A DNA stretch of 64,000 nucleotides. It comes from Gammaproteobacteria bacterium (lineage in GTDB: Bacteria > Pseudomonadota > Gammaproteobacteria > SZUA-152). The stretch is taken from NCBI GenBank assembly GCA_032250735.1, contig JAVVEP010000003.1:63962-127961 (forward strand). The letters run 5' to 3'. Of the stretch, positions 1 through 64,000 are shown piece by piece. Under the pieces are notes generated by a model. It did no database searches, was not told where the DNA came from, and worked only from the letters and a program-made list of their open reading frames with translations. Within the stretch, counting starts at the first letter, position 1. Every line of letters begins with the position of its first letter. Both the position numbers and the translations under genes were made by a program.

Positions 1-21
1 ATTTACGTCATTGCCGCAATA

Positions 22-1707
22 GTGGCTGTGTTCATATTGCAAAGGATTTACATCCGCCTACGACTATCGCTAGCCAAGCACCCCTCATTAAGAGGTCATG
101 CAAAATGGTCACGCCGGATAAGCAAGCTCGTCCCTTACTTCGGATATGGGGCAGACCGGTTCTTTTGTAGTGATGCCGCTCCTGCTGAAGTCGCAGATAA
201 TCGTCGTCAGGCCATGGACAGGCTCAGGCTGCGATTGCAATCACGTGCACCAAGAACGATGGCTGCAAGCCTCTCCCTGCAAGACAGTATTTCGGATGTA
301 AACTTTACCAGCAACTACCGTGTGCCCTTCCCGTATCGACAATTCCTGCCCGTTGAGTTCAAGGCCGGAACCATCGCCGAGCAAACTGACGGTGTCAGAA
401 TCAGGGACCTCGATGGAAACTGGAACTACGACCTTACCGGCTCTTATGGCGTCAACGTCTTCGGCTATGATTTTTACAAGGACTGCATGGAGTCCGGCTT
501 CGCCAAAGTAAAGGATCTTGGGCCCGTGCTGGGTACCTACCATCCGCTGATTCAGGAAAACGCTGAAATGCTGAAAGGCATTTCGGGACTCGATGAGGTC
601 TCATTTCACATGTCGGGCACCGAAGCAGTCATGCAGGCAGTGCGACTTGCACGTTATCACACAGGAAAATCACACCTGGTCAGGTTCTGTGGCGCATATC
701 ATGGATGGTGGGATGGCGTACAGCCAGGCATTGGCAATCAACGTAAGACCAATGACGTTTACACCCTTGCCGACCTCAGCAAGGCCACTCTCAAAGTACT
801 GGAAACGCGCAATGATATTGCCTGCGTGTTGATAAACCCACTACAGGCCCTGCATCCAAATTCTGACGCTCCCAGCGATGCAACACTGATTAACAGCTCA
901 AGATCTGCCCATTTTGATCGTGATACTTACACGGCATGGTTACACCAGATTCGTGACGTCTGCACACGAAAGAATATCGTGCTCATCTTTGATGAAGTGT
1001 TTACTGGCTTCCGGTTGGGATACAGAGGGGCGCAGGAATATTTCGACATACAGGCAGATATCGTAACGTACGGCAAGACATTGGGGGGCGGCCTGCCGAT
1101 TGGCGTGGTCTGTGGCCGACACCATTTGATGAAGCGCTACAAGGATAATCAGCCCGCAAACATCTCTTTCGCCAGAGGCACCTTCAATTCTCACCCCTAT
1201 GTGATGGGTTCGATGAATGAATTTCTGCACCGCATTGTCCAGCCGGAGATTATGAGCATCTACGAACAAGCAGATATTGTGTGGAATGCGAGAACCCAAC
1301 AACTCAATGAAGAGCTGGCAGATGAATCCCTGCCCGTGAGCATTGTCAATCTTCATTCCATCTGGACGATTCTCTATTCCAGACCATCTCGTTACAACTG
1401 GATGTTCCAGTTTTACCTCCGCGCACAGGGCCTTGAGATTAGCTGGGTCGGCACCGGGCGGATCATCATGAGCCTCAATTTCACCGACGACGATTTTAAC
1501 GAAGTCAAATCACGGTTTATACGCGCCGCACGGCAAATGGAAAATGACGGCTGGTGGTGGCAATCACGCGAGCTAACCAACAAATCCATCAAGCGGCAGA
1601 TGCTGAAAGAAATGATTGGCGCACGCCTCCCCTTATTCAAACCACACAAGGAGATTGAGGTACAGGATTGTACACGGCCACCAACCGTGGAGACCCTACA
1701 GCAATGA
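22..1707 (+). CDS. Class-III PLP-dependent aminotransferase (glutamate-1-semialdehyde aminomutase-like) with ~130-aa N-terminal extension; possibly 5'-truncated by the window edge
   Basis: 561-aa ORF with FHMSGTEAVMQAVRLAR, FDEVFTGFR and the PLP-lysine motif YGKTLGGGLPIG (Lys codon 1075-1077). The ORF-track start is GTG and the frame has no stop back to base 1. Confidence 0.8.
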   Translation: MAVFILQRIYIRLRLSLAKHPSLRGHAKWSRRISKLVPYFGYGADRFFCSDAAPAEVADNRRQAMDRLRLRLQSRAPRTMAASLSLQDSISDVNFTSNYRVPFPYRQFLPVEFKAGTIAEQTDGVRIRDLDGNWNYDLTGSYGVNVFGYDFYKDCMESGFAKVKDLGPVLGTYHPLIQENAEMLKGISGLDEVSFHMSGTEAVMQAVRLARYHTGKSHLVRFCGAYHGWWDGVQPGIGNQRKTNDVYTLADLSKATLKVLETRNDIACVLINPLQALHPNSDAPSDATLINSSRSAHFDRDTYTAWLHQIRDVCTRKNIVLIFDEVFTGFRLGYRGAQEYFDIQADIVTYGKTLGGGLPIGVVCGRHHLMKRYKDNQPANISFARGTFNSHPYVMGSMNEFLHRIVQPEIMSIYEQADIVWNARTQQLNEELADESLPVSIVNLHSIWTILYSRPSRYNWMFQFYLRAQGLEISWVGTGRIIMSLNFTDDDFNEVKSRFIRAARQMENDGWWWQSRELTNKSIKRQMLKEMIGARLPLFKPHKEIEVQDCTRPPTVETLQQ

Positions 1708-4412
1708 TCAACACTTCATACAGCGAACGAATGAGTGAATTCCGGACTTCCTTGCGTTCAGAGTTTGATGAATATCTAAAACAGATCACGCTCAAATATG
1801 ACCTGAAGAATTGCCTGAAGGTCGACCTGCATTGTCATGATCATAATAGCGACGTTCCTGACGAACTCTGGGGAAGAATTCTCAGACTGCCGGAAACCTG
1901 GCTGAAAACGCAGAATCTCGTCAAATGCCTGAAACAGAATGATTGCGATGTCATCACGGTGACCAATCATAATAATGCACGCTCGTGCTGGGAGCTGCAG
2001 GAACGGGGGTATGACGTACTGCCGGCAGCAGAATTCACCTGCCATTTCCCGGAGTACAACCTGTTCGTCCACATACTCACCTATGGCTTCACCCGGCAGC
2101 AGGAAAAGACCCTGAATAAAAAGCGCCAGAATATTTACGACTTCCTGCGCTACACCGCTGTCAATGATCTGCCGGTAATCCTGCCCCATCCGCTGTATTT
2201 CTACACCAGGAACGACAAGATAGACCTAAGTCTTTTCGAAAAGTTGGCTGTCATGTTTCAGCGATTCGAGGTCCTTAACGGTCAACGGGATCTGTGGCAA
2301 AGCGTATTAACGCTTAACTGGGCCGAAGGTCTTACGCCTGAAAAGATCCTGGGCTTCGCAAAAAAGCACGATCTCGATCCCGCCGACTATGGTGTTGATC
2401 CCTACCGTCCAAAAATATTGACCGGTGGCTCAGATTGCCACACAGGCATCTTTGCCGGCCAGTGCGGAAGCTATTTATATATACCCGACCTGCAGGAAAG
2501 GCTGGAGCATTCAACGCCCTCCGCACTGGCGCTTGAGGCCATCCGCGAAGGCAATGTCGCGGCCTTTGGGCATGTTGCCGAGAATCAAAAACTGAATATT
2601 GCATTGCTGGACTATTTCTCTCAGGTGGCGACAAAAATCGAGGATCCTGGCCTGTTGCGCATCCTGTTCCATCGCGGCGAAGTATCCGACAAGGTCTCCT
2701 GCCTGGTGATCAGTAATCTTCTTCTGGAAATGAAAAAGCACAAGAACACGCAGAAGTTCTTTGAGTTCGTCCACAACGCACTGCATGGCAAAAAACCTAA
2801 CAAATTGTTGAAATGGAAAGTCAGCAAGGATTATCGCTTCTGCATTACCCAACTGGAAAAAATCGCTGTCAGCTGCAACGGCCCGCCAGAGATCTTTATT
2901 GATACCGTCAATCAGGCAGTCAACGATCTGTTCCTGGATCTTAATAGGCTGATCATAAAAAGGATTAAGAAATCCGGTGATTCATCAGAAAAATACAGAT
3001 TAAAGTCCTTTTCTACTGAGGAAATCACCCGCAAATTTGAGGTGCCGAGTCAATTGACGGCACTGATCTTCGGCAACAAGTCAATGCAGGAGGACATGAG
3101 CGAACTAAGCGTCTCAAAACTGTTTGATAACCTCTCCTTCCCGGTCCTGGTCGGCATCATCCTCACCAGCGTGACTCTTGGCAGCACCCGGCTGCTGTAT
3201 CAGAACCGCAGCTTCCTGAATGACTTCTCTGATTATATTGGCAGAAACCAACACCCAAGACGCGCCCTTTATCTTACCGATACATTAAGGGACAAAAATG
3301 GCGTATCCAACTCCCTGTCAGCCAAACTTGCTGAAATTCAGCGCATGGATCTGCCGGTTGATATCTTGATCTGTCATCCTGACGCACAACCTGAACCGCA
3401 CCTGCATGTTGTACGACCACTGACTTCATTCACCGTACCGGATTTTGGCGAGCAAGAACTGCGGATTCCTGACTTGCTCGAGATTGCACGCCTGTTCTAT
3501 GAAGGCGGATACGATCGGATTGTGTGCTCTACTGAAGGACCGATGGCACTCGTTTCACTGTTCATCAAGCACATGTTCAATGTGCCTAGTTTTTTCTTCA
3601 TGCACACTGACTGGCTGGATTACATCAAGGACACCACGGACCTCACATTGCATGAGCGTGACCGGATACGGCGCACCTTGCGCGTCTTCTATAAGCAGTA
3701 CTCCGGTGTCTTCGTGCTCAATAACGAACATCGCGACTGGCTTGTTGGCCACCATATGCAGCTTGCGGATGAACGGGTTTTCTTAACCGCCCACCATACA
3801 TCCGCCCGCGACAACAGCGTTACTGGTGTTAACAAGACGGACCTGTTCAATGACGCCATTGCCAATACGCCTGTACTGCTTTTCGCAGGAAGGATCAGCA
3901 AGGAGAAAGGCATCTTCGATTTGCCGGACATTATCGCCAATGTCAAACAGTCAATGCCTGATGTGAAAATAGTTATTGCAGGCACCGGGCCTGCTGAAGA
4001 TGCACTCAAGCAGGCCTTACCGGAAGCACTCTTTCTTGGCTGGGTCGACAAACACTACCTGGCCGAGCTTTATGCGGGACTCGATCTTTTTGTTTTCCCA
4101 TCACGGTTCGATACCTTCGGCAATGTCATCCTCGAATCATTCACGTATGGCATGCCCGCCGTTGCCTATAATTGCAAGGGGCCAAAAGACATCATTCAAC
4201 ATGATGTGTCCGGGTATCTGGCAAACGATATCGAACAGATGAGCGATCACATCATTCGCTTCTTCTCATCCGAGCCAAAACGCGCCGGAATGATCCAAAA
4301 GGCTATTCGCAGATCCCAGGATTATCAGGCAGAGCCCATCATGCAGAAATTCCTGCAAGATATGGGTCTTGGCATGCCGCCAGTACTAATCGAGCAGCAA
4401 TCGGTCGCGTAA
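1704..4412 (+). CDS. Fusion protein: N-terminal PHP-family phosphoesterase plus C-terminal GT4 (group 1) glycosyltransferase
   Basis: N-terminus has DLHCHDHNSD and ITVTNHNN (PHP HxH metal motifs). C-terminus has FAGRISKEKG...VKIVIAGTGP...FVFPSRFDTFGNVILESFTYGMPAVA (GT4 signature). The ORF track starts at TTG 1668; ATG 1704 forms an ATGA overlap with the upstream stop, and GGAGA lies 12 nt upstream. Confidence 0.75.
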   Translation: MINTSYSERMSEFRTSLRSEFDEYLKQITLKYDLKNCLKVDLHCHDHNSDVPDELWGRILRLPETWLKTQNLVKCLKQNDCDVITVTNHNNARSCWELQERGYDVLPAAEFTCHFPEYNLFVHILTYGFTRQQEKTLNKKRQNIYDFLRYTAVNDLPVILPHPLYFYTRNDKIDLSLFEKLAVMFQRFEVLNGQRDLWQSVLTLNWAEGLTPEKILGFAKKHDLDPADYGVDPYRPKILTGGSDCHTGIFAGQCGSYLYIPDLQERLEHSTPSALALEAIREGNVAAFGHVAENQKLNIALLDYFSQVATKIEDPGLLRILFHRGEVSDKVSCLVISNLLLEMKKHKNTQKFFEFVHNALHGKKPNKLLKWKVSKDYRFCITQLEKIAVSCNGPPEIFIDTVNQAVNDLFLDLNRLIIKRIKKSGDSSEKYRLKSFSTEEITRKFEVPSQLTALIFGNKSMQEDMSELSVSKLFDNLSFPVLVGIILTSVTLGSTRLLYQNRSFLNDFSDYIGRNQHPRRALYLTDTLRDKNGVSNSLSAKLAEIQRMDLPVDILICHPDAQPEPHLHVVRPLTSFTVPDFGEQELRIPDLLEIARLFYEGGYDRIVCSTEGPMALVSLFIKHMFNVPSFFFMHTDWLDYIKDTTDLTLHERDRIRRTLRVFYKQYSGVFVLNNEHRDWLVGHHMQLADERVFLTAHHTSARDNSVTGVNKTDLFNDAIANTPVLLFAGRISKEKGIFDLPDIIANVKQSMPDVKIVIAGTGPAEDALKQALPEALFLGWVDKHYLAELYAGLDLFVFPSRFDTFGNVILESFTYGMPAVAYNCKGPKDIIQHDVSGYLANDIEQMSDHIIRFFSSEPKRAGMIQKAIRRSQDYQAEPIMQKFLQDMGLGMPPVLIEQQSVA

Positions 4413-4414
4413 TC

Positions 4415-5326
4415 ATGGCCAGTATCGTTCGCAATATGAGTCAGCAGGAACAGTTAAATTTTCTGTTGACCAACAGAATTCCGCGACGCTACCTGACACG
4501 ATTGATGGGCTGGTATAGCAAGATAGAAAGCCGCGCATTGACCAGGCTTTCCCTAGTCATCTGGAAACATTTCGCTGCCGATCTTGACCTTACCGAAGCA
4601 AAACACTCTACGTTCCGTAGCCTTCATGACTGTTTTATTCGCGAACTGAAGAGCGGTGCTCGCCAGGTAGATACCGACCTACATACCATCACCTGCCCCT
4701 GCGATGCCATTGTCGGCGAGTGCGGGCCAATTACGGGAACACAGGTATTCCAGGCAAAGGGCTTTCCCTACGAGCTGGCCGAGCTTATTCCCGACAAAAC
4801 CTTACAGGAAAAGTATCGCGACGGCATCTACGTGACATTGCGCCTCAAGTCTTCCATGTATCACCGTTTTCATGCGCCCATCGACTGCAGGGTAACGCAC
4901 ATTGATTACATCTCAGGAGATACCTGGAACGTGAACCCTGTCGCCCTCAAGCGCATCGAGAAGCTTTTCTGTAAAAATGAACGGGCCGTCGTTGAGCTAG
5001 TGCTCGGTGATGAGGTAGACGATGCGCACCAAAAAAGTATCACCCTGGTGCCGGTTGCTGCAATCCTGGTCGCCAGCATGAAATTCCACTGCCTGGACAC
5101 CGAGCTGGATCTTCAATACCGCGGGCCTAACCGTTTACCCTGCGATGCCCAATACCGGAAAGGCGACGAGATGGGTTATTTTCAACACGGCTCGACCATC
5201 ATTCTGTTCGCGACCTCTCATTACAGACTGCATGACAGCGTATCGACGGGCAACAGAATATTCATGGGACAGGCTCTGCTCACGGACAATGACATTTCTA
5301 ATCGACAACCAACCAAAGAGGGATAA
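4415..5326 (+). CDS. Phosphatidylserine decarboxylase-family pyruvoyl proenzyme
   Basis: 303 aa with FIRELKSGARQVD, SSMYHRFHAP and the self-cleavage motif HGST (5189-5197). The ATG lies 2 nt after the upstream stop. Confidence 0.8.
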   Translation: MASIVRNMSQQEQLNFLLTNRIPRRYLTRLMGWYSKIESRALTRLSLVIWKHFAADLDLTEAKHSTFRSLHDCFIRELKSGARQVDTDLHTITCPCDAIVGECGPITGTQVFQAKGFPYELAELIPDKTLQEKYRDGIYVTLRLKSSMYHRFHAPIDCRVTHIDYISGDTWNVNPVALKRIEKLFCKNERAVVELVLGDEVDDAHQKSITLVPVAAILVASMKFHCLDTELDLQYRGPNRLPCDAQYRKGDEMGYFQHGSTIILFATSHYRLHDSVSTGNRIFMGQALLTDNDISNRQPTKEG

Positions 5327-5331
5327 TCGTC

Positions 5332-5961
5332 ATGGGATTCTTTGAAGAACTGCAACAACAACGCTGGGACGACCATCGTTTTTATCACCATAACCGTGTA
5401 AACCAGACGCTGCATTTACTCAGCGCTTTCTGTTTTCTCACCAGCTATATACTGATATTTGTCAACCCGGTGCTGGCGGTAATGGTCGGCTGGCTGCTGG
5501 CGATGATTCTACGCCAGGTGGGCCATTTCTTTTTTGAACCGAAAACCTATGACGCCGTAAACCAGGCATCGCATGAATACAAGGAAAAAGTAAAGGTTGG
5601 TTATAACCTGCACCGAAAAATCATACTCTTATCCGTGTGGGTAGCCTCCCCCTTGGTCCTGTTTGTCGACGCGAGCCTGTTCGGCCTGTTTCAGCCACAC
5701 CAGGACCTTGCAGGGTTCATTGATCACACGGCGATGATCTGGCTATTTGTCGGTATCGGCGCGGTTGTATTCCGCACCCTACACCTGTTTTTTATCATGG
5801 GCGTGCAGTCAGGTCTGGTATGGTTTTCCAAGATCCTTACCGATCCCTTTCATGATATTAAAATCTACTACAAGTCGCCGTATTACCTGTTTAAAGGCGA
5901 TATGTATGATGACATGAGCGACTGGTATGATGTCCCTCGCGTTGCCAAGACTCGAAAATAG
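5332..5961 (+). CDS. His-rich polytopic membrane protein, tentatively DUF962/Mpo1-like
   Basis: 209 aa with several hydrophobic helices and the motifs HHNRVNQTLH and GHFFFEP. AGAGGGA Shine-Dalgarno; 5-nt gap to the upstream gene. Confidence 0.55.
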   Translation: MGFFEELQQQRWDDHRFYHHNRVNQTLHLLSAFCFLTSYILIFVNPVLAVMVGWLLAMILRQVGHFFFEPKTYDAVNQASHEYKEKVKVGYNLHRKIILLSVWVASPLVLFVDASLFGLFQPHQDLAGFIDHTAMIWLFVGIGAVVFRTLHLFFIMGVQSGLVWFSKILTDPFHDIKIYYKSPYYLFKGDMYDDMSDWYDVPRVAKTRK

Positions 5962-6125
5962 TCCGTCTGAATCACCCATATGTTTTTTAGCCATCGTTAT
6001 GAGGGTCGGCATAATCTGGCATCACGAATTCTTTAGGCGTGATTACTCTTCATGCTTACCTTGACAGCGATGCCTGTCTCTTGAGAGGCGCGTGCGAACC
6101 CCGGTCGTCATTCGGTCAGTCACTG

Positions 6126-6662
6126 TTATTCATGGCCTGGACCCTCGCCACCCAAGGCAACAAACTCACCGGTGAACCTGCCCACCACCTGGCCCTCGTA
6201 TTCCAGCACGGCGCCGACAGCAATCCTGGCCTTGCCCTTGCGCATCAGCATGCGCGTAAAGCGGGGCCAGTCCTGCGGCCGCTCGATCGACGAGCGTGCC
6301 GTAAACTCGCCGTCAATGGGGCGTTCGTATTCCACCGAATTGCGCTGAATCACCACACGGCTATCGATACCGGCGCTGCGCAGCCGGGTGTACAGCAGAG
6401 ACCACGCCGCAAGAATCGCCAGCGCCGAGGCACTGCCACCGAACACCGTTTCACGATGATTGATGTTCGGCTTCAGCGGCGCGCGCAACACCACCTCATC
6501 CTCCGCCATGGAAACCACCGACACCGCCATCGCCTTTGACAATGGAATGTGCTCATGAAGGTATTGTTCAAGCTGGGTGTATGGCACAGGCCTCTCCCTC
6601 TTTACAAACATGGCAGGCAGGGTGGACATGAATTTTGTGCCCACATGGTACCGATACGCCAC
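6126..6662 (-). CDS. Hotdog-fold thioesterase (YiiD C-terminal domain-like)
   Basis: 178-aa ORF with PLKPNINHRETVFGGSASALAILAAWSLLY, typical of YiiD_C/PaaI-like thioesterases. The exact start is uncertain. Confidence 0.65.
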   Translation of the reverse strand: MAYRYHVGTKFMSTLPAMFVKRERPVPYTQLEQYLHEHIPLSKAMAVSVVSMAEDEVVLRAPLKPNINHRETVFGGSASALAILAAWSLLYTRLRSAGIDSRVVIQRNSVEYERPIDGEFTARSSIERPQDWPRFTRMLMRKGKARIAVGAVLEYEGQVVGRFTGEFVALGGEGPGHE

Positions 6663-6761
6663 ACGTCACCATCAGTTTTCAGCAAGCCATTAACACGTGC
6701 AGCGCGGGCATAAAAAACGCGCCCGCCCTACCTGACTAGACCAATGGCAGTGCATCTCAGG

Positions 6762-7202
6762 CTAGCCCTTTAAGTCATTCGGTTTCCAGTAACGCTGCAT
6801 TTCTATAAACAGGAACGACGCTGACCAGGTAATCATTACCAGCCCGGTCAGGGCCTCTAGCCCGGTCAAATGTCGCAGATCACCGATCGCGTCAATATCG
6901 CCATATCCCAGGGTGGTGTAGGTGCTAAACGAAAAGTACACACAGTCCAGCACACTGCCATCAAACCCTCCGCTCAAATGGCCCCACCCTTGCGCATGAT
7001 GCATGAAGTAGTACGCCAGCGCGAACACCCAGACCTCAATCGTATGGGCAATCATCGCGCCGAACACGCCCAGCAAAATCAGGAATCGATGCCGTATCCT
7101 GATGCGTTGGAGATGTAGTGTCAGTCGATACAAGAACTCATAGTGAATAATGACCACGACCGCGATAACGATACTGTTGACGATAAATACGGGTAGCACC
7201 AC
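6762..7202 (-). CDS. Minimal potassium channel (pore-only, no cytoplasmic gating domain)
   Basis: 146 aa with the selectivity filter TTLGYGD flanked by hydrophobic helices. Confidence 0.8.
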   Translation of the reverse strand: MVLPVFIVNSIVIAVVVIIHYEFLYRLTLHLQRIRIRHRFLILLGVFGAMIAHTIEVWVFALAYYFMHHAQGWGHLSGGFDGSVLDCVYFSFSTYTTLGYGDIDAIGDLRHLTGLEALTGLVMITWSASFLFIEMQRYWKPNDLKG

Positions 7203-7308
7203 TCTTCCTCTCTTGCTGAAAAAAATTGGTCTTGCAATAAATCTATTGCTGGGTCAGATAAATCCTGACGGAAGGAGCATAGTCCAGTCTTGAAGGGTGA
7301 ATTCAAGA

Positions 7309-7893
7309 TTAAAAGCTTGGCTCCATCTTTTTATGGTTAAAGGTGTAGTCACCTATACTACGTTCGCCGTTGTTGTCGATGGCCAGCAGGCGTACGCGCA
7401 GGGTGGTGGTCGGCAGGGCGCGCAAGGCGTCGATACCCGTGGAGAACACCACCGTCCCGCTGTCGGCGGTAAACGGAATATCGTGCAGGCGCATGCCGCT
7501 CTCGTTATCATCATCACCATCGAGGTAGATCATGTCGAGCTGCTGCACGCCCTCCAGCGGCGCCTTGAGATAGGCCACCACGAAGTCGTCCTCGGGGGCG
7601 ACGGTGCAGTTCACCGCGCCATTGAGCGGCACGTAATACTCCCGCACGTGCATGCCCTGCTCTACCAAGCGCTGTACGAACGGCTCATTGATGACCACGC
7701 TCACGCCGCTTGTGCGGGTGAGATCGCGCACTTGCTGGGCCAGGGCGACAAGCTGTTGCAGGCGGCGGCTGCATGGCTCGCAACCCAGATAGTGCTCCTC
7801 GACCTGCGCCTCGCGCTCGGCATCCAGCTCGCCAAGCCAGTAGGCAAGCAGGCTATCCCATACCACGGGTGACTGACAGTCTGAGGATTTCAT
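7309..7893 (-). CDS. Zinc-finger (HxxxCxxC) anti-sigma factor, apparently soluble
   Basis: EEHYLGCEPC ZAS motif near the N-terminus and no obvious TM helix. ATG 7893 overlaps the sigma-factor stop (ATGA). Confidence 0.7.
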   Translation of the reverse strand: MKSSDCQSPVVWDSLLAYWLGELDAEREAQVEEHYLGCEPCSRRLQQLVALAQQVRDLTRTSGVSVVINEPFVQRLVEQGMHVREYYVPLNGAVNCTVAPEDDFVVAYLKAPLEGVQQLDMIYLDGDDDNESGMRLHDIPFTADSGTVVFSTGIDALRALPTTTLRVRLLAIDNNGERSIGDYTFNHKKMEPSF

Positions 7894-8459
7894 TCGCTTT
7901 CTCCGGTAACACACCGGCGCAGGCGTTCAAGGCCGCGGTGACGGATGACGCGCACATTTGCCGCACTCAGTTCCAGCTCTTGCGCCAGGGCCTCGGCCGG
8001 CAATTCGTTATAGAAACTCAATATCAGGATGGTTCGCTCCCGTTCCGACAACGATTCCAGACAGGGCGCAAGGCGCTTGCCGTCCAGCTCCGGCAGCGTG
8101 ACCTCCGGCGGCGACAGTGCCTCGCCATAGGTCTCCAGCAGGCGTTCGCGCCGGCTGTGGCCACGGCGCAGCTCCAGCACCACCATGCGGCAGATGCCAA
8201 ACACGAACGAGGCCAGTCGCTCCTGTTCGCGGAGTGCACCGGCGCGCAGACGCTCGATCAGCATCAGCATCACCTGCTGCATAAGATCCGCGGCGGCGGC
8301 CTCACTGCGCAGATGCCGCAGGCCATACAGCCGCACGCGCGGCGCAAGCCGTCGACAGAGTTCCGCCTCCGCCTCACGGTCGACAGCGGGCGCCGCCTGC
8401 GCCACCCGCTGGGCCAGGCTGGCGTCGTCGAAAGGGGTTTCGGACTCTTGTCGGCACAT
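7890..8459 (-). CDS. ECF-type RNA polymerase sigma-70 factor
   Basis: 189 aa. Region 4 reads LSERERTILILSFYNELPAEALAQELELSAANVRVIRHRGLERLR, and a region 2-like segment lies upstream. Confidence 0.85.
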   Translation of the reverse strand: MCRQESETPFDDASLAQRVAQAAPAVDREAEAELCRRLAPRVRLYGLRHLRSEAAAADLMQQVMLMLIERLRAGALREQERLASFVFGICRMVVLELRRGHSRRERLLETYGEALSPPEVTLPELDGKRLAPCLESLSERERTILILSFYNELPAEALAQELELSAANVRVIRHRGLERLRRCVTGESE

Positions 8460-8494
8460 ATTTGCAGCATATTACGGCCTCCCTGGCTTTGGAA

Positions 8495-8521
8495 GTGTAA
8501 CGATCGGCCGTGCCGTTACAC
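8495..8521. promoter_or_regulatory. Perfect 8-bp inverted repeat GTGTAACG-N11-CGTTACAC in a divergent intergenic region
   Basis: Read directly from the sequence. It lies between the ECF sigma gene start (8459) and the MBL-fold gene start (8569). Confidence 0.4.
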
Positions 8522-8568
8522 CTCCCTGTAACTCAGCAACAATCCAACCACCACCCAGGGAGTTCACC

Positions 8569-9309
8569 ATGATCACCAATAAACAGTCAGGCACCAATAT
8601 CCACGAGATCGCCGACGGCATCTACCGGATCAACACCCCCATCCAACTGCCAGTAGGGGCCTTCAGCTTCAACCAGTATCTGATTGTCGATGATCAGCCC
8701 ATGCTGTTTCATACCGGCCCGCGACGCATGTTCCCCCTGGTGCAGGAGGCCATCGCCGGCATCCTGCCGCCGGAACAACTGAGTTACATCGGCTTCTCGC
8801 ACTACGAGGCGGATGAGTGCGGCTCACTCAACGAATTTCTTGCCGTGGCACCCGAATCCGTCCCCGTCTGTAGCCAGGTCGCGGCCATAGTCTCGGTCAA
8901 CGATGTCGCCGACCGTGCCGCCAGGGCGATGGCGGATGGCGAGGTACTGGATCTGGGCAGACATGCCCTGCGCTGGTTCGACACTCCCCACCTGCCCCAC
9001 GGCTGGGAGTGCGGCCTGATGTTTGACGACACCACCCGCACCCTGATGTGTGGCGACCTGTTCACCCAGGGTGGCGAAGGCAAGGAGGCGTTGGTGGAAA
9101 GCGACATCCTCGGCCCCAGCGAGGCCTTTCGTGGCGCCATGGATTATTACGCGCATACCCCGAACACCGAGCTGATGCTCGAACGCCTCGCCCAGCAATC
9201 GCCGGCCACGCTGGCCTGCATGCACGGCAGCGCCTGGCGGGGAGATGGCGCCGCACTCCTGCGCGCATTGTCAAAATCCATCGAGCAGCGGCAGGCTGAT
9301 GCAGGATAA
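8569..9309 (+). CDS. Metallo-beta-lactamase-fold protein (flavodiiron/ROO N-terminal domain-like)
   Basis: MITNKQSGTNIHEIADGIYRINTP...FSHYEADECG...WFDTPHLPHGWE. AGGGAG Shine-Dalgarno upstream of ATG 8569. The longer track ORF (8185) overlaps the sigma gene antisense and is rejected. Confidence 0.7.
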   Translation: MITNKQSGTNIHEIADGIYRINTPIQLPVGAFSFNQYLIVDDQPMLFHTGPRRMFPLVQEAIAGILPPEQLSYIGFSHYEADECGSLNEFLAVAPESVPVCSQVAAIVSVNDVADRAARAMADGEVLDLGRHALRWFDTPHLPHGWECGLMFDDTTRTLMCGDLFTQGGEGKEALVESDILGPSEAFRGAMDYYAHTPNTELMLERLAQQSPATLACMHGSAWRGDGAALLRALSKSIEQRQADAG

Positions 9310-9385
9310 GTTGATAACAAAATTTCGCAGCCAGGGAGAGTGGGTACAGAAATGTGCCTACCTTACACGCCGCCGGGTAATTTAG

Positions 9386-9441
9386 GTGCTGAGTGCTGAG
9401 TGCTGAGTGCTGAGTGCTGAGTGTTGAGTGTTGAGTGCGGA
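9386..9441. repeat. Heptanucleotide microsatellite: (GTGCTGA)x5, (GTGTTGA)x2, GTGCGGA
   Basis: Counted directly in the sequence. Confidence 0.95.
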
Positions 9442-9883
9442 GGACTTAAGTAAAAACCGTTATCTCCCGCACATCACACTCTGCGCTTAACTCAATACGG
9501 CTTTTTTCGTAGGGTGGGCATTGCCCACCATTGCACCAAACCCAACAATGCCGGATTGATGGAGAATGCCTACCTTACCTGACAGCGGAACCACCACCGA
9601 TCATTAACATTCGGCGCAATGCCCTTCGGTTATTGCGCCCTACGGGCTGAGTGCTGAGTGCTGAGTGCTGAGTGCTGAGGACTTAAGTAAAAACCGTTAT
9701 CTCCCGCACATCACACTCTGCGCTTAACTCAATACGGCTTTTTTCGTAGGGTGGGCATTGCCCACCATTGCACCAAACCCAACAATGCCGGATTGGTGGA
9801 GAATGCCTACCTTACCTGACAGCGGAACCACCACCGATCATTAACATCCGGCGCAATGCCCTTCGGTTATTGCGCCCTACGGG
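9442..9883. repeat. Tandem duplication with 237-bp period: two ~205-bp units (9442-9646 and 9679-9883) separated by a second (GTGCTGA)x4 tract (9644-9678)
   Basis: The units align base for base except 9559A/9796G and 9611T/9848C. Each contains the palindromes CGTAGGGTGGGCATTGCCCACC and GGCGCAAT-N11-ATTGCGCC. Confidence 0.95.
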
Positions 9884-9897
9884 CCTGCCTGACTCTA

Positions 9898-10263
9898 TTA
9901 AACAAGATCAGTTTTGCAGTGTTTACAAATTCTGGCGGCCTGCTTAATTTCCTCTGCACACATGGGGCAAAATCGGATATCGGAATCATTAGGACTGGAT
10001 TGTTTTGGTAAAGATTTAGCAGTTTCGTGCGGACCTTCGATGAGTTCATGCTGGCAATGCGGGCAAACAGTAGCATCTTCTCTAATTGTTTTTTTGCAAA
10101 ATTGACACTCTATTTTGTCTGGACCAGCTAAAAACGAAAACAATAATCCGAAGGGGCCAAAGATTACACCAATAATGAAATATAAAAAACCACGCCCACC
10201 TCTACTTGATGCGACTAAGGCGGAAGCAAAACCGAACAGCAACCATAATAAAAAGTATCCCAT
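9898..10263 (-). CDS. Small membrane protein with two C-terminal zinc-ribbon (CxxC...CxxC) motifs
   Basis: 121 aa: two N-terminal hydrophobic helices, then CQFCKK...CPHCQHEL and CPMCAEE...CKHCKTDL. Markedly AT-rich compared with its flanks. Confidence 0.6.
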   Translation of the reverse strand: MGYFLLWLLFGFASALVASSRGGRGFLYFIIGVIFGPFGLLFSFLAGPDKIECQFCKKTIREDATVCPHCQHELIEGPHETAKSLPKQSSPNDSDIRFCPMCAEEIKQAARICKHCKTDLV

Positions 10264-10409
10264 ATTCTTTTCCTCACTTGCTTAATAGGGCAAGCTAATA
10301 TTTATGTTCGCCATTGAATCCGCGAAATCTTATTGGTGTCCAGCTCAACATAATAATGCAATAAGAAGCACAATCTTCAATCAAAGCTTATAAGGAACCC
10401 CAAAACCTT

Positions 10410-13322
<2,913 letters not shown>

Positions 13323-13514
13323 GCGTGTTACTGGGAACGTATTGCTGGGAGCGTGTTACACAGAATCATGCGTAAAGAAATTATCGTTAACTATCCTGCG
13401 TATAAAGCACGGTAAAAATAACAGACAAGAAACCCTACCGTTAAACACCCGGACTCGTCATCGACTCACTTTTTATCTACCAACTTTATTCTCTACCAAG
13501 AAGGAATCCTGGCC

Positions 13515-14078
13515 ATGAAACAAAAAGTGCTTCCCACAATCCTGGCGGGGGCCTGCACACTGTGCATCACCGCAGCCATCGCCACACCCGCCTTTGCCGC
13601 CGATGACATCACCATCAGCAAGCCGCATCGCATGTCGAGCAACATGACCTCCAACCTCTATATTGGCGCACAGCTTGCCTATGCCAGCTACAAGGAGGTC
13701 GATGACAACAGCGCCGCCTTTGGTCTGTTCGGCGGCTTCCACCTCAATGAGGTGCTGGCCGTAGAGGCCGCCTATAACGATTTTGGCGAGGCGGAAAAGG
13801 GCGGCGTCAAGGCGGAGGCCAGCGCATTCTCCCTGGGCCTGTTGGGCAAGCTGCCCCTGAAAACCGACCTGACCCTGTTCGGCAGGGTCGGCCTGGCGGC
13901 CTGGGATATCGACGGCTCTGTTTCTGACTCCGGCACCGACGTCTATTTTGGCATTGGCGCGGACTACGACATCAGCGGCACCTCGGCGGTACGCTTTGGG
14001 ATCGACACGTACTCCCTGAATGGCGATACCGACGAAGATATTACCGCCTTCGCTATCGGTTTCATCTTCAAGCCCTGA
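13515..14078 (+). CDS. Small outer-membrane beta-barrel protein (OmpA-like N-terminal/OmpW-like class)
   Basis: Signal peptide ending ATPAFA, alternating aromatic/Gly-rich strands, and the C-terminal sequence AIGFIFKP. Confidence 0.7.
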   Translation: MKQKVLPTILAGACTLCITAAIATPAFAADDITISKPHRMSSNMTSNLYIGAQLAYASYKEVDDNSAAFGLFGGFHLNEVLAVEAAYNDFGEAEKGGVKAEASAFSLGLLGKLPLKTDLTLFGRVGLAAWDIDGSVSDSGTDVYFGIGADYDISGTSAVRFGIDTYSLNGDTDEDITAFAIGFIFKP

Positions 14079-14103
14079 TCGTCCACTACGACCCGTTAGA
14101 TAT

Positions 14104-14155
14104 GGCCCACAAAAAAGCGGCCCCCTGTTCCCAGGGGGCCGCTTTTTTGTGGGCC
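14104..14155. terminator. Bidirectional rho-independent terminator
   Basis: AAAAAAGCGGCCCCCT-GTTCCC-AGGGGGCCGCTTTTTT lies between the convergent OMP gene and lpoB. Confidence 0.85.
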
Positions 14156-14193
14156 GCTACTTGATGCTGCCAATAAGGCCTGCGGATGAAAGC

Positions 14194-14805
14194 TTACAGA
14201 CCAAACATCGATTTCTTCTTGGTCTTGCGGATCTCTTTTTCATCCGACCATTCCAGAATGCCGGTCTCGATGTGCATCAGCTTCATGGTGAACTTGTAAT
14301 ACACGTCTTTCTGGTCAGAGTTGCGCTTGACGATACTCGACAGATTGCCGTACAGCATGTACTCGGCCCCGATCTGCTGGCCCATCTTGACCGCGGTGCT
14401 GTCCTTGACCATGCCGCTGTCACTCTGGAATTCCATCTGGTTGCGCACGGCGGCGACCTTGGTCATATCGACAAAGCGGAATTTACCGGAGCGCAATAAA
14501 CGGCTCGAAATGGTATCGGTAACGGATTCCGTGTCGATATGTTCGCTGGTCTTGTTCTGGATGGTGTCGACAAACATCACCGGGCGACGCTTGCTGGTCA
14601 CCTCCACAATCGGCGGAAAGGTCAGCACGGAGTCGACCATCTTTTCCGCAATCTTTTGCAGATCCGTCGAACCGAAATCGGTAGTGGTGGTTTCAACCGC
14701 GCCGGCATCGCCATAGGCTACCTGCTTGCCCCCACACCCCGACAGGCTGACGGACAAGACACCCACCGCAAACACACTTCCCAAGGCTTTCAATACATCA
14801 TTCAT
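14194..14805 (-). CDS. lpoB: Penicillin-binding protein activator LpoB-like lipoprotein
   Basis: Lipobox LSGC. IAEKMVDSVL...PVMFVDTIQNKTSEHIDTESVTDTISSRLLRSGKFRFVD resembles LpoB. Adjacent to ycfL, as in E. coli. Confidence 0.7.
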   Translation of the reverse strand: MNDVLKALGSVFAVGVLSVSLSGCGGKQVAYGDAGAVETTTTDFGSTDLQKIAEKMVDSVLTFPPIVEVTSKRRPVMFVDTIQNKTSEHIDTESVTDTISSRLLRSGKFRFVDMTKVAAVRNQMEFQSDSGMVKDSTAVKMGQQIGAEYMLYGNLSSIVKRNSDQKDVYYKFTMKLMHIETGILEWSDEKEIRKTKKKSMFGL

Positions 14806-15212
14806 TACAATTCCCTCACGTTGACTTTATAACTTTTGACAGATGGATTTGGCGCGACCGCCTTCATGCTGGTACTGGCGTGACCATTGAGGGTCACCGG
14901 CGTCCACGAGCGACTACCCTGCTCAACCTCAAAATTATCCGCATCGTACCAGGAGAAGAGGTACTGAATATTCTTATGAGAGCTGGTCAGGTTGGTCAGT
15001 ACCACATCGACCTCCAGCACACCGCCGGTGACGCGCGAATTCATCTCGGTGATGGTGACATCACCTGCCAGCGATTCATTATGGATCACCAGGTGCTTGG
15101 CAAACTCCGGATCGCCCATGGGTTTGCCGATGGCCTCAATGCCCGAGGTCGCACAACCGGCAAGCATCAGCACCACTCCTACACAAGAAAGACTCCAGCC
15201 TTTATTCATCAT
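14805..15212 (-). CDS. ycfL: YcfL-family (DUF1425) lipoprotein
   Basis: Lipobox LAGC, 135 aa, YLFSWYDADNFEV motif. TAATG overlap with lpoB. Confidence 0.65.
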   Translation of the reverse strand: MMNKGWSLSCVGVVLMLAGCATSGIEAIGKPMGDPEFAKHLVIHNESLAGDVTITEMNSRVTGGVLEVDVVLTNLTSSHKNIQYLFSWYDADNFEVEQGSRSWTPVTLNGHASTSMKAVAPNPSVKSYKVNVREL

Positions 15213-15240
15213 CCATTCTCCTGTTCTTTACACTGCGAGG

Positions 15241-16650
15241 TCACATAACAATAGCATCAGTGTGCAGGGTCTGCTCGGTTGCCACCACCCGGACCACCGT
15301 CCGCTTACCCGGCTCCACCTTGACCTGCATCACACCCGCAGCCTTGCCATTATTCAGCTGTAACTGATATTCCCCCTGCGGGAGGGAGCTTCTGAGAATC
15401 TGCGCGTCATTGGGCAGGGTCAGCCAGCTGCGACGGTCGGCATTTTCACTGGCGATGTTAAAGATATCGGCGCCCAGTTTTGCCCAGGGGCCTGCCGCCT
15501 TGCCGGCCTGCTCGGCCATCTCCTTTTTGGCCACCACCCGCAACACCTGCCGGGTGAGCATGGCGGGCAACTTTTCCTGCAGGGCCTTCACTGCCATCGC
15601 CTGCACATACACGATCGGGCTGGTCTCCCCCAGCGCGCCTCTCCCCTCGATCGCGACACTCAAGGATGACGGGGGCTGCCACTGCACGGCATAAAAGGGA
15701 AAGGCCACCTTCTGCACCTGATTGCCGGTAAAGATTGGCACGCTGGTTTCCGTTTTGGCCGGCACAAAGCCATGCTCAAACAGCACCACCAGCTCCCCCT
15801 CGCCCTGCCCCGGACTGGCCGCCTCTATGGGATAGCGCTTTTTAAAGGTTTGATAATCGTCTCTCATGCCCAGCTGTTTGGCGAGCCTCAGCACATCTCG
15901 TTGCACATAGATGTTATCCGGAAAAATCTCCAGGGCCTTTTTATAGTCAATATAGGCATCATTGGGTTTTCCCAGGATTTCATAGATGATGCCGGACACA
16001 TAAAAGGTGTAGGCATTCTGAAAGGAATTTTTTACCTTTCCCGCCACCGACTCCATGGCCGAAAAGGCACCCATAAAGGATTTATTGCCCGCCGAATATT
16101 CGCGTGCCTTTTCCTCTGCGGCCGCCAGTTCATCTTCATGCGCCTCAAGCGCGGCCTGCTGCTCCAGGTTTGCGCGCCTCACTTCGACACTCGCGGCCTC
16201 CAGGTTGTTGGAGAACAGATAATTCATCGCCTGATACTGGTGCACAAAGACGCGTTCATGGCCATCGCCCGCATAGGGAATCGCATTATCATTGCTGAGT
16301 AGCGCGCTGCCCTGCGCCGCGGTATCGGTGAGAGAGATTTTCGCCTTTTCCTCATTGACCTCCATCGCCTCAATCACCTGCTTGAAATCCTCGATGCTCG
16401 ACGCCTTGTCATTGGCGAGCTGCGAAACGCGGCCACGCTCCATCATGTAGAGGATTTTATCGGCGTCTTCCCGATAGGCGTCGAGCGCATCCTGCGCCAG
16501 CTTGTACTGCTTGGCCTGGACCTGCTGCTTAATCGGTTGCAGCTGTGTTGGATAGGATGTGAACATTGATGAAGCCGCACAGCCACCCAGCAGCAATGCG
16601 ATACCCAGCAACCCAAAGCTTCTGATTGCAGACCCCGCTCCTGAAATCAT
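15241..16650 (-). CDS. TPR-containing lipoprotein of unknown function
   Basis: Lipobox LGGC. TPR-like segment FQNAYTFYVSGIIYEILGKPNDAYIDYKKALEIFPDN. Family not recognised with confidence. Confidence 0.6.
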   Translation of the reverse strand: MISGAGSAIRSFGLLGIALLLGGCAASSMFTSYPTQLQPIKQQVQAKQYKLAQDALDAYREDADKILYMMERGRVSQLANDKASSIEDFKQVIEAMEVNEEKAKISLTDTAAQGSALLSNDNAIPYAGDGHERVFVHQYQAMNYLFSNNLEAASVEVRRANLEQQAALEAHEDELAAAEEKAREYSAGNKSFMGAFSAMESVAGKVKNSFQNAYTFYVSGIIYEILGKPNDAYIDYKKALEIFPDNIYVQRDVLRLAKQLGMRDDYQTFKKRYPIEAASPGQGEGELVVLFEHGFVPAKTETSVPIFTGNQVQKVAFPFYAVQWQPPSSLSVAIEGRGALGETSPIVYVQAMAVKALQEKLPAMLTRQVLRVVAKKEMAEQAGKAAGPWAKLGADIFNIASENADRRSWLTLPNDAQILRSSLPQGEYQLQLNNGKAAGVMQVKVEPGKRTVVRVVATEQTLHTDAIVM

Positions 16651-16697
16651 TTCTTTCTACCCTCAATGCTCATGCTGCGTTTTTGTTGTTTTGTTTT

Positions 16698-17651
16698 TTA
16701 CCAGCTAAAGGGCTTGTCACTCGAACCGGGCGTCATCTCCCTTTCCTGAACGGCCTCTGGCTCCTGCTCTCCCAACCTGACAATTGCTCCCTCCTTGATC
16801 TGCCCTGCACCCGTCAGGATTTTCGCCGTGGAAAACTTTTTCTGAATGGCATCCACCTCAACGCGACCGACTTCCTTCTCGGCGCTGCCCAGGGACTCAC
16901 CGGTATCCGGATCGACCAGCCCCTCACCCTGAACCAATACCGTCAGCACATCACCCACCTTGAAGCTGACGCCCGCGCCGCGATTGATATACACCTTGCT
17001 CCCCTCAAGCTTGATGATCTTCAGGGGAAACACGCCTTCGACAATACCATTCACAATCGCCTTGACGGACTGCTCCTTGAGGGCGTCCAGAAAATCATCT
17101 GGGGTCACTTCGTTGTTGCGATTTCTGTCTTCATGCTCAACAACGAACTTGTTGGCCGTAACCACCTTGCCACCACGGCTGTCCACAATGCGCACATTTA
17201 CCGTTAGCTTGCCCTTGTACTGCTGCTGTACCTGGTCGGTATAGGGAATTTTTTTGGTTTCGATTCCCGCCTGAAACTGTTCGATCTTGCCCATCACAAA
17301 ATAGTCGGCGCCGATCAGCTTGCCTAACTTCACTGCCGTTTCCGGGGAGATATATCCCGACTCACTGAACTCCTGCTCGGTAAGGATATCTTTCATCCTG
17401 TTGCGCTCGACCACATCAAACTTGTTGGCCTTGACCAGGAAGGTCATCAGTTCGGAGGTTAGAAATTTTGTCGAGCTCTCGACCGTCTCACGTACGATGA
17501 AACCGTGACCAAAGGTGATCGTGTCTTTATCCGCGGTGAAATCGAGCACCGCGATGGTGGGCCGGGCGGCCAACAGGGCAGAGGTTGAAAACAACAACAC
17601 ACAGGAAACAACACACAGTACAACCGATCGCCTAATCTTCATCATGATCAA
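16698..17651 (-). CDS. CsgG/HfaB-family protein with ~90-aa C-terminal extension
   Basis: PTIAVLDFTA...FDVVERNRMKDILTEQEF...KLGKLIGADYFVMGKI matches the CsgG-family pattern. The C-terminal beta-rich segment (KVYINRGAGVSFKVGDVLTVL...) is additional. Confidence 0.7.
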   Translation of the reverse strand: MIMMKIRRSVVLCVVSCVLLFSTSALLAARPTIAVLDFTADKDTITFGHGFIVRETVESSTKFLTSELMTFLVKANKFDVVERNRMKDILTEQEFSESGYISPETAVKLGKLIGADYFVMGKIEQFQAGIETKKIPYTDQVQQQYKGKLTVNVRIVDSRGGKVVTANKFVVEHEDRNRNNEVTPDDFLDALKEQSVKAIVNGIVEGVFPLKIIKLEGSKVYINRGAGVSFKVGDVLTVLVQGEGLVDPDTGESLGSAEKEVGRVEVDAIQKKFSTAKILTGAGQIKEGAIVRLGEQEPEAVQEREMTPGSSDKPFSW

Positions 17652-17955
17652 TTCCTTATCGCCAGCCCTGCGGCCAGCTCATCCAGTCTACATTTATGCC
17701 AAAATTGCGCTGAGAATACGCCCTGTCGTTCAAAAACACCATAATCCAAACGAGTGAATGATGGCTCAGCGCCTGTGTAAAAATCGCCTTCTGCAACCAC
17801 AGCAGGCCGGCGGCTTTTTCCAGGCTCTCACTCCTTTTGGTTAGCACCCCAGCCCGGCGCACTGTAAGAATATCCGCTAGGCTGTACTTAGCCGACGGCA
17901 TTTACCATACTGGGAACAAACAAAAAAAATCAATGCATATAAAAGAGAGGGCATA

Positions 17956-18462
17956 ATGAACAAACAAAATGACAAACTGGTCCACGCCTATGAACAGATG
18001 CTGGAGCGATCCAGGACTTTTCTCCGCGAGGCGGGCAATGAGATCGCCCCGAAGCTCGATGCTGCCATCAATTCCGCCAAAGAAAAGGCCACCGAACTGG
18101 GTGAGCTGACCCGGGAGGAGGCCGAAAATATCGCCGAGTATCTGCGACGCGACCTGCACGATGCCGCGGAATTCCTCACCGATGAGAGCAATGAGCTGCG
18201 CCAGTGGCTGCGCTTTGACATTGAGCTGGTGGAAAACCGTATCATCGATGCCCTGATGCAGCTGGCCGACCCCACCAAGGTCGACCTGGCGGCGTTCGAG
18301 CAACAGGCCCAGCGCTTTGGCGAATGGCGCACCGGCGAAATCACCGGCCCCGGCACCCTGGTCTGCAAGGCCTGTGGCGAGGTTCTGCACTTTCACAAAT
18401 CCGGCCATATTCCACCCTGCCCCAAGTGCCAGGCGACGACCTATCGTCGCGCAGTGGACTAG
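17956..18462 (+). CDS. Zinc-ribbon-containing protein (DUF1451-like)
   Basis: 168 aa: a helical N-terminal part followed by CKACGEVLHFHKSGHIPPCPKCQ. Confidence 0.65.
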   Translation: MNKQNDKLVHAYEQMLERSRTFLREAGNEIAPKLDAAINSAKEKATELGELTREEAENIAEYLRRDLHDAAEFLTDESNELRQWLRFDIELVENRIIDALMQLADPTKVDLAAFEQQAQRFGEWRTGEITGPGTLVCKACGEVLHFHKSGHIPPCPKCQATTYRRAVD

Positions 18463-18566
18463 TACTCCTTCAACCACGCCCACCCATCCCACCATCACGT
18501 CCCCGGTTCTTCAGAGTCGCCCGGTTTCGGGTATAATCCGCCCTCAACCTGGAGTAGCAAACCACC

Positions 18567-19148
18567 ATGAGCACAGAACAGATTTTACGCAGCCGCAGCG
18601 AATCCCGCTGCGAGCTGTGTGGTTCCGCCGATGATCTATCGGTCTACCCTGTACCACCCCATTCCGCCGACAACCCCGATGAGTGCGTGCTGCTTTGCGG
18701 CGTCTGCCATGGCCAGATCGAGCACCCCGATACGGTCGATGCCAATCACTGGCGCTGCCTCAATGACAGCATGTGGAGCCAGGTGCCCGCCGTACAGGTG
18801 ATGGCATGGCGCATGCTGACCCGCCTGCGCGCAGAGGGCTGGCCGCAGGACCTGCTCGACATGCTGTATCTCGATGACGATACCCTGGCCTGGGCCAGGG
18901 CCGACGGCGAAGGCCGCAGCGATGACGATGCCATCCAGCATCTCGACAGCAACGGCGCGCTGCTGGCCGCCGGTGACACCGTGACCCTGATCAAGGATCT
19001 CAATGTGAAGGGCGCCGGTTTTACCGCCAAGCGCGGCACCGCGGTGCGCGGCATTTCGCTGGTGCCGGACAACGCGGAACAGATCGAGGGCCGGGTCGAG
19101 GGCCAGCACATTGTCATCCTGACCAGGTTTGTAAAGAAATCGAACTAG
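18567..19148 (+). CDS. phnA: PhnA/YjdM-family protein (long form)
   Basis: N-terminal CELCGS...CGVCH zinc ribbon. C-terminal PhnA domain DSNGALLAAGDTVTLIKDLNVKGAGFTAKRGTAVRGISLV...IVILTRFVKK. Confidence 0.8.
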   Translation: MSTEQILRSRSESRCELCGSADDLSVYPVPPHSADNPDECVLLCGVCHGQIEHPDTVDANHWRCLNDSMWSQVPAVQVMAWRMLTRLRAEGWPQDLLDMLYLDDDTLAWARADGEGRSDDDAIQHLDSNGALLAAGDTVTLIKDLNVKGAGFTAKRGTAVRGISLVPDNAEQIEGRVEGQHIVILTRFVKKSN

Positions 19149-19219
19149 GCCCTTACACATAACCCCATAACCCACTGCTCGGCCATCCTGTCCGGCACCC
19201 ATATCGGCCACCTACCGCC

Positions 19220-21169
19220 ATGTTACGCTTTCAATCCGTCACCCTCCGCCGTGGACCCCGCGTCCTCTTGCAGGACGTCAACCTCACCATCCACAGCGGC
19301 GAGCACTGGGGCATCGTCGGCCGCAACGGCAGCGGCAAATCCAGCCTGCTGGCCCTGATCCTCGGCACGCGCGACAACACCGGCCTGCATGTCGATACGG
19401 GCGAGGTACAGCTCTCAGCCCACCTGGCGATGGCGCACGTCGCCCAGGAGACGCCGGCGGTGGAGCGTAGCGCCATCGATTATGTGATGGACGGTGATGT
19501 CGAGTTGCGCCAACTGGAGCAGCAACTGGCCGCCTGTACCGATGGCGAGCAGCAGGCCACGCTGTTCGGTCAGTTTGAGACCATCGGCGGCTATACGGCA
19601 CCGACCCGCGCCGCCCGGCTCATGAACGGGCTGGGTTTTTCCGAGGCCCAGTTGCAGACCCCGGTGTCGGCCTTTTCCGGTGGCTGGCGCATGCGCCTCA
19701 ATCTGGCCCAGGCGCTGATGTGTCGCTCCGATATCCTGCTGCTCGACGAGCCCACCAATCACCTCGACCTGGATGCCGTACTGTGGCTGCAGAGCTGGTT
19801 GCAGCTCTACCCGGGCACGGTGCTGCTGATCTCGCACGACCGGGACTTTCTCGACAACTGCGTCAACCACATCGCCCTGCTCTCCGACCAGATCCTGCAC
19901 ACCTATACCGGCAACTACAGCGCCTATGAGCGGCAACACGCCAGCCGCCTCGAACAGCAGCAGTCCGCCCACCTCAAGCAGCAGCGCACCGTCTCGCACC
20001 TGCACAGTTACATCGATCGCTTTCGCGCCAAGGCCAGCAAGGCCAAGCAGGCCCAGAGCCGCCTGAAGGCGCTCGCCAGGCTGGAGGAGATTGCCCCGGC
20101 GCATGTGGACTCGCCGTTTGAGTTTGCCTTTTTGCCCCCCAAGCAGGTCCCCAACCCGCTTCTCAAGATCACCAATGCCAGCCTGGGTTATGGCGCAACG
20201 CCCCTGCTCACCGGCATTGGCATCAACCTGTTACCGGGGGACCGTATCGGCCTGCTGGGCCCCAACGGCGCGGGCAAGTCCACCCTCATCAAGACCCTGG
20301 TCGGCGAGCTGCCGATGCTCGCCGGCGAACGCAGCGCGGCACAGAACCTGCGCATCGGTTACTTCGCCCAGCACCAGCTGGAACAGCTGCATACCGACGA
20401 CTCGCCGCTGATGCACCTGCAGCGCCTCAACCGGCTGATCGCGGACGAGACCACAACCGAGACCGTCGCCAGCGAACAGGAGCTGCGCAATTATCTCGGC
20501 GGCTTCGGCTTCATCGGCGATCAGGCGCTCGCCCCGGTCGGCCCCTTCTCGGGCGGCGAAAAGGCGCGGCTGGTGCTCGCCCTGCTCATCTATCAGCGTC
20601 CCAACCTGCTGCTGCTGGACGAGCCCACCAACCACCTCGACCTGGAGATGCGCCACGCCCTGACCCTGGCGTTACAGGGCTTCGAAGGCGCGCTCCTGGT
20701 GGTCTCGCATGACCGCCATTTACTGCGCACCGTGTGTGATCAATTCATGCTGGTGGCCAACGGCCAGGCACAAGCCTACGACGGCGATCTCGATGACTAT
20801 GCACAGTGGCTGAGCGACCACCGCCGCGGCACGCCATCGACCGCGGCCGCCGCCACCGCCAGCAGTGAGCCCGCCAAACCCGGCGTCGACAAACGCCAGT
20901 TGCGCCAGCAGGAGGCCGCGCGTCGGCAGCGGCTCAAGCCCTTTCTGGACCAGATCAGAGACAGTGAAAAACGCCTCGACGCACTGCAGCAGCAGCAACA
21001 GCAGATCGAGCACACGCTGACCGACAGCGCGCTGTACGAGGCCGAGAACAAGCCGCGCCTCAAGGAACTCCTGGCGCAACAGACCACACTAAAGCAACAG
21101 CTACAGGAGATCGAGGCACAATGGATGGAGGCCACCGAGGCGCTGGAGTTGGCAGAGAATACGGACTAG
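19220..21169 (+). CDS. ABC-F family ATPase (YheS-like), two ABC domains plus a C-terminal coiled coil
   Basis: Two Walker A motifs (GRNGSGKSS, GPNGAGKST) and two signatures (FSGGWRMR, FSGGEKAR). No TM domain. Q/E-rich tail. Confidence 0.9.
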   Translation: MLRFQSVTLRRGPRVLLQDVNLTIHSGEHWGIVGRNGSGKSSLLALILGTRDNTGLHVDTGEVQLSAHLAMAHVAQETPAVERSAIDYVMDGDVELRQLEQQLAACTDGEQQATLFGQFETIGGYTAPTRAARLMNGLGFSEAQLQTPVSAFSGGWRMRLNLAQALMCRSDILLLDEPTNHLDLDAVLWLQSWLQLYPGTVLLISHDRDFLDNCVNHIALLSDQILHTYTGNYSAYERQHASRLEQQQSAHLKQQRTVSHLHSYIDRFRAKASKAKQAQSRLKALARLEEIAPAHVDSPFEFAFLPPKQVPNPLLKITNASLGYGATPLLTGIGINLLPGDRIGLLGPNGAGKSTLIKTLVGELPMLAGERSAAQNLRIGYFAQHQLEQLHTDDSPLMHLQRLNRLIADETTTETVASEQELRNYLGGFGFIGDQALAPVGPFSGGEKARLVLALLIYQRPNLLLLDEPTNHLDLEMRHALTLALQGFEGALLVVSHDRHLLRTVCDQFMLVANGQAQAYDGDLDDYAQWLSDHRRGTPSTAAAATASSEPAKPGVDKRQLRQQEAARRQRLKPFLDQIRDSEKRLDALQQQQQQIEHTLTDSALYEAENKPRLKELLAQQTTLKQQLQEIEAQWMEATEALELAENTD

Positions 21170-21222
21170 CGTAGGCTCGACCACAGCAAACTTTTAACAC
21201 GCCTACGAACAACGGGAACAGC

Positions 21223-21495
21223 ATGTCAGACACAAAAACGGAAACACCCTTTTTCGAGATCGCCGACAAGTTCATCCATCTCGCCAATGAACTGGCCCGC
21301 TCCGAGGGCTCGACCAGTGTCGGCACCGCGCTGCGCTATGCCGCCGCCCGCTACAACACCTTTGAGGCCTCACTCAACAGCACGGATCTTGGCGCTGACG
21401 AAACCAGAATGACCGACATGCTGTGCAACGATTTCCGCGAAATGCTCAAGGTCAATATGCAGGATTACATCCAGCTGGGCACACAGAAAAAATAG
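21223..21495 (+). CDS. DUF3144-like small protein
   Basis: 90 aa with FFEIADKFIHLANELA...ALRYAAARYNTFEA. Confidence 0.6.
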   Translation: MSDTKTETPFFEIADKFIHLANELARSEGSTSVGTALRYAAARYNTFEASLNSTDLGADETRMTDMLCNDFREMLKVNMQDYIQLGTQKK

Positions 21496-21528
21496 TATTG
21501 CTGCGAAACCACGTACAGCGAAACAATT

Positions 21529-21915
21529 ATGCCAAACAAGACATCAAACTCTGACGCACTGGACAAGATTGTCAGCGATGCCCGTCGCCATCAGGACGAG
21601 CGTGCAAAGACCTACCGCGAACAGGCGCTAAAACTCTATCCATGGATCTGCGGCCGCTGCCAACGGGAATTCACCCGCGCCAACCTGCCCGAGCTTACCG
21701 TGCATCACCGCAACCACAATCATGACGACAATCCCACCGATGGCAGCAACTGGGAACTGCTTTGCCTGTATTGCCACGACAACGAGCATCAAAAACAATT
21801 AGAGGCGTACGGTCAGGGCAGTGTAAAGGGTAGCGTAACCGGCTCCGCCAGCACCACATCCGCCGCCACCCACAATCCCTTTGCCGACCTCAAAAGCCTG
21901 CTGGACAAGAAATAG
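21529..21915 (+). CDS. yajD: YajD-family HNH nuclease
   Basis: CGRCQREF...LTVHHRNHNHDDNPTDGSNWELLCLYCHDNEH. Confidence 0.8.
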   Translation: MPNKTSNSDALDKIVSDARRHQDERAKTYREQALKLYPWICGRCQREFTRANLPELTVHHRNHNHDDNPTDGSNWELLCLYCHDNEHQKQLEAYGQGSVKGSVTGSASTTSAATHNPFADLKSLLDKK

Positions 21916-21923
21916 ATCCCGAC

Positions 21924-22289
21924 ATGCCGGCACTCGTATTCTCATTACGCAATGTGCCGGAGGATGAGGCCGACGAGGTGCGCGCCCTGTTGAGCGGGAA
22001 CGACATCGAATTCTACGAGACCTCGGCTGGCAACTGGGGCATTTCCACACCCGCGATATGGCTGCGCGACGAGCAGCAGTTTGCGCACGCACGGGAACTG
22101 ATCGACCAGTACCAGGCACAGCGCACCCGGCAACAACGTGAACGCTATCAGCAGCTCAAACATGACAGACAGCACAGAACATTCCGGGATCTGCTCGCAG
22201 ACGAACCGCTAAAGGTCATCGCCTACATCGCCATTGTGGCGGTGATCCTGTATTTCTCCACCAAGCCCTTTCTTGACCTGGGAAACTAG
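21924..22289 (+). CDS. Small conserved protein (DUF6164-like) with C-terminal TM helix
   Basis: FSLRNVPEDEADEVRALLSGNDIEFYETSAGNWGISTPAIWL. The family name is tentative. Confidence 0.55.
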   Translation: MPALVFSLRNVPEDEADEVRALLSGNDIEFYETSAGNWGISTPAIWLRDEQQFAHARELIDQYQAQRTRQQRERYQQLKHDRQHRTFRDLLADEPLKVIAYIAIVAVILYFSTKPFLDLGN

Positions 22290-22364
22290 AAACCGCCGAA
22301 GCAGCAACTACCCACGGCAGGCGGACTATAATCCATTAGTATTAGACAATCTAAACGGCATACC

Positions 22365-22686
22365 GATGCAGCATGATCCCCCCTTCCTGATGCACGCAGA
22401 CACCGGCCAGGCGGACGCCGCGGTGAGCTGCGCCAACTGCGAGGCCTGCTGTTGTCGGCTGGAGGTCATCCTGCTGACCGATACCGGCGTGCCGGATCGC
22501 TTTATCGAGATAGACCGATGGGGCGGAAGCACCATGGCGCGACTGGAAGACGGCTGGTGCGCGGCCCTGGACCGCAACACGATGCACTGCACGATTTACG
22601 ACCAGCGCCCAGCGGTGTGTCGTGAACTGGTGATGGGTGAATACGAGTGCCTTATCGAACGGACCGCCTATCAGGTTCTAACCTGA
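22365..22686 (+). CDS. YkgJ-family cysteine-cluster protein (UPF0153)
   Basis: CANCEACCC...WCAALD...CTIYDQRPAVCREL. ATG 22365 was chosen over the TTG 22273 track start, so the start is uncertain. Confidence 0.65.
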
Positions 22687-22948
22687 ATCCGTGGTTTAAA
22701 CGTGGACGCATGGTGCAAGATATTGGTTTCACAGGGGTTTCAAAAAATCTTAGCTTCACCCTTAGGTTAAGCGGGCATTTTTTGATCCGCTGTGTAATCA
22801 AGAGCTTGTGCCAAGCGCCGTGGTTAAGCCACGGATTCAGGTCTAAGTCTGTGAAAAACTGCCGCCACCGAGATAGGCGGCTGCATACAACAGCGTCAAC
22901 ACTACCGAATTTAACAATAGCCTAACCGCTATAAACAGAGGTGATCTT

Positions 22949-23212
22949 TTGCATACAGTCGTGAAAAAATGGTTCGTCAACAAGGATTCCGGGCTGCTCG
23001 ATAACAATGGCGGCCCCGATATACAGGTCCACAAGGCCGACCTTATTAACTGTCAATTCCTGAAAGTGGGTGCAAGCGTTGAGTTTGAATGCCACATCGA
23101 TAAACAGGGGCTGGTGGCGAAAAAGGTGAAGCTGTCCCCGCAACGAAAAACCAATGGTCCACCGCATGGCAAACGGACCATCAAGGAATTTCGTCCCGGC
23201 GTAATGACATAA
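22949..23212 (+). CDS. Divergent cold-shock-domain-like protein
   Basis: VVKKWFVNKDSGLL...DIQVHKADL...VGASVEFECHIDKQGLVAKKVKL follows the CspA layout, but RNP1/RNP2 are degenerate. TTG start with a GAGGTG Shine-Dalgarno. Confidence 0.5.
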   Translation: MHTVVKKWFVNKDSGLLDNNGGPDIQVHKADLINCQFLKVGASVEFECHIDKQGLVAKKVKLSPQRKTNGPPHGKRTIKEFRPGVMT

Positions 23213-23239
23213 CGATCCGGCGTGGACGGCAGAAACCGG

Positions 23240-23977
23240 CTACTGCTGCGAAAAATAGATATCGCCAAAGTAGGCGCTGGCCGACTGACCCGTGTTATCG
23301 CCATCCACCATCACCGCGACGGCGTCGATCCGGGTAATGTCATCGCCAAACAATCGCTGCAGGTCTGCACGCACATTGCGGCGCTCGTGCAGCCACTGGC
23401 CCAGCTGTTTGTCACCTGCCCGCACCGCCAGCATTCGCGCGTTCGCGGTATAGGCATTGGGCCATTCGCTGTTCACGGGCTGATGGCTGGACCAGACATA
23501 ATTGATCGCCCGGGTCTTCCAGAAAAACAGCCCGCCCGACACCACGACATAGATGCGCGCCGGATAGTCATCGCCTTCTTTGCTGTGTTCGGCATTCCCC
23601 TCAAACAGGTTTTGCACCTGCCATGACCAGTGCAGATACGGGGTCCGGGTCAAATCGACCTCCAGCTCTTTAAACAGGCCCGAGGCCTGGCCCTGGGTAC
23701 TGGCATGTAGCACCTGACCCTGCGGCAGTTTGCCGTTTGAACCTCTGGCATTGATGCCTGCGGCGGGCACAAGCCGATACTCACTGTGCTGCTGAAAGGA
23801 TTTTTCTTGCCAGCCGGACAGATCACCCTCACTGAAATTAGCGAACCATTTTATGCCGCCGGCGTCTGTCTCTGGCGTCGACTCCGCCGCTGCTGTCGCG
23901 GTGACACACCCGGCCATGACCAATAACAACAGCGGCCATGGCCGCCGGGCTCTATTCATATGACTATAAATAGTCAC
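23240..23977 (-). CDS. Secreted protein, DUF3047-like
   Basis: Signal peptide followed by GDDYPARIYVVVSGG...INYVWSS. The family assignment is tentative. Confidence 0.5.
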   Translation of the reverse strand: MTIYSHMNRARRPWPLLLLVMAGCVTATAAAESTPETDAGGIKWFANFSEGDLSGWQEKSFQQHSEYRLVPAAGINARGSNGKLPQGQVLHASTQGQASGLFKELEVDLTRTPYLHWSWQVQNLFEGNAEHSKEGDDYPARIYVVVSGGLFFWKTRAINYVWSSHQPVNSEWPNAYTANARMLAVRAGDKQLGQWLHERRNVRADLQRLFGDDITRIDAVAVMVDGDNTGQSASAYFGDIYFSQQ

Positions 23978-23989
23978 CCGACCCGTCGC

Positions 23990-25261
23990 CTACCCGGCCG
24001 GTGGATAATGGCCGGGATAGGGCAGCCGGGCGACACCGCTGTCCACCGCCGCCTTTGCCACCGCCGGCGGCACAAACTGCAGCAGGCGCGCATCAAACGG
24101 TTTGGGAATGATGTAATCCGGGCCGAACGGCATGGCCTCAACACCATAGGCCTTGAGCACGGCGTCCGGCACCGGCTCATGGGCCAGCTTTGCCAGCGCA
24201 TGGACCGCGGCCACCTTCATCGCCTCATTAATAGTGCTGGCCCGCACGTCCAGCGCGCCGCGAAAGATAAACGGGAAGCCCAGCACGTTGTTGACCTGAT
24301 TGGGATAATCGCTGCGGCCGGTGGCCATGATCAGATCATCACGCACCTGCCGGGCCAGCTCGGGGCTGACCTCGGGGTCCGGGTTGGACAGTGCAAACAC
24401 GATGGGACGCGCCGCCATGCTGCGCAGCATCTCGGCGTTCACCAGGTTGGGACCCGACACACCGATAAACACATCGGCGCCCTGCATTGCATCCGCCAGG
24501 GTCCGCCGCTCCGTGACCGTGGCAAATTCCTGCTTGTAGACGTTCAGATCATCGCGCCCACTGTGAATCACGCCCTTGCGATCAACCAGATAGATGTTGT
24601 CGATGCACGCACCCAGCGACACCAGCAGGCGCATCGAGGCAATCCCGGCCGAGCCCGCCCCCAGGCAAACAATCTTCGCCTCAGCGATGGTCTTGTGCTG
24701 CACCTGCAGCGCATTCATCAGGCCCGCCGCGATAATGATCGCGGTGCCGTGCTGGTCATCATGGAACACCGGGATATCCAGCCTTTCAATCAGGGCCTTT
24801 TCGATCTCGAAGCACTGCGGCGCCGCAATGTCTTCCAGATTGATGCCGCCAAAGGTCGGCGCGATGTTGGCGACGGTGTCGATAAAGGCCTGGGTTGAGT
24901 CGGCGTTGACCTCGATATCAAACACGTCGATATCGGCGAACTTCTTGAACAACACGCCCTTACCTTCCATCACCGGCTTGCCGGCCAACGCACCCACGTT
25001 GCCCAGACCCAGCACCGCCGTGCCGTCGGTGATCACCGCGACCAGGTTACCCTTGGCGGTATACTGATAGGCGGCCTCGGGATCGGCCTCGATCGCCCGC
25101 ACCGGCGCGGCAACGCCGGGGGTGTACGCCAGTGACAGGTCATGCTGGGTCTCACAGGATTTAGTGATTTCTGTGGCAATCTTTCCCGGCCGGTTTTTTC
25201 CCTTCACGCCCGCGTGATAGTCGAGGGCCTGCTGTTTCAGGGAGTTTGCGTTTTCGCTCAT
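23990..25261 (-). CDS. NAD(P)-dependent malic enzyme (short form without PTA domain)
   Basis: [57 protein letters not shown] 25261 (MSENAN) was chosen. Confidence 0.9.
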
Positions 25262-25402
25262 GGATATTTCCCGGTTAGTGGCGGGGCAGCGGCATGCCGC
25301 CCTTCGCCAGTGATGTATTCTCAGCGTGTCTTGATTGAAGGGCATCCTTTCCATGTGACTCAATACTATAAAAACACACGGCGTATTCTAAACCCCCGCC
25401 CC

Positions 25403-26260
25403 CTAACCTGGCACCTCTAAGTTCGCCGGGTGACGCAGGCGCAGCACCAGCTGCTTTTTATACGGGGATAGCCAGCCGCGCACGATGATGGTTCTGCCGG
25501 GCAGGGCGCTTAGCCGATCGGTGTCAAACTGCACCAGATCATCACGACTGATGCGCACCGCGACACCCGTGGCTGTCTCACCTTTGCGCGGTCGCGGCGT
25601 AAAATTCAGCCACCACGATTTTTTGCTCTGCCCCACCGACAGGACCCTGCCGGTGATCACCCGAAAGCCTCGCGCACCCGCCGGCACCTCGGCCACCGGC
25701 AGCGGCCGATAGTGTTCACGCCATACGCCCTTGTCTGCCGTGCGGGCCAGATGCTCCGCCGCCTGATAACAGGCGGCATTGCCGCTGTTGGGCGGCACCA
25801 CGATGTGGGCGGCCAGCCCGGCCCTTAACAGCTGCTCCTCAACACTGCGGCCGTCCGCCAGATAGACGTGCGCCAGCAGGCGGCCATAGCGATCCTGGCG
25901 TTCCCGGCCATAACGCAGCCCCAGCACGGCCGCCGGCCCCAGCAGCGACCGCAGGTCTTCACGGGCCTGCACCGCCAGCGGCTCGGAGGGTTTTCCGTCG
26001 CACCCGATCTCGGGAGTGTTGATACCGATCAACCGCACCGAGCGCCCGTCCTTCAGGCGCAGGGTGTCGCCGTCCACCACCGTGGCCAACACCGCCGTCT
26101 CATCAAGGCGATCGGCGACACAGCCCGGTGCGACGAGGGCCTGGGCGCTGTAGGCGGGGGCAGGGCCGGCAACACTTACCAGCAGGCAAACAAAAAGGGC
26201 GCCCCATGGGGACGCCCTTTTGTTGCCGACACGACTGTTACTGACTGGGTGTAACAGCAA
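25403..26260 (-). CDS. Thermonuclease (SNase-like) family protein; start codon unresolved
   Basis: VVDGDTLRLKDGRSVRLIGINTPE is the SNase motif. The only in-frame start before the signal-like segment is TTG 26260. Confidence 0.7.
   Translation of the reverse strand: MLLHPVSNSRVGNKRASPWGALFVCLLVSVAGPAPAYSAQALVAPGCVADRLDETAVLATVVDGDTLRLKDGRSVRLIGINTPEIGCDGKPSEPLAVQAREDLRSLLGPAAVLGLRYGRERQDRYGRLLAHVYLADGRSVEEQLLRAGLAAHIVVPPNSGNAACYQAAEHLARTADKGVWREHYRPLPVAEVPAGARGFRVITGRVLSVGQSKKSWWLNFTPRPRKGETATGVAVRISRDDLVQFDTDRLSALPGRTIIVRGWLSPYKKQLVLRLRHPANLEVPG
26186..26220 (-). terminator. Rho-independent terminator of rpmE
   Basis: The minus strand reads GGGCGTCCCCATGGGGCGCCC followed by TTTTTGTTTG. It lies inside the 5' end of the nuclease ORF. 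Confidence 0.75.
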
Positions 26261-26268
26261 TTCGGTGT

Positions 26269-26475
26269 TTATTTCACGCCGTACTTCTGACGGAACTTGT
26301 CAACGCGACCACCGGAATCAACGATCTTCTGCTTGCCGGTATAGAACGGGTGACAGGAAGAACAGACATCCAGGGTCAGCTCCTCTTTGGCCAGCGTGGA
26401 GTGGGTTTTAAACGTGTTCCCGCAGCTGCATTTCACGGTAATCTCGTGGTAGGCGGGATGAATTTCGGGCTTCAT
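26269..26475 (-). CDS. rpmE: 50S ribosomal protein L31 (Zn-binding type)
   Basis: [22 protein letters not shown]...[13 protein letters not shown]. Confidence 0.97.
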
Positions 26476-26600
26476 GCTATCAACCTCAAATCTGTTCGTA
26501 ATGTGCGTACCGCCGGGCCGGTCTTGTCTCGTAAGGGCCCTGACGGAATGCTTGAGAGCCGCGTATTCTAAGGGAATTTTGCGGCCACATCAAGGGCCCG

Positions 26601-26945
26601 CTACGGCGTCTCCCTCATCCGCGTCCCGTGCAGCAAGGACAGGGAAATTTCTTCTGCCGACAATGACTTAGGGAACAACGCCCCCGAGATCTTGGCGCTG
26701 TGGATACTGGCCCCCGCCAGCTGGCAGGTGGAGAAATCCACCCCGCGCAGATCCGCCTGGCGAAAATAGCAGCCGGAAAGGTCCAGCCCCTGCGGCTCCC
26801 AACCCGACAATTCCAGACCGCGAAAGTCCGCATTGGTGAAATCACCGCGCTCACCGGCCGCAAATCGGCGGTTGAATTCACCGACCTCCCCCTCGCGCAA
26901 CAGGGCATACAGTGGGTCGTTCGTTTTTATCACGGGCGCTGCCAT
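26601..26945 (-). CDS. Pentapeptide-repeat protein
   Basis: ADFRGLELSG...LDLSGCYFRQADLRGVDFSTCQLAGASIHSAKISGALF. Confidence 0.8.
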   Translation of the reverse strand: MAAPVIKTNDPLYALLREGEVGEFNRRFAAGERGDFTNADFRGLELSGWEPQGLDLSGCYFRQADLRGVDFSTCQLAGASIHSAKISGALFPKSLSAEEISLSLLHGTRMRETP

Positions 26946-26984
26946 GGTATCTCCTCCGATTAATTTACAGCCAGTATCGTGTGG

Positions 26985-27755
26985 CTACACAGGATTGTCG
27001 ATGTCCACAAATTCAAACTCGAGATCGAAATGCCCGGCCAGGTGCGCGCCCAGGGCCTGCACCCCACCCCGTTCCGTGGCGTGGTGACCGGCGGCGAAAT
27101 AGTGGATGCCCCGCTCACGGGCGAGATGCACGGTCTGCTCGGAAATCTCCCCGCTCAAAAAGGCATCCACCCCCAGCGCCGCCGCCTGTTCCAGATAACC
27201 CTGGGCGGCCCCGGTGCACCAGGCAAGGGTGCGGATCTCGCGGCGCGCGTTGCCGGCAATATGCAGCGGGGGCCGTCCCAGCCGCTCGGTGATCCGCGCG
27301 GTGAAGGCCTCAATCGACAGGGGCTCGGCCAGTCGGCCGTACTGGCCAATATCACGCCCGCCCTTCTCGCCGCCACCGCCGAAGGTCCCCTCCTGTTGCA
27401 GCCCCAGCAACCCGGCCAGCCGGGCGTTATTGCCCAGCTCCGGGTGGGCATCCAGTGGCAGGTGATAGGCCAGCAGGTTGATGTCCGCCGCCAGCAGGGC
27501 CTGCAGGCGGCGCTTCTTGATGCCGGTGACACAGGGCGATTCGCCCTTCCAGAAATAGCCGTGGTGCACCAGCAGGGCATCCGCGCCCCTTTCCACGGCG
27601 GCATCCACCAGCGCCTGACAGGCCGTCACCCCGCCGACGATCTTTTTCAGCTCGCGCCGCCCCTCCACCTGCAGGCCATTGGGGGCGTAGTCGGCGAAGT
27701 CATCCACCGCCAGCAGGCCCTGGAGATAGGTCAGCAGCTCTTCACGTTCAATCAT
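26985..27755 (-). CDS. Nif3-family dinuclear metal centre protein (YbgI-like)
   Basis: YAPNGLQVEG...ADALLVHHGYFW...LLAYHLPLDAH...FAAGHHATE. Confidence 0.9.
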   Translation of the reverse strand: MIEREELLTYLQGLLAVDDFADYAPNGLQVEGRRELKKIVGGVTACQALVDAAVERGADALLVHHGYFWKGESPCVTGIKKRRLQALLAADINLLAYHLPLDAHPELGNNARLAGLLGLQQEGTFGGGGEKGGRDIGQYGRLAEPLSIEAFTARITERLGRPPLHIAGNARREIRTLAWCTGAAQGYLEQAAALGVDAFLSGEISEQTVHLARERGIHYFAAGHHATERGGVQALGAHLAGHFDLEFEFVDIDNPV

Positions 27756-27837
27756 CCATTATTTCCTGTTGGTTTACCGGATTGACACATCATATCCGAA
27801 AAGCCGACGGCGCAGAGCCGTGGTATTCTTGGCGCCT

Positions 27838-29004
27838 ATGAAATTCTCCAACGTCTCTGTTTTCCTGTTCAAGGCCACCGTGGCCGGGCTGGCCGCGGCC
27901 TTTGTGATCCTGCTGTTGCGCCCCGAACTGCTCGGTCAACAGCGACCGGTGGTGGAGCTGAAACAGACCCCGGTCACCAGCACCGCCCCGGGGTCCGGCC
28001 CGGTATCCTACGCGCAGGCGGTGGAGGCGGCCGCCCCCGCCGTGGTCAACGTGTACACCACCAAGATCGTCACCGAGCAGGCCAACCCGCTGATGCAGGA
28101 TCCCCTGTTTCGCTATTTTTTCGGTGACCGCTTTGCCCCACGGCAGCGGCTGGAGCGCAGCCTCGGTTCCGGGGTGATCGTCAGCGAGCAGGGTTACATC
28201 ATTACCAACAATCACGTTATCGCTGGTGCCGCCGGCATCGAGGTGCTGCTGCGTGACGGGCGCAGCGCCGAGGCCAGGCTGGTCGGCACCGACCCGGAAA
28301 CCGATGTCGCCGTGCTGAAGATCGAGCTCGACACTGTGCCCACCATCACCTTCAATCTCGCCGGCGGTACGCGGGTGGGGGATGTGGTGCTGGCCATCGG
28401 CAATCCGTTTGGCGTGGGACAGACGGTCACCATGGGCATTATCAGCGCCACCGGCCGCAACCAGGTGGGCATCAGCACCTATGAAAATTTCATCCAGACC
28501 GATGCCGCCATCAATCCGGGCAATTCCGGCGGCGCGTTGATCGATGCCTATGGCAATCTGGTGGGCATCAACACCGCCATCTTCAGCAAGTCCGGTGGCT
28601 CACAGGGCATCGGCTTCGCCATTCCCATGAGCATCGCCCGCGACGTCATGCAGCAGCTGATCGAGACCGGGCGCGTCTCCCGCGGCTGGCTGGGGGTGGA
28701 AACCCAGGACATCACGCCGCAGCTGGCGGAGTCGTTCAACCTGCAAAACATCACCGGCATTATCGTCGCCGGCATCCAGCGCAACGGCCCGGCGGCCCGG
28801 GCCGGCCTGCGCCCCGGCGACATCATTCTGTCCGTCAACGGGGCGCCGAGCACCGACAGCAAGACGGTGATGAACCAGATCGCCCAGGTCGCCCCCGGCG
28901 GCAAACTGAAGATGACCATCTTGCGCGCCGGACGCGAACTGGAAGTAGAGGCCGTGGTCGGCGAGCGGCCCGCGCCGGAGAGCACCCAAAGCAACCGAGG
29001 CTGA
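27838..29004 (+). CDS. degS: Periplasmic S1C serine endoprotease, DegS/AlgW type (one PDZ)
   Basis: N-terminal TM anchor, TNNHV, DVAVLK, GNSGGAL catalytic motifs and a single PDZ domain. ATG 27838 was chosen. Confidence 0.85.
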   Translation: MKFSNVSVFLFKATVAGLAAAFVILLLRPELLGQQRPVVELKQTPVTSTAPGSGPVSYAQAVEAAAPAVVNVYTTKIVTEQANPLMQDPLFRYFFGDRFAPRQRLERSLGSGVIVSEQGYIITNNHVIAGAAGIEVLLRDGRSAEARLVGTDPETDVAVLKIELDTVPTITFNLAGGTRVGDVVLAIGNPFGVGQTVTMGIISATGRNQVGISTYENFIQTDAAINPGNSGGALIDAYGNLVGINTAIFSKSGGSQGIGFAIPMSIARDVMQQLIETGRVSRGWLGVETQDITPQLAESFNLQNITGIIVAGIQRNGPAARAGLRPGDIILSVNGAPSTDSKTVMNQIAQVAPGGKLKMTILRAGRELEVEAVVGERPAPESTQSNRG

Positions 29005-29042
29005 GGCGCGCCATTATTAGGGCAGTTAATCGGCGCAGGCGA

Positions 29043-30875
29043 TCAAGGCCGAACTGCCACCAGCACGTCTACCTGCGAGGGATAATCAAAGGCCGCCTGT
29101 TCCAGCTGCTGATGACCGGCGTTCAGCGCCTGTTTCACGCGGGCCTTTAACATCCCGTCGTTGCTACGCTCGGCCACCTGCAGGGAGACCTTCAGCAGGG
29201 TGCTGGAGGGTGAAGGCAGTGGGCCCTCGGCCAGCATCGGCACCCCAAAGCCGCTGGGCAGCAGGGTCTGGTCCGTGCGCAGCCAGCCGCTGGGCGCATG
29301 AAAACGGCGCCAGGCATCCTCCACCCAGCGCGCCGCTAACTGAAAGTCGTTGTCACTGTTGGTCAGTTCCGCCCAGGCCAGCAGACCCTGCGCGGCGAAG
29401 GCGTAGTCTTCCAGGCCGGACTGCCCCAGCTCGCCCGCCCTGCCCCTGGCCCGCAACAGCCGCGTGCCGTCCCATAACACCGTCACCAGATAATCACGCA
29501 CACCCTGCGCCGCCTTTCGATAGACCTCACCACCCGGCAGTTTTGCCCCTTCGACCAGGGCGGAGAGCGCCAGACCGTTCCAGGCGGCCAGCAACTTGTC
29601 GTCCACCGGCAGGCGTCGCCCGGCGCGCAACTTCAGCAGCTTGGCACGCGCCGACTGATAATGCTGGCGCGCCCGCGAGCTATCTATTCCCAGTTTTTCC
29701 GCCGCCTCGGCCAGTGGCAGCTGCACCCGCGGCAGATGCCCGACATCAAACGACGACACCCCTTCCAGCCCCCAGTGCAGCGCCAGCAGGCGATATTCGT
29801 CGGGCGACAAAATACGTTGCAAGGTTTTCGTTTCCCACAGGTAATACCCGCCTTCCACGCCGGCCGCGTCCACCGCCGAGAAACTGGCGACCAGCGCGCC
29901 CTGCGGGCTGCGCATTTCGCGGCGCATAAAATCCAGGGTGTCGCGGGCGATGGCCTCGTATTCCGCATGCTGAAACACCTGCGCCGCCCGCAGGTACAGC
30001 GCGGACAACAGGGCGTTGTCGTAGAGCATTTTTTCAAAGTGCGGGGTGTGCCAGCCGGGGTCGGTGGTGTAACGGTAAAAGCCACCTCCCAGATGGTCAC
30101 GCAGCCCCTGGCTGGCCATGCGATCGAGGCTCAGCATCAGGAAGACCTTCAATGCCGGCAGTGGCTGCCGCTGGTAGGCGCTCAGCAGGCTGTCCAGCTG
30201 CGGCACCATGGGAAATTTGGTCTGCTCGCCAAAGCCCCCGTCCATCTCATCTCCCAGCTGCAGCGCCTGTTGCAGCATGATGGTCTGATAGCGTTTTCCA
30301 TCACCGGCTACTAATGCCGGATCGGGCTCCGTCGGCGCCCCCTGCAACATTTGTGCGGCCGCCGCCGCGGCCTGGGCGAGCTCGCCCGGGGCCTGCTGCC
30401 ACTGTTGCTGGAGCTCGGTGAGCAGGGCGATGAAGCGGTCTTTCGGGGCATAGGTCAGGCCCACCAGCGGATGCCCGTCCGGGGTGAGAAACACATTCAG
30501 CGGCCAGCCGGAGGCGCCGCGGGTGCGCTGCACAAAATCGATGAGATAGGCATCCAGCGCGGGGTTCAGCTCGCGATCCACCTTCACGGAAACAAAGTGC
30601 TGATTCAGGATCTTCGCCACCTGCGGGTCCTGATAACTCTCGCGCTGCATCACATGGCACCAGTGGCAGGCAAAATAGCCGATAGACACGAACAACAGCT
30701 TGTTGTCCCTTTTGGCCTGTGCCAGCACCTCGGCGGACCAGTCCTGCCAGGCGACGGGGTCTTGGCCGTGCATCGCCAGGTAGGGCGAATCGTGGCCGCT
30801 GAGCGGGTTGGCCGACACCGCCACCGTTGCCACGCACAGCACGCCGATCACTAACCACCGCTGTATTCTGGACAT
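29043..30875 (-). CDS. Thioredoxin-domain (DUF255/YyaL-like) protein with six-hairpin glycosidase-like C-terminal domain, secreted
   Basis: Signal peptide, then GYFACHWCHVMQRESY. ATG 30875 (MSRIQRW) was chosen. Confidence 0.8.
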   Translation of the reverse strand: MSRIQRWLVIGVLCVATVAVSANPLSGHDSPYLAMHGQDPVAWQDWSAEVLAQAKRDNKLLFVSIGYFACHWCHVMQRESYQDPQVAKILNQHFVSVKVDRELNPALDAYLIDFVQRTRGASGWPLNVFLTPDGHPLVGLTYAPKDRFIALLTELQQQWQQAPGELAQAAAAAAQMLQGAPTEPDPALVAGDGKRYQTIMLQQALQLGDEMDGGFGEQTKFPMVPQLDSLLSAYQRQPLPALKVFLMLSLDRMASQGLRDHLGGGFYRYTTDPGWHTPHFEKMLYDNALLSALYLRAAQVFQHAEYEAIARDTLDFMRREMRSPQGALVASFSAVDAAGVEGGYYLWETKTLQRILSPDEYRLLALHWGLEGVSSFDVGHLPRVQLPLAEAAEKLGIDSSRARQHYQSARAKLLKLRAGRRLPVDDKLLAAWNGLALSALVEGAKLPGGEVYRKAAQGVRDYLVTVLWDGTRLLRARGRAGELGQSGLEDYAFAAQGLLAWAELTNSDNDFQLAARWVEDAWRRFHAPSGWLRTDQTLLPSGFGVPMLAEGPLPSPSSTLLKVSLQVAERSNDGMLKARVKQALNAGHQQLEQAAFDYPSQVDVLVAVRP

Positions 30876-31117
30876 CTCACCCTCCTCCATTCCTGCTTTG
30901 AGCACAGGATACGGTATTTGTTACACCCACGGCGGCCCTGTGGCGGAACTCGGCGGCGGCCCAGGCATCCAAGGGTGTCATAACCCTGCGAACCGACCGT
31001 ATTTCTCTGCCGCCGGGGGTGCTAAAATCGGTGCAACACCGACGCGGGTCGGCCTGCAAACCCGTTACACTATTTGCCACACATTCCGCCACACAACCCA
31101 ACAGATGGAGCATGCCC

Positions 31118-31498
31118 ATGAGCGCCTTACCCGAATTCAAGACCACCGTCACCGACGAGATCAAGGTGATGCCTGCCGCCCGCGCCAAACTGGTGGAACT
31201 GTTGAGCTCCGAAGAGGAGATCAACGGCGTGCGTATCTTTGTCTCCGGCGGCGGCTGCAGCGGCATGACCTATGGCATGACCTTCGCCGAGGCCCCCAAC
31301 GAATTTGACAGCATCCTTGAGCAGGATGGACTCACTCTGTATGTCGATGCGGTGGCGCTGAGCTTCCTGTCCGGCGTGGAAATCGACTTTGTCGAACAGG
31401 GCATGGGCGCCAGCTTCGTGTTCAAGAATGCCTTTTCCGCCACCGGCGGTTCCGGCTCCTGTGGTGGCTGCGGCTCCTCCGGTGGCGGTTGCGCCTAA
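31118..31498 (+). CDS. HesB/IscA/ErpA-family iron-sulfur cluster insertion protein with Gly/Cys-rich tail
   Basis: VRIFVSGGGCSGMTYGMTF and the C-terminal sequence SCGGCGSSGGGCA (a variant of the CGCG motif). Confidence 0.8.
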   Translation: MSALPEFKTTVTDEIKVMPAARAKLVELLSSEEEINGVRIFVSGGGCSGMTYGMTFAEAPNEFDSILEQDGLTLYVDAVALSFLSGVEIDFVEQGMGASFVFKNAFSATGGSGSCGGCGSSGGGCA

Positions 31499-31535
31499 TT
31501 CGCCTTCACCCAAAAAATCAAACCTCTCTATCTCC

Positions 31536-31595
31536 GTCATCCCGGCGCAAGCCGGGATCCGGGAATGACACGCAGAGGTGGCGTGAATAGCCACC
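31536..31595. repeat. Two palindromic hairpin elements (GTCATCCCGGCGCAAGCCGGGATCCGGGAATGAC and GGTGGCGTGAATAGCCACC)
   Basis: Read directly, downstream of the IscA-like gene. They may act as a terminator or belong to a REP-like element. Confidence 0.5.
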
Positions 31596-31615
31596 GCTGG
31601 CTGGATTAGCTTTAA

Positions 31616-32887
31616 GTGCCTTCCTCCGATTTAAATCACCAACGCCCGCGACTTTTATTACTCGCCCCGCACAGCAGTTACCGCATTGCCCCCTACCTCA
31701 GCGCCGCCCAATCCCTCGGTGTCGATGTACTCGTCGCCTCCACCAGCGAGCACTCCCTGGTCAGCGCCGTCGCCGAGGGCCTGCGCATCGATCTCCAGCA
31801 ACCCGAGCTGGCGCTTACGGCCATCCTCCGTGCCGCGCGAGATGCACCCTTTTCCGGCATCATCGCTACCGACGACAATGTCGTCACACTCGCCGCCCAG
31901 GTCGCCCAGCGGCTCCGCCTGCCGCACAATTCCCCGCAGGCCATGCAGCTCACCCAGCGCAAGGATCTGGCCCGCGCCCGGCTGGCCGCACACGGCGTGC
32001 CGGTGCCGGGATTTGTGCGCATCGACCTGCAGGGCGACATCGCGCAGCAGGCCGGCACGCTGCGCTATCCCTGCGTCATCAAACCCCTCGGCCTGTCCGG
32101 CAGTCGCGGGGTGATCCGGGCCGACACTATCGAACAGGCGGTCACCGCCATTCAGCGGATTGCCGCTATCGTCGCCGGGCTCAGCGATGAACAGCAGGCT
32201 CGCTACCTGCTGGCAGAGGACTACCTGCCCGGCATCGAGGTCGCGCTGGAGGGCATGCTGCATAACGGTAAATTGCAGGTGCTGGCGCTGTTCGACAAGC
32301 CCGACCCGCTGCAGGGCCCCTACTTCGAGGAGACCTATTACATCACCCCCTCCCGGCTGGCCGAGCCGCAACAGGCGCTCGTTCGCCAGCGCGTCAGCCA
32401 GGCCTGTGCCGCCTATGGCCTGCGACACGGCCCGATACACGCCGAGCTGCGTCTGAACACGCACCACCATCAGCCTGAGGCCTGGATCCTGGAGGTCGCC
32501 GCCCGCACCATCGGCGGCCAATGCGCGCAACTGTTAAAGCAGGGCACTGGCTACGGGCTGGAGGCGCTGGTGATCGCCCACGCCATCGGCCGATCACTGC
32601 CCCCGCAGCACGCCACCTCCGCGGCCGGCGTATTGATGATCCCCATCCCCAGGGCCGGTATCCTGCGTCGCGTCGAGGGCCTGTCCGCCGCCCGTCGCGT
32701 CGAACACATTCTGGACATCGAGATTTTCGTGCGCGAGGGTTATGAGCTGGTGCCGCTGCCCGAGGGCGCCGCCTATCTGGGTTTTATCTTTGCCCAGGCC
32801 CCCACCGCCGCTGCGGCAGAGGCCGCCCTGCGCGAGGCCCATGCCCAGCTGAATTTTGTCACCGCACCCCTGTGGCGAATACAATAG
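31616..32887 (+). CDS. ATP-grasp enzyme (L-amino-acid-ligase-like architecture), substrate unknown
   Basis: 423 aa with LTQRKDLARARLAAHGVPVP, YPCVIKPLGLSGSRGVIR and LAEDYLPGIEVALEG. GTG start. Confidence 0.7.
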   Translation: MPSSDLNHQRPRLLLLAPHSSYRIAPYLSAAQSLGVDVLVASTSEHSLVSAVAEGLRIDLQQPELALTAILRAARDAPFSGIIATDDNVVTLAAQVAQRLRLPHNSPQAMQLTQRKDLARARLAAHGVPVPGFVRIDLQGDIAQQAGTLRYPCVIKPLGLSGSRGVIRADTIEQAVTAIQRIAAIVAGLSDEQQARYLLAEDYLPGIEVALEGMLHNGKLQVLALFDKPDPLQGPYFEETYYITPSRLAEPQQALVRQRVSQACAAYGLRHGPIHAELRLNTHHHQPEAWILEVAARTIGGQCAQLLKQGTGYGLEALVIAHAIGRSLPPQHATSAAGVLMIPIPRAGILRRVEGLSAARRVEHILDIEIFVREGYELVPLPEGAAYLGFIFAQAPTAAAAEAALREAHAQLNFVTAPLWRIQ

Positions 32888-32979
32888 AAAATCGGCCGTC
32901 ACCGACAATTTATGTAATGATATCCAGCTAACATTAACTAGACTTCCAACATGCCGCCAACCATCAACAGTGACATATA

Positions 32980-33435
32980 ATGAAAATATGGGTCGATGCC
33001 GATGCCTGCCCCGTGGTCATCCGGGACATCTTGTTCAAGGCCGCGCAACGCACCGGCGTGCTGACCACCCTGGTCGCCAACCAGTCGGTGCGCATCCCAG
33101 CCTCCGCGCACATCAGGATGCTGCAGGTGTCGTCCGGCTTTGATGTCGCCGATAATGAAATCGTCAAACAGGTCAGTGTGGGCGATCTGGTGATCACCGG
33201 CGACATCCCGCTGGCGGCCGAGGTGATCGAAAAGGGGGGCCTGGCGCTCAACCCCCGCGGCGAGCTGTATACGGCCAGCGACATCCGGGCCAAGCTCAAC
33301 ATGCGCGACTTCATGGATACCATGCGCGCCAGCGGTGCGCATACCGGAGGCCAGGCGCCCTTGAGCCAGACCGACCGGCAGGCCTTTGCCAACCATCTGG
33401 ATCGACTGCTGGCGAAACACCGCAAGGGCGTTTAG
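32980..33435 (+). CDS. yaiI: YaiI/YqxD (UPF0178, DUF188) family protein
   Basis: [24 protein letters not shown]...[12 protein letters not shown]. Confidence 0.85.
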
Positions 33436-33443
33436 GCGGCGCC

Positions 33444-33485
33444 AAAAAAAGGCCGGACTCCGCTGAACGGAGGCCGGCCTGTTGC
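33444..33485. terminator. Bidirectional rho-independent terminator
   Basis: AAAAAAAGGCCGGACTCC-GCTGAAC-GGAGGCCGGCCTGTT lies between convergent yaiI and deaD. Confidence 0.75.
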
Positions 33486-33522
33486 GCTGTTATCGCGCTG
33501 TGATTGTGCTGTCAGAGAAACG

Positions 33523-35400
33523 CTATGAACTCGCCGTTTCCTTTCTCAGTACCTTTTTTCCGGCCGGCTTCTTGGGCTTGCCCTTGTCCTTGTCCTTGGT
33601 CTTGAACTGGACCTTGACCTTGCTGCGCTTCTCGTCCCGGCTGTCGGCGACCTCGGGCTTGTTCACCTCTCCCAGGCGGCTGATCTTCAGTGCCTGCCCG
33701 GCGACCCTGACCTTTTTCAGATCATTGAATACGTCCTTGGGCATCCCCTGCGGCAGGTCCACCAGACTGTAGTCATCAAAGATCTTGATATGGCCGATAT
33801 GCTGTCCGTCCAGGCCCGCCTCATTGGCGATGGCGCCGACGATATTGCCCGGCTGTACCTCATGCACATGGCCCACCTCAATGCGGTAGCGTTCCAGGCC
33901 TTCCGCCGGCGGCATCTCTTTCCGGGGGGGGCGATCCTGCTCTTTGCGAGGGCGTATCTTGGCGTCCCGGCTGCCGCCCTTGTCGCCATCGATGCGCTTG
34001 TCGGTGCGCTTGTCGCCACGTCTGGGCGCAGCAGGCCGATCATCACGGTCCCAGCTGTCCCGGCTCTGTGGTTGCGGCTTGTTCTGCAACAGGAAGGGGG
34101 ATTCGCCCTGTAACAGCTGCGCAAGCGCGGCGGCAATCTCCAGCGCCGGCACGTTGTGCTCCTGCTGATACTCCTCGATCATCTGATAAAAGGTGCCCAG
34201 CTGTTCGGTGGCCAGCACGTCGGTGATGCGCTGCTTGAATTTACCGATGCGCTTGTCATTGATAATTTCCGTGGAGGGCAGCTCCATCCGTTCAATCTTT
34301 TTATTGGTCGCCTGCTCGATGGAATGCAGCAGGCGTTTTTCACGCGGCGCCACAAACAAAATCGCGTCGCCGCTGCGACCCGCGCGACCGGTACGACCGA
34401 TGCGATGGATATAGGCCTCGGTGTCATAGGGGATATCGTAATTGATGACGTGACTGATGCGGTCCACATCCAGTCCGCGGGCGGCAACATCCGTCGCCAC
34501 CAGGATATCCAGCTTTTTGTTCTTCAGGTTATTGATGGTGCGTTCCCGCAGGTTTTGCTGGATATCACCATTGATGGCGGCCGCCGCGTAACCGCGCGCC
34601 GACAGCTTGTCCGCCAGTTCCACCGTGGCGGTCTTGGTGCGCACAAAAACAATCATCCCATCAAACGGTTCGGCCTCCAGAATGCGGGTCAGGGCATCCA
34701 GCTTGTGCATGCCGCTGACCGGCCAGAAGCGCTGGCGGATGGTCTCCGCGGTGCCCGTTTTCACCTTGATGGTGACCTGTGCGGGATCGTTCAGGTATTT
34801 GGTCGCGATGCGGCGAATCTGCTGCGGCATGGTGGCCGAGAACAGGGCGATCTGCCGTTTGACCGGGATCTGCTCCAAGATCCATTCCACGTCATCGATA
34901 AAACCCATGCGCAGCATTTCGTCCGCCTCGTCCAGCACTAGCGCACTCAAGCCATCCAGCTTCAGGGTGCCACGGCGCATGTGATCCATCACCCGCCCCG
35001 GCGTGCCCACCACCACATGCACGCCACGCTCCAGGGAACGGATCTGTGCGCGATAGTCCTGACCGCCATAGATCGGCAACACATTAAAACCTTTCATATG
35101 CCGGGCGTATTTCTGGAAGGCCTCTGCTACCTGGATGGCCAGCTCGCGGGTGGGGGCCAGCACCAGCACCTGCGGGTCTCGCTGTTTCAGATCGAGATTG
35201 GAGATCAGCGGCAGGGCAAAGGCCGCGGTCTTGCCCGTGCCGGTCTGGGCCTGGCCGATGATGTCTCTGCCTTCGAGCAAGAGAGGAATGGTCTGTGCCT
35301 GAATCGGCGAGGGGGTTTCGTAACCCACTTCGTCCAGGGCCTTTAACAGGGGTTTCGCCAGGGCCAACTGATCGAATGTCGTTACCGTATCGGTCGTCAT
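33523..35400 (-). CDS. deaD: ATP-dependent DEAD-box RNA helicase DeaD/CsdA
   Basis: AQTGTGKT, DEAD, SAT and HRIGRTGRAG motifs, a DbpA-like RNA-binding domain and a basic tail. ATG 35400 (MTTDTV) was chosen. Confidence 0.93.
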   Translation of the reverse strand: MTTDTVTTFDQLALAKPLLKALDEVGYETPSPIQAQTIPLLLEGRDIIGQAQTGTGKTAAFALPLISNLDLKQRDPQVLVLAPTRELAIQVAEAFQKYARHMKGFNVLPIYGGQDYRAQIRSLERGVHVVVGTPGRVMDHMRRGTLKLDGLSALVLDEADEMLRMGFIDDVEWILEQIPVKRQIALFSATMPQQIRRIATKYLNDPAQVTIKVKTGTAETIRQRFWPVSGMHKLDALTRILEAEPFDGMIVFVRTKTATVELADKLSARGYAAAAINGDIQQNLRERTINNLKNKKLDILVATDVAARGLDVDRISHVINYDIPYDTEAYIHRIGRTGRAGRSGDAILFVAPREKRLLHSIEQATNKKIERMELPSTEIINDKRIGKFKQRITDVLATEQLGTFYQMIEEYQQEHNVPALEIAAALAQLLQGESPFLLQNKPQPQSRDSWDRDDRPAAPRRGDKRTDKRIDGDKGGSRDAKIRPRKEQDRPPRKEMPPAEGLERYRIEVGHVHEVQPGNIVGAIANEAGLDGQHIGHIKIFDDYSLVDLPQGMPKDVFNDLKKVRVAGQALKISRLGEVNKPEVADSRDEKRSKVKVQFKTKDKDKGKPKKPAGKKVLRKETASS

Positions 35401-35648
35401 ATGTACTGTACCTATTTGTGTGATATGTGGAATGCGCGGAGAAAGCAGATGCTTTTTCAAGAGCTTGCGGGGAGATCCCGTCACCCTTGCACGCTGAATA
35501 TCTAGGTCAGAGCTCGAAGGGGCGCGTAGTGTAACGGTTTGACGGCCAACTTGCATTCTTTTTGTACAATATTTGGCCATGGCCGGCGTTGGGCTATGCT
35601 TACTGACCCACAGGCTCTCACCCCTGCTGACGACCCGAACCCGCGCCT

Positions 35649-36215
35649 ATGCCGATGACCACGATCCGTATTCAGCACGCCGACATCACCACGCTGGCGG
35701 TAGATGCCATTGTGAATGCCGCCAATCGTTCGCTGCTGGGGGGCGGGGGAGTGGATGGCGCAATCCATCGCGCCGCGGGCGCTGAACTGCTGCAAGAGTG
35801 CCGCACCCTGGGCGGCTGTGAGACCGGTGACGCCAAGATCACCCGGGGCTATCGGCTGCCGGCCAGATATGTGATCCACACCGTTGGCCCTGTATGGCAT
35901 GGCGGTAATCAACAGGAAGCCCAAAAGCTCGCATCCTGCTACCGGCGCTGCCTGGAGATTGCCGGCGAGCACCAGCTGCGCAGCATCGCCTTTCCCGCCA
36001 TCAGTTGTGGCGCCTACGGCTTTCCCATCGAGCAGGCCTGTGAGATTGCGATGAACGAGGTCATCACGCAGTGTGTGGACAGGGGTATCGAGAAGGTGAT
36101 CTTTGCCTGCACCAACCGCAGGGTCGAGGACGGACTGCGAAAGGCATTTGTATATCTAACCAGTAGTGGCGACTTCCACTCAGTCACCCTGGCGGGCGAC
36201 CCGACTCAAGCGTAA
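35649..36215 (+). CDS. ymdB: Macro-domain protein (O-acetyl-ADP-ribose deacetylase, YmdB-like)
   Basis: [34 protein letters not shown]...[15 protein letters not shown]. Confidence 0.88.
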
Positions 36216-36309
36216 CGCATCGACGAAAACTGACCGGTCAGGAATCTGCCACTGCTGCCCGCCGCTGACGTCCACCCTGGGTGCAGGCGCTACGGCGGGT
36301 GAAGGCGGA

Positions 36310-36597
36310 CTATTTCCTGGCGCCGGGCGGCTGGAAGCCTTCGGGCAGATTTCCCAGCTCGCCTTCCTTGAAAAAGAATCCCCGCATGTGATCCTCGATC
36401 ACCGCAATGCTCGCGGGATCGGCGGTCGACAGGCCGTTTTCATTGATGATCGTGGTGAGACGCTCCAGCCACTGCTGCCAGCCGGCCTTGGAGACATGTT
36501 CATAAATACGCTGACCCAGCTCGCCGGGATGCGGCACGGCATCCAGCCCCTCGCCCTGCTGATGGGTCACTACACACTGCACCATTCTTGCCATCAC
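36310..36597 (-). CDS. yggX: Fe(II)-trafficking/oxidative-damage protection protein YggX
   Basis: RMVQCVVTHQQGEGLD...PGELGQRIYEHVSKAGWQQWL. Confidence 0.88.
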   Translation of the reverse strand: MMARMVQCVVTHQQGEGLDAVPHPGELGQRIYEHVSKAGWQQWLERLTTIINENGLSTADPASIAVIEDHMRGFFFKEGELGNLPEGFQPPGARK

Positions 36598-36691
36598 ACG
36601 CTTCCTCAGTCTTGGTCATGCCGGGCGCCGATTATACCCGAGCCCCTGGCCCGGCCGTCACCCTCAAAAGTAATATAGCTCTCTATCTCTG

Positions 36692-37774
36692 CTAATCTTC
36701 TCTGCGCGGCTTGGTCGACTGGTCATCCGGCCCGCCCTCGGTGCCCCGCTCCTCGTCTGCGGCCCGTCCCTCGGCCGCCTCTTCGGCCTCGAGCCTGTCC
36801 AGCTCGGCGTCCATCTCTGCATCGCTGAGCGGCTCGTATTCACCATGGCCGGAGTCATTCGCATCATCTGCCTCGTCGGTATCCGGCGCATCGTCCGCCG
36901 CGGCGTGTTCGGCGGACGCTGCGAAGGTCGGTTCGACGCGGCCGCTGCCCGCCGCACCGGCTGCCGCAGCGGCGGTGGTCGTTTTTGCCGCCCTGCCGCC
37001 GCCTATCTCATGTTCATCCTCGTCCGCGTCGGCCTCTTTCGGCCGGGCATAAAAACGTGAAAACAACAGGCCCAGCTCAAACAGGATCCACATGGGGATG
37101 GCCAGCAGGGTCTGCGAGATCACATCCGGTGGCGTCAGCAGCATACCAATCACGAAGGCGCCGACAATCACGTAGGGACGTTTGGCCGCCAGCTTCTCGG
37201 CCGAGGTGATGCCACTCCAGACCAGCAGGATCGTGGCGATGGGCACCTCGAAGGCCAGCCCAAAGGCGAAAAACATCTTGATCGCGAAGTCGAGGTAGTA
37301 GGTGATGTCCGGCATCACCGCGACGCCCTCCGGCGCCACCCCGGTCAGAAAACCAAACACCAGCGGAAAGACCACGTAATAGGCAAAGGCCATGCCCGTA
37401 TAGAACAGAATCGTGCTGGAAAACAGCAGCGGAAAGACCAGCCGTTTTTCGTGTTGATACAGGCCCGGCGCCATGAAGCCCCAGGCCTGATAGAGGATAA
37501 AGGGCACCGCGATAAACACCGACAGCACCAGCGCCAGTTTAAAGGGGGTCAGAAAGGGCGACACCACCTGGGTGGCGATCATGCTGGTGCCTTCCACCAT
37601 ATGCCGTAGTAGCGGATCGGCCAGATAGGTATAGAGGTCGTTGGCAAAGGCAAACAGGCCGAGAAAAATCAACACCACGACCAGCACCACGCGCAGCAGC
37701 CGATCGCGCAGCTCCAGCAGATGTTGTACCAAAGGTTGTTCCGGAGAAGGCGGGAATTGCTGGGGGTCAGTCAT
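36692..37774 (-). CDS. tatC: Twin-arginine translocase subunit TatC with ~115-aa acidic/Ala-rich C-terminal extension
   Basis: The TatC core ([10 protein letters not shown]...PFLTPFKL...LTPPDVISQ) ends near aa 244. The rest is an Asp/Glu/Ala-rich tail. Confidence 0.92.
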
Positions 37775-38225
37775 GCTTGTCTTTGGGGGTATGGTTCATC
37801 GCATCGCCGCGGGACTCGCTCTGCGCCGCACGGTTTTCATCGGCCGTCGGGGCATCATTGATGGCCTTCACCAGGTACTCGGGCGGACGGTCCGAGGCAT
37901 TATCGTCGAGTGATTGTTGCTGTGCCGTCTTCCTGCTAGCAGGGTTGGCCCGCGGTACCGGCCGGCGTTCATCGGCTTCCACCGGCGTCTGCTCCAGAAT
38001 CTCATGCACGGACTGGATCCTGGTCTGCTCTTCCAGCAGGCGTTTGAGCTCATCGGTCTTGCTGACTTCGGCATTGATGTCGGCCTGCACCGAGCTCACG
38101 AAACGGCGCGCACTACCCAGCCATTTGCCCACTGACCGGGCAACGCCGGGCAGGCGCTCGGGGCCGATCACCACCAGGGCGACCACGCCGATCAACGCCA
38201 TTTCCATGAAGCCTATATCAAACAT
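37767..38225 (-). CDS. tatB: Twin-arginine translocase subunit TatB
   Basis: [26 protein letters not shown]. Confidence 0.92.
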
Positions 38226-38301
38226 AAGTCAAACATACTTCAGCAATCACACCGACACCCGGGATGACGACACACCCTCGGCCTGTAGCAACAAGAACCG
38301 T

Positions 38302-38535
38302 TCAGGCCTTGTCCTTTTCCTTTTCCTTGGAGGTGACCTCACCCTCGATCACATCCTCCGCTGACTTGTTCAGCTGCGAGGGCTCGTCGGGTTTCTGTTC
38401 CTCTTCCTTCATCGCCGATTTAAAACCCTTGATGGCCGAGCCCAGATCACCGCCGACGTTGCGCAGGCGTTTGGCGCCAAACAACAGCAACACGATGATC
38501 AACACAATCACTAACTGCCAGATACTGATACCCAT
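38302..38535 (-). CDS. tatA: Twin-arginine translocase subunit TatA
   Basis: [32 protein letters not shown]. Confidence 0.93.
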
Positions 38536-38611
38536 TTTTACTCTCCGTTTAAGTCAGTGGATGTCATCGTTTTGAGCTTCACCAACAACATTCACCAAAA
38601 ATAAATTGATC

Positions 38612-38950
38612 TCAACCAAATCCCGGCAATCGACCGCCGCCCAGAAGATGAATATGCAAATGAAAAATCTCCTGCCCGCCACCGCGACCGGTATTGATAA
38701 TGGTCCGAAATCCCGTCGTCAGGCCCTGCTCCTCCGCCAGCTTTGGCAACAGGCGCAGCATGTGCGCCAGCAATGCATCATGTGAGGCGTCCATTTCTTT
38801 CAGGCTCTCGATGTGCTCGCGCGGCACGACCAGCAAATGCACGGCGGCCTTCGGATACAGATCACGAAACACGATCACCTGATCGTCTGCATACACCGTG
38901 TCGGAGGGAATCTCCCCCGCGGCGATCTTGCAAAACAGGCAATCACTCAT
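38612..38950 (-). CDS. HIT-family (histidine triad) nucleotide-binding protein
   Basis: [12 protein letters not shown]...[13 protein letters not shown] overlap with the hisE stop. Confidence 0.9.
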
Positions 38951-39270
38951 TTTGTCTCACCCCTGCTCGCCTTTTCGTCCAGCCCGGACAGACCAAAACG
39001 GCGCGCCAACTCATCCAGCACCTGTTGCGGATGGAGGCCCTGCTGCGCCAGCAACACCAGGGTATGAAACCACAGATCCGCTGTCTCATACACAATCTTG
39101 TCGGCGTCGCCATCCTTGGCCGCCATTACCGTTTCCGTGGCCTCTTCACCGATCTTTTTGAGGATCGCATCCAGCCCCTTGGCGTAGAGGCCGGCGACAT
39201 AGGAGCTGTCCGGCGATGCGCCCTTGCGCGCCTCCAACACATCCGCTAATTGTTGCAACACGTCACTCAT
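38947..39270 (-). CDS. hisE: Phosphoribosyl-ATP pyrophosphatase
   Basis: [29 protein letters not shown]...[13 protein letters not shown]. Confidence 0.92.
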
Positions 39271-39297
39271 GGATACACCTCAAAATCGCATCCAAAC

Positions 39298-39389
39298 GTA
39301 GGGTGGGCATCGCCCACCAACTGTACTCTGACCAAGCCTGCACAGGTGGGCGATGCCCACCCTACAACTAGATGCCCACCCTACAACTA
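39298..39389. repeat. REP-like element: inverted pair GTAGGGTGGGCATCGCCCACC (39298-39318) / GGTGGGCGATGCCCACCCTAC (39345-39365) plus partial third copy (39371-39389)
   Basis: Read directly. The same core occurs at 9509-9530, 9746-9767 and 46162-46217. Confidence 0.9.
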
Positions 39390-39430
39390 ATTGTTGCAGT
39401 ACGTTTTGATTCGAAAGCTCATTCATAACC

Positions 39431-39832
39431 TTACTTTTGATAAAGAGACGCCGGGTCTTTGATCACTGCGTCCGTTTCCACCCACCGGCCCTCCTGATAC
39501 TGCCGATAAAAACAGCGCTCACGGCCGGTGTGGCAGGCAATGCCGCCCACCTGTTCGACCGACAATAACAGCACATCGGCGTCACAATCGAGCCGCAGGT
39601 CTTTCAGTTTCTGCACGTGGCCGGACTCTTCACCCTTGCGCCACAGCCTCTGTCGCGAGCGCGACCAGTAGATGGCACGCCCTTCGTTGACGCTGAGTTG
39701 CAGCGCCTCGCGATTCATCCACGCCATCATCAGCACCTTGCCGCTCTGGGCATCCTGCGCAATGGCGGGCACCAGGCCGTCGGCATCCCACTGGATCTCG
39801 TTCAACCAGTCGCTGGTCTGCGCCGCGTTCAC
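39431..39832 (-). CDS. hisI: Phosphoribosyl-AMP cyclohydrolase
   Basis: [26 protein letters not shown]...[18 protein letters not shown]...CHTG. Confidence 0.93.
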
Positions 39833-40602
39833 AGCCGCACCTCCACACCCTGCGCGGCCATCGCGCGTTTTGCCTCTTCAATGGTGTGCTCGCCAAAATG
39901 AAAAATGCTTGCCGCCAGCACCGCATCGGCATGGCCCTCGGTAACGCCCTCGGTGAGATGCCTCAATTCACCCACACCCCCCGAGGCGATCACCGGCACG
40001 GTCACGGCGTCGCTCACGGCGCGCGTCAGTTCCAGATCAAAACCGCGCTTGGTGCCATCGCGATCCATGCTGGTCAGGAGGATCTCGCCCGCGCCGAAGG
40101 CCACCATCTTTTTCGCCCATTCAACGGCGTCGATACCGGTGGCCTTGCGGCCCCCGTGGGTGAAAATCTCCCAGCGCCTGGGCTCGCCTGCTGCACTCAC
40201 ACACTTGGCATCAATCGCTACCACGATACACTGCGAGCCAAACTTGTTGGCCGCCTCGCGCACAAACTCCGGATTAAACACGGCGGCGGTATTGATGCCG
40301 ACCTTGTCCGCGCCGGCGTTCAGCATGCGGCGGATATCTTCCACCGTGCGGATACCGCCACCCACCGTCAGCGGGATAAACACCTGCCCGGCCACCTCCT
40401 CCACCACGTGCACCATGGTTTCACGATTGTCCGAACTGGCGGTGATGTCCAGAAAGGTGATCTCGTCCGCGCCCTCCAGATCATAGCGTTTGGCGATCTC
40501 TACCGGATCACCGGCATCGCGGATGTCCACGAACTGCACGCCCTTGACGACGCGGCCGTTGTCCACGTCGAGGCAGGGAATAATGCGTTTTGCTAAGCCC
40601 AT
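39829..40602 (-). CDS. hisF: Imidazole glycerol phosphate synthase cyclase subunit
   Basis: [21 protein letters not shown]...TVGGGIR...SGGVG. Confidence 0.95.
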
Positions 40603-40694
40603 ATTTAATTCAGATCAAAGATGCCAGGGCAAAGATAAAAGGAGATCGACCAACGGACGACCAATAACCCCTTTACTCTTTACTCTTTGCTCTT

Positions 40695-41441
40695 TCATCT
40701 GCCTTTCTCCAATTCATCCGCCAGCTTCTGGGCCTCGACAAAATCCAGTGTGCCTTCATAGATGGCACGGCCGGTGATGGCGCCCATGATGCCCTCATCG
40801 GCCACCGCACTGAGGGCGCGAATATCATCCAGATTGGTGATGCCGCCCGAGGCGATCACCGGAATATTGATCGCCTGCGCCAGCCTCACCGTGGCCTCCA
40901 CGTTGACGCCGTTCATCATGCCGTCACGCGAGATATCCGTGTACACAATCGCCTCGACACCATCATTTTCAAAATGCCTGGCCATGTCGATCACGTCGTG
41001 ATGCGACAGCTTGGACCAGCCATCAATCGCCACCTTGCCGTCTTTGGCGTCCAGGCCGACGATGATGTGGCCGGGAAAACTCAGGCAGATGTCCGACACA
41101 AAATGCGGCACCTTGACCGCCTTGGTGCCGATGATCACGTACTGTACGCCGGCGTCCAGGTAGGTCTGGATGGTTTCTTCATCACGAATGCCGCCACCGA
41201 TCTGCACCGGCACATCGGGAAAGGCCTCGACGATCTGGTGGACGATATCCGCATTCATCGGCTTGCCTTCGAAGGCGCCATTCAGGTCCACCAGATGCAG
41301 GCGTCGTGCGCCGGCCTCCACCCAGCGACGCGCCATGGCGACCGGGTCGTCAGAAAATACCGTATCGTCTTCCATGCGTCCCTGTTTCAGGCGTACACAT
41401 TTGCCGTCTTTCAAATCGATAGCGGGAATCAAAAGCATCAA
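40695..41441 (-). CDS. hisA: ProFAR isomerase
   Basis: [20 protein letters not shown]...VQIGGGIR...IASGGI. Confidence 0.95.
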
Positions 41442-41507
41442 CTAATCCTCGTTAGAGCCTGCAACGTCACTCACTGAATAAATTCTCTACCACAGCACAC
41501 CGTACCT

Positions 41508-42158
41508 TCAGAGCCGGCCATCCCAGTTCACAAAATTGGCGTATAACTGCAGACCGGCCTGGGCGCTCTTTTCCGGATGAAACTGCACCGCGAAAATATT
41601 GTCCCGGGCAATCGCCGCCACAAACGGAAAGCCGTACACCGTGGTGCCGGCGATCGGCTCCGGGCTGGCCGGCTGCACATAATAACTGTGCACAAAATAA
41701 AACCGCGTGTCCGGCAGGATGTCTTTCCACATCGGGTGCGGCATGGTGTGGTCCACTTGATTCCAGCCCATGTGCGGCACCTTCAGGTGTGCGCCGCTGA
41801 GCGGATCGTGCAGGGCGGTACCAAAGGCCTCGACGCTACCGGGGAAGATGCCCAGGCAATCGACGCCGTCATTTTCCGCGCTGCGGTCCATCATCGCCTG
41901 CATGCCCACGCACACCCCCAGCAGCGGGCGGCCGCTCTCGGCCACCTGTTTGACGACCGCATCCAGGCCCAGACGCCTGAGTTCACCCATGCAGTCGCGC
42001 ATCGCGCCGACGCCCGGCAACACCACGCGGTCGGCGGCCAGGATTTGTTCGGCATCGGCGGTCACCAGCACGCGGTGATCACCCGGCACATGCTCCAGCG
42101 CCTTGGCCACCGAATGCAGGTTACCCATTCCATAGTCGATCACGGCAACGGTATTCAT
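41508..42158 (-). CDS. hisH: Imidazole glycerol phosphate synthase glutaminase subunit
   Basis: [14 protein letters not shown]...LPGVGA...LGVCVGMQ...FHPEKS. ATG 42158 was preferred over the TTG 42173 track start. Confidence 0.93.
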
Positions 42159-42176
42159 CTTTTTCGCCGTCAATGC

Positions 42177-42770
42177 CTACAGCTTGCCTTTGGTGGAGGG
42201 CAGAATATCGCCCATGCGCGAATCGATCTCCAGCGCCATGCGCAACGCACGGCCAAAGGCCTTGAAAATGGTCTCGGCGATGTGGTGTGAATTCTTGCCG
42301 CGCAGGTTATCGACGTGCAGCGAGACCATGGCGTGATTGACGAAGCCCTGGAAAAATTCCACCAGCAGGTCCACATCAAAGTCGCCCACGCGCGCGCGCG
42401 GATAGTCGGCGTGGTGTTCCAGACCGGGCCGGCCGGAGAAGTCCACCACCACCCGTGACAGGGCCTCGTCCAGCGGCACATAGGCGTGGCCGTAACGCCG
42501 GATGCCGCGCTTGTCGCCCACCGCCTCGGCAAAGGCCTGGCCCAGGGTGATGCCCACATCTTCCACCGTGTGGTGGGCATCAATCTGCAGGTCGCCCTTG
42601 GCCTGGATATTCAGATCGATCATGCCGTGACGGGCCACCTGATCCAGCATGTGGTCGAGGAAGGGCACGCCGGTGTCCACCTCGCAGCTGCCGCTGCCGT
42701 CCAGATTGATGGAGACCTGAATCTGGGTTTCCAGCGTATCGCGTTTTATCGTGGCCTTACGGGCAGCCAT
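42177..42770 (-). CDS. hisB: Imidazoleglycerol-phosphate dehydratase (monofunctional)
   Basis: RDTLETQI...FLDHML...DAHHTVED...GKNSHHIAE. At 197 aa it has no HisNB phosphatase domain. Confidence 0.95.
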
Positions 42771-42975
42771 GTTGCTCTCCAGTCTGTGTCATCATCGCCC
42801 GGTCGGCGAGAAATGTGGGTTGATGCCGGTATTGAAGCGTATGGTGAATCTTGTATTAAAGCCTGTGCTGAATCGTTTGTGATAGCCGTTTGTGAAAACC
42901 ATTGCACCGCGCATCAACCGCGTAGCATAACGGTAAGCGTCAGCCGATTGAAGCGGAACCACACGTTCAGCGGCC

Positions 42976-44082
42976 CTATTTCCCGATGGCGCTCACCAGC
43001 GCCTGCAGGAAGGCGGCGTTTTCCTCAGCGCTCCCGACCGTCACCCGCAGGCAATTCGCCAGCGGCCCCTGATCGGCCCCCATGTGCTTGATCAGCACAC
43101 CCTGCGCCTTTAGTGCCTCGAACACCTCGCGGGCGGCCGCGACACGAAACAGGATAAAATTGGCGCGGCTGGGAAAGGGCGTCACACCGTCCAGGGCGTC
43201 CAGCGCGGCGGCCAGCCGCTCGCGATCCGTGCAGATCTGCCGGGTCTGCCCATCCAGCACCTCGCGGTGGGCCAGCGCAAACTCGGCGCTGACCTGGGTC
43301 AGCACGTTGATATTATAGGGTAGGCGGGTCTTGTCGAATTCCCCCAGCCAGGCCTTCGGCCCCGCCAGCAGCCCCAAACGCAGCCCGGCCAGACCCATCT
43401 TGGACACGGTACGCATCACCACCAGGTTGTCGTAGACGCCCAGCTCGGTCATGAAACTGTCGCCGGCAAAGGCGTGATAGGCCTCGTCGACCACCACCAG
43501 GCCGGGACTGGCCTCGATCACCGCGCGCACCGCCGCGCGATCAAACAGGTTGCCGGTGGGATTATTGGGATAGGCCAGAAACACCACCGCCGGCTGGTGT
43601 TGCCGGATGGCGGCCAGCATGGCCTCCACATCGAGTGAAAAATCCTCTGCCAGCGGCACGCCCACGTAATCCATGCCGGTGAAGGTGGCGATCATCTTGT
43701 ACATCACGAAGCTGGGCTCCGGCGCCAGCACCACCCGCCCTGGCTGCGCCAGGCTCAGGGCGATCATCTGGATCAGCTCATCAGAACCGTTGCCTAACAA
43801 TACATCCTGACCCGCCGGCACGCCCATGGCCTCGCCCAGGCTGGCCTTGAGACCGGCGGGCGCGGGATCGGGATAGCGGTTGAGGCTGACGTCGCGCAGT
43901 ACGGCGAGCCATTCCTCCACCATGTCCTCGGGCCAGCGATAGGGATTTTCCATGGCATCCAGCTTGATGAAATCCGCCGACGGCGGCACGTGGTAGGCCG
44001 ACAGGGCGCGGATCTCGGGACGTATCCAGTGCGCGACCCGCGCCAGTAGCGAGGGGTTAGTGTCGAGTGTCGAGATGGCCAT
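42976..44082 (-). CDS. hisC: Histidinol-phosphate aminotransferase
   Basis: LDAMENPY...YPNNPTGN...MRTVSKMGLAGLRLG. ATG 44082 (MAISTL) was chosen. Confidence 0.93.
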   Translation of the reverse strand: MAISTLDTNPSLLARVAHWIRPEIRALSAYHVPPSADFIKLDAMENPYRWPEDMVEEWLAVLRDVSLNRYPDPAPAGLKASLGEAMGVPAGQDVLLGNGSDELIQMIALSLAQPGRVVLAPEPSFVMYKMIATFTGMDYVGVPLAEDFSLDVEAMLAAIRQHQPAVVFLAYPNNPTGNLFDRAAVRAVIEASPGLVVVDEAYHAFAGDSFMTELGVYDNLVVMRTVSKMGLAGLRLGLLAGPKAWLGEFDKTRLPYNINVLTQVSAEFALAHREVLDGQTRQICTDRERLAAALDALDGVTPFPSRANFILFRVAAAREVFEALKAQGVLIKHMGADQGPLANCLRVTVGSAEENAAFLQALVSAIGK

Positions 44083-44111
44083 GTCGTTTTTCACCAGCAA
44101 CTCGTCCCGCG

Positions 44112-45416
44112 TCACTCGCCACCTTTTATCCGGTACTCGGCAGAACGGGCGTGCGCGTCCAGCCCCTCGCCGCGCGCCAGGGTCGAGGCGACCCTGCCCA
44201 GGGCCGAGGCGCCGTCCGCCGAACACATGATCAGGCTGGAGCGCTTCTGGAAGTCGTACACGCCCAACGGTGAGGAATAGCGCGCGGTGCGCGAGGTGGG
44301 CAGTACGTGATTCGGCCCGGCACAGTAATCGCCCAGCGCCTCGGCGGTGTAGCGCCCCATGAAGATGGCGCCGGCGTGTTTGATCTTTTTGGCCATTGCC
44401 TCGGGATCGGCCACCGACAGCTCCAGATGCTCCGGCGCGATGTGATTGGCCACGGTAACGGCCTCGTCCAGATCCTTCACCTGCACCAGGGCGCCGCGGT
44501 CGGCGAGCGAGGTGCGGATGATCCCGGCCCGATCCATAGTGGGCAGCAGTTTGTCGATGCTGGCCTGCACCCGGTCAAGGTAATCGGCGTCGGGACAGAG
44601 CAGGATGGACTGGGCGTCCTCATCGTGCTCGGCCTGGGAAAACAGGTCCATGGCGATCCAGTCCGGATCGGTCAGGCCATCGCATACCACCAGGATCTCC
44701 GAGGGTCCGGCGATCATGTCGATGCCCACGGTGCCGAACACATGACGCTTGGCGGTGGCCACATAGATGTTGCCGGGGCCGACGACCTTGTCCACCTGCG
44801 GCACCGTCTCGGTGCCATAGGCCAGCGCGGCGACGGCCTGTGCCCCGCCGACGGTGAACACCCGATCCACGCCGCAGATGGCGGCCGCGGCGAATACCAG
44901 CTCGTTGATCTCGCCGTCCGGGGTGGGCACCACCATGATCAGCTCGGCCACGCCGGCCACCTTGGCGGGGATAGCGTTCATCAGCACCGACGAGGGGTAG
45001 GCCGCCTTGCCGCCGGGCACATACAGCCCCACCCGCTCCAGCGCGGTGACCTGCTGCCCCAGCAGGGTGCCGTCGGCCTCGGTGTAACTCCAGGAGTCCT
45101 GTTTCTGGTGTTGGTGATAGGCGCGCACCCGATCGGCGGCCTGTTGCAGGGCCACACGTTGCTCCGTCGGCAGACCGTCCAGCGCCTGCTGTAGACGCTC
45201 AGTGGGGATCTCCAGCTCGACCATGCTTGCCGCCGAGGTGCGATCAAACCGGTTGGTGTATTCCACCAGGGCGGCATCGCCACGGGCGCGGATGGCGGCG
45301 ATGATCTCGGTCACAATGGAATTTACCGCCGCGTCGGACACCGATTCCCAGGCCAGCAGGGTGTCGAGCCTCTGCCAGAAATTGGCGTCAGTGCTATTGA
45401 GTCGTTGGATAATCAT
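44112..45416 (-). CDS. hisD: Histidinol dehydrogenase
   Basis: [18 protein letters not shown]...GPGNIYV...SQAEHDE...APEHLEL. Confidence 0.96.
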
Positions 45417-45490
45417 TCATTTCCTCGCCACATGGAGAAAAGATACCAGGGAAAAATTCGTTTTGTGCTGCCCCTTTTATCTTGCCTCTT

Positions 45491-46144
45491 TTATCTTTGC
45501 CCTGTATTCACTGCCTCGCCGATCTGCTCGATGAGGGCCTTGACCCGCGCGTGCTTCACCTTCATCGCCGCCTTGTTGACGATCAGCCGCGAGCTGATAT
45601 CGGCGATGTGCTCAAAGGGGGCCAGGCCGTTGGCGCGGAGGGTGTTGCCGGTGTCCACCACATCGACGATGCGATCGGCCAGGCCTACCAGGGGCGCCAG
45701 CTCCATGGAGCCGTAGAGCTTGATAATCTCTACCTGCTCGCCGCGGCTGGCATAAAACCGGCGGGTGCTGTTGACGAACTTGGTGGCCACCCGCAGCCGT
45801 CGACCAGGCAGCACCGCCTCCTCGCCCACCCGCCCGGCGGTCATCAGCTTGCAGCGGGCGATGTTCAGATCCAGCGGCTCATAGAGGCCGTCGCCGCCGT
45901 GTTCCAGCAGCACGTCCTTGCCCGCCACGCCCACATCCGCCGCCCCGTACTGCACATAGGTCGGCACGTCAGTGGCGCGCAGGATCAGCACCTTCACCTC
46001 GGCCTGATTGGTATCCAGGATCAGCTTGCGAGACGTATCGGGATCGTCCACCAGCTCGATACCGGCGTGGCGCAGCAGCGGTAGCGTCTCTTTGTAAATG
46101 CGTCCCTTGGAGAGGGCGATAATCAGGCTGTTATTTTCACTCAT
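45491..46144 (-). CDS. hisG: ATP phosphoribosyltransferase (short form)
   Basis: IALSKGRI...[23 protein letters not shown]...[16 protein letters not shown] 46144 or GTG 46153. Confidence 0.93.
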
Positions 46145-46161
46145 ATCTGGCACGTTTCACT

Positions 46162-46217
46162 GTAGGGTGGGCATTGCCCACCAGCACACTATTTTCGGTG
46201 GGCAATGCCCACCCTAC
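46162..46217. repeat. REP-like inverted pair GTAGGGTGGGCATTGCCCACC-N14-GGTGGGCAATGCCCACCCTAC
   Basis: Read directly. It begins 18 nt upstream of the hisG ATG (46144). Confidence 0.92.
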
Positions 46218-46256
46218 ACACTCAGCACTCAGCACTCAGCACTCAGCACTCAGCAC
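46218..46256. repeat. Heptanucleotide microsatellite (CACTCAG) x5.5, reverse complement of the 9.4-kb tracts
   Basis: Counted directly. It abuts the murA stop codon (46260-46262). Confidence 0.95.
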
Positions 46257-46259
46257 TAT

Positions 46260-47528
<1,269 letters not shown>

Positions 47529-47640
47529 TTACCCCGCTCGCTGCGGCCTGCTGGCCGCACGGCGGTTATGAGTTCATGAGTGGTTATGGGTTAGTGGCCC
47601 GGATGTCTGTCGGATTCAGGATGGCGGGGTTGCGGCCGCC

Positions 47641-47680
47641 AAAAATAAAAAGGCCACCCGTGCCGCAACCAAGGTGGCCA
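47641..47680 (-). terminator. Rho-independent terminator after ibaG
   Basis: The minus strand reads GGCCACC-N14-GGTGGCC followed by TTTTTATTTTT. Confidence 0.7.
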
Positions 47681-47706
47681 TTATTCACCTTGCGAGGCGG
47701 CCGGTA

Positions 47707-47967
47707 TCAGCTCGCACCCACCTGTAGCTTGCTGGCCTTTGCCCACTCGGCGGGCGTGTAGGCCTTGATGGTAAAGGCATGCAGCTCGCCGCTGACAATC
47801 GGTTCATTGACCGTGGCATAGACCATTTTCTGTTTCGCCACCAGCGACTTGCCCTCAAAGGCATCGGCCACCACCACGGCCTGAAAGTGGCTGCCGTCGC
47901 CGGTCACGGTGGCGGTCGCGCCCGGCAGACCGGTCTCGATCAAACGCTGTATTTCGCTGATTTCCAT
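47707..47967 (-). CDS. ibaG: BolA-family protein IbaG
   Basis: 86 aa with GDGSHFQAVVVADAFEGKSLVAKQKMVY. Lies between mla and murA, as in E. coli and Pseudomonas. Confidence 0.88.
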   Translation of the reverse strand: MEISEIQRLIETGLPGATATVTGDGSHFQAVVVADAFEGKSLVAKQKMVYATVNEPIVSGELHAFTIKAYTPAEWAKASKLQVGAS

Positions 47968-48042
47968 TTATCGACTAACTCGTTGAATTGGGGGACCTTC
48001 CTGCAAAAGTCCGCACCATGAACAGGACGCGTAGAATACCGC

Positions 48043-48813
48043 TTAGCCGCGGATTTTGTAACCCTTTTGCAGCATCAGCAGGGCCACCGCGCTCAGCGCC
48101 ACCAGAAATACCAGGGTCACCAGCAGGCTGAGCATGGGATCGGCATCCGATTGGCCAAAAAAGCCGTAGCGAAACCCGTCGATCAGATAGAAAAAGGGAT
48201 TGAACTGCGACACGGTCTGCCACATCCCGGGCAGGGAATGGATGGAATAGAACACCCCGCTCAGAAACGACAGGGGCAGGATGAAAAAATTCTGGAATCC
48301 GGCCAGCTGATCAAACTTTTCCGCCCATACCCCGGCGATCAGCCCCAGCACCCCCAGGGTGGCGCTGCCCAGCACGGCGAACACCACGATCGCCCACCCC
48401 GCCGCCAACGGCAGATCGATAAACAGGATCGCCACCAGGTACACCGCCAGCGCCACCAGCACCCCGCGCACCACCGCGGCGGCGGCGTGGGCGATAAAAA
48501 ACTCCAGGCTGGAGATGGGCGACAGCAGCACAAATACCAGATTGCCCATCATCTTCGACTGGATCAGGCTCGACGAGGTATTGGCGAAGGCGTTCTGGAT
48601 GATGGACATCATCATCAGCCCGGGGATCAGGAAGGACGAATAGCCCACCCCGTCATAGACCTGCACATTGCCCTCCAGGGCCTGACCAAACACCAGCAGG
48701 TAGAGCAGCGCGGTGACCACCGGCGTCAGGATGGTCTGCACAAACACCTTCATAAAACGCCACACCTCCTTGGCGAACAGCGTGTAGACACCGCGCAGTC
48801 GGGAGGCCCTCAT
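48043..48813 (-). CDS. ABC-2 type exporter permease (YadH-like)
   Basis: LFAKEVWRFMKVFVQTILTPVVTALLYLLVFG and six hydrophobic segments. Confidence 0.85.
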   Translation of the reverse strand: MRASRLRGVYTLFAKEVWRFMKVFVQTILTPVVTALLYLLVFGQALEGNVQVYDGVGYSSFLIPGLMMMSIIQNAFANTSSSLIQSKMMGNLVFVLLSPISSLEFFIAHAAAAVVRGVLVALAVYLVAILFIDLPLAAGWAIVVFAVLGSATLGVLGLIAGVWAEKFDQLAGFQNFFILPLSFLSGVFYSIHSLPGMWQTVSQFNPFFYLIDGFRYGFFGQSDADPMLSLLVTLVFLVALSAVALLMLQKGYKIRG

Positions 48814-49760
48814 GGGGAGACCCCTGCATCGACTGGCGGTGCGATGCCAGAGGGGTCGGCGGTGAGGTCCAGAAACACCGCCTCCAGCCCCGCCTCTTCG
48901 GTGTGCAGATCGATCACCTCAATGCCGGCGCCCTGCAGCGCCTTGAGCACATCCACAATATGGTCGTCGATTTTGTGCAGTCGCAATGACAGGAAATTGT
49001 CCCCGGCCTCCAGCACCAGCGGGCGCACGGCCTCGGGCAGGGTATAGTCCGCCTGCGCCAGGGTGAGCCGCAGCGACCGATGCGGGCTGCGCGCCAGCAG
49101 CACCTGCGTGCTCTCCTGCACCACCACCTGACCCCGGCGGAGGATGGCGATCTCCTCGCACAGCGCCTCGGCCTCCTCCAGATAGTGGGTGGTCAGCACA
49201 ATGGTGTGGCCATCGGCGTGCAGCCGTTTGGTAAACTGCCACAGGGCCTGACGCAGCTCGACATCCACACCCGCCGTCGGCTCGTCCAGCACCACCACCG
49301 CGGGCTTGTGCACCAGGGCCTGGGCGATCAGCACGCGGCGCTTCATGCCACCCGAGAGGTCGTGCAGATTGGTGTCGGCCTTGTCGCTGAGGCTGAGGGT
49401 CTCCAGCAGCTCGTCGACCCAGGGGTAGTTTTCCGGCCCGTGGCCAAAATAACCCGACTGCAGGCGCAGCACCTCGCGGACCGAGAAAAAGGGGTCGTAG
49501 ACCAGCTCCTGCGGCACCACGCCCAGCGCCTGGCGGGCCTGCCGAAAGTCGCTCACCACATCGTGGCCCATGATACTGACGCTGCCGGCATCGGCCTTCA
49601 TCAGGCCCGCCATGATATTGATCAGGGTCGATTTGCCCGCCCCGTTGGGACCCAGCAGGCCAAAAAAGCTGCCCTGCGGCACCTCGATCGAGACCTCGTT
49701 AAGGGCATGCAGGGCACCGAAGCGCTTGTGCACCCCCTGAATGGAGACCGCCTTGCGCAT
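48810..49760 (-). CDS. ABC exporter ATP-binding protein (YadG-like)
   Basis: GPNGAGKST, LSGGMKRR and VVVLDEPTAGVD. Its start is 1 nt from the mlaB stop. Confidence 0.88.
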   Translation of the reverse strand: MRKAVSIQGVHKRFGALHALNEVSIEVPQGSFFGLLGPNGAGKSTLINIMAGLMKADAGSVSIMGHDVVSDFRQARQALGVVPQELVYDPFFSVREVLRLQSGYFGHGPENYPWVDELLETLSLSDKADTNLHDLSGGMKRRVLIAQALVHKPAVVVLDEPTAGVDVELRQALWQFTKRLHADGHTIVLTTHYLEEAEALCEEIAILRRGQVVVQESTQVLLARSPHRSLRLTLAQADYTLPEAVRPLVLEAGDNFLSLRLHKIDDHIVDVLKALQGAGIEVIDLHTEEAGLEAVFLDLTADPSGIAPPVDAGVSP

Positions 49761-49761
49761 G

Positions 49762-50058
49762 TCAGTTCAGGGCGAGCAGCTCATCGACACCGCTAAGACG
49801 GGCGATGGCCAGCATCTGGGAGGGGATGTTCTGAAAGTCGATGCTGCGCTGTTGCTGCGCGGCGGCCCGCCGCCATTCGATCAACAGCGCGACGCCGGCG
49901 CTGTCGGCACGCTCGACACCCTGCAGATCGATACGGATCTCCGCGTCGCCCTGCCGCCAGTCCAGCTGTTTGAGCAGGGCGGGCACCGTCGCCATGCTCA
50001 GCTCGCCGGACAGCATCAGGCGCCCGTCATCCGCGGTTTGCAGGCGGGTGGCGCTCAC
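49762..50058 (-). CDS. mlaB: STAS-domain protein MlaB
   Basis: 98 aa, IDLQGVERADSAGVALLIEW, operon position. GTG start overlaps the mlaC stop. Confidence 0.8.
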   Translation of the reverse strand: MSATRLQTADDGRLMLSGELSMATVPALLKQLDWRQGDAEIRIDLQGVERADSAGVALLIEWRRAAAQQQRSIDFQNIPSQMLAIARLSGVDELLALN

Positions 50059-50699
50059 GGTTTTACGCCATCCGTCACCACGGCGGGTGCGTTGCGTTCG
50101 GCCAGCCGCTCGATCAGTTTCTCCAGCCCGTCCTTGCGGATCTCCTGGGCAAACGAGGTCCGGTAATTGGCCACCAGACTGATGCCGTCCACGCTCACAT
50201 CAAACACCTTCCAGGTGTCGTCCTTGATGTGCATCTTGTAGTCGATCGGGATGGGGAAGCCGGCGGACTGCTGAATCTCGGTGCGCACCGTCACCTGCGA
50301 GCCATCCGCCTGTTCACGGGCCGGCAGCATGTCGATCTTCTTGTCGTAATTATCATTCAGGGCCTTGGCATAGGTGCGCACCAGCAGGGTGCGAAACTCA
50401 CTGGCAAAACGCTTTTTCTCATCAGGCTTGGCGGTGCGCCAGTATTTACCCAGCACCCAGCTGGACATGCGGTCAAAATCGAAGTGCGGCGCGACGATAT
50501 CGTCGACCACCTGCAACAGGTAATTGGGGTCGGCGCTGATCTTGTCCTGCTCGGCGCGCAACACGCTGGTGATCTGGTCGGTGGTCTGCTGTACCAGCTC
50601 CTGCGGCGCCTGGATGGCCAGCGCCGGGGCGCTCAACATACCCAGCGCCAGACACCAGCCGGCATATCTTGTTAAGCCCTTGCTCACGACATTCCTCAC
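50055..50699 (-). CDS. mlaC: Periplasmic phospholipid-binding protein MlaC (Ttg2D family)
   Basis: Signal peptide, then IVAPHFDFDRMSSWVLGKYWR...FRTLLVRTYA...VDGISLV. Confidence 0.88.
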   Translation of the reverse strand: MRNVVSKGLTRYAGWCLALGMLSAPALAIQAPQELVQQTTDQITSVLRAEQDKISADPNYLLQVVDDIVAPHFDFDRMSSWVLGKYWRTAKPDEKKRFASEFRTLLVRTYAKALNDNYDKKIDMLPAREQADGSQVTVRTEIQQSAGFPIPIDYKMHIKDDTWKVFDVSVDGISLVANYRTSFAQEIRKDGLEKLIERLAERNAPAVVTDGVKP

Positions 50700-52090
50700 T
50701 TGAACTCTCCCGTCACCACGCGCAGTCTGGCCACGTGCAGATTATAGTCATTGACCGTTTTCAGATAATCGCCATAGGCCTGTATGTAGCCCAGAAAGGC
50801 GCTGATCACCTTGTCGGCCCGCTCCACGCCCGCCTCAAAATCCGCATAACTACTGATCATCCAGCGCCGGCCACTACGGCTGCCCTCGTACAGGTTCTGC
50901 ACCATGCCGTGATGGGCGTGTACGGTGTGATACTGCTCGGCCACCTGAAAGGGGATGCCCTGCTGGGCAAAGGACTTCAGCGCCAGGGTCGATTCCATCT
51001 CCGCCTGCGCCTGCGCCACCTGGGCCGGCTGGCGGCCACTGGCCCACTCCCACTTCAGACCCAGGATGGGCGTCGCCCCGGCGCTGTTAAAGGGATCGTA
51101 GGCGCTGACGTTGGACAGATCCTCCCGCAGCGGGCTGTAGGAGATCACCCCCGCCACGCCGGTGTACAGATTGGGGTTGGACTCGCTCTTTTTCGCCAGC
51201 ATCCATTCGCGCCGCGCCTGCAAGCCCGCCGCCAGCTGGTGGATCTCGGGGCGCTGCGCCAGGGCCTGCGCCTGCAGGGCCTTCAGCTCGCCCCTGGGCA
51301 GCTCGACCGGGCTCAGGCGCTTGTCGGCCAGCTCCAGTTCGTCTTCCGGCGCCACGCCGGTGAGCATGCGCAGGCCGGCCAGGGCGATATTCTCGAAGCC
51401 GGTCGCCTCGGCGATATAGCGTTGCAGCAGGGCGACGCCGGTCTGCAGGGCATACAGGTCGGACTGCTTGGCCTCGCCCTCGCCGTCATCCAGCCAGCCC
51501 TGCACCAGCTCACGCGCCGACTCGAGTTTTGCCAGCGAATCCTCCAGCAGCAGGCGGGTGTCCCTGGCCGCCAGATAACCGTTGTAGGCGCGGGTGACCT
51601 CCAGCAGGGTCTGGCCACGTTGCAGGGCGACATCCCCCTGCTTGATCTGCACATTGCCGGCCGCGGCGAGCGAGTAGTGCTTGATCTTGCCGAAGGTGTG
51701 CAGGGGTTTGATGAAGGAGAAATCCACGTAATACCAGGGCGACAGGCCGTCGATATCGAAGGCGTTGTCCGGGATGCCCACCGTCGTCTTCCCCGAGCTG
51801 TCGGTGGTCTCGAACAGGCCGCCGCGCAGGGACGGCGCAAAGCCCACAAACGTATTAACATTGAACGACCAGTCGTCACCGCCACGGGCCTCGGCCAGCA
51901 GGCCGCGGGCGGCCTCCACCAGCTTTTTCTTTTCGTCGATGCGGGCATCGGTGTTCAGGGCCCGCTCGATGGACTGCGGCAGGTCCAGCACCACCGTCTC
52001 CGCCTGGGCGGCGCCCAGCGCCAGCAGCAGACAGCAGGCGGGCAGCAGGCGGTTATGGGCTGCCGAATGAGGGGTTCGTATCATGCTCAT
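50696..52090 (-). CDS. TolC/OEP-family outer-membrane protein embedded in the mla operon
   Basis: Signal peptide (ALGAAQA), LPQSIERALNTDARI, and duplicated coiled-coil/beta segments typical of outer membrane efflux proteins. Its stop overlaps the mlaC start (GTGA). Confidence 0.75.
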   Translation of the reverse strand: MSMIRTPHSAAHNRLLPACCLLLALGAAQAETVVLDLPQSIERALNTDARIDEKKKLVEAARGLLAEARGGDDWSFNVNTFVGFAPSLRGGLFETTDSSGKTTVGIPDNAFDIDGLSPWYYVDFSFIKPLHTFGKIKHYSLAAAGNVQIKQGDVALQRGQTLLEVTRAYNGYLAARDTRLLLEDSLAKLESARELVQGWLDDGEGEAKQSDLYALQTGVALLQRYIAEATGFENIALAGLRMLTGVAPEDELELADKRLSPVELPRGELKALQAQALAQRPEIHQLAAGLQARREWMLAKKSESNPNLYTGVAGVISYSPLREDLSNVSAYDPFNSAGATPILGLKWEWASGRQPAQVAQAQAEMESTLALKSFAQQGIPFQVAEQYHTVHAHHGMVQNLYEGSRSGRRWMISSYADFEAGVERADKVISAFLGYIQAYGDYLKTVNDYNLHVARLRVVTGEFK

Positions 52091-52116
52091 GTCCAGAGGC
52101 TAGCCGTCAATGGCGC

Positions 52117-52581
52117 CTAGTCCTTGTCCGCCTGACTCACCAGAAACTGGCCGATGATCTGTTCCAGCACCACCGCCGACTGGGTCAGCTGTAGATGGCT
52201 CCCCGCCCTGAGCACCTCTTCGGCACCCCCCGCGTCCAGGCCGATGTACTGCTCGCCCAGCAGGCCGGCGGTAAAGATGCTGGCGCTGGTGTCCTCGGGG
52301 ATATTGTCGTATTCGTTCTGGATATTCAGGGTCACCACCGCCTCATAGGCCTGCCGGTCAAAACCGATCTTCGCGACCCGCCCCACCACCACCCCGGCCA
52401 TGGTCACCGGCGAACGCACCTTGAGCCCGCCGATATTGGCGAAATTGGCGGTCACCTCGAACCCCTCGGTCTCGGTAAAGGCGCTGATGTTACTCACCTT
52501 CATGGAAAGCATCAGCAGGGCGGCCATGCCGACCACCACAAACAGGCCCACCCAGATTTGTACCGATCTTGAATGCATCAT
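52117..52581 (-). CDS. mlaD: MCE-domain protein MlaD
   Basis: IWVGLFVVVGMAALLMLSMKV...ANIGGLKVRSPVTMAGVVVGRV. Confidence 0.92.
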   Translation of the reverse strand: MMHSRSVQIWVGLFVVVGMAALLMLSMKVSNISAFTETEGFEVTANFANIGGLKVRSPVTMAGVVVGRVAKIGFDRQAYEAVVTLNIQNEYDNIPEDTSASIFTAGLLGEQYIGLDAGGAEEVLRAGSHLQLTQSAVVLEQIIGQFLVSQADKD

Positions 52582-52638
52582 TTTTTATCTCTCCACCCTC
52601 TGTCCAATAGACTTGCCCATCGCCTCGCCAATACCGTC

Positions 52639-53415
52639 TTAATCAAACATCAGCGCCGTCAGCACGAAATCCAGCCCCAGCACGGCCAGCGAGCCATGCA
52701 CCACGGTATTGGTGGTGGCGCGGCTCACGCCCTCCGAGGTGGGTACGGTGTCATAACCCTCGAACACCGCGATCCAGGTCACCACAAAACCGAACACCAG
52801 GCTCTTGATGACGCCGTTCACGATATCCTCATACAGATCCACCTTGGCCTGCATCTGCGACCAGAAGGCGCCGTCGTCCACGCCCAGCAGACCCACGGCC
52901 ACAAAATACCCGCCGACCACACCCAGGGCGCTAAAGATGGCGGCCAGCAGGGGCATCGCCAGAATGCCCGCCATGAGGCGCGGCGCGACCACCCGGTGCA
53001 GCGGATCCACCGCCATCATCTCCAGCGCCGACAGCTGTTCGGTGGCCTTCATCAGGCCGATCTCGGCGGTGAGCGCGGAACCGGCGCGGCCGGCGAACAA
53101 CAGGCCGGACACCACCGGCCCCAGTTCACGCACCAGCGACAGCGCCACCATCACGCCCAGCGACTCGGTGGCGCCGAAGTCCACCAGGGTATTGTAGCCC
53201 TGCAGGGCCAGCACCATGCCCACGAACAGGCCCGACACCGCAATGATCAGAAAGGACAGCACGCCCACCGAAAACAGCTGCGTAATCACCATGCCGAAGC
53301 GCGGCAGCAGGGCCGGGAAACCCGTCAGCACATGCAGCAGGAACAGGTGGCCCCGACCAATGCGCTCGGCGACGCCAAGGGTGACGGCCCCCAGCCGCTG
53401 TAACAGGATCAGCAT
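52639..53415 (-). CDS. mlaE: Phospholipid ABC transporter permease MlaE
   Basis: VRELGPVVSGLLFAGRAGSALTAEIGLMKATEQLSALEMMAVDP. Confidence 0.93.
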   Translation of the reverse strand: MLILLQRLGAVTLGVAERIGRGHLFLLHVLTGFPALLPRFGMVITQLFSVGVLSFLIIAVSGLFVGMVLALQGYNTLVDFGATESLGVMVALSLVRELGPVVSGLLFAGRAGSALTAEIGLMKATEQLSALEMMAVDPLHRVVAPRLMAGILAMPLLAAIFSALGVVGGYFVAVGLLGVDDGAFWSQMQAKVDLYEDIVNGVIKSLVFGFVVTWIAVFEGYDTVPTSEGVSRATTNTVVHGSLAVLGLDFVLTALMFD

Positions 53416-54254
53416 CAGGCCGCCCCTCCCGCCGAATCCCTGGCGGACGGACCCAACAGGTCCTCGGCATAGTCGATCGCGGGATAATGAAACGGCACCG
53501 GCCCGTCGCGCTGGCCCTGGATAAATTGCTGCACCCAGGCCGAGGTCGATTCATTCAGCGCTGCGGGCGTGCCGTGCTCCACCACCTTGCCCTCGGAGAT
53601 CACGTACACGTAATCCGCGATGGAGAGGCTTTCCTTCACGTCGTGGGACACCATCACCGAGGTCAGCCCCAGCACATCGGTCAGGGTGCGCAGCAGCGAC
53701 ACCAGCACCCCCATGGAGATGGGGTCCTGGCCGGTAAAGGGCTCGTCATACATGATCATCATCGGGTCCAGGGCGATGGCGCGCGCCAGCGCCACGCGCC
53801 GCGACATGCCGCCGGAGAGCTCGCTGGGCATGAGCTCGCGCGCGCCGCGCAGGCCGACGGCGTGCAGCTTCATCAGCACCAGATCACGGATCATGGCCTC
53901 ATTGAGTCTGGTGTGTTCGCGCAGGGGATAGGCGACGTTGTCGAACACATTGAGATCGGTCAGCAGGGCGCCATTCTGAAACAGCATCCCCATGCGCTTG
54001 CGCAACTCATAGAGCTCCCGGTAACCCAGTTCGGGCACCGACTCACCATCGACCTGCACCGTGCCTGCATCGGGCCTTAACTGACCACCGATCAGGCGCA
54101 GCAGGGTGGTCTTTCCCGTGCCGCTGGGGCCCATGATGGCGGTCAGCTTGCCGCGCGGGATATCGATATCCATGCCGTCAAAAATCACCCGCTGGCCACG
54201 TCGATAGACCAGGTCACGGATCCTGACCAGCGGCTCGTCGGGGCTCACGCTCAT
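53415..54254 (-). CDS. mlaF: Phospholipid ABC transporter ATPase MlaF
   Basis: GPSGTGKTT, LSGGMSRR and MMIMYDEPFTGQDP. TGATG overlap with mlaE. Confidence 0.93.
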   Translation of the reverse strand: MSVSPDEPLVRIRDLVYRRGQRVIFDGMDIDIPRGKLTAIMGPSGTGKTTLLRLIGGQLRPDAGTVQVDGESVPELGYRELYELRKRMGMLFQNGALLTDLNVFDNVAYPLREHTRLNEAMIRDLVLMKLHAVGLRGARELMPSELSGGMSRRVALARAIALDPMMIMYDEPFTGQDPISMGVLVSLLRTLTDVLGLTSVMVSHDVKESLSIADYVYVISEGKVVEHGTPAALNESTSAWVQQFIQGQRDGPVPFHYPAIDYAEDLLGPSARDSAGGAA

Positions 54255-54397
54255 CGGCGCCGCCCTCGGGCCGGTCGCTTTTGGTCACACGCAAGATTGT
54301 CGGTAGTGAATAACATGGGTTTTATTATTTTTGTAAGGTTCTTGTCATTTATGCAAAAGGCTAGGTAAAGGGATCGGGCCGGGTCCAGCAAACGGAA

Positions 54398-55105
54398 TCA
54401 ATCCATGTCCGGGATCACCAGCATGTCGCCGATCATCATTGCCGCCCGCAGGGCATCGACATCGGGTGCTGCCTGTTCCACCATCAGCAACACGCGGCGC
54501 TTCGTGCCGTCCTGTATCTCACAACGCAGACACTGCTCAATAATCTCACGCCACTGACGCGGCGTGTAGCTTATAGTACCGGCAACCCGCGCCACGGCGA
54601 AGCCCCCCTGGGTCCACGACGGCGTCCCCTCGCCAACATTCCAGCACAGCGACACCTTCAGCTGCTGCAGGAGACGCCTGCCCACCTCGCTGGGTTGCCT
54701 ATTTTCGGGTAACAGCACAGCCACCGGCGCCACCGCCACTGCGGTCTCCAGCTCGCCGGCAATCATCGCCAGATCGGGATCCACGTCAAGCGGCCGCAGC
54801 AGGATGCCCCCCAGGCGATCGCCCAGCGGGCTAACCGCCTGGGCCAGCTTCACCCAGTCCGTCTGCACACCCACTACTTCCAGATAAAAGATGAAATCGT
54901 CGCTGGTGTCCTCGACCCAGCGCTCAATCTCCAGCGCATCCTCGCCCGACCATGCCGAGGCCGGTACCACCACGGCCCGAAATTCATTGCTGTAATAGGC
55001 GAGCCGCCAATCCTCCGGCAGATCCTCCGGATAGAAATTTCCGCACCAGTCCGGAAAGGACCAGCCATAGGCGGCAACAATGATGTCGGTGTGTGGCTTT
55101 TTCAT
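54398..55105 (-). CDS. Hypothetical protein with DUF72-like N-terminal region
   Basis: YGWSFPDWCGNFYPEDLPEDWRLAYYSNEFRAVVV...DDFIFYLEV resembles the DUF72/YecE pattern but is divergent. Confidence 0.45.
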   Translation of the reverse strand: MKKPHTDIIVAAYGWSFPDWCGNFYPEDLPEDWRLAYYSNEFRAVVVPASAWSGEDALEIERWVEDTSDDFIFYLEVVGVQTDWVKLAQAVSPLGDRLGGILLRPLDVDPDLAMIAGELETAVAVAPVAVLLPENRQPSEVGRRLLQQLKVSLCWNVGEGTPSWTQGGFAVARVAGTISYTPRQWREIIEQCLRCEIQDGTKRRVLLMVEQAAPDVDALRAAMMIGDMLVIPDMD

Positions 55106-55192
55106 CCGGTTAATGGTGTCTATAGCGCTTATGTCGGTTCACCTGCGGTGGCGTTTGGGTATGGGTGCGCTATGCCTCATGTTATCGCCTTG

Positions 55193-55304
55193 CTGATAAC
55201 CGTATTGCGATGGCTGTATTCTGATTCTTGTGCTCTGATTCTTGTACTACGATTCCTGTACTACGATAACCGTTCTGCGATCGTTGCATGACAGTCGTCG
55301 TACT
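55193..55304. repeat. Degenerate 14-bp tandem array, 8 units (consensus about NYGATNNNYGTAYT)
   Basis: Units at 55193, 55207, 55221, 55235, 55249, 55263, 55277 and 55291. GAT at positions 3-5 and GT at positions 10-11 in 7 of 8 units. Confidence 0.7.
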
Positions 55305-55371
55305 AACGCGATGCGACAGTGTACTATCAAACCGCCTCAACCCCCCAAACCTGAATCAGGAGAGCCTCGCC

Positions 55372-55566
55372 ATGGGTGACATTCTCCCCTTTAAACGCCC
55401 CGCCCCCCGTAAACCCGGTGACATCCACAAGGGTAAAACCCTGTGCAAGAGTGGTTTCCACAAATGGGAGATCTCCAGGGACAAACAATTCGACAGCCGC
55501 CTGGGCAAGCTGGTCACCCTGTATGTCTGCCAACGCTGCGGTGCCACCAAAACCAGGAACCTGTGA
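55372..55566 (+). CDS. Small basic protein with C/H...CxxC putative zinc-binding arrangement
   Basis: 64 aa: MGDILPFKRPAP...CKSGFHKW...CQRCG. CAGGAGAG Shine-Dalgarno 8 nt upstream of the ATG. Confidence 0.5.
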   Translation: MGDILPFKRPAPRKPGDIHKGKTLCKSGFHKWEISRDKQFDSRLGKLVTLYVCQRCGATKTRNL

Positions 55567-55602
55567 CCGACCAACAAGGCCCGACAAACTAAAGACCCGC
55601 AC

Positions 55603-56376
55603 TCACTCAATCCAGCGGATTTCGCGGGCGGTGTATTCGCCGACCACCACCGCCCCCAGGCTATCGACCTGCCGGGCCTCGGTCGGACTCAGGGGGACCC
55701 GCCCCGCCATCAGCTCCGCATACTCCTGGGGCAGAACCGGCTGCCGCTCGGGTTCGGCATAACCGATGGGGAAGATCGGCTGATTGTTCTGTGGATTGTA
55801 TTTATCGGAGGCCCCCACCGTGTGCAGCAGCTCGTGGGCGATGATCACGTTGTTGCCTGCGGCCGCGCGCTCACCGGCAAAGGCGTGCACCACGCCGAGC
55901 AGGCCCTTTTGCAGCCCCAGGGAATGGGCCACGCGTGGGCTCTGCTGCGGATCGTTGTAGAGCACAAACATCTGGATGTGCGCGGGCGGACCCCGCTCGC
56001 GGCCCACCTGCCAGGCCCAGTAGCGCATCTTCAGGCTCCACCAGATCACCCCCAGGGTATTGCGATCCCGTGGCGGCGCGGGCGGGTGTTCGCTCAACAC
56101 CGGCCCCATGACAATATCCACCGGCTGACGCACCGCGAGCCGATACTGCCCCGCCTCGTCGACAAAAAAGCGCTCGATCTCCTCAAAGGCCTGCAGCGAC
56201 AGGCCTTCGATGTAGGCGGCCGACCGTTCGCTGCCATCGCCATTGATGGGATAGATCGCCACCACCAGCGGCTTCTCCCAGCTGGTGGTGCGCCACTGGC
56301 TCAAGCCGCTGCCCACCGCCACCAGCAGCAGCACGAACAGCAGGAATAACACGCGCAGCTGCTTGAAGGTGCTCAT
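55603..56376 (-). CDS. Membrane-anchored putative zinc metallopeptidase (HExxHxxGxxD motif)
   Basis: N-terminal TM helix; HELLHTVGASD at 55804-55836. ATGA overlap with the upstream DUF2905 gene. Confidence 0.6.
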   Translation of the reverse strand: MSTFKQLRVLFLLFVLLLVAVGSGLSQWRTTSWEKPLVVAIYPINGDGSERSAAYIEGLSLQAFEEIERFFVDEAGQYRLAVRQPVDIVMGPVLSEHPPAPPRDRNTLGVIWWSLKMRYWAWQVGRERGPPAHIQMFVLYNDPQQSPRVAHSLGLQKGLLGVVHAFAGERAAAGNNVIIAHELLHTVGASDKYNPQNNQPIFPIGYAEPERQPVLPQEYAELMAGRVPLSPTEARQVDSLGAVVVGEYTAREIRWIE

Positions 56377-56573
56377 TTACGGAACAGCCAGAACAGCAAC
56401 GACAGGATCAGGCTGATGATCAGCGAGGTCATCAGCGGAAAATAGAAGCGGGCGTTTTCCCGCTCCACCACGATGTCGCCCGGCAATCGACCCAGACCCA
56501 GCCGGGTCAGCCACGGCCACAGCAAGCCCACCACCACGAGAACGATGCCGAGAATAATGAGCAGCCGGGACAC
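56373..56573 (-). CDS. DUF2905-family small membrane protein
   Basis: 66 aa: LLIILGIVLVVVGLLWPWL...LPGDIVVERENARFYFPLMTSLIIS. Confidence 0.75.
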   Translation of the reverse strand: MSRLLIILGIVLVVVGLLWPWLTRLGLGRLPGDIVVERENARFYFPLMTSLIISLILSLLFWLFRK

Positions 56574-56639
56574 GATGCGTGATCAGAGCCGGTGAAAAAA
56601 CCGTCGTCCGCAGTAGGTCAGGGGGATTTTCACAGGCTC

Positions 56640-57296
56640 TCAGGTGAGGGTTTTGACACCGGTAGGCGTACCCAGCAGCAGGACATCGGCCGGGCGCATG
56701 GCGAACAGGCCGTTGGTCACCACGCCGACGATGTCATTGAGCGTCCTTTCCAGCTCCACCGGATTCATGATCTGCAAGCCGTGCACGTCGAGAATCACAT
56801 TGCCGTTGTCGGTCACGAAACCCTCACGATAGGCGGGCTGGCCGCCCAGCCTCACCAGCTCGCGCGCCACATAGGAACGCGCCATGGGGATCACCTCGAT
56901 GGGCAGCGGGAACTTGCCCATGATGTCCACCAGTTTGGATTCGTCGGCGATGCAGACAAACTGCCGCGCCACGGCGGCGACAATCTTTTCGCGCGTCAGC
57001 GCGCCGCCGCCGCCCTTCATCAGGTGCAGGTATTTGTTGGCCTCGTCGGCGCCGTCCACATACACGTCGATGCTGCCGACCGCGTTGAGATCCTCCACCG
57101 GAATGCCGTGGCCCTTGAGGCGCTGGGCCGAGGCCTCGGAACTGGCCACCGTGGTTTCGACCTGCCCCTTGATGGTGGCCAGCGCATCGATAAAAAAGTT
57201 GGCCGTGCTGCCGGTGCCCACGCCCACGATCATGCCGGGCTTGATGTATTCGAGAGCGGCCTCGGCCACTGCCTTTTTCATTTCGTCTTGATTCAT
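56640..57296 (-). CDS. rpiA: Ribose-5-phosphate isomerase A
   Basis: [16 protein letters not shown]...DVYVDGADE...[13 protein letters not shown]. Confidence 0.95.
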
Positions 57297-57450
57297 TATT
57301 CGTTCCTTTCAGGACATCCCTAGTTGCCACCCAAACGCGCACCAAGGTCGCGGTATTATAGACCATGTTTCCCGTCACCCGCCAAAGCACCGATGCGCGG
57401 CAGACCTCGCTAACACTGACAGAATAACAGCAAGCTGATACCTTACGCCC

Positions 57451-59004
57451 ATGTTCAAAGACTACGTAGAAAAAATCCGCAATGCCCGCGTCTACGACGT
57501 GGCCAAAAAGACCCCGCTGGAACCGGCGCCGGGCCTGTCGGCACGGCTCAATAATCGTGTCCTGCTCAAACGCGAAGACCTGCAGCCGGTGTTTTCGTTC
57601 AAGCTGCGCGGCGCCTACAACAAGATTACCCGGCTCAGCGACGCGCAGCGGCATAGGGGCGTCATCGCCGCCTCCGCAGGCAACCACGCCCAGGGGGTTG
57701 CGCTGGCCGCCCAACGGCTGGGACTGAAGGCGCTCATCGTGATGCCCAAGACCACCCCGGAGATCAAGATCCACGCCGTGGAACAGATGGGCAGCGAGGT
57801 GATCCTGCACGGCAACGCCTACGATGATGCCTTCGAGCGCGCCATGCAGGTTGCCGAACAACGCGGCATGACCTTCATCCCACCCTACGACGACCCGGAC
57901 GTAATTGCCGGCCAGGGTACCGTGGGCATGGAGATCCTCGAACAGCATGCCGCGCAATATGCCGCAGCGGATGCGACGCACAGCAACCGCTCCATTCACG
58001 CCATTTTCGTGCCCGTGGGCGGCGGCGGGCTCATCGCCGGCATCGCCGCCTATGTCAAAACCCTGCACCCGGCGATCCGCATCATCGGCGTCGAACCCGA
58101 AGACGCGCCCTGCATGCACGCCGCACTGGCCGCCGGCGAACGGGTGTTGCTGGGCCAGGTCGGTATCTTTGCCGACGGCGTCGCCGTGCGTCAGGCCGGC
58201 GCAGAACCCTTTCGCATCGCCCGCGAAACGGTGGACGAGATCATCCTCGTGAAAACCGATGAAATCTGTGCCGCCATCAAGGACATCTTCGACGACACCC
58301 GCTCCATCACCGAACCGGCCGGCGCACTGGCCGTGGCCGGACTGAAAAAATACGTCGAGCGCGAAGCCATCCATGACCAGGACCTGATCGCCATCGACAG
58401 CGGCGCCAACATGAACTTCGATCGCCTGCGCCACGTCGCCGAGCGCGCCGAAATCGGTGAGCGCCGCGAGGCCCTGCTCAGCGTCACCATTCCCGAGCAG
58501 CCCGGCAGCTTCCGCAAATTTTGCGGCATCATCGGCCTGCGCGGCATCACCGAGTTTAATTATCGTTATGCCGATCCCAGCCAGGCCCATGTATTTGTCG
58601 GCGTACAGATGCACGGCCGCGACACCGAAAAAGACGCGCTCATCGAGGAGCTGATCAACGACCACTATTCTGTGTTAGACATGACCGACAACGAAATGGC
58701 CAAGCTGCACATCCGTTACATGGTCGGCGGCCACAGCGCCGGGCGTGTCGCCGATGAGCGCCTGTTCCGCTTCCAGTTCCCGGAACGGCCCGGCGCCCTG
58801 TTGCGGTTTCTCAATCGCATCGGCGAACGCTGGAACATCAGCCTGTTTCACTACCGCAATCACGGCGCCGCGTATGGCCGGATCCTGGCGGGGATTCAGG
58901 TGCCGGCGGAAGACACCGCGGAGTTTCAGGTGTTTCTGGACGAATTAGGCTATGAGGCCTGGGAAGAAACGGATAATCCGGCCTACCAGCTGTTCCTGAG
59001 CTAG
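57451..59004 (+). CDS. ilvA: Biosynthetic threonine ammonia-lyase (two ACT-like regulatory domains)
   Basis: FSFKLRGAYNK (PLP Lys), ASAGNHAQGVA, VPVGGGGLIAG; 517 aa. Confidence 0.95.
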   Translation: MFKDYVEKIRNARVYDVAKKTPLEPAPGLSARLNNRVLLKREDLQPVFSFKLRGAYNKITRLSDAQRHRGVIAASAGNHAQGVALAAQRLGLKALIVMPKTTPEIKIHAVEQMGSEVILHGNAYDDAFERAMQVAEQRGMTFIPPYDDPDVIAGQGTVGMEILEQHAAQYAAADATHSNRSIHAIFVPVGGGGLIAGIAAYVKTLHPAIRIIGVEPEDAPCMHAALAAGERVLLGQVGIFADGVAVRQAGAEPFRIARETVDEIILVKTDEICAAIKDIFDDTRSITEPAGALAVAGLKKYVEREAIHDQDLIAIDSGANMNFDRLRHVAERAEIGERREALLSVTIPEQPGSFRKFCGIIGLRGITEFNYRYADPSQAHVFVGVQMHGRDTEKDALIEELINDHYSVLDMTDNEMAKLHIRYMVGGHSAGRVADERLFRFQFPERPGALLRFLNRIGERWNISLFHYRNHGAAYGRILAGIQVPAEDTAEFQVFLDELGYEAWEETDNPAYQLFLS

Positions 59005-59007
59005 CCA

Positions 59008-60333
59008 GTGGACATCACACGCATACAGCAACAGGCCGAACAACTCTTTGCCAGGCTGGTTGACTGGGTGACCAGCCCGGTATTTTATGCCCAGCTCGGT
59101 TTCATCATCGTCGCCATCATTCTGGCCTACGCCCTCAGCCTGCTGCTAAGGCGCCATTCCCCCCTGCTCCGAGAGGCCCCGCGCGAAGGCCCGCTGCACT
59201 TCCTGCGCAACGGCATCTACCAGGCCCGGGACCTGCTGTTTCCGCTGTTCGTTATTCTCCTCATGACGGCGGCCGTCGACCTCAGCGAATACATTCTCCG
59301 CCAGGCCTGGCTGGTGCGCATTGCCGAGGGCCTGGCGGTGGTGCTGATGATCTACAGCGTGATCTCGCGCTTTATCGTCAACCGGCTGGTTCAATCACTA
59401 GTGAAATGGATTGCGATTCCTATCGCGATCCTGCAGGTCTTTGGGCTGCTGGATAATGCGGTTGGCTATCTGGAATCCCAGTTCGTCGAGATCGGCAATA
59501 TCAGGATATCCGCCTATGGCGTGGTGCGGGTGATCATCTTCGGCGCCGTGCTTTTCTGGCTGGGCCGCATCTCCAACACGCTCGGACAGCGGGTGATACG
59601 CCAGCAGGCCCATCTGGAAATAGGCACCCGTGAGATCTTTGCCAAACTGTATCAGGTCGGCCTGTTTGTGGTGATTTTCATCCTGTTATTGCAGGTCATG
59701 GGGGTCAACATTACGGCCCTGGCCGTGTTTGGCGGGGCCCTGGGGGTAGGGCTGGGTTTTGGTTTGCAGTCCATCGCCTCCAATTTTATCTCCGGCGTGA
59801 TCCTGCTGCTCGACCACTCGCTGGCGGTGGGTGATTACATCGAACTGGAGGACGGACGCGTGGGCACCATCCGCGAGCTGAACATGCGCTCCACCACCCT
59901 GGAGACCTACGACGGCAAGGACATCATGGTGCCCAATGAACAGTTCATTACCAGCAGCTTTACCAACTGGACGCACAAGAACAAGAAGCAGCGCTATACC
60001 ATTGAGCTCCAGGTGGCCTACAGCACGGACCTGCACACACTGTTCCCCCTGCTCCGGGAGGTCGTCTCCAGCCATCCCCAGGTGCTCAGTGGTCCGCAGC
60101 TGCCCGTTGAAGAGCGTGCCGATGCGGAGATAAAGAGTTTTGGCGAATCGGGCGTCAACATCCTGATCGAATTCTGGATGGAGGGCATCGATGACGGCGA
60201 GCACCGGGTCGGCGCCGATCTGCTGCTGATGATCTGGGATACCCTGAAGCAACACAAGGTCGAGATCCCCTTCCCGCAACGCGAGGTCAGGATCGTCACG
60301 GTGGGGCAGGGGTCAGGCCCGGAGCCGGTTTAG
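59008..60333 (+). CDS. Mechanosensitive ion channel (MscS family)
   Basis: Multiple N-terminal TM helices, then NFISGVILLLDHSLAVGDYIELEDGRVGTIRELNMRSTTLETYDGKDIMVPN. Confidence 0.88.
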   Translation: MDITRIQQQAEQLFARLVDWVTSPVFYAQLGFIIVAIILAYALSLLLRRHSPLLREAPREGPLHFLRNGIYQARDLLFPLFVILLMTAAVDLSEYILRQAWLVRIAEGLAVVLMIYSVISRFIVNRLVQSLVKWIAIPIAILQVFGLLDNAVGYLESQFVEIGNIRISAYGVVRVIIFGAVLFWLGRISNTLGQRVIRQQAHLEIGTREIFAKLYQVGLFVVIFILLLQVMGVNITALAVFGGALGVGLGFGLQSIASNFISGVILLLDHSLAVGDYIELEDGRVGTIRELNMRSTTLETYDGKDIMVPNEQFITSSFTNWTHKNKKQRYTIELQVAYSTDLHTLFPLLREVVSSHPQVLSGPQLPVEERADAEIKSFGESGVNILIEFWMEGIDDGEHRVGADLLLMIWDTLKQHKVEIPFPQREVRIVTVGQGSGPEPV

Positions 60334-60359
60334 GAATATCGTCTTGAAAGAGTGCCGGA

Positions 60360-60403
60360 GGGGACAGACCTTAGGTCTGTCCCCGGTTCGGTTCAAAACC
60401 GAA
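60360..60403. terminator. Two adjacent hairpins between convergent genes (GGGGACAGACC-TTA-GGTCTGTCCCC; TTCGGTT-CAA-AACCGAA)
   Basis: Read directly between the MscS stop (60333) and the pyrD stop (60404). Confidence 0.6.
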
Positions 60404-61354
60404 TCACCCGTTCAGCACCAGGGTCCCCACCAGCTGCTCGACCTCGGCCAGCCCATGGCGCTCCAGGTAATCGACAATCCCGTCGTTGATCTTCTTGCAC
60501 ACCAGCGGGTCATAAAACAGCGCCGTACCCACACCCACCGCCGAGGCGCCGGCAATCATAAATTCAATGGCGTCACTGGCGGTGCAGATGCCGCCCTGGC
60601 CGATGATGGGGATGTCGTGTCCCTTGCACACCTGGTAGACCTGATGGGTCTTTAGCAGGGCCACGGGCTTGATGGCCGGGCCTGACAGGCCGCCCTGGTT
60701 ATTGCCGATCACCGGGGTGCGCGATTCCACGTCGATGGCCATACCCATCAGGGTATTGATCACCGCAAAACCGTCGGTGCCCGCCTCGATGCAGCGGCGG
60801 GCGTTTTCGGCGATATCGGTCTGGTTGGGCGAGAGCTTGGTAATCAGCGGCTTCTTGGTCTGTTTGCGGCAGGCCTCCACCACCCGCGCGGACATGTCCG
60901 GATCATTGCCGAAGGCCACCCCGCCCTCCTTGACGTTGGGACAGGAGATATTGATCTCCATGGCGTCGATGTCGGAGTCGTCAAACAGCCGGGCCACCTC
61001 GGCGTATTCCTCCACCGTGGAACCGGAGATATTGGCGATGAAGCGCGTCTCTGCAAAGTCCAGCGTAGGCAGGATCTGGCTGATGACATGCGCGGCGCCG
61101 GGATTCTGCAGGCCGATGGCGTTGATCATGCCGGCCGGGGTCTCGGTCACCCGGTGCGGCTGATTACCGAGTCGCGGCAGCAGCGTGGTGCCCTTGAGAC
61201 ACACGGCGCCGACATCGCGATTGGTAAAGCCCCTGACCCGTGTGTATTCTTCGCCAAAGCCGACACAGCCGGATAACAGCACGATGGGCGAGTCGAAGCG
61301 CATACCGCAGAATTCGGACGCCAGCATGGATTGTTGCGATTTGTGCACCATCAA
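60404..61354 (-). CDS. pyrD: Class 1 (Cys-type) dihydroorotate dehydrogenase catalytic subunit-like
   Basis: SGCVGFG...MINAIGLQNPG...INISCPNVKEGG...IIGQGGI. No N-terminal membrane helix. Confidence 0.7.
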   Translation of the reverse strand: MMVHKSQQSMLASEFCGMRFDSPIVLLSGCVGFGEEYTRVRGFTNRDVGAVCLKGTTLLPRLGNQPHRVTETPAGMINAIGLQNPGAAHVISQILPTLDFAETRFIANISGSTVEEYAEVARLFDDSDIDAMEINISCPNVKEGGVAFGNDPDMSARVVEACRKQTKKPLITKLSPNQTDIAENARRCIEAGTDGFAVINTLMGMAIDVESRTPVIGNNQGGLSGPAIKPVALLKTHQVYQVCKGHDIPIIGQGGICTASDAIEFMIAGASAVGVGTALFYDPLVCKKINDGIVDYLERHGLAEVEQLVGTLVLNG

Positions 61355-61396
61355 TTCTCTACCCTAATTTATGCCTTTGGAGTTGCCCGCCAGCCT

Positions 61397-61867
61397 ATGT
61401 TCCACGTCGTTCTTTTTCAACCCGAGATCCCGCCCAACACCGGCAATATCATCCGCCTGTGCGCCAACTGCGGTGCACAGCTACACCTGATTCGCCCGCT
61501 GGGCTTCGAGATGTCCAATAAACAGCTGCGCCGCGCCGGGCTGGATTATCACGAATTTGCCGAGGTGCAGATCCATGACGACTTTGCGTCCTTTGTGCAG
61601 CAACTCAAACCCGCGCGCCTCTTCGCCTGCTCCACCAAGGGGCGGCAGGATTATACCGCGCCCGACTATCGGGCGGGGGATGCCTTTTTATTTGGACCGG
61701 AGACGCGAGGCCTGCCACTGGAGATCCTGGAGGAATTACCGGCCGGGCAGCGCCTGCGCATCCCGATGCTGCCCGACAACCGCAGCCTGAACCTCGCCAA
61801 CGCCGTGGCGATTATCGTCTACGAGGCCTGGCGACAACAGGGTTTTGCGGGTGCGGTCGAACGGTAA
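61397..61867 (+). CDS. trmL: tRNA (cytidine/uridine(34)-2'-O)-methyltransferase
   Basis: MFHVVLFQPEIPPNTGNIIRLCANCGAQLHLI...FLFGPETRGL...SLNLANAVAI. Confidence 0.9.
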   Translation: MFHVVLFQPEIPPNTGNIIRLCANCGAQLHLIRPLGFEMSNKQLRRAGLDYHEFAEVQIHDDFASFVQQLKPARLFACSTKGRQDYTAPDYRAGDAFLFGPETRGLPLEILEELPAGQRLRIPMLPDNRSLNLANAVAIIVYEAWRQQGFAGAVER

Positions 61868-61946
61868 TCCAGAATATAGAACTCACCACGGGGATGCGTG
61901 AAGGCTGACAGGTGGGAAGGCCACATCCCCGCAGTGAGTAAACCTT

Positions 61947-62813
61947 TTATGCGGCCTGCTCTTCCTCGGCCGCGCTGTGATCGGTGATGACTGCGCCGGC
62001 GGCCCCGGCGGCAGCCGGTGCCTCGCCCGGGCGCTGCTGCCGCTCATAGAGGAATTTCAGCACCTCGCTGCGGTAGTGGTTATAGGCCGGGTCATCCGCC
62101 AGGCGGATACGGTTGCGCGGGCGCGCCAGCGGGACATCCAGGATTTCACCCACCGTGGCGGCCGGGCCGTTGGTCATCATCACGATGCGGTCGGACAGCA
62201 ATACCGCCTCATCCACATCGTGGGTGATCATGATCACGGTATTGCCCAGCGCAGCATGGATCTCCATCACCGAGTCCTGCAGGTGGGCGCGGGTCAGCGC
62301 GTCCAGCGCCCCGAAGGGTTCGTCCATCAGCAACACCCTGGGCTCCATGGCCAGGGCGCGGGCGATCCCTACCCGCTGCTTCATACCGCCGGAGATCTCC
62401 GACGGCAGTTTGTGTTTGGCATGGGTCATCTGCACCAGGGCCAGGTTGTGCTCAATCCACTCCACCATTTCCGCCCGGGTCTTGCGGCCCTTGAACACCT
62501 GCTTCACGGCCAGCTCCACATTCTGATAGGCAGTCAACCAGGGCAGCAGGGAGTGATTCTGGAACACCACCGCCCGTTCCGGGCCCGGCTCATTGACCTC
62601 CCGGCCATCCAGGATCACGCCACCGGAGGTCGCCTCATAGAGTCCCGCTACGATATTCAGCACCGTGGATTTACCGCACCCCGAGTGGCCGATCAGCGAA
62701 ACAAACTCCCCGGCGTGCATTTGCAGATTGAAATTGTCCAACGCCCGAAAGGGGCCGTTGTCGGTGGGAAAGTCGATACACACCTGTGACAGTAATAGAT
62801 GTTCTTTGCTCAT
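61947..62813 (-). CDS. NitT/TauT-family ABC importer ATP-binding protein (nitrate/cyanate/bicarbonate/sulfonate type)
   Basis: GHSGCGKST, ISGGMKQR and LLMDEPFGALD. ATG 62813 (MSKEHL) was chosen. Confidence 0.85.
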   Translation of the reverse strand: MSKEHLLLSQVCIDFPTDNGPFRALDNFNLQMHAGEFVSLIGHSGCGKSTVLNIVAGLYEATSGGVILDGREVNEPGPERAVVFQNHSLLPWLTAYQNVELAVKQVFKGRKTRAEMVEWIEHNLALVQMTHAKHKLPSEISGGMKQRVGIARALAMEPRVLLMDEPFGALDALTRAHLQDSVMEIHAALGNTVIMITHDVDEAVLLSDRIVMMTNGPAATVGEILDVPLARPRNRIRLADDPAYNHYRSEVLKFLYERQQRPGEAPAAAGAAGAVITDHSAAEEEQAA

Positions 62814-62888
62814 CGTAAATCTCCTGAAACATTCAACGCCAATGGCGCGGTTGATCATCGCTATCGCGTGTTGCGCTGCGTGATGTGG

Positions 62889-63908
62889 TTAGCGAATCAT
62901 TGCGCCCTTGTCCCATGACACCCGGCGCTGCAGGGACAGCATCAGGCGATCCAGCAAAAAGCCGATCAGTCCGATCACAAACACGGCCACCATGATGCGG
63001 CCCAGGGAGTTGGAACTGCCGTTCTGGAATTCATCCCACACAAACTTGCCCAACCCCGGGTTCTGCGCCAGCATCTCGGCGGCAATCAGCACCATCCAGC
63101 CGATGCCCAGCGACAGGCGCAGCCCGGTAAACATCATCGGGATGGACGAGGGCAACACCACTTTGATCACCTGGGTCATCCAGTTCAGACGCAATACCCG
63201 GCTTACATTGATCAGGTCCTTATCGATGCTCGCCACCCCCACGGTGGTATTGATCAGGGTCGGCCACAGACAGCACAGGGTGACGGTGATCGCCGAGGTG
63301 ACGAACGACTTCGAAAACAGCGGGTCGTCGCTCACGTACACCGCGCTCACCACGATGGTGACTATCGGCAGCCACGCCAGCGGCGAGACCGGCTTAAAGA
63401 TCTGGATCAATGGATTCATTGCCCGATACAGGGTGGCATTCAATCCGCAGAGTATGCCGAGGGGAATCGCGATCAGACTGCCCAGCAGAAACCCGGTCGC
63501 CACCGTCAACAGGCTGGTAAAGATCTGGTCGATGAAGGTCGGCTTGCCGGTGTAGGGGCGGACCTTTTCCACCGCAGCGGGATTTTCGGCCAGCTTTTCC
63601 AGATAGCGCTGTTTCTGCCGCGCATAAAATCCCGCCTCCCTCTCACGCTCGGCAACATGCTCATCCAGCAGCCCCATCGCCTGCGACCAGACCTGGGCCG
63701 GCCCCGGCAGCTGACCCAGGGAGGTCTCGATCTGCGCGGCCCCTACATTCCACAGCAACAGAAACAACACAAAGGCCACCACGGGGGCGACCGTTGCCTG
63801 CATGACACCCTTCAAGCGTGCTCGTAACCAGACCAGCCCGTCCGGCATCTGCCTTTTAAGGGGCACACGCTCGCCCTTTATCTCCTCACTGACTTCTGCC
63901 GTATTCAT
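62889..63908 (-). CDS. NitT/TauT-family ABC importer permease (NrtB-like, long N-terminus)
   Basis: Polytopic, with the EAA-type loop region ...INVSRVLRLNWMTQVIKVVLPSSIPMMFTGLRLSLGIGW. Confidence 0.85.
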   Translation of the reverse strand: MNTAEVSEEIKGERVPLKRQMPDGLVWLRARLKGVMQATVAPVVAFVLFLLLWNVGAAQIETSLGQLPGPAQVWSQAMGLLDEHVAEREREAGFYARQKQRYLEKLAENPAAVEKVRPYTGKPTFIDQIFTSLLTVATGFLLGSLIAIPLGILCGLNATLYRAMNPLIQIFKPVSPLAWLPIVTIVVSAVYVSDDPLFSKSFVTSAITVTLCCLWPTLINTTVGVASIDKDLINVSRVLRLNWMTQVIKVVLPSSIPMMFTGLRLSLGIGWMVLIAAEMLAQNPGLGKFVWDEFQNGSSNSLGRIMVAVFVIGLIGFLLDRLMLSLQRRVSWDKGAMIR

Positions 63909-64000
63909 AGCTCACCTGTCGCCTTCTTTGTCTTGTCTAAAAGTCTTGTCTAAAAGTCTTGCCTGAAAAATCCATCATCGCCGAGCACTGCCTGTTGGTA

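Follow-up and report, generated by a model that had tools for sequence, protein, structure and literature searches.

Where phosphate is scarce, ocean and soil bacteria adapt in large part by exchanging phospholipids for lipids free of phosphorus, and the known routes (PlcP-Agt glycolipids, ornithine and glutamine lipids, betaine lipids) do not cover all taxa. The PlcP-Agt lipid-remodelling pair is described from Sinorhizobium, SAR11, Phaeobacter, and Pseudomonas aeruginosa (PMC4796936, PMC8528852). The four genes that open the window (the whole stretch of 64,000 nucleotides of gammaproteobacterial DNA analysed here) resemble this pair in combining a phosphoesterase with a GT4-type glycosyltransferase, in being associated with the Pho regulon (in this case, via the relatives), and in the expected route from phospholipid through diacylglycerol to glycolipid, which for the module is a prediction. 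They differ from it in that the phosphoesterase has the PHP fold, while PlcP is a calcineurin-like metallophosphoesterase, in that both predicted activities are fused in one protein of 902 aa with a hydrophobic helix between them, and in the obligatory linkage to aminotransferase, PSD-like, and Mpo1-like enzymes. The earlier note on this DNA could not match the four genes to a characterised pathway, and a literature search found no such pathway either, nor any published functional study of a PHP domain fused to GT4. In our judgement, the chances are about even that this conserved four-gene operon of membrane-associated enzymes responds to PhoB and serves membrane-lipid remodelling.

The module and its downstream boundary are laid out as follows.

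1 to 1707, forward strand: g1, class-III aminotransferase, 5' end cut by the window edge
1704 to 1707, forward strand: ATGA stop/start overlap of g1 and g2 (direct sequence reading)
1704 to 4412, forward strand: g2, PHP-GT4 fusion of 902 aa, start ATG at 1704
4413 to 4414, forward strand: 2-nt spacer between g2 and g3 (direct sequence reading)
4415 to 5326, forward strand: g3, PSD-family pyruvoyl decarboxylase proenzyme
5327 to 5331, forward strand: 5-nt spacer between g3 and g4 (direct sequence reading)
5332 to 5961, forward strand: g4, His-rich Mpo1/DUF962-like integral membrane protein
5962 to 6125: downstream compositional boundary, GC of 0.47 climbing to 0.60 over about 300 nt past the g4 stop
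6126 to 6662, convergent to the module: YiiD_C thioesterase gene, the next after g4

The tight packing of four same-strand genes in positions 1-5961, described in the earlier note, was reproduced with the overlap and both spacers at the same places, as was the length of the longest antisense ORF in this region (138 aa, 940-1356). The co-conservation of the four genes, for which the note had proposed a neighbourhood survey, is borne out by one: the order g1-g2-g3-g4 is kept in 34 of the 36 related loci with enough flank, and the carriers, among them many marine and freshwater bacteria, include Halieaceae, Alteromonadaceae, Methylococcales, Cycloclasticus, Nevskia, Steroidobacteraceae, Luminiphilus, and Zetaproteobacteria, with Halioglobus japonicus, Paraglaciecola species, and Nevskia soli DSM 19509 as cultured isolates. 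It is thus confirmed that the four genes are a real, coupled and co-conserved module, beyond chance, and, since the flanking genes vary between the loci, it is these four that form the unit, with a 281-aa membrane protein alongside in 14 of 40 loci. The suggestion that the module may continue upstream of the window did not hold for most relatives, where g1 directly follows a promoter region and opens the operon.

This upstream region carries, in the relatives, CTGTCAT-like heptamers that resemble Pho boxes and are repeated in tandem every 11 nt, at 110-190 nt ahead of g1. When 11 or more of the 14 positions are required to match, the density there is 1.15 per kb, compared with 0.045 per kb in the remainder of these loci. 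Among the g1 upstream regions 35% attain a four-repeat score of 18 or more, as do 3.2% of 188 other upstream regions (Mann-Whitney p 3.5e-12); the relatives compared are not independent of one another, Halieaceae accounting for about 15. The motif recurs in later, independently retrieved loci; the closest relative (L001) has no clean Pho box at the standard spacing. As to the neighbours, phoD is located directly upstream of the module on the same strand in Halioglobus, a phn C-P lyase operon is a divergent neighbour of the module, and genes for an OlsF-type ornithine-lipid synthase and a patatin also occur next to it. In Cycloclasticus, a UDP-glucose dehydrogenase gene follows g4 after 4 nt, which would fit a glucuronic-acid lipid of the Agt type. 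Among the contexts of distant PHP-GT4 homologues are pstB-phoU with a Na/Pi transporter, ppk/ppx with a two-component system, and a lipid cluster of DUF3419, methyltransferase, PSD, and metallophosphoesterase genes, and three of the five distant contexts are uninformative. Since the operon of the relatives sits behind putative phosphate-starvation control sites, phosphorus-containing membrane lipids are most likely swapped for phosphorus-free ones; Pho control of the window copy is extrapolated from the relatives, because its own promoter lies outside the window. The phosphate-starvation link, made up of the Pho-box-like repeats and the Pho-regulon neighbours, is absent from the earlier note.

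The Pho context would also suit the remodelling of a cell-envelope glycoconjugate, for example one in which sugars or amino sugars take the place of phosphate groups in LPS or capsule when phosphate is limiting, much as Bacillus exchanges teichoic for teichuronic acid, and both the UDP-glucose dehydrogenase adjoining g4 in one locus and the weak matches of the GT4 domain to TuaC and LPS glycosyltransferases are in line with this. We consider it improbable, however, as no polymerase, flippase, Wzx/Wzy, or undecaprenyl-linked enzymes were found in or near the module across the loci surveyed, the operon is self-contained at four genes, and a PSD-family enzyme with its membrane helices speaks for a diacyl lipid as the substrate.

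In the preferred reading, membrane-lipid remodelling, the two activities of the PlcP-Agt pair would both reside in g2, which is composed as follows.

1704 to 2738, forward strand: PHP-fold metal-dependent phosphoesterase domain, residues 1-345 (predicted fold and ligand motifs)
2739 to 3251, forward strand: helical middle region (hydropathy and predicted model)
3132 to 3188, forward strand: hydrophobic helix LSFPVLVGIILTSVTLGST, residues 477-495 (hydropathy, conserved)
3252 to 4412, forward strand: GT4 domain (GT-B, retaining-type), residues 517-886 (profile and Foldseek)

The fusion of a PHP phosphoesterase to a GT4 glycosyltransferase, as it had been read from the sequence, stands, with the PHP domain recognised by its predicted fold and invariant metal ligands and not by Pfam: PF02811 gave no match to g2 even at E 10, among distant homologues the PHP or PHP_C matches all stay below threshold, and the calcineurin-like PF00149 did not match either. 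The model of the domain (mean pLDDT 80, core above 90) finds as its top Foldseek match in the PDB the PHP domain of RNase AM (7ug9, E 5.8e-8), followed by PsfC (7rty), BAD_1165 (3e0f/3o0f), Cv1693 (2yb1), and the PHP domains of PolC/PolIII, the distorted (beta/alpha)7-barrel being matched to RNase AM, BAD_1165, Cv1693, and PolC with a Foldseek probability of 1.00. The candidate metal ligands, D41/H43/H45, H89, E110, H123, H162, and D244/H246, do not vary in relatives down to 28-30% identity, and those that make up the PHP motifs HxH, H, E, H, H, and DxH (all but D41) show no change across 32 close and 15 divergent homologues; the H, E, H and GGSDxH motifs align to 3e0f in a profile alignment. 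The middle region is helical in the predicted model, with residues 425-477 of low confidence, and in its hydrophobic helix region F479, P480, and S494-R496 are invariant. The PHP-GT4 family of Planctomycetes and Acidobacteria comprises more than 6000 proteins.

The GT4 domain is supported by profiles (Glycos_transf_1, 101 bits; Glyco_transf_4, 33.7 bits) with a wide margin over the thresholds, while against specific NCBIfam models every score is far below the cutoff. Its top Foldseek matches are BshA, MshA, sucrose-phosphate synthase, and PimA (E about 1e-14), and the first three use small soluble acceptors, which counts against a lipid acceptor. These structural neighbours would suit a soluble amino-glycoside or compatible solute as the product: the GT4 domain would glycosylate a phosphorylated small acceptor, the fused PHP domain would dephosphorylate it, and g1 and g3 would build or trim the aglycone, on the principle known from sucrose-phosphate synthase/phosphatase, glucosylglycerol-phosphate synthase/phosphatase, or MshA and then its phosphatase. 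Synthase-phosphatase fusions are the rule in compatible-solute pathways, and the PHP relatives are mostly phosphomonoesterases. However, PimA, whose acceptor is a lipid, scores almost equally with the soluble-acceptor enzymes, and g2, being like sucrose-phosphate synthase/phosphatase, GgpPS, and TPS-TPP a glycosyltransferase-phosphatase fusion, differs from them in having a PHP and not a HAD phosphatase, a hydrophobic helix, membrane-bound partners, and a context of phosphate starvation, not of osmotic stress, for which no link to osmoprotection is obvious.

Further evidence on the nature of the product comes from g3, with the following motifs.

4697 to 4708, forward strand: PCDA motif
4859 to 4879, forward strand: YHRFHAP motif
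5186 to 5197, forward strand: self-cleavage site HG/ST, intact

Together with a PS_Dcarbxylase (PF02666) score of 180 bits, well above the threshold, these motifs uphold the assignment of g3 to the PSD-family pyruvoyl enzymes; among the more detailed models, only the generic TIGR00163 cutoff was passed (147.6 bits against 111.75) and no specific equivalog. The protein aligns to E. coli PSD (6l06/7cnw) from the N-terminal membrane helices onward (6l06, E 5e-27), sharing with it these amphipathic helices, YHR(V/F)H, and the D-H-S triad and G-S-T site, both intact. The similarity to the E. coli enzyme is nevertheless low (98 bits), g3 belongs to a Pho-associated operon and not to a housekeeping psd locus, and at the positions of the phosphate-binding Tyr137 and Ser166 it has Arg and Asn, respectively, which suits phosphate and also another anionic group. 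Arg at the phosphate-binding Tyr137 position is found in 15% of PSDs, and bacterial PSD needs an acylated substrate, serine, phosphoserine, and glycerophosphoserine without acyl chains not being decarboxylated (PMC7952604). This need for acyl chains argues against a soluble product, as do the membrane features present in all four proteins: a helix and a basic stretch in g1, a helix in g2, amphipathic helices in g3, and about four transmembrane segments in g4. Of the two products that the earlier note had left side by side, a polar lipid head group is favoured for these two reasons, and a compatible solute is unlikely.

As for g1, it matches Aminotran_3 with 118 bits, clearly past the threshold, and its PLP lysine is intact, as had been noticed earlier: the codon AAG at 1075-1077 encodes K352 within TYGKTLGGG, which aligns with the lysine of MycA. 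The fold class assigned to g1 in the earlier note, that of class-III enzymes like GSA aminomutase, is retained, but among solved structures g1 comes closest to the beta-ketoacyl aminotransferase domain of mycosubtilin synthase MycA (6kfm, 179 bits, E 1e-51, 380 residues) and not to HemL, since the glutamate-1-semialdehyde aminomutases among the solved structures reach at most 116 bits. The identity of g1 with HemL was considered and rejected because TIGR00713 gave 168 bits against a cutoff of 527; NF000818 gave 167 against 398, and the MycA domain outscores every HemL. With the MycA domain g1 shares the GSA-aminomutase-like class-III fold and TYGK..GGG; unlike it, g1 is free-standing and membrane-anchored, has no PKS/NRPS or carrier protein nearby, and carries a conserved extension of 110 aa.

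1 to 345, forward strand: g1 N-terminal extension, with hydrophobic helix IYVIAAIVAVFIL, basic motif, and then the SxSD..FT..YRxPFP segment

The frame is indeed open to base 1, the orthologue alignment placing the start about 6 codons ahead of it; GTG at 22 was accordingly discarded as the start. Ahead of the aminotransferase fold there are about 110 aa, and not the approximately 130 estimated before. In an alignment of 7 orthologues RLxLSxAKHPSLxGHxKxSR is invariant and SxSD..FT..YRxPFP is conserved. The first 110 residues contain 19 K+R against 7 D+E, the extension has no Pfam match, and its hydrophobic N-terminus is predicted to be a membrane anchor.

The class-III fold also includes ethanolamine-phosphate phospho-lyase, and the PbfA lyase is among the weak matches of g1 (63.8 bits), so that g1 might act as a PLP lyase or transaminase on ethanolamine(-phosphate) in a salvage of head groups. 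In this case g3 would convert PS to PE, the PHP domain would free phosphate from phosphatidate, the GT4 domain would cap the diacylglycerol, and the operon would mainly recover phosphorus and nitrogen from aminophospholipids; the phosphate-compatible Arg of g3 and the monoesterase activity typical of PHP relatives agree with such a role. We find it unlikely, given that g1 is clearly nearest to the MycA aminating domain and GSA aminomutases and not to known phospho-lyases, that there is little reason to keep a dedicated PSD for a lipid as scarce as PS, and that g4 would be left without a role.

The description of g4 as a His-rich membrane protein agrees with its approximately four hydrophobic helices (by hydropathy) and with the invariance of H15, H19, H28, H65, E69, H174, and D175 in the orthologue alignment. 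Its score against PF06127 (Mpo1-like/DUF962) is 23.5 bits at a threshold of 24, and this profile matches all 15 orthologues tested (E up to 0.01, residues 11-70 only); a sequence search of the PDB gave no relative. We regard g4 as a distant Mpo1/DUF962-like protein and a putative iron oxygenase. Yeast Mpo1, a member of PF06127, is an Fe2+-dependent 2-hydroxy fatty acid dioxygenase. Like yeast Mpo1, g4 is a membrane protein with invariant His/Glu, whose N-terminal 60 residues match the family profile; unlike it, g4 scores just under the Pfam threshold, and its C-terminal 140 residues lie outside the match.

Within membrane-lipid remodelling, we infer the substrates, products, and order of steps as follows. 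The PHP domain of g2 would remove phosphate from a glycerophospholipid or phosphatidate to give diacylglycerol, which the GT4 domain would glycosylate from a UDP-sugar to a phosphorus-free glycolipid, as PlcP and Agt do separately. The lipid substrate of the PHP domain is a guess, since the PHP enzymes nearest in fold act on nucleotides and RNA, and one of them, PsfC, is oxidative. A serine-type lipid head group, either phosphatidylserine or a similar one with a free amino acid, would be the substrate of g3, while g1, related to beta-keto-acyl aminating domains, and g4 may tailor a lipid-bound intermediate; the likeliest outcome of g1, g3, and g4 would be an amine-bearing head group, the alternative being a processing of aminophospholipid head groups. 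Against a lipid pathway it speaks that an extra PSD has no obvious sense in phosphorus saving, and that the nearest relative of g1 takes carrier-bound beta-keto acyl chains, the module having no carrier protein. It is possible, though doubtful, that the product is an undescribed class of phosphorus-free, amine-bearing glycolipids or another new surrogate lipid, made by a PlcP-independent route that begins with the PHP-GT4 fusion and goes on with g1, with g3 as a PSD-family decarboxylase of a non-classical head group, and with g4 as an Mpo1-like oxygenase. In that case a widespread group of marine and freshwater bacteria (OM60/NOR5 Halieaceae, Alteromonadaceae, methanotrophs, Zetaproteobacteria, and Nevskia) would possess a means of saving phosphorus that has escaped notice, and the much larger PHP-GT4 family of Planctomycetes and Acidobacteria would gain a function as well. 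The module, clearly delimited and conserved in many hosts, is a candidate for another phosphorus-saving lipid route that lends itself to testing, possibly with the first bacterial role for an Mpo1-like protein and a non-housekeeping role for a PSD-family enzyme.

As to the origin of this copy, windowed GC, GC3, and codon-usage distance all set the first 6 kb apart from the rest, in accordance with the AT-richness seen earlier: GC is 0.495-0.501 in positions 1-6000 against about 0.60 in the rest of the window (later 2-kb bins, 0.52-0.65), GC3 is 0.58-0.60 in the module against 0.68-0.85 in credible genes elsewhere in the window, and in codon usage the module lies at a distance of 0.069-0.079 from the rest, where the median is 0.044. 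Rather low GC (0.52-0.55) occurs also in other patches of the window (10-12 kb and 14-18 kb). Such foreign composition in this genome, together with an AMP-binding enzyme upstream of the module in one locus and the resemblance of g1 to the aminotransferase domains of PKS/NRPS lines (PMC3870968), might indicate a small secondary-metabolite cluster with no bearing on phosphate economy, whose product would be an amino-lipid or alkylamine glycoside serving, for instance, as surfactant or signal. This is highly improbable, considering that none of the genes conserved with the module encodes a PKS, NRPS, carrier protein, or exporter, that the Pho-box enrichment speaks against it, and that the module resembles most of its hosts in GC and is apparently vertically stable in them. 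For the lipid-remodelling operon that we prefer, the horizontal acquisition proposed in the earlier note holds for this genome as a plausible event and not for most other hosts, in which module GC differs from that of the flanks by a mean of -0.016. On the downstream side of the module no mobility gene, tRNA target, or flanking repeats were found (the upstream boundary lies outside the window). With a difference of -0.10, the largest deficit among 37 loci, the module was plausibly acquired by this genome fairly recently, from a relative of lower GC.

The first 5961 nucleotides of the window are occupied by four coupled genes, hereafter the module:

to 1707, + strand: g1, class-III aminotransferase
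1704 (ATG) to 4412, + strand: g2, PHP phosphoesterase fused to GT4 glycosyltransferase (PHP-GT4), starting within an ATGA overlap with the end of g1
4415-5326, + strand: g3, proenzyme of the phosphatidylserine decarboxylase (PSD) family, after a 2-nt spacer
5332-5961, + strand: g4, Mpo1/DUF962-like membrane protein, after a 5-nt spacer

We give about an even chance to the view that the module is a Pho-linked membrane-lipid operon with the PHP-GT4 protein as its core, while each individual scheme for what g1, g3 and g4 contribute is much less probable than this general statement. The earlier note had described a compositionally deviant four-gene module here, and this observation was borne out by layout, GC, GC3 and codon usage. 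Its sequence details also proved right on re-reading: the PLP lysine codon is at 1075-1077, YHRFHAP at 4859-4879 and HGST at 5186-5197, and the longest antisense ORF of the module has 138 aa. As to the "antisense" ORFs of 470-613 aa with which the module was contrasted, these look like shadow ORFs: the ORFs at 46098-47510, 48067-49047, 50669-52120, 52573-53403 and 56824-58665 have GC1 (about 0.8) exceeding GC3 (about 0.64), the signature of ORFs read from high-GC genes on the wrong strand or in the wrong frame.

A scan of the genome collection with g2 gave 57 loci. The order g1-g2-g3-g4 is kept in 34 of the 36 loci in which g2 is full-length, at least 55% identical and provided with enough flank; the hosts include Halioglobus, Haliea, Paraglaciecola, Thalassotalea, Methylococcales, Cycloclasticus, Nevskia, Steroidobacteraceae, Luminiphilus and Zetaproteobacteria. 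The flanking genes vary between loci, and the four genes are therefore the unit. Since g1 is the first gene in most loci, the suggestion that the operon continues upstream of it does not hold as a rule. In 14 of 40 loci the module is accompanied, on its upstream or its downstream side, by a gene for a 281-aa multi-pass membrane protein without a Pfam family (e.g., 6287-7132 in L001, the locus of the closest relative); this gene, optional in the relatives and absent from the window, could lie directly upstream of window base 1. In Psychromonas sp. KJ10-10 (L043:9428-12690) the module is decayed: of g1 a short remnant is left, g2 is broken into two overlapping ORFs, g3 and g4 are missing and a HipA toxin gene lies upstream; a Pho-box-like repeat is retained. 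Downstream of the window copy lie ordinary chromosomal genes, namely those of YiiD thioesterase, a K+ channel, an ECF sigma/anti-sigma pair and leuS. The pair, in which the ECF-type sigma factor gene (7890-8459, - strand) overlaps the start of the zf-HC2 anti-sigma factor gene (7309-7914, - strand), is about 1.3 kb from the module and has no apparent connection to it. A promoter and terminator scan of window positions 1-7000 gave a number of sites not above that in shuffled sequence.

The GC content of the module is 0.50 against 0.52-0.65 in the later 2-kb bins of the window, its GC3 is 0.58-0.60 against 0.68-0.85 in credible genes elsewhere, and its codon-usage distance to the rest of the window is 0.07-0.08 (median, 0.044); directly after the g4 stop codon GC rises from 0.47 to 0.60. 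In the 37 loci whose flanks were long enough, the module GC follows that of the host (mean difference, -0.016), and the deficit of -0.10 in the window copy is the largest among them. The nearest protein relatives (74-82% identity) belong to uncultured Gammaproteobacteria of lower GC, among them that of L001 (GC 0.46). Taken together, this largest deficit and these low-GC relatives make a fairly recent acquisition by this genome plausible on compositional grounds. The tRNA scan found none, and the visible, downstream edge of the module is free of tRNA, integrase and repeats; the other edge is outside the window. A second, milder low-GC patch at 14194-17651 (GC 0.52-0.55, GC3 0.68-0.69), with LpoB-like, TPR and CsgG-like lipoprotein genes, means that the module is not the sole compositionally uneven stretch of the window. 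The host-like composition in most hosts also argues against a secondary-metabolite cluster, a rival reading of the module that is likewise weakened by the lack of carrier, PKS/NRPS and export genes.

An indication of physiological role comes from the region upstream of g1 in the relatives, where two to four CTGTCAT-like heptamers occur with 11-nt spacing, an arrangement that, judging by its sequence, has the architecture of a Pho box. Examples are CTGCAAC AAGA ATGTCGC AAAA TCGTCAC CCAA CTGAAAT near -150 in Halieaceae and TTGTCAT ACAA ATGTCTA TAAA GTGAAAT AAAT GGTTCAA near -124 in Paraglaciecola; in L001 the element is less regular. Pho-box-like matches (at least 11 of 14 positions) number 1.15 per kb upstream of g1, as against 0.045 per kb in the remainder of these loci. 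Of the regions upstream of g1, 35% reached a four-repeat score of 18 or more, as compared with 3.2% of 188 other upstream intergenic regions (Mann-Whitney p 3.5e-12, the relatives being non-independent samples), and the same element was present in loci later fetched by another route. The apparent phosphate link is new relative to the earlier note; the promoter of the window copy lies outside the window.

The neighbours of the module include a TAT-exported PhoD phosphatase gene directly upstream in Halioglobus japonicus, a phn C-P lyase operon diverging from the module across a shared spacer of 378 nt, OlsF-type ornithine-lipid synthase genes in three loci, a patatin phospholipase gene in one locus and, in Cycloclasticus, a UDP-glucose dehydrogenase gene 4 nt after g4. 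Remodelling of an envelope polysaccharide would be a rival function, but the usual partner genes are missing. Among more distant relatives, a g2 homologue (39% identity) of a spirochaete MAG (L055:4403-12260) is preceded by genes of a pstB-like ABC ATPase, PhoU and a fusion of a Na/Pi cotransporter with PhoU, and overlaps the 5' end of a gene for a 574-aa protein without a Pfam match. At another locus (L065:4466-13678) a distant PHP-GT4 gene has a divergent polyphosphate kinase gene on one side and, with a 4-nt overlap, that of a Ppx-GppA exopolyphosphatase on the other, the latter being followed by genes of an OmpR-type response regulator and a histidine kinase. Three of five distant PHP-GT4 contexts were uninformative.

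The protein encoded by g2 (902 aa; no record in an exact-sequence look-up) carries a C-terminal GT4 domain, the fold of which is nearest to BshA, MshA, sucrose-phosphate synthase and PimA. Residues 1-345 had no match in Pfam. As GT4 matches dominated when the complete g2 model was used to search for similar folds, this domain was re-modelled separately; it modelled with confidence and matched PHP-fold phosphoesterases, RNase AM being the first (E 5.8e-8), followed by PsfC, BAD_1165, Cv1693 and the PHP domain of PolC. The metal-ligand pattern H43/H45, H89, E110, H123, H162 and D244/H246 is invariant, including in relatives at 28-30% identity, and the ligand motifs align one by one with BAD_1165. 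A conserved hydrophobic helix (residues 477-495) separates the two domains. The family of PHP-GT4 fusions is very large: it has 730 representative clusters, and a single planctomycete or acidobacterial member is surrounded by over 6000 proteins. The presence of g2-like genes without the rest of the module in Neptunomonas and a spirochaete fits a self-sufficient g2 core.

Among solved structures, g1 (Aminotran_3 match, 118 bits) is best matched by the aminotransferase domain of the mycosubtilin synthase MycA (179 bits, E 1e-51), which reportedly aminates a beta-keto acyl chain; glutamate-1-semialdehyde (GSA) aminomutases score at most 116 bits. HemL was ruled out, as the score of 168 bits is far under the cutoff of 527. 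The MycA domain transfers the amino group of glutamine to a carrier-bound polyketide intermediate (PMC3870968). A role of g1 as ethanolamine-phosphate phospho-lyase is of low probability, since g1 is closer to MycA and GSA aminomutases. Alignment with orthologues places the true start about 6 codons 5' of window base 1; the N-terminus consists of a hydrophobic helix and, after it, the invariant basic motif AKHPSL.GH.K.SR, within a conserved 110-aa extension having no usable Pfam match.

The g3 protein (PSD-family match, 180 bits) and E. coli PSD can be aligned over the whole stretch between the membrane-binding helices and the catalytic motifs, both included; g3 has Arg at the position equivalent to the phosphate-binding Tyr137, as in 15% of PSDs (PMC7952604). 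As for g4, it has about four transmembrane helices and an invariant His/Glu/Asp set; its Mpo1/DUF962 score is borderline (23.5 bits, threshold 24), but 15 of 15 orthologues match, while a PDB sequence search gave no match. The membrane features of the four proteins, together with the phosphate context and the requirement of PSD for acyl chains on its substrate (PMC7952604), disfavour a soluble compatible solute as the product, despite the GT4 fold resembling BshA, MshA and sucrose-phosphate synthase and the logic of synthase-phosphatase fusions. The interpretation in the earlier note is partly supported: of its two proposed products, a polar lipid head group or a compatible solute, the lipid is favoured, sharpened to a membrane-lipid role under putative phosphate control.

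The anchors, the topology of PSD and the PLP and nucleotide-sugar chemistry would put all four proteins on the cytoplasmic side of the inner membrane. In the simplest reading of the lipid operon, g2 would be a two-step enzyme: acting on phosphatidate or a phospholipid, its PHP domain would take off the phosphate or phospho-head group, and the diacylglycerol so formed would be glycosylated by the GT4 domain. In SAR11, rhizobia and Pseudomonas the same two steps are performed by PlcP and Agt (PMC4796936, PMC8528852), which are separate enzymes, in contrast to the single fused protein here. The accessory genes could act in tailoring, in which g4 would oxidise the glycolipid or another lipid, g1 would aminate it and g3 would decarboxylate it, leaving an amine-bearing head group that would mimic PE; in salvage, PS/PE head groups being processed with recovery of phosphorus and nitrogen; or in supply of a lipid-amine precursor, where amination and decarboxylation of a 2-hydroxy or 2-oxo fatty acid would produce a fatty amine.

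The literature search found no published description of this four-gene set. The enzyme families and the physiological theme of phosphate-starvation lipid remodelling are already known. What the literature searched does not describe is this gene set, a protein of PHP-GT4 architecture, or its linkage to a PSD-family enzyme, a MycA-like aminotransferase and an Mpo1-like protein.

One more distant PHP-GT4 gene (7001-9496 in L066:1483-9496) diverges from a cluster of five genes, which encode a small methyltransferase, a 235-aa PSD-family protein, DUF3419, another methyltransferase and a 603-aa metallophosphoesterase. DUF3419 is the BtaA betaine-lipid synthase family. The recurrence of a PSD-family gene amid genes of phosphorus-free lipids hints that PSD relatives may decarboxylate amino-acid head groups of non-phospholipids.

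Follow-up and report, generated by a model that had tools for sequence, protein, structure and literature searches.

A putative PHP–GT4 fusion enzyme for phosphorus-free glycolipid synthesis in a predicted Pho-regulated operon of a gammaproteobacterium

Analysis of a 64,000-nucleotide stretch of gammaproteobacterial DNA (hereafter, the window) revealed a gene whose product joins a predicted metal-dependent PHP phosphoesterase domain, a conserved helical domain, and a GT4 glycosyltransferase domain (positions 1704 to 4412, forward strand). With moderate confidence, this protein is regarded as a putative bifunctional enzyme that is associated with the membrane, induced through PhoB, and engaged in making phosphorus-free glycolipids, and its putative role is most likely the replacement of membrane phospholipids by phosphorus-free sugar lipids. 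Lipid remodelling is proposed because of the Pho boxes upstream of the operon, the membrane-anchored operon partners, the PhoD, PhoX, and OlsF-like neighbours at other loci, and the Agt protein of Desulfovibrio alaskensis.

Gene, domains, and family of the fusion protein

The fusion gene represents one uninterrupted open reading frame, running from an ATG at position 1704 to a TAA stop codon at positions 4410 to 4412 and encoding 902 aa (P0001). The initial annotation had rightly recognized a single gene, but its length of 914 aa was counted from a TTG codon at position 1668. The ATG form of 902 aa is taken as the real product, because its M1 is invariant in the family alignment and its start codon overlaps the stop codon of the upstream gene as ATGA.

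In total, 1307 homologues of approximately 902 aa were found, sharing 66–82% identity, and 723 representative clusters were counted. A wider family of PHP–GT4 proteins of approximately 800 aa occurs in many phyla, including Desulfobacterota. Comparison of both families by hhalign resulted in a probability of 100 (E = 8e-118) over 769 columns, covering residues 32–882 and with them the PHP domain, the middle region, and the GT4 domain, at a profile identity of only ~25%. Members of the PHP–GT4 fusion were found in Zetaproteobacteria, marine Gammaproteobacteria, Desulfobacterota, and Kiritimatiellota, among many phyla, and cultured carriers include Marinobacter, Paraglaciecola, Nevskia soli, and Halioglobus. 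As judged from these sequence comparisons, the fusion is real and ancient.

The PHP domain (positions 1791 to 2573, forward strand; residues ~30–290) was not detected in the fusion protein by Pfam or NCBIfam, even at E ≤ 1. Residues 1–500 obtained no domain match in either collection, the gathering score of PF02811 not being reached, and distant relatives gave only sub-threshold matches to the PHP and PHP_C Pfam models. Likewise, a profile search against PDB sequences yielded just one marginal PHP match (3e0f, E = 0.024). The PHP identity was confirmed by the predicted structure, using Foldseek and VIA-align, together with the conserved ligand motifs. Searching with the AlphaFold model (pLDDT 85) placed PHP enzymes at the head of the Foldseek results, accounting for all of the top 12 matches (E = 4e-6 to 5e-4). 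VIA-align scored residues ~30–290 with Z values of 16.6 (3e38; rmsd 3.6, 203 residues aligned), 16.2 (7rty), 15.9 (3o0f), and 15.5 (2anu), and in the model this region is a distorted (beta/alpha)7 barrel of the PHP superfamily. Both motifs noticed before, DLHCHDH (HxH) and TNHNN, are present (residues 41–47 and 87–91, respectively). They belong to a set of eight metal ligands (H43, H45, H89, E110, H123, H162, D244, and H246) that fits the HxH, (D/N)H, E, H, H, and DxH motifs of the superfamily. The residue preceding H89 is N in the ~900-aa subfamily (TNHN) and D in the ~800-aa family (TDHN, motif II). Among solved PHP structures, the nearest ones belong to enzymes with nucleotide or nucleic acid substrates, which counts against the putative lipid role.

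Failure of Pfam to detect the PHP domain would be compatible with a PHP domain that lacks catalysis and serves as a scaffold or regulatory module, or with a fusion created by a frameshift or an assembly artefact. Such an explanation is highly improbable, however, considering that all eight ligands are invariant in the close homologues (117/117) and conserved to at least 93% in the distant ones, and that the same-length architecture recurs in more than 1300 proteins from independent assemblies. Since the ligands are conserved, the domain is not degenerate, and since so many homologues share the fusion length, the two halves are not separate genes; the PHP–GT4 fusion in one gene, as first annotated, was thus borne out.

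Models and conservation indicated an all-helical conserved domain without a recognisable fold in the middle of the protein (positions 2586 to 3203, forward strand; residues ~295–500). This region had been described as a linker of ~230 aa containing one hydrophobic stretch; the stretch was found (FPVLVGIILTSVTLG, residues 479–493), whereas the supposed linker turned out to be a conserved helical domain of ~200 aa, with consensus identities of 0.65–0.86 among close homologues and a model pLDDT of ~80. When the domain was folded alone and compared with 48,161 PDB chains, the best Z value (6.5) corresponded to the background for helical proteins, and therefore no fold can be named; searching the ESM Atlas with the domain gave no match. 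A hydrophobic helix (LSFPVLVGIILTSVTLGST; positions 3132 to 3188, forward strand; residues 477–495; Kyte–Doolittle value of 1.72 over 19 aa) forms its end, and hydrophobicity is retained at this site across homologues, although the sequence varies. The helix is probably either a monotopic membrane anchor or buried. We infer that a true transmembrane helix is unlikely at this place, because a domain of 476 aa devoid of a signal peptide would then sit outside the cell and the N-terminal part would be parted from the nucleotide-sugar-dependent domain.

The C-terminal GT4 (GT-B, retaining) glycosyltransferase domain (positions 3216 to 4358, forward strand; residues ~505–885) was confirmed by Pfam and supported by PDB relatives and motif conservation, in agreement with the initial annotation, and the sequence FPSRFDTFGNVILESFTYGMPAVA is present at residues 798–821. 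Two Rossmann-like domains were matched, Pfam assigning Glyco_transf_4 (PF13439) to residues 532–683 (E = 4.7e-8; 33.7 bits, cut-off 28.5) and Glycos_transf_1 (PF00534) to residues 721–869 (E = 6e-29; 101 bits, cut-off 26.4). Its motifs comprise N532-G533, H634, R730/K735, and D803-x7-E811, with the donor-binding residues R730, K735, and E811 being invariant, as is D803 (D-x7-E for E-x7-E). The GT4 domain (up to residue ~890) is complete. A cationic amphipathic helix is located at residues 653–670. The best NCBIfam matches of the GT4 half were BshA-like, accompanied by lipid glycosyltransferase models, all far below their cut-offs, and SPS-like proteins are among the PDB relatives of the fusion protein; the sequence alone does not reveal which acceptor GT4 uses.

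Operon structure and predicted phosphate control

The operon consists of four genes with translational coupling, among which the fusion gene takes second place; they are spaced by the ATGA overlap and otherwise by gaps of 2–5 bp. The first gene encodes a class-III (AMT/GSA-like) aminotransferase of 574 aa with an N-terminal transmembrane helix (positions 1 to 1707, forward strand; Pfam Aminotran_3, E = 4e-34), its ATG lying 18 bp before the window (L002:11945). Downstream of the fusion gene, a PSD-family pyruvoyl decarboxylase paralogue of 303 aa (positions 4415 to 5326, forward strand; Pfam PS_Dcarbxylase, E = 5.5e-53; TIGR00163 score above cut-off), one of three PSD-family genes in the genome, is followed by the last gene of the operon, encoding a polytopic Mpo1-like/DUF962 membrane protein of 209 aa (positions 5332 to 5961, forward strand). 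The latter was assigned by Pfam and synteny, its Mpo1-like match (E = 6e-5, 23.5 bits) being slightly under the 24-bit cut-off. This gene order is conserved in ~72 of 80 genome loci from several phyla, and the aminotransferase gene precedes the fusion gene in the same proportion (~72/80). The operon partners carry membrane anchors, and so, probably, does the fusion protein. For the aminotransferase, the best solved relative was the AMT domain of MycA (6kfm, E = 1.4e-51), a beta-ketoacyl aminotransferase domain, and an ethanolamine-phosphate-lyase-like enzyme was not favoured on these grounds; a lyase role is speculative.

Two Pho boxes are located upstream of the operon, namely ATGTCACAAAACTGACAT ~195 bp and TCGTCACAAAACTGTCAT ~63 bp before the ATG of the first gene, the second one being followed after 10 bp by TAGAGT. 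Both are nearly identical to the box of the genome's own pst locus (ATGTCACAAAACTGTCAC), and sites of such quality number only 72 in the 3.4 Mb genome. Same-strand Pho boxes were detected upstream of the module in 27 out of 63 loci, compared with 10 out of 243 other intergenic regions, counts that overstate independence because the loci are related. Based on these boxes, the operon is predicted to be under PhoB control.

At loci lacking the operon partners, the fusion gene adjoins a PhoD gene (L056), a PhoX gene together with a 5'-nucleotidase-like gene, with four tandem half-sites between them (L036), or a gene for an OlsF-like ornithine-lipid synthase (L028). The aminotransferase/PSD/Mpo1 trio was also found elsewhere with a stand-alone GT4 and without PHP, and the PHP domain is therefore not indispensable to the pathway of the trio. 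The operon of the fusion showed no PlcP-like gene, and none was present beside the trio-plus-GT4 variants among the ORFs tested in other genomes.

Soluble-phosphate scavengers (PhoX, PhoD, 5'-nucleotidase-like) as neighbours in other genomes, the trio with GT4 but without PHP, and the nearest solved PHP enzymes, these being nucleotide or pAp phosphatases and RNases, would also agree with a PHP domain acting off the lipid backbone. As a phosphate-scavenging or housekeeping esterase, it might hydrolyse the phospho-head group that has been released (phosphoethanolamine, glycerol-3-phosphate), or else a nucleotide such as UDP left by the transferase step, and another enzyme would supply the diacylglycerol. 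This explanation appears unlikely, since the fusion and the 200-aa domain between its halves are conserved across many phyla, which favours two coupled consecutive steps.

Proposed reactions of the fusion protein

In the coupled reaction scheme that we prefer, diacylglycerol is probably produced by the PHP half from a phospholipid or phosphatidate and then glycosylated by the GT4 half, a scheme that resembles the PlcP–Agt pair and is also in line with Dde_3613 of D. alaskensis. Given a setting of phosphate-starvation lipid remodelling, the simplest role for the PHP domain would be upstream of GT4, making diacylglycerol. During phosphate starvation, it would cleave a phosphoester bond in a membrane phospholipid, working on PE or PG like a diesterase of the phospholipase C type or, alternatively, serving as a phosphatidate phosphatase; diacylglycerol would remain, and phosphate or the phospho-head group would be set free. 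The hydrophobic helix and the cationic amphipathic helix would keep GT4 at the same membrane surface, where it could use a nucleotide sugar to attach a hexose or hexuronate to this diacylglycerol, giving MGDG- or GADG-type lipids. The aminotransferase, the PSD paralogue, and the Mpo1-like protein may act on the same lipid pool, either feeding it or modifying the product.

The opposite order was suggested by the initial annotation, which, by analogy with compatible solutes, proposed a synthase followed by a phosphatase acting on a phosphorylated glycoside. GT4 would then act first on an acceptor such as glycerol-3-phosphate, phosphatidate, or a polyprenyl or lipid phosphate, and PHP would remove the phosphate from the resulting glycoside or glycolipid, as in the sucrose-phosphate synthase/phosphatase couple. 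The intact PHP site, the existence of GT4 synthase–phosphatase fusions, and the SPS-like proteins among the PDB matches are in line with this order. However, the context comprises the Pho regulon and membrane lipids rather than osmolyte genes, the operon partners and probably the fusion are membrane-anchored, and a PHP-annotated enzyme of strain G20 is required for DAG-based glycolipids. Moreover, a proteobacterium making DAG-based glycolipids is, with its CDP-DAG pathway, short of precisely the DAG-supplying step. The analogy was not supported as stated, the context being that of Pho and membrane lipids instead, and we consider GT4 acting first to be rather improbable.

A further-reaching extension of the preferred PHP-first order is doubtful. 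Here, one polypeptide would convert phospholipid to glycolipid, with the helical domain acting as a membrane-embedded diacylglycerol conduit from PHP to GT4 and the partners completing an undescribed pathway. This might proceed from PS to PE (PSD), from PE to PA (the membrane-anchored class-III PLP enzyme as a phospho-lyase), and further to DAG and glycolipid; in a second version, the glycolipid would be turned into an amine-bearing, phosphorus-free PE surrogate.

Comparison with known systems

Replacing phospholipids with lipids free of phosphorus is a major means by which marine and soil bacteria survive phosphate scarcity, and PlcP plus Agt is its textbook route. PlcP itself has a calcineurin-like metallophosphoesterase fold, which differs from PHP. 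If the proposed function is correct, the PHP–GT4 fusion family would represent a second solution, structurally unrelated to PlcP–Agt, that extends the substrates known for PHP enzymes to a lipid, explains the diacylglycerol source in bacteria without PlcP, and provides a phosphate-stress marker gene for metagenomes. Furthermore, the aminotransferase, PSD, and Mpo1-like partners may produce a so far undescribed lipid.

PlcP and Agt form an established PhoB-regulated pair of a phospholipase C and a GT4 (PMC4796936), which accomplishes lipid renovation in SAR11, roseobacters, Sinorhizobium, Agrobacterium, and Pseudomonas (PMC4796936, PMC8528852). Pho-box control (predicted for the fusion) and the pairing of a phosphoesterase with a GT4 are common to this system and the fusion, and the replacement of phospholipids by MGDG and GADG, known for PlcP–Agt, is proposed for the fusion as well. 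In contrast, PlcP is a separate polypeptide, a DAG-forming metallophosphoesterase, whereas the fusion joins a phosphoesterase of the PHP fold to GT4 via the 200-aa helical domain.

The mutant of Desulfovibrio (Oleidesulfovibrio) alaskensis G20 in Dde_3613 ("Agt") was devoid of any MGDG and GADG under phosphate limitation (Bosak et al. 2016, PMC5193443), the only condition under which the gene was required (PMC5193443). Automatic annotation assigns a PHP N-terminal domain to Dde_3613, a half that is nowhere mentioned in that study (PMC5193443). It resembles the fusion as a PHP-annotated glycosyltransferase, placed in the ~800-aa family by its annotation string only, and it was not among the 120 matches listed by the profile search. 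The aminotransferase/PSD/Mpo1 trio, on the other hand, is not described for G20 (PMC5193443).

PHP proteins of the COG0613/TM0559/BVU_3505/PsfC type (3e38, 7rty, 3o0f, 2anu, 2yb1, and 7ug9) share the fold (Z = 14–16.6) and the His/Glu/Asp ligand set with the fusion at an identity of just 14–20%; the substrates known for them comprise nucleotides, RNA, and small phosphoesters, and a glycosyltransferase fusion occurs in none of these proteins. Sucrose-phosphate synthase with an SPP-like domain likewise joins a GT4 to a phosphatase-type domain. However, its phosphatase part is of the HAD type and lies at the C terminus, a soluble osmolyte is formed, and neither Pho regulation nor a link to membranes applies to this system.

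Gene model and domain organization of the fusion

ORF listing and translation placed the gene encoding the PHP-GT4 fusion in a single open frame on the forward strand, ending at position 4412 (1704-4412). The longest form of this frame starts at TTG 1668 and encodes 914 aa, and the form starting at ATG 1704 encodes 902 aa. ATG 1704 was taken as the real start, because it forms an ATGA overlap with the stop codon of the preceding gene, aligns with the first methionine that is invariant across the family, and yields the modal homologue length of 902 aa. The initial annotation had described one gene of 914 aa; the single frame stands, and the length had been counted from TTG 1668. All four sequence strings quoted there were located (residues 41-47, 87-91, 479-493, and 798-821).

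Pfam recognized only the two GT4 halves (PF13439 at 532-683 and PF00534 at 721-869), and the first 500 residues matched no family in Pfam or NCBIfam. An alignment of 32 N-terminal regions revealed the classical PHP motif series D41-x-H43-x-H45, H89, E110, H123, H162, and D244-x-H246. Conservation of the metal ligands, which the initial annotation had set as a check, was confirmed: all eight occur without exception in 117 close homologues, and two more distant groups retain them at 93% or above. Structure prediction likewise returned the PHP fold, the top 12 Foldseek matches of the AlphaFold2 model of residues 1-500 (pLDDT 85, pTM 0.81) being PHP phosphoesterases only. VIA-align of the model with PHP structures gave Z values of 16.6 (3e38), 16.2 (7rty), 15.9 (3o0f), and 15.5 (2anu), and of 14 with RNase AM, Cv1693, and EndoQ, the matched region comprising residues ~30-290 of the fusion.

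The stretch between the PHP and GT4 parts, initially regarded as a linker of ~230 aa, proved to be a helical domain (residues ~295-500) conserved as strongly as the catalytic domains, so that the protein has three domains rather than two and a linker. Modelled alone, this domain reached a pLDDT of 80, and among 48,161 PDB representatives no recognizable fold was found for it, the best Z value (6.5) being background. It is closed by a hydrophobic helix (477-495; Kyte-Doolittle 1.72), whose hydrophobicity, and not its sequence, is kept across homologues. Solved relatives of the GT4 part are GT4 enzymes such as BshA, PimA, GlgA, and SPS (E 5e-9 or weaker). The GT4 motif residues N532-G533, H634, R730, K735, D803, and E811 are invariant, the acidic motif being D-x7-E and not E-x7-E. 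The N-terminal GT4 half also contains a cationic amphipathic helix (653-670, net charge +4); a similar feature occurs in peripheral lipid glycosyltransferases.

Distribution of the fusion family

A word-indexed search returned 1307 relatives of the fusion. The best 120 of these, among them proteins from Paraglaciecola, Marinobacter, Aliikangiella, Psychrobacter, and Mariprofundus, were nearly all ~902 aa long and shared 66-82% identity over the N-terminal 500 residues. A degenerate PHP domain or an assembly artefact was excluded by the ligand invariance together with more than 1300 homologues of equal length, and the fusion stands, as first annotated, as one genuine gene free of a frameshift.

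The exhaustive representative search yielded 723 clusters, 465 of them at E ≤ 1e-10. Beyond the close homologues of ~900 aa, it contained a second group that matched the PHP core only, at ~33% identity. These proteins of ~800 aa also consist of a PHP-like and a GT4 part. A profile of this group retrieved 972 proteins, with Kiritimatiellota, Spirochaetota, KSB1, Endomicrobia, Aminicenantes, Marinimicrobia, and Desulfobacterota represented; some of the 972 carry the JGI name glycosyltransferase / PHP phosphoesterase. Profile-profile alignment of the two groups (probability 100, E 8e-118) covered 769 columns and residues 32-882, and, judged by this similarity, they are one family of fusions. This is a genuine fusion of ancient origin and broad distribution. 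Cultured carriers include Paraglaciecola hydrolytica S66, Marinobacter confluentis, Nevskia soli DSM 19509, and Halioglobus japonicus. Stand-alone GT4 proteins of ~390 aa with 42-47% identity to the GT4 domain of the fusion were found in Bacteroidota. One protein of 462 aa (P0273) matched the GT4 half only, at 80% identity; it lies on a 136-kb contig, is thus not cut by a contig end, and might represent an uncommon variant in which the fusion is split or frameshifted.

Operon context and predicted phosphate control

The fusion is the second gene of an operon that also encodes a class-III aminotransferase (574 aa, with an N-terminal TM helix), a PSD-family protein (303 aa), and an Mpo1-like membrane protein (209 aa), the junctions in gene order measuring -4, +2, and +5 bp. 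The operon PSD is a paralogue, since two further PSD-family genes are present elsewhere in the source genome. The GC content of this module is ~0.50, compared to ~0.53-0.62 across most of the 10 kb upstream. The upstream flanking genes (subtilase, exosortase-like) are unrelated to the module or lie on the opposite strand. Downstream, all on the reverse strand, follow a YiiD_C-type thioesterase (6126-6662), a pore-only K+ channel of 146 aa (6762-7202), and an ECF sigma / zf-HC2 anti-sigma pair (7309-8459), none of which is kept beside the module in other genomes. Closely preceding the window (G000:C19:63962-127961, on contig C19 of the source genome), a 305-aa ORF without a Pfam match (C19:62617-63534; L002:10618-11535, +, in home-locus coordinates) carries at its end a hydrophobic segment and then RR (…PLPPALLLLATSILGLMGFSRRS), resembling a PEP-CTERM-type sorting signal. 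A few kb further upstream lie an exosortase-like ORF (L002:7234-7755) and a subtilase that contains a TSP3 repeat.

The identical four-gene order was observed in ~72 of the 80 genome loci in which the PHP-bearing N-domain has a relative, spanning Gamma- and Zetaproteobacteria, Binatia, and one Margulisiibacteriota MAG, with per-protein identities of 56-77% (sole exception: the L048 aminotransferase, 48%). Within the phylum, the aminotransferase was present in 32 of 401 sampled genomes and the PHP N-domain in only 14, 13 of them from one family. In other genomes, the three partner genes stand beside a stand-alone GT4 gene (26-30% identity) without PHP. Three variant clusters (L083, L084, and L092), from large, apparently high-GC genomes of 5-8 Mb in which the aminotransferase was placed by genome search, have the order GT4 (350 aa), Mpo1-like protein, aminotransferase, again without a PHP domain; the PSD-family gene comes next in L083 and L084, and no PSD match was obtained in L092. 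The occurrence of partners plus GT4 without PHP, together with the nucleotide specificity of the nearest solved PHP enzymes, speaks for a less likely rival reading, in which the PHP half would hydrolyse released phospho-head groups or nucleotides.

Among solved proteins, the aminotransferase comes closest to the beta-ketoacyl aminotransferase domain of mycosubtilin synthase (E 1.4e-51), and sugar C-6' aminotransferases were also among its matches. Two readings of the partner genes are considered: they might use the glycolipid, or a different lipid, to make a lipid that bears an amine and lacks phosphorus, or they might break down aminophospholipids (PSD converting PS to PE, with the head group then removed), feeding the PHP-GT4 enzyme.

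Candidate Pho boxes precede the aminotransferase ATG (L002:11945), namely ATGTCACAAAACTGACAT at 11750 and TCGTCACAAAACTGTCAT at 11882, the second ending 46 bp before the ATG, with TAGAGT 10 bp after the box. Genome-wide, three sites deviated from the Pho-box consensus by ≤1 mismatch, two of them on C19 near 175-176 kb. One of these, ATGTCACAAAACTGTCAC, precedes a putative pst-locus ORF, which has the appearance of a long PstC; the site looks like the genome's own pst box, matched by the predicted boxes of the operon. With ≤2 mismatches, 72 sites were detected, two being the pair in the operon promoter. C19 (195 kb) holds 17 of the 72, including a cluster at the apparent pst locus (175168-178692) and a divergent pair near 32.8 kb (32768/32870), and seems rich in Pho-regulon genes. 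A same-strand box (≤3 mismatches, ≤200 bp upstream of the module) was found in 27 of 63 loci versus 10 of 243 other intergenic regions (Fisher p ~1e-13, which overstates independence, the loci being related), and boxes in the other loci are concentrated 64-76 bp away from the start codon.

Six loci hold the fusion without the three partners, and in four (L028, L036, L046, and L056) the flanking genes were run through Pfam; three of the four have phosphate-stress neighbors. PhoD (L056:4879-6645, -) is the divergent neighbor in a Marinobacter, and PhoX (L036:264-2459, -) in an Oleiphilaceae MAG, where a 5'-nucleotidase-like gene lies downstream and the spacer contains four tandem half-sites. An OlsF-like bifunctional acyltransferase (PlsC+GNAT; L028:9701-11488, -) neighbors the fusion in a zetaproteobacterium. 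In Allohahella (L046), the neighbors are a GNAT acetyltransferase, a PEP-CTERM protein, and a phage-type integrase. The other two loci, L058 and L064, are from Luminiphilus; in L058, the one neighbor run through Pfam matched no family.

Proposed function and known systems

The fusion is best read as a phosphate-starvation glycolipid synthase, because the PlcP-Agt precedent, the need for diacylglycerol, and the agt data from Desulfovibrio alaskensis G20 combine in favor of this role. In bacteria that rely on the CDP-DAG pathway, diacylglycerol has to come from an additional phosphoesterase. The PHP half would supply it, with phosphatidate, PE, or PG as the source, and the GT4 half would glycosylate it; a lipid phosphoester as PHP substrate, diacylglycerol as acceptor, and MGDG/GADG as product are what we infer. 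The opposite order, with GT4 acting first and PHP as a phosphatase on the phosphorylated product, had been suggested in the initial annotation; it is a possible order, less consistent with the Pho and membrane setting.

In G20, agt (Dde_3613) is needed solely when phosphate is limiting, the mutant forms no glycolipids, and PHP is nowhere mentioned in the main text of that paper (PMC5193443). The automatic annotation of Dde_3613 names a PHP N-terminal domain. One member of the wider PHP-GT4 family appears to be genetically characterized; for the PHP half, the helical domain, the ~900-aa subfamily, and the four-gene module, no characterization was found in the literature searched. In many bacteria, the PhoB-regulated phospholipase C PlcP and the GT4 enzyme Agt swap phospholipids for MGDG and GADG (PMC4796936), and the fusion would follow the same logic.
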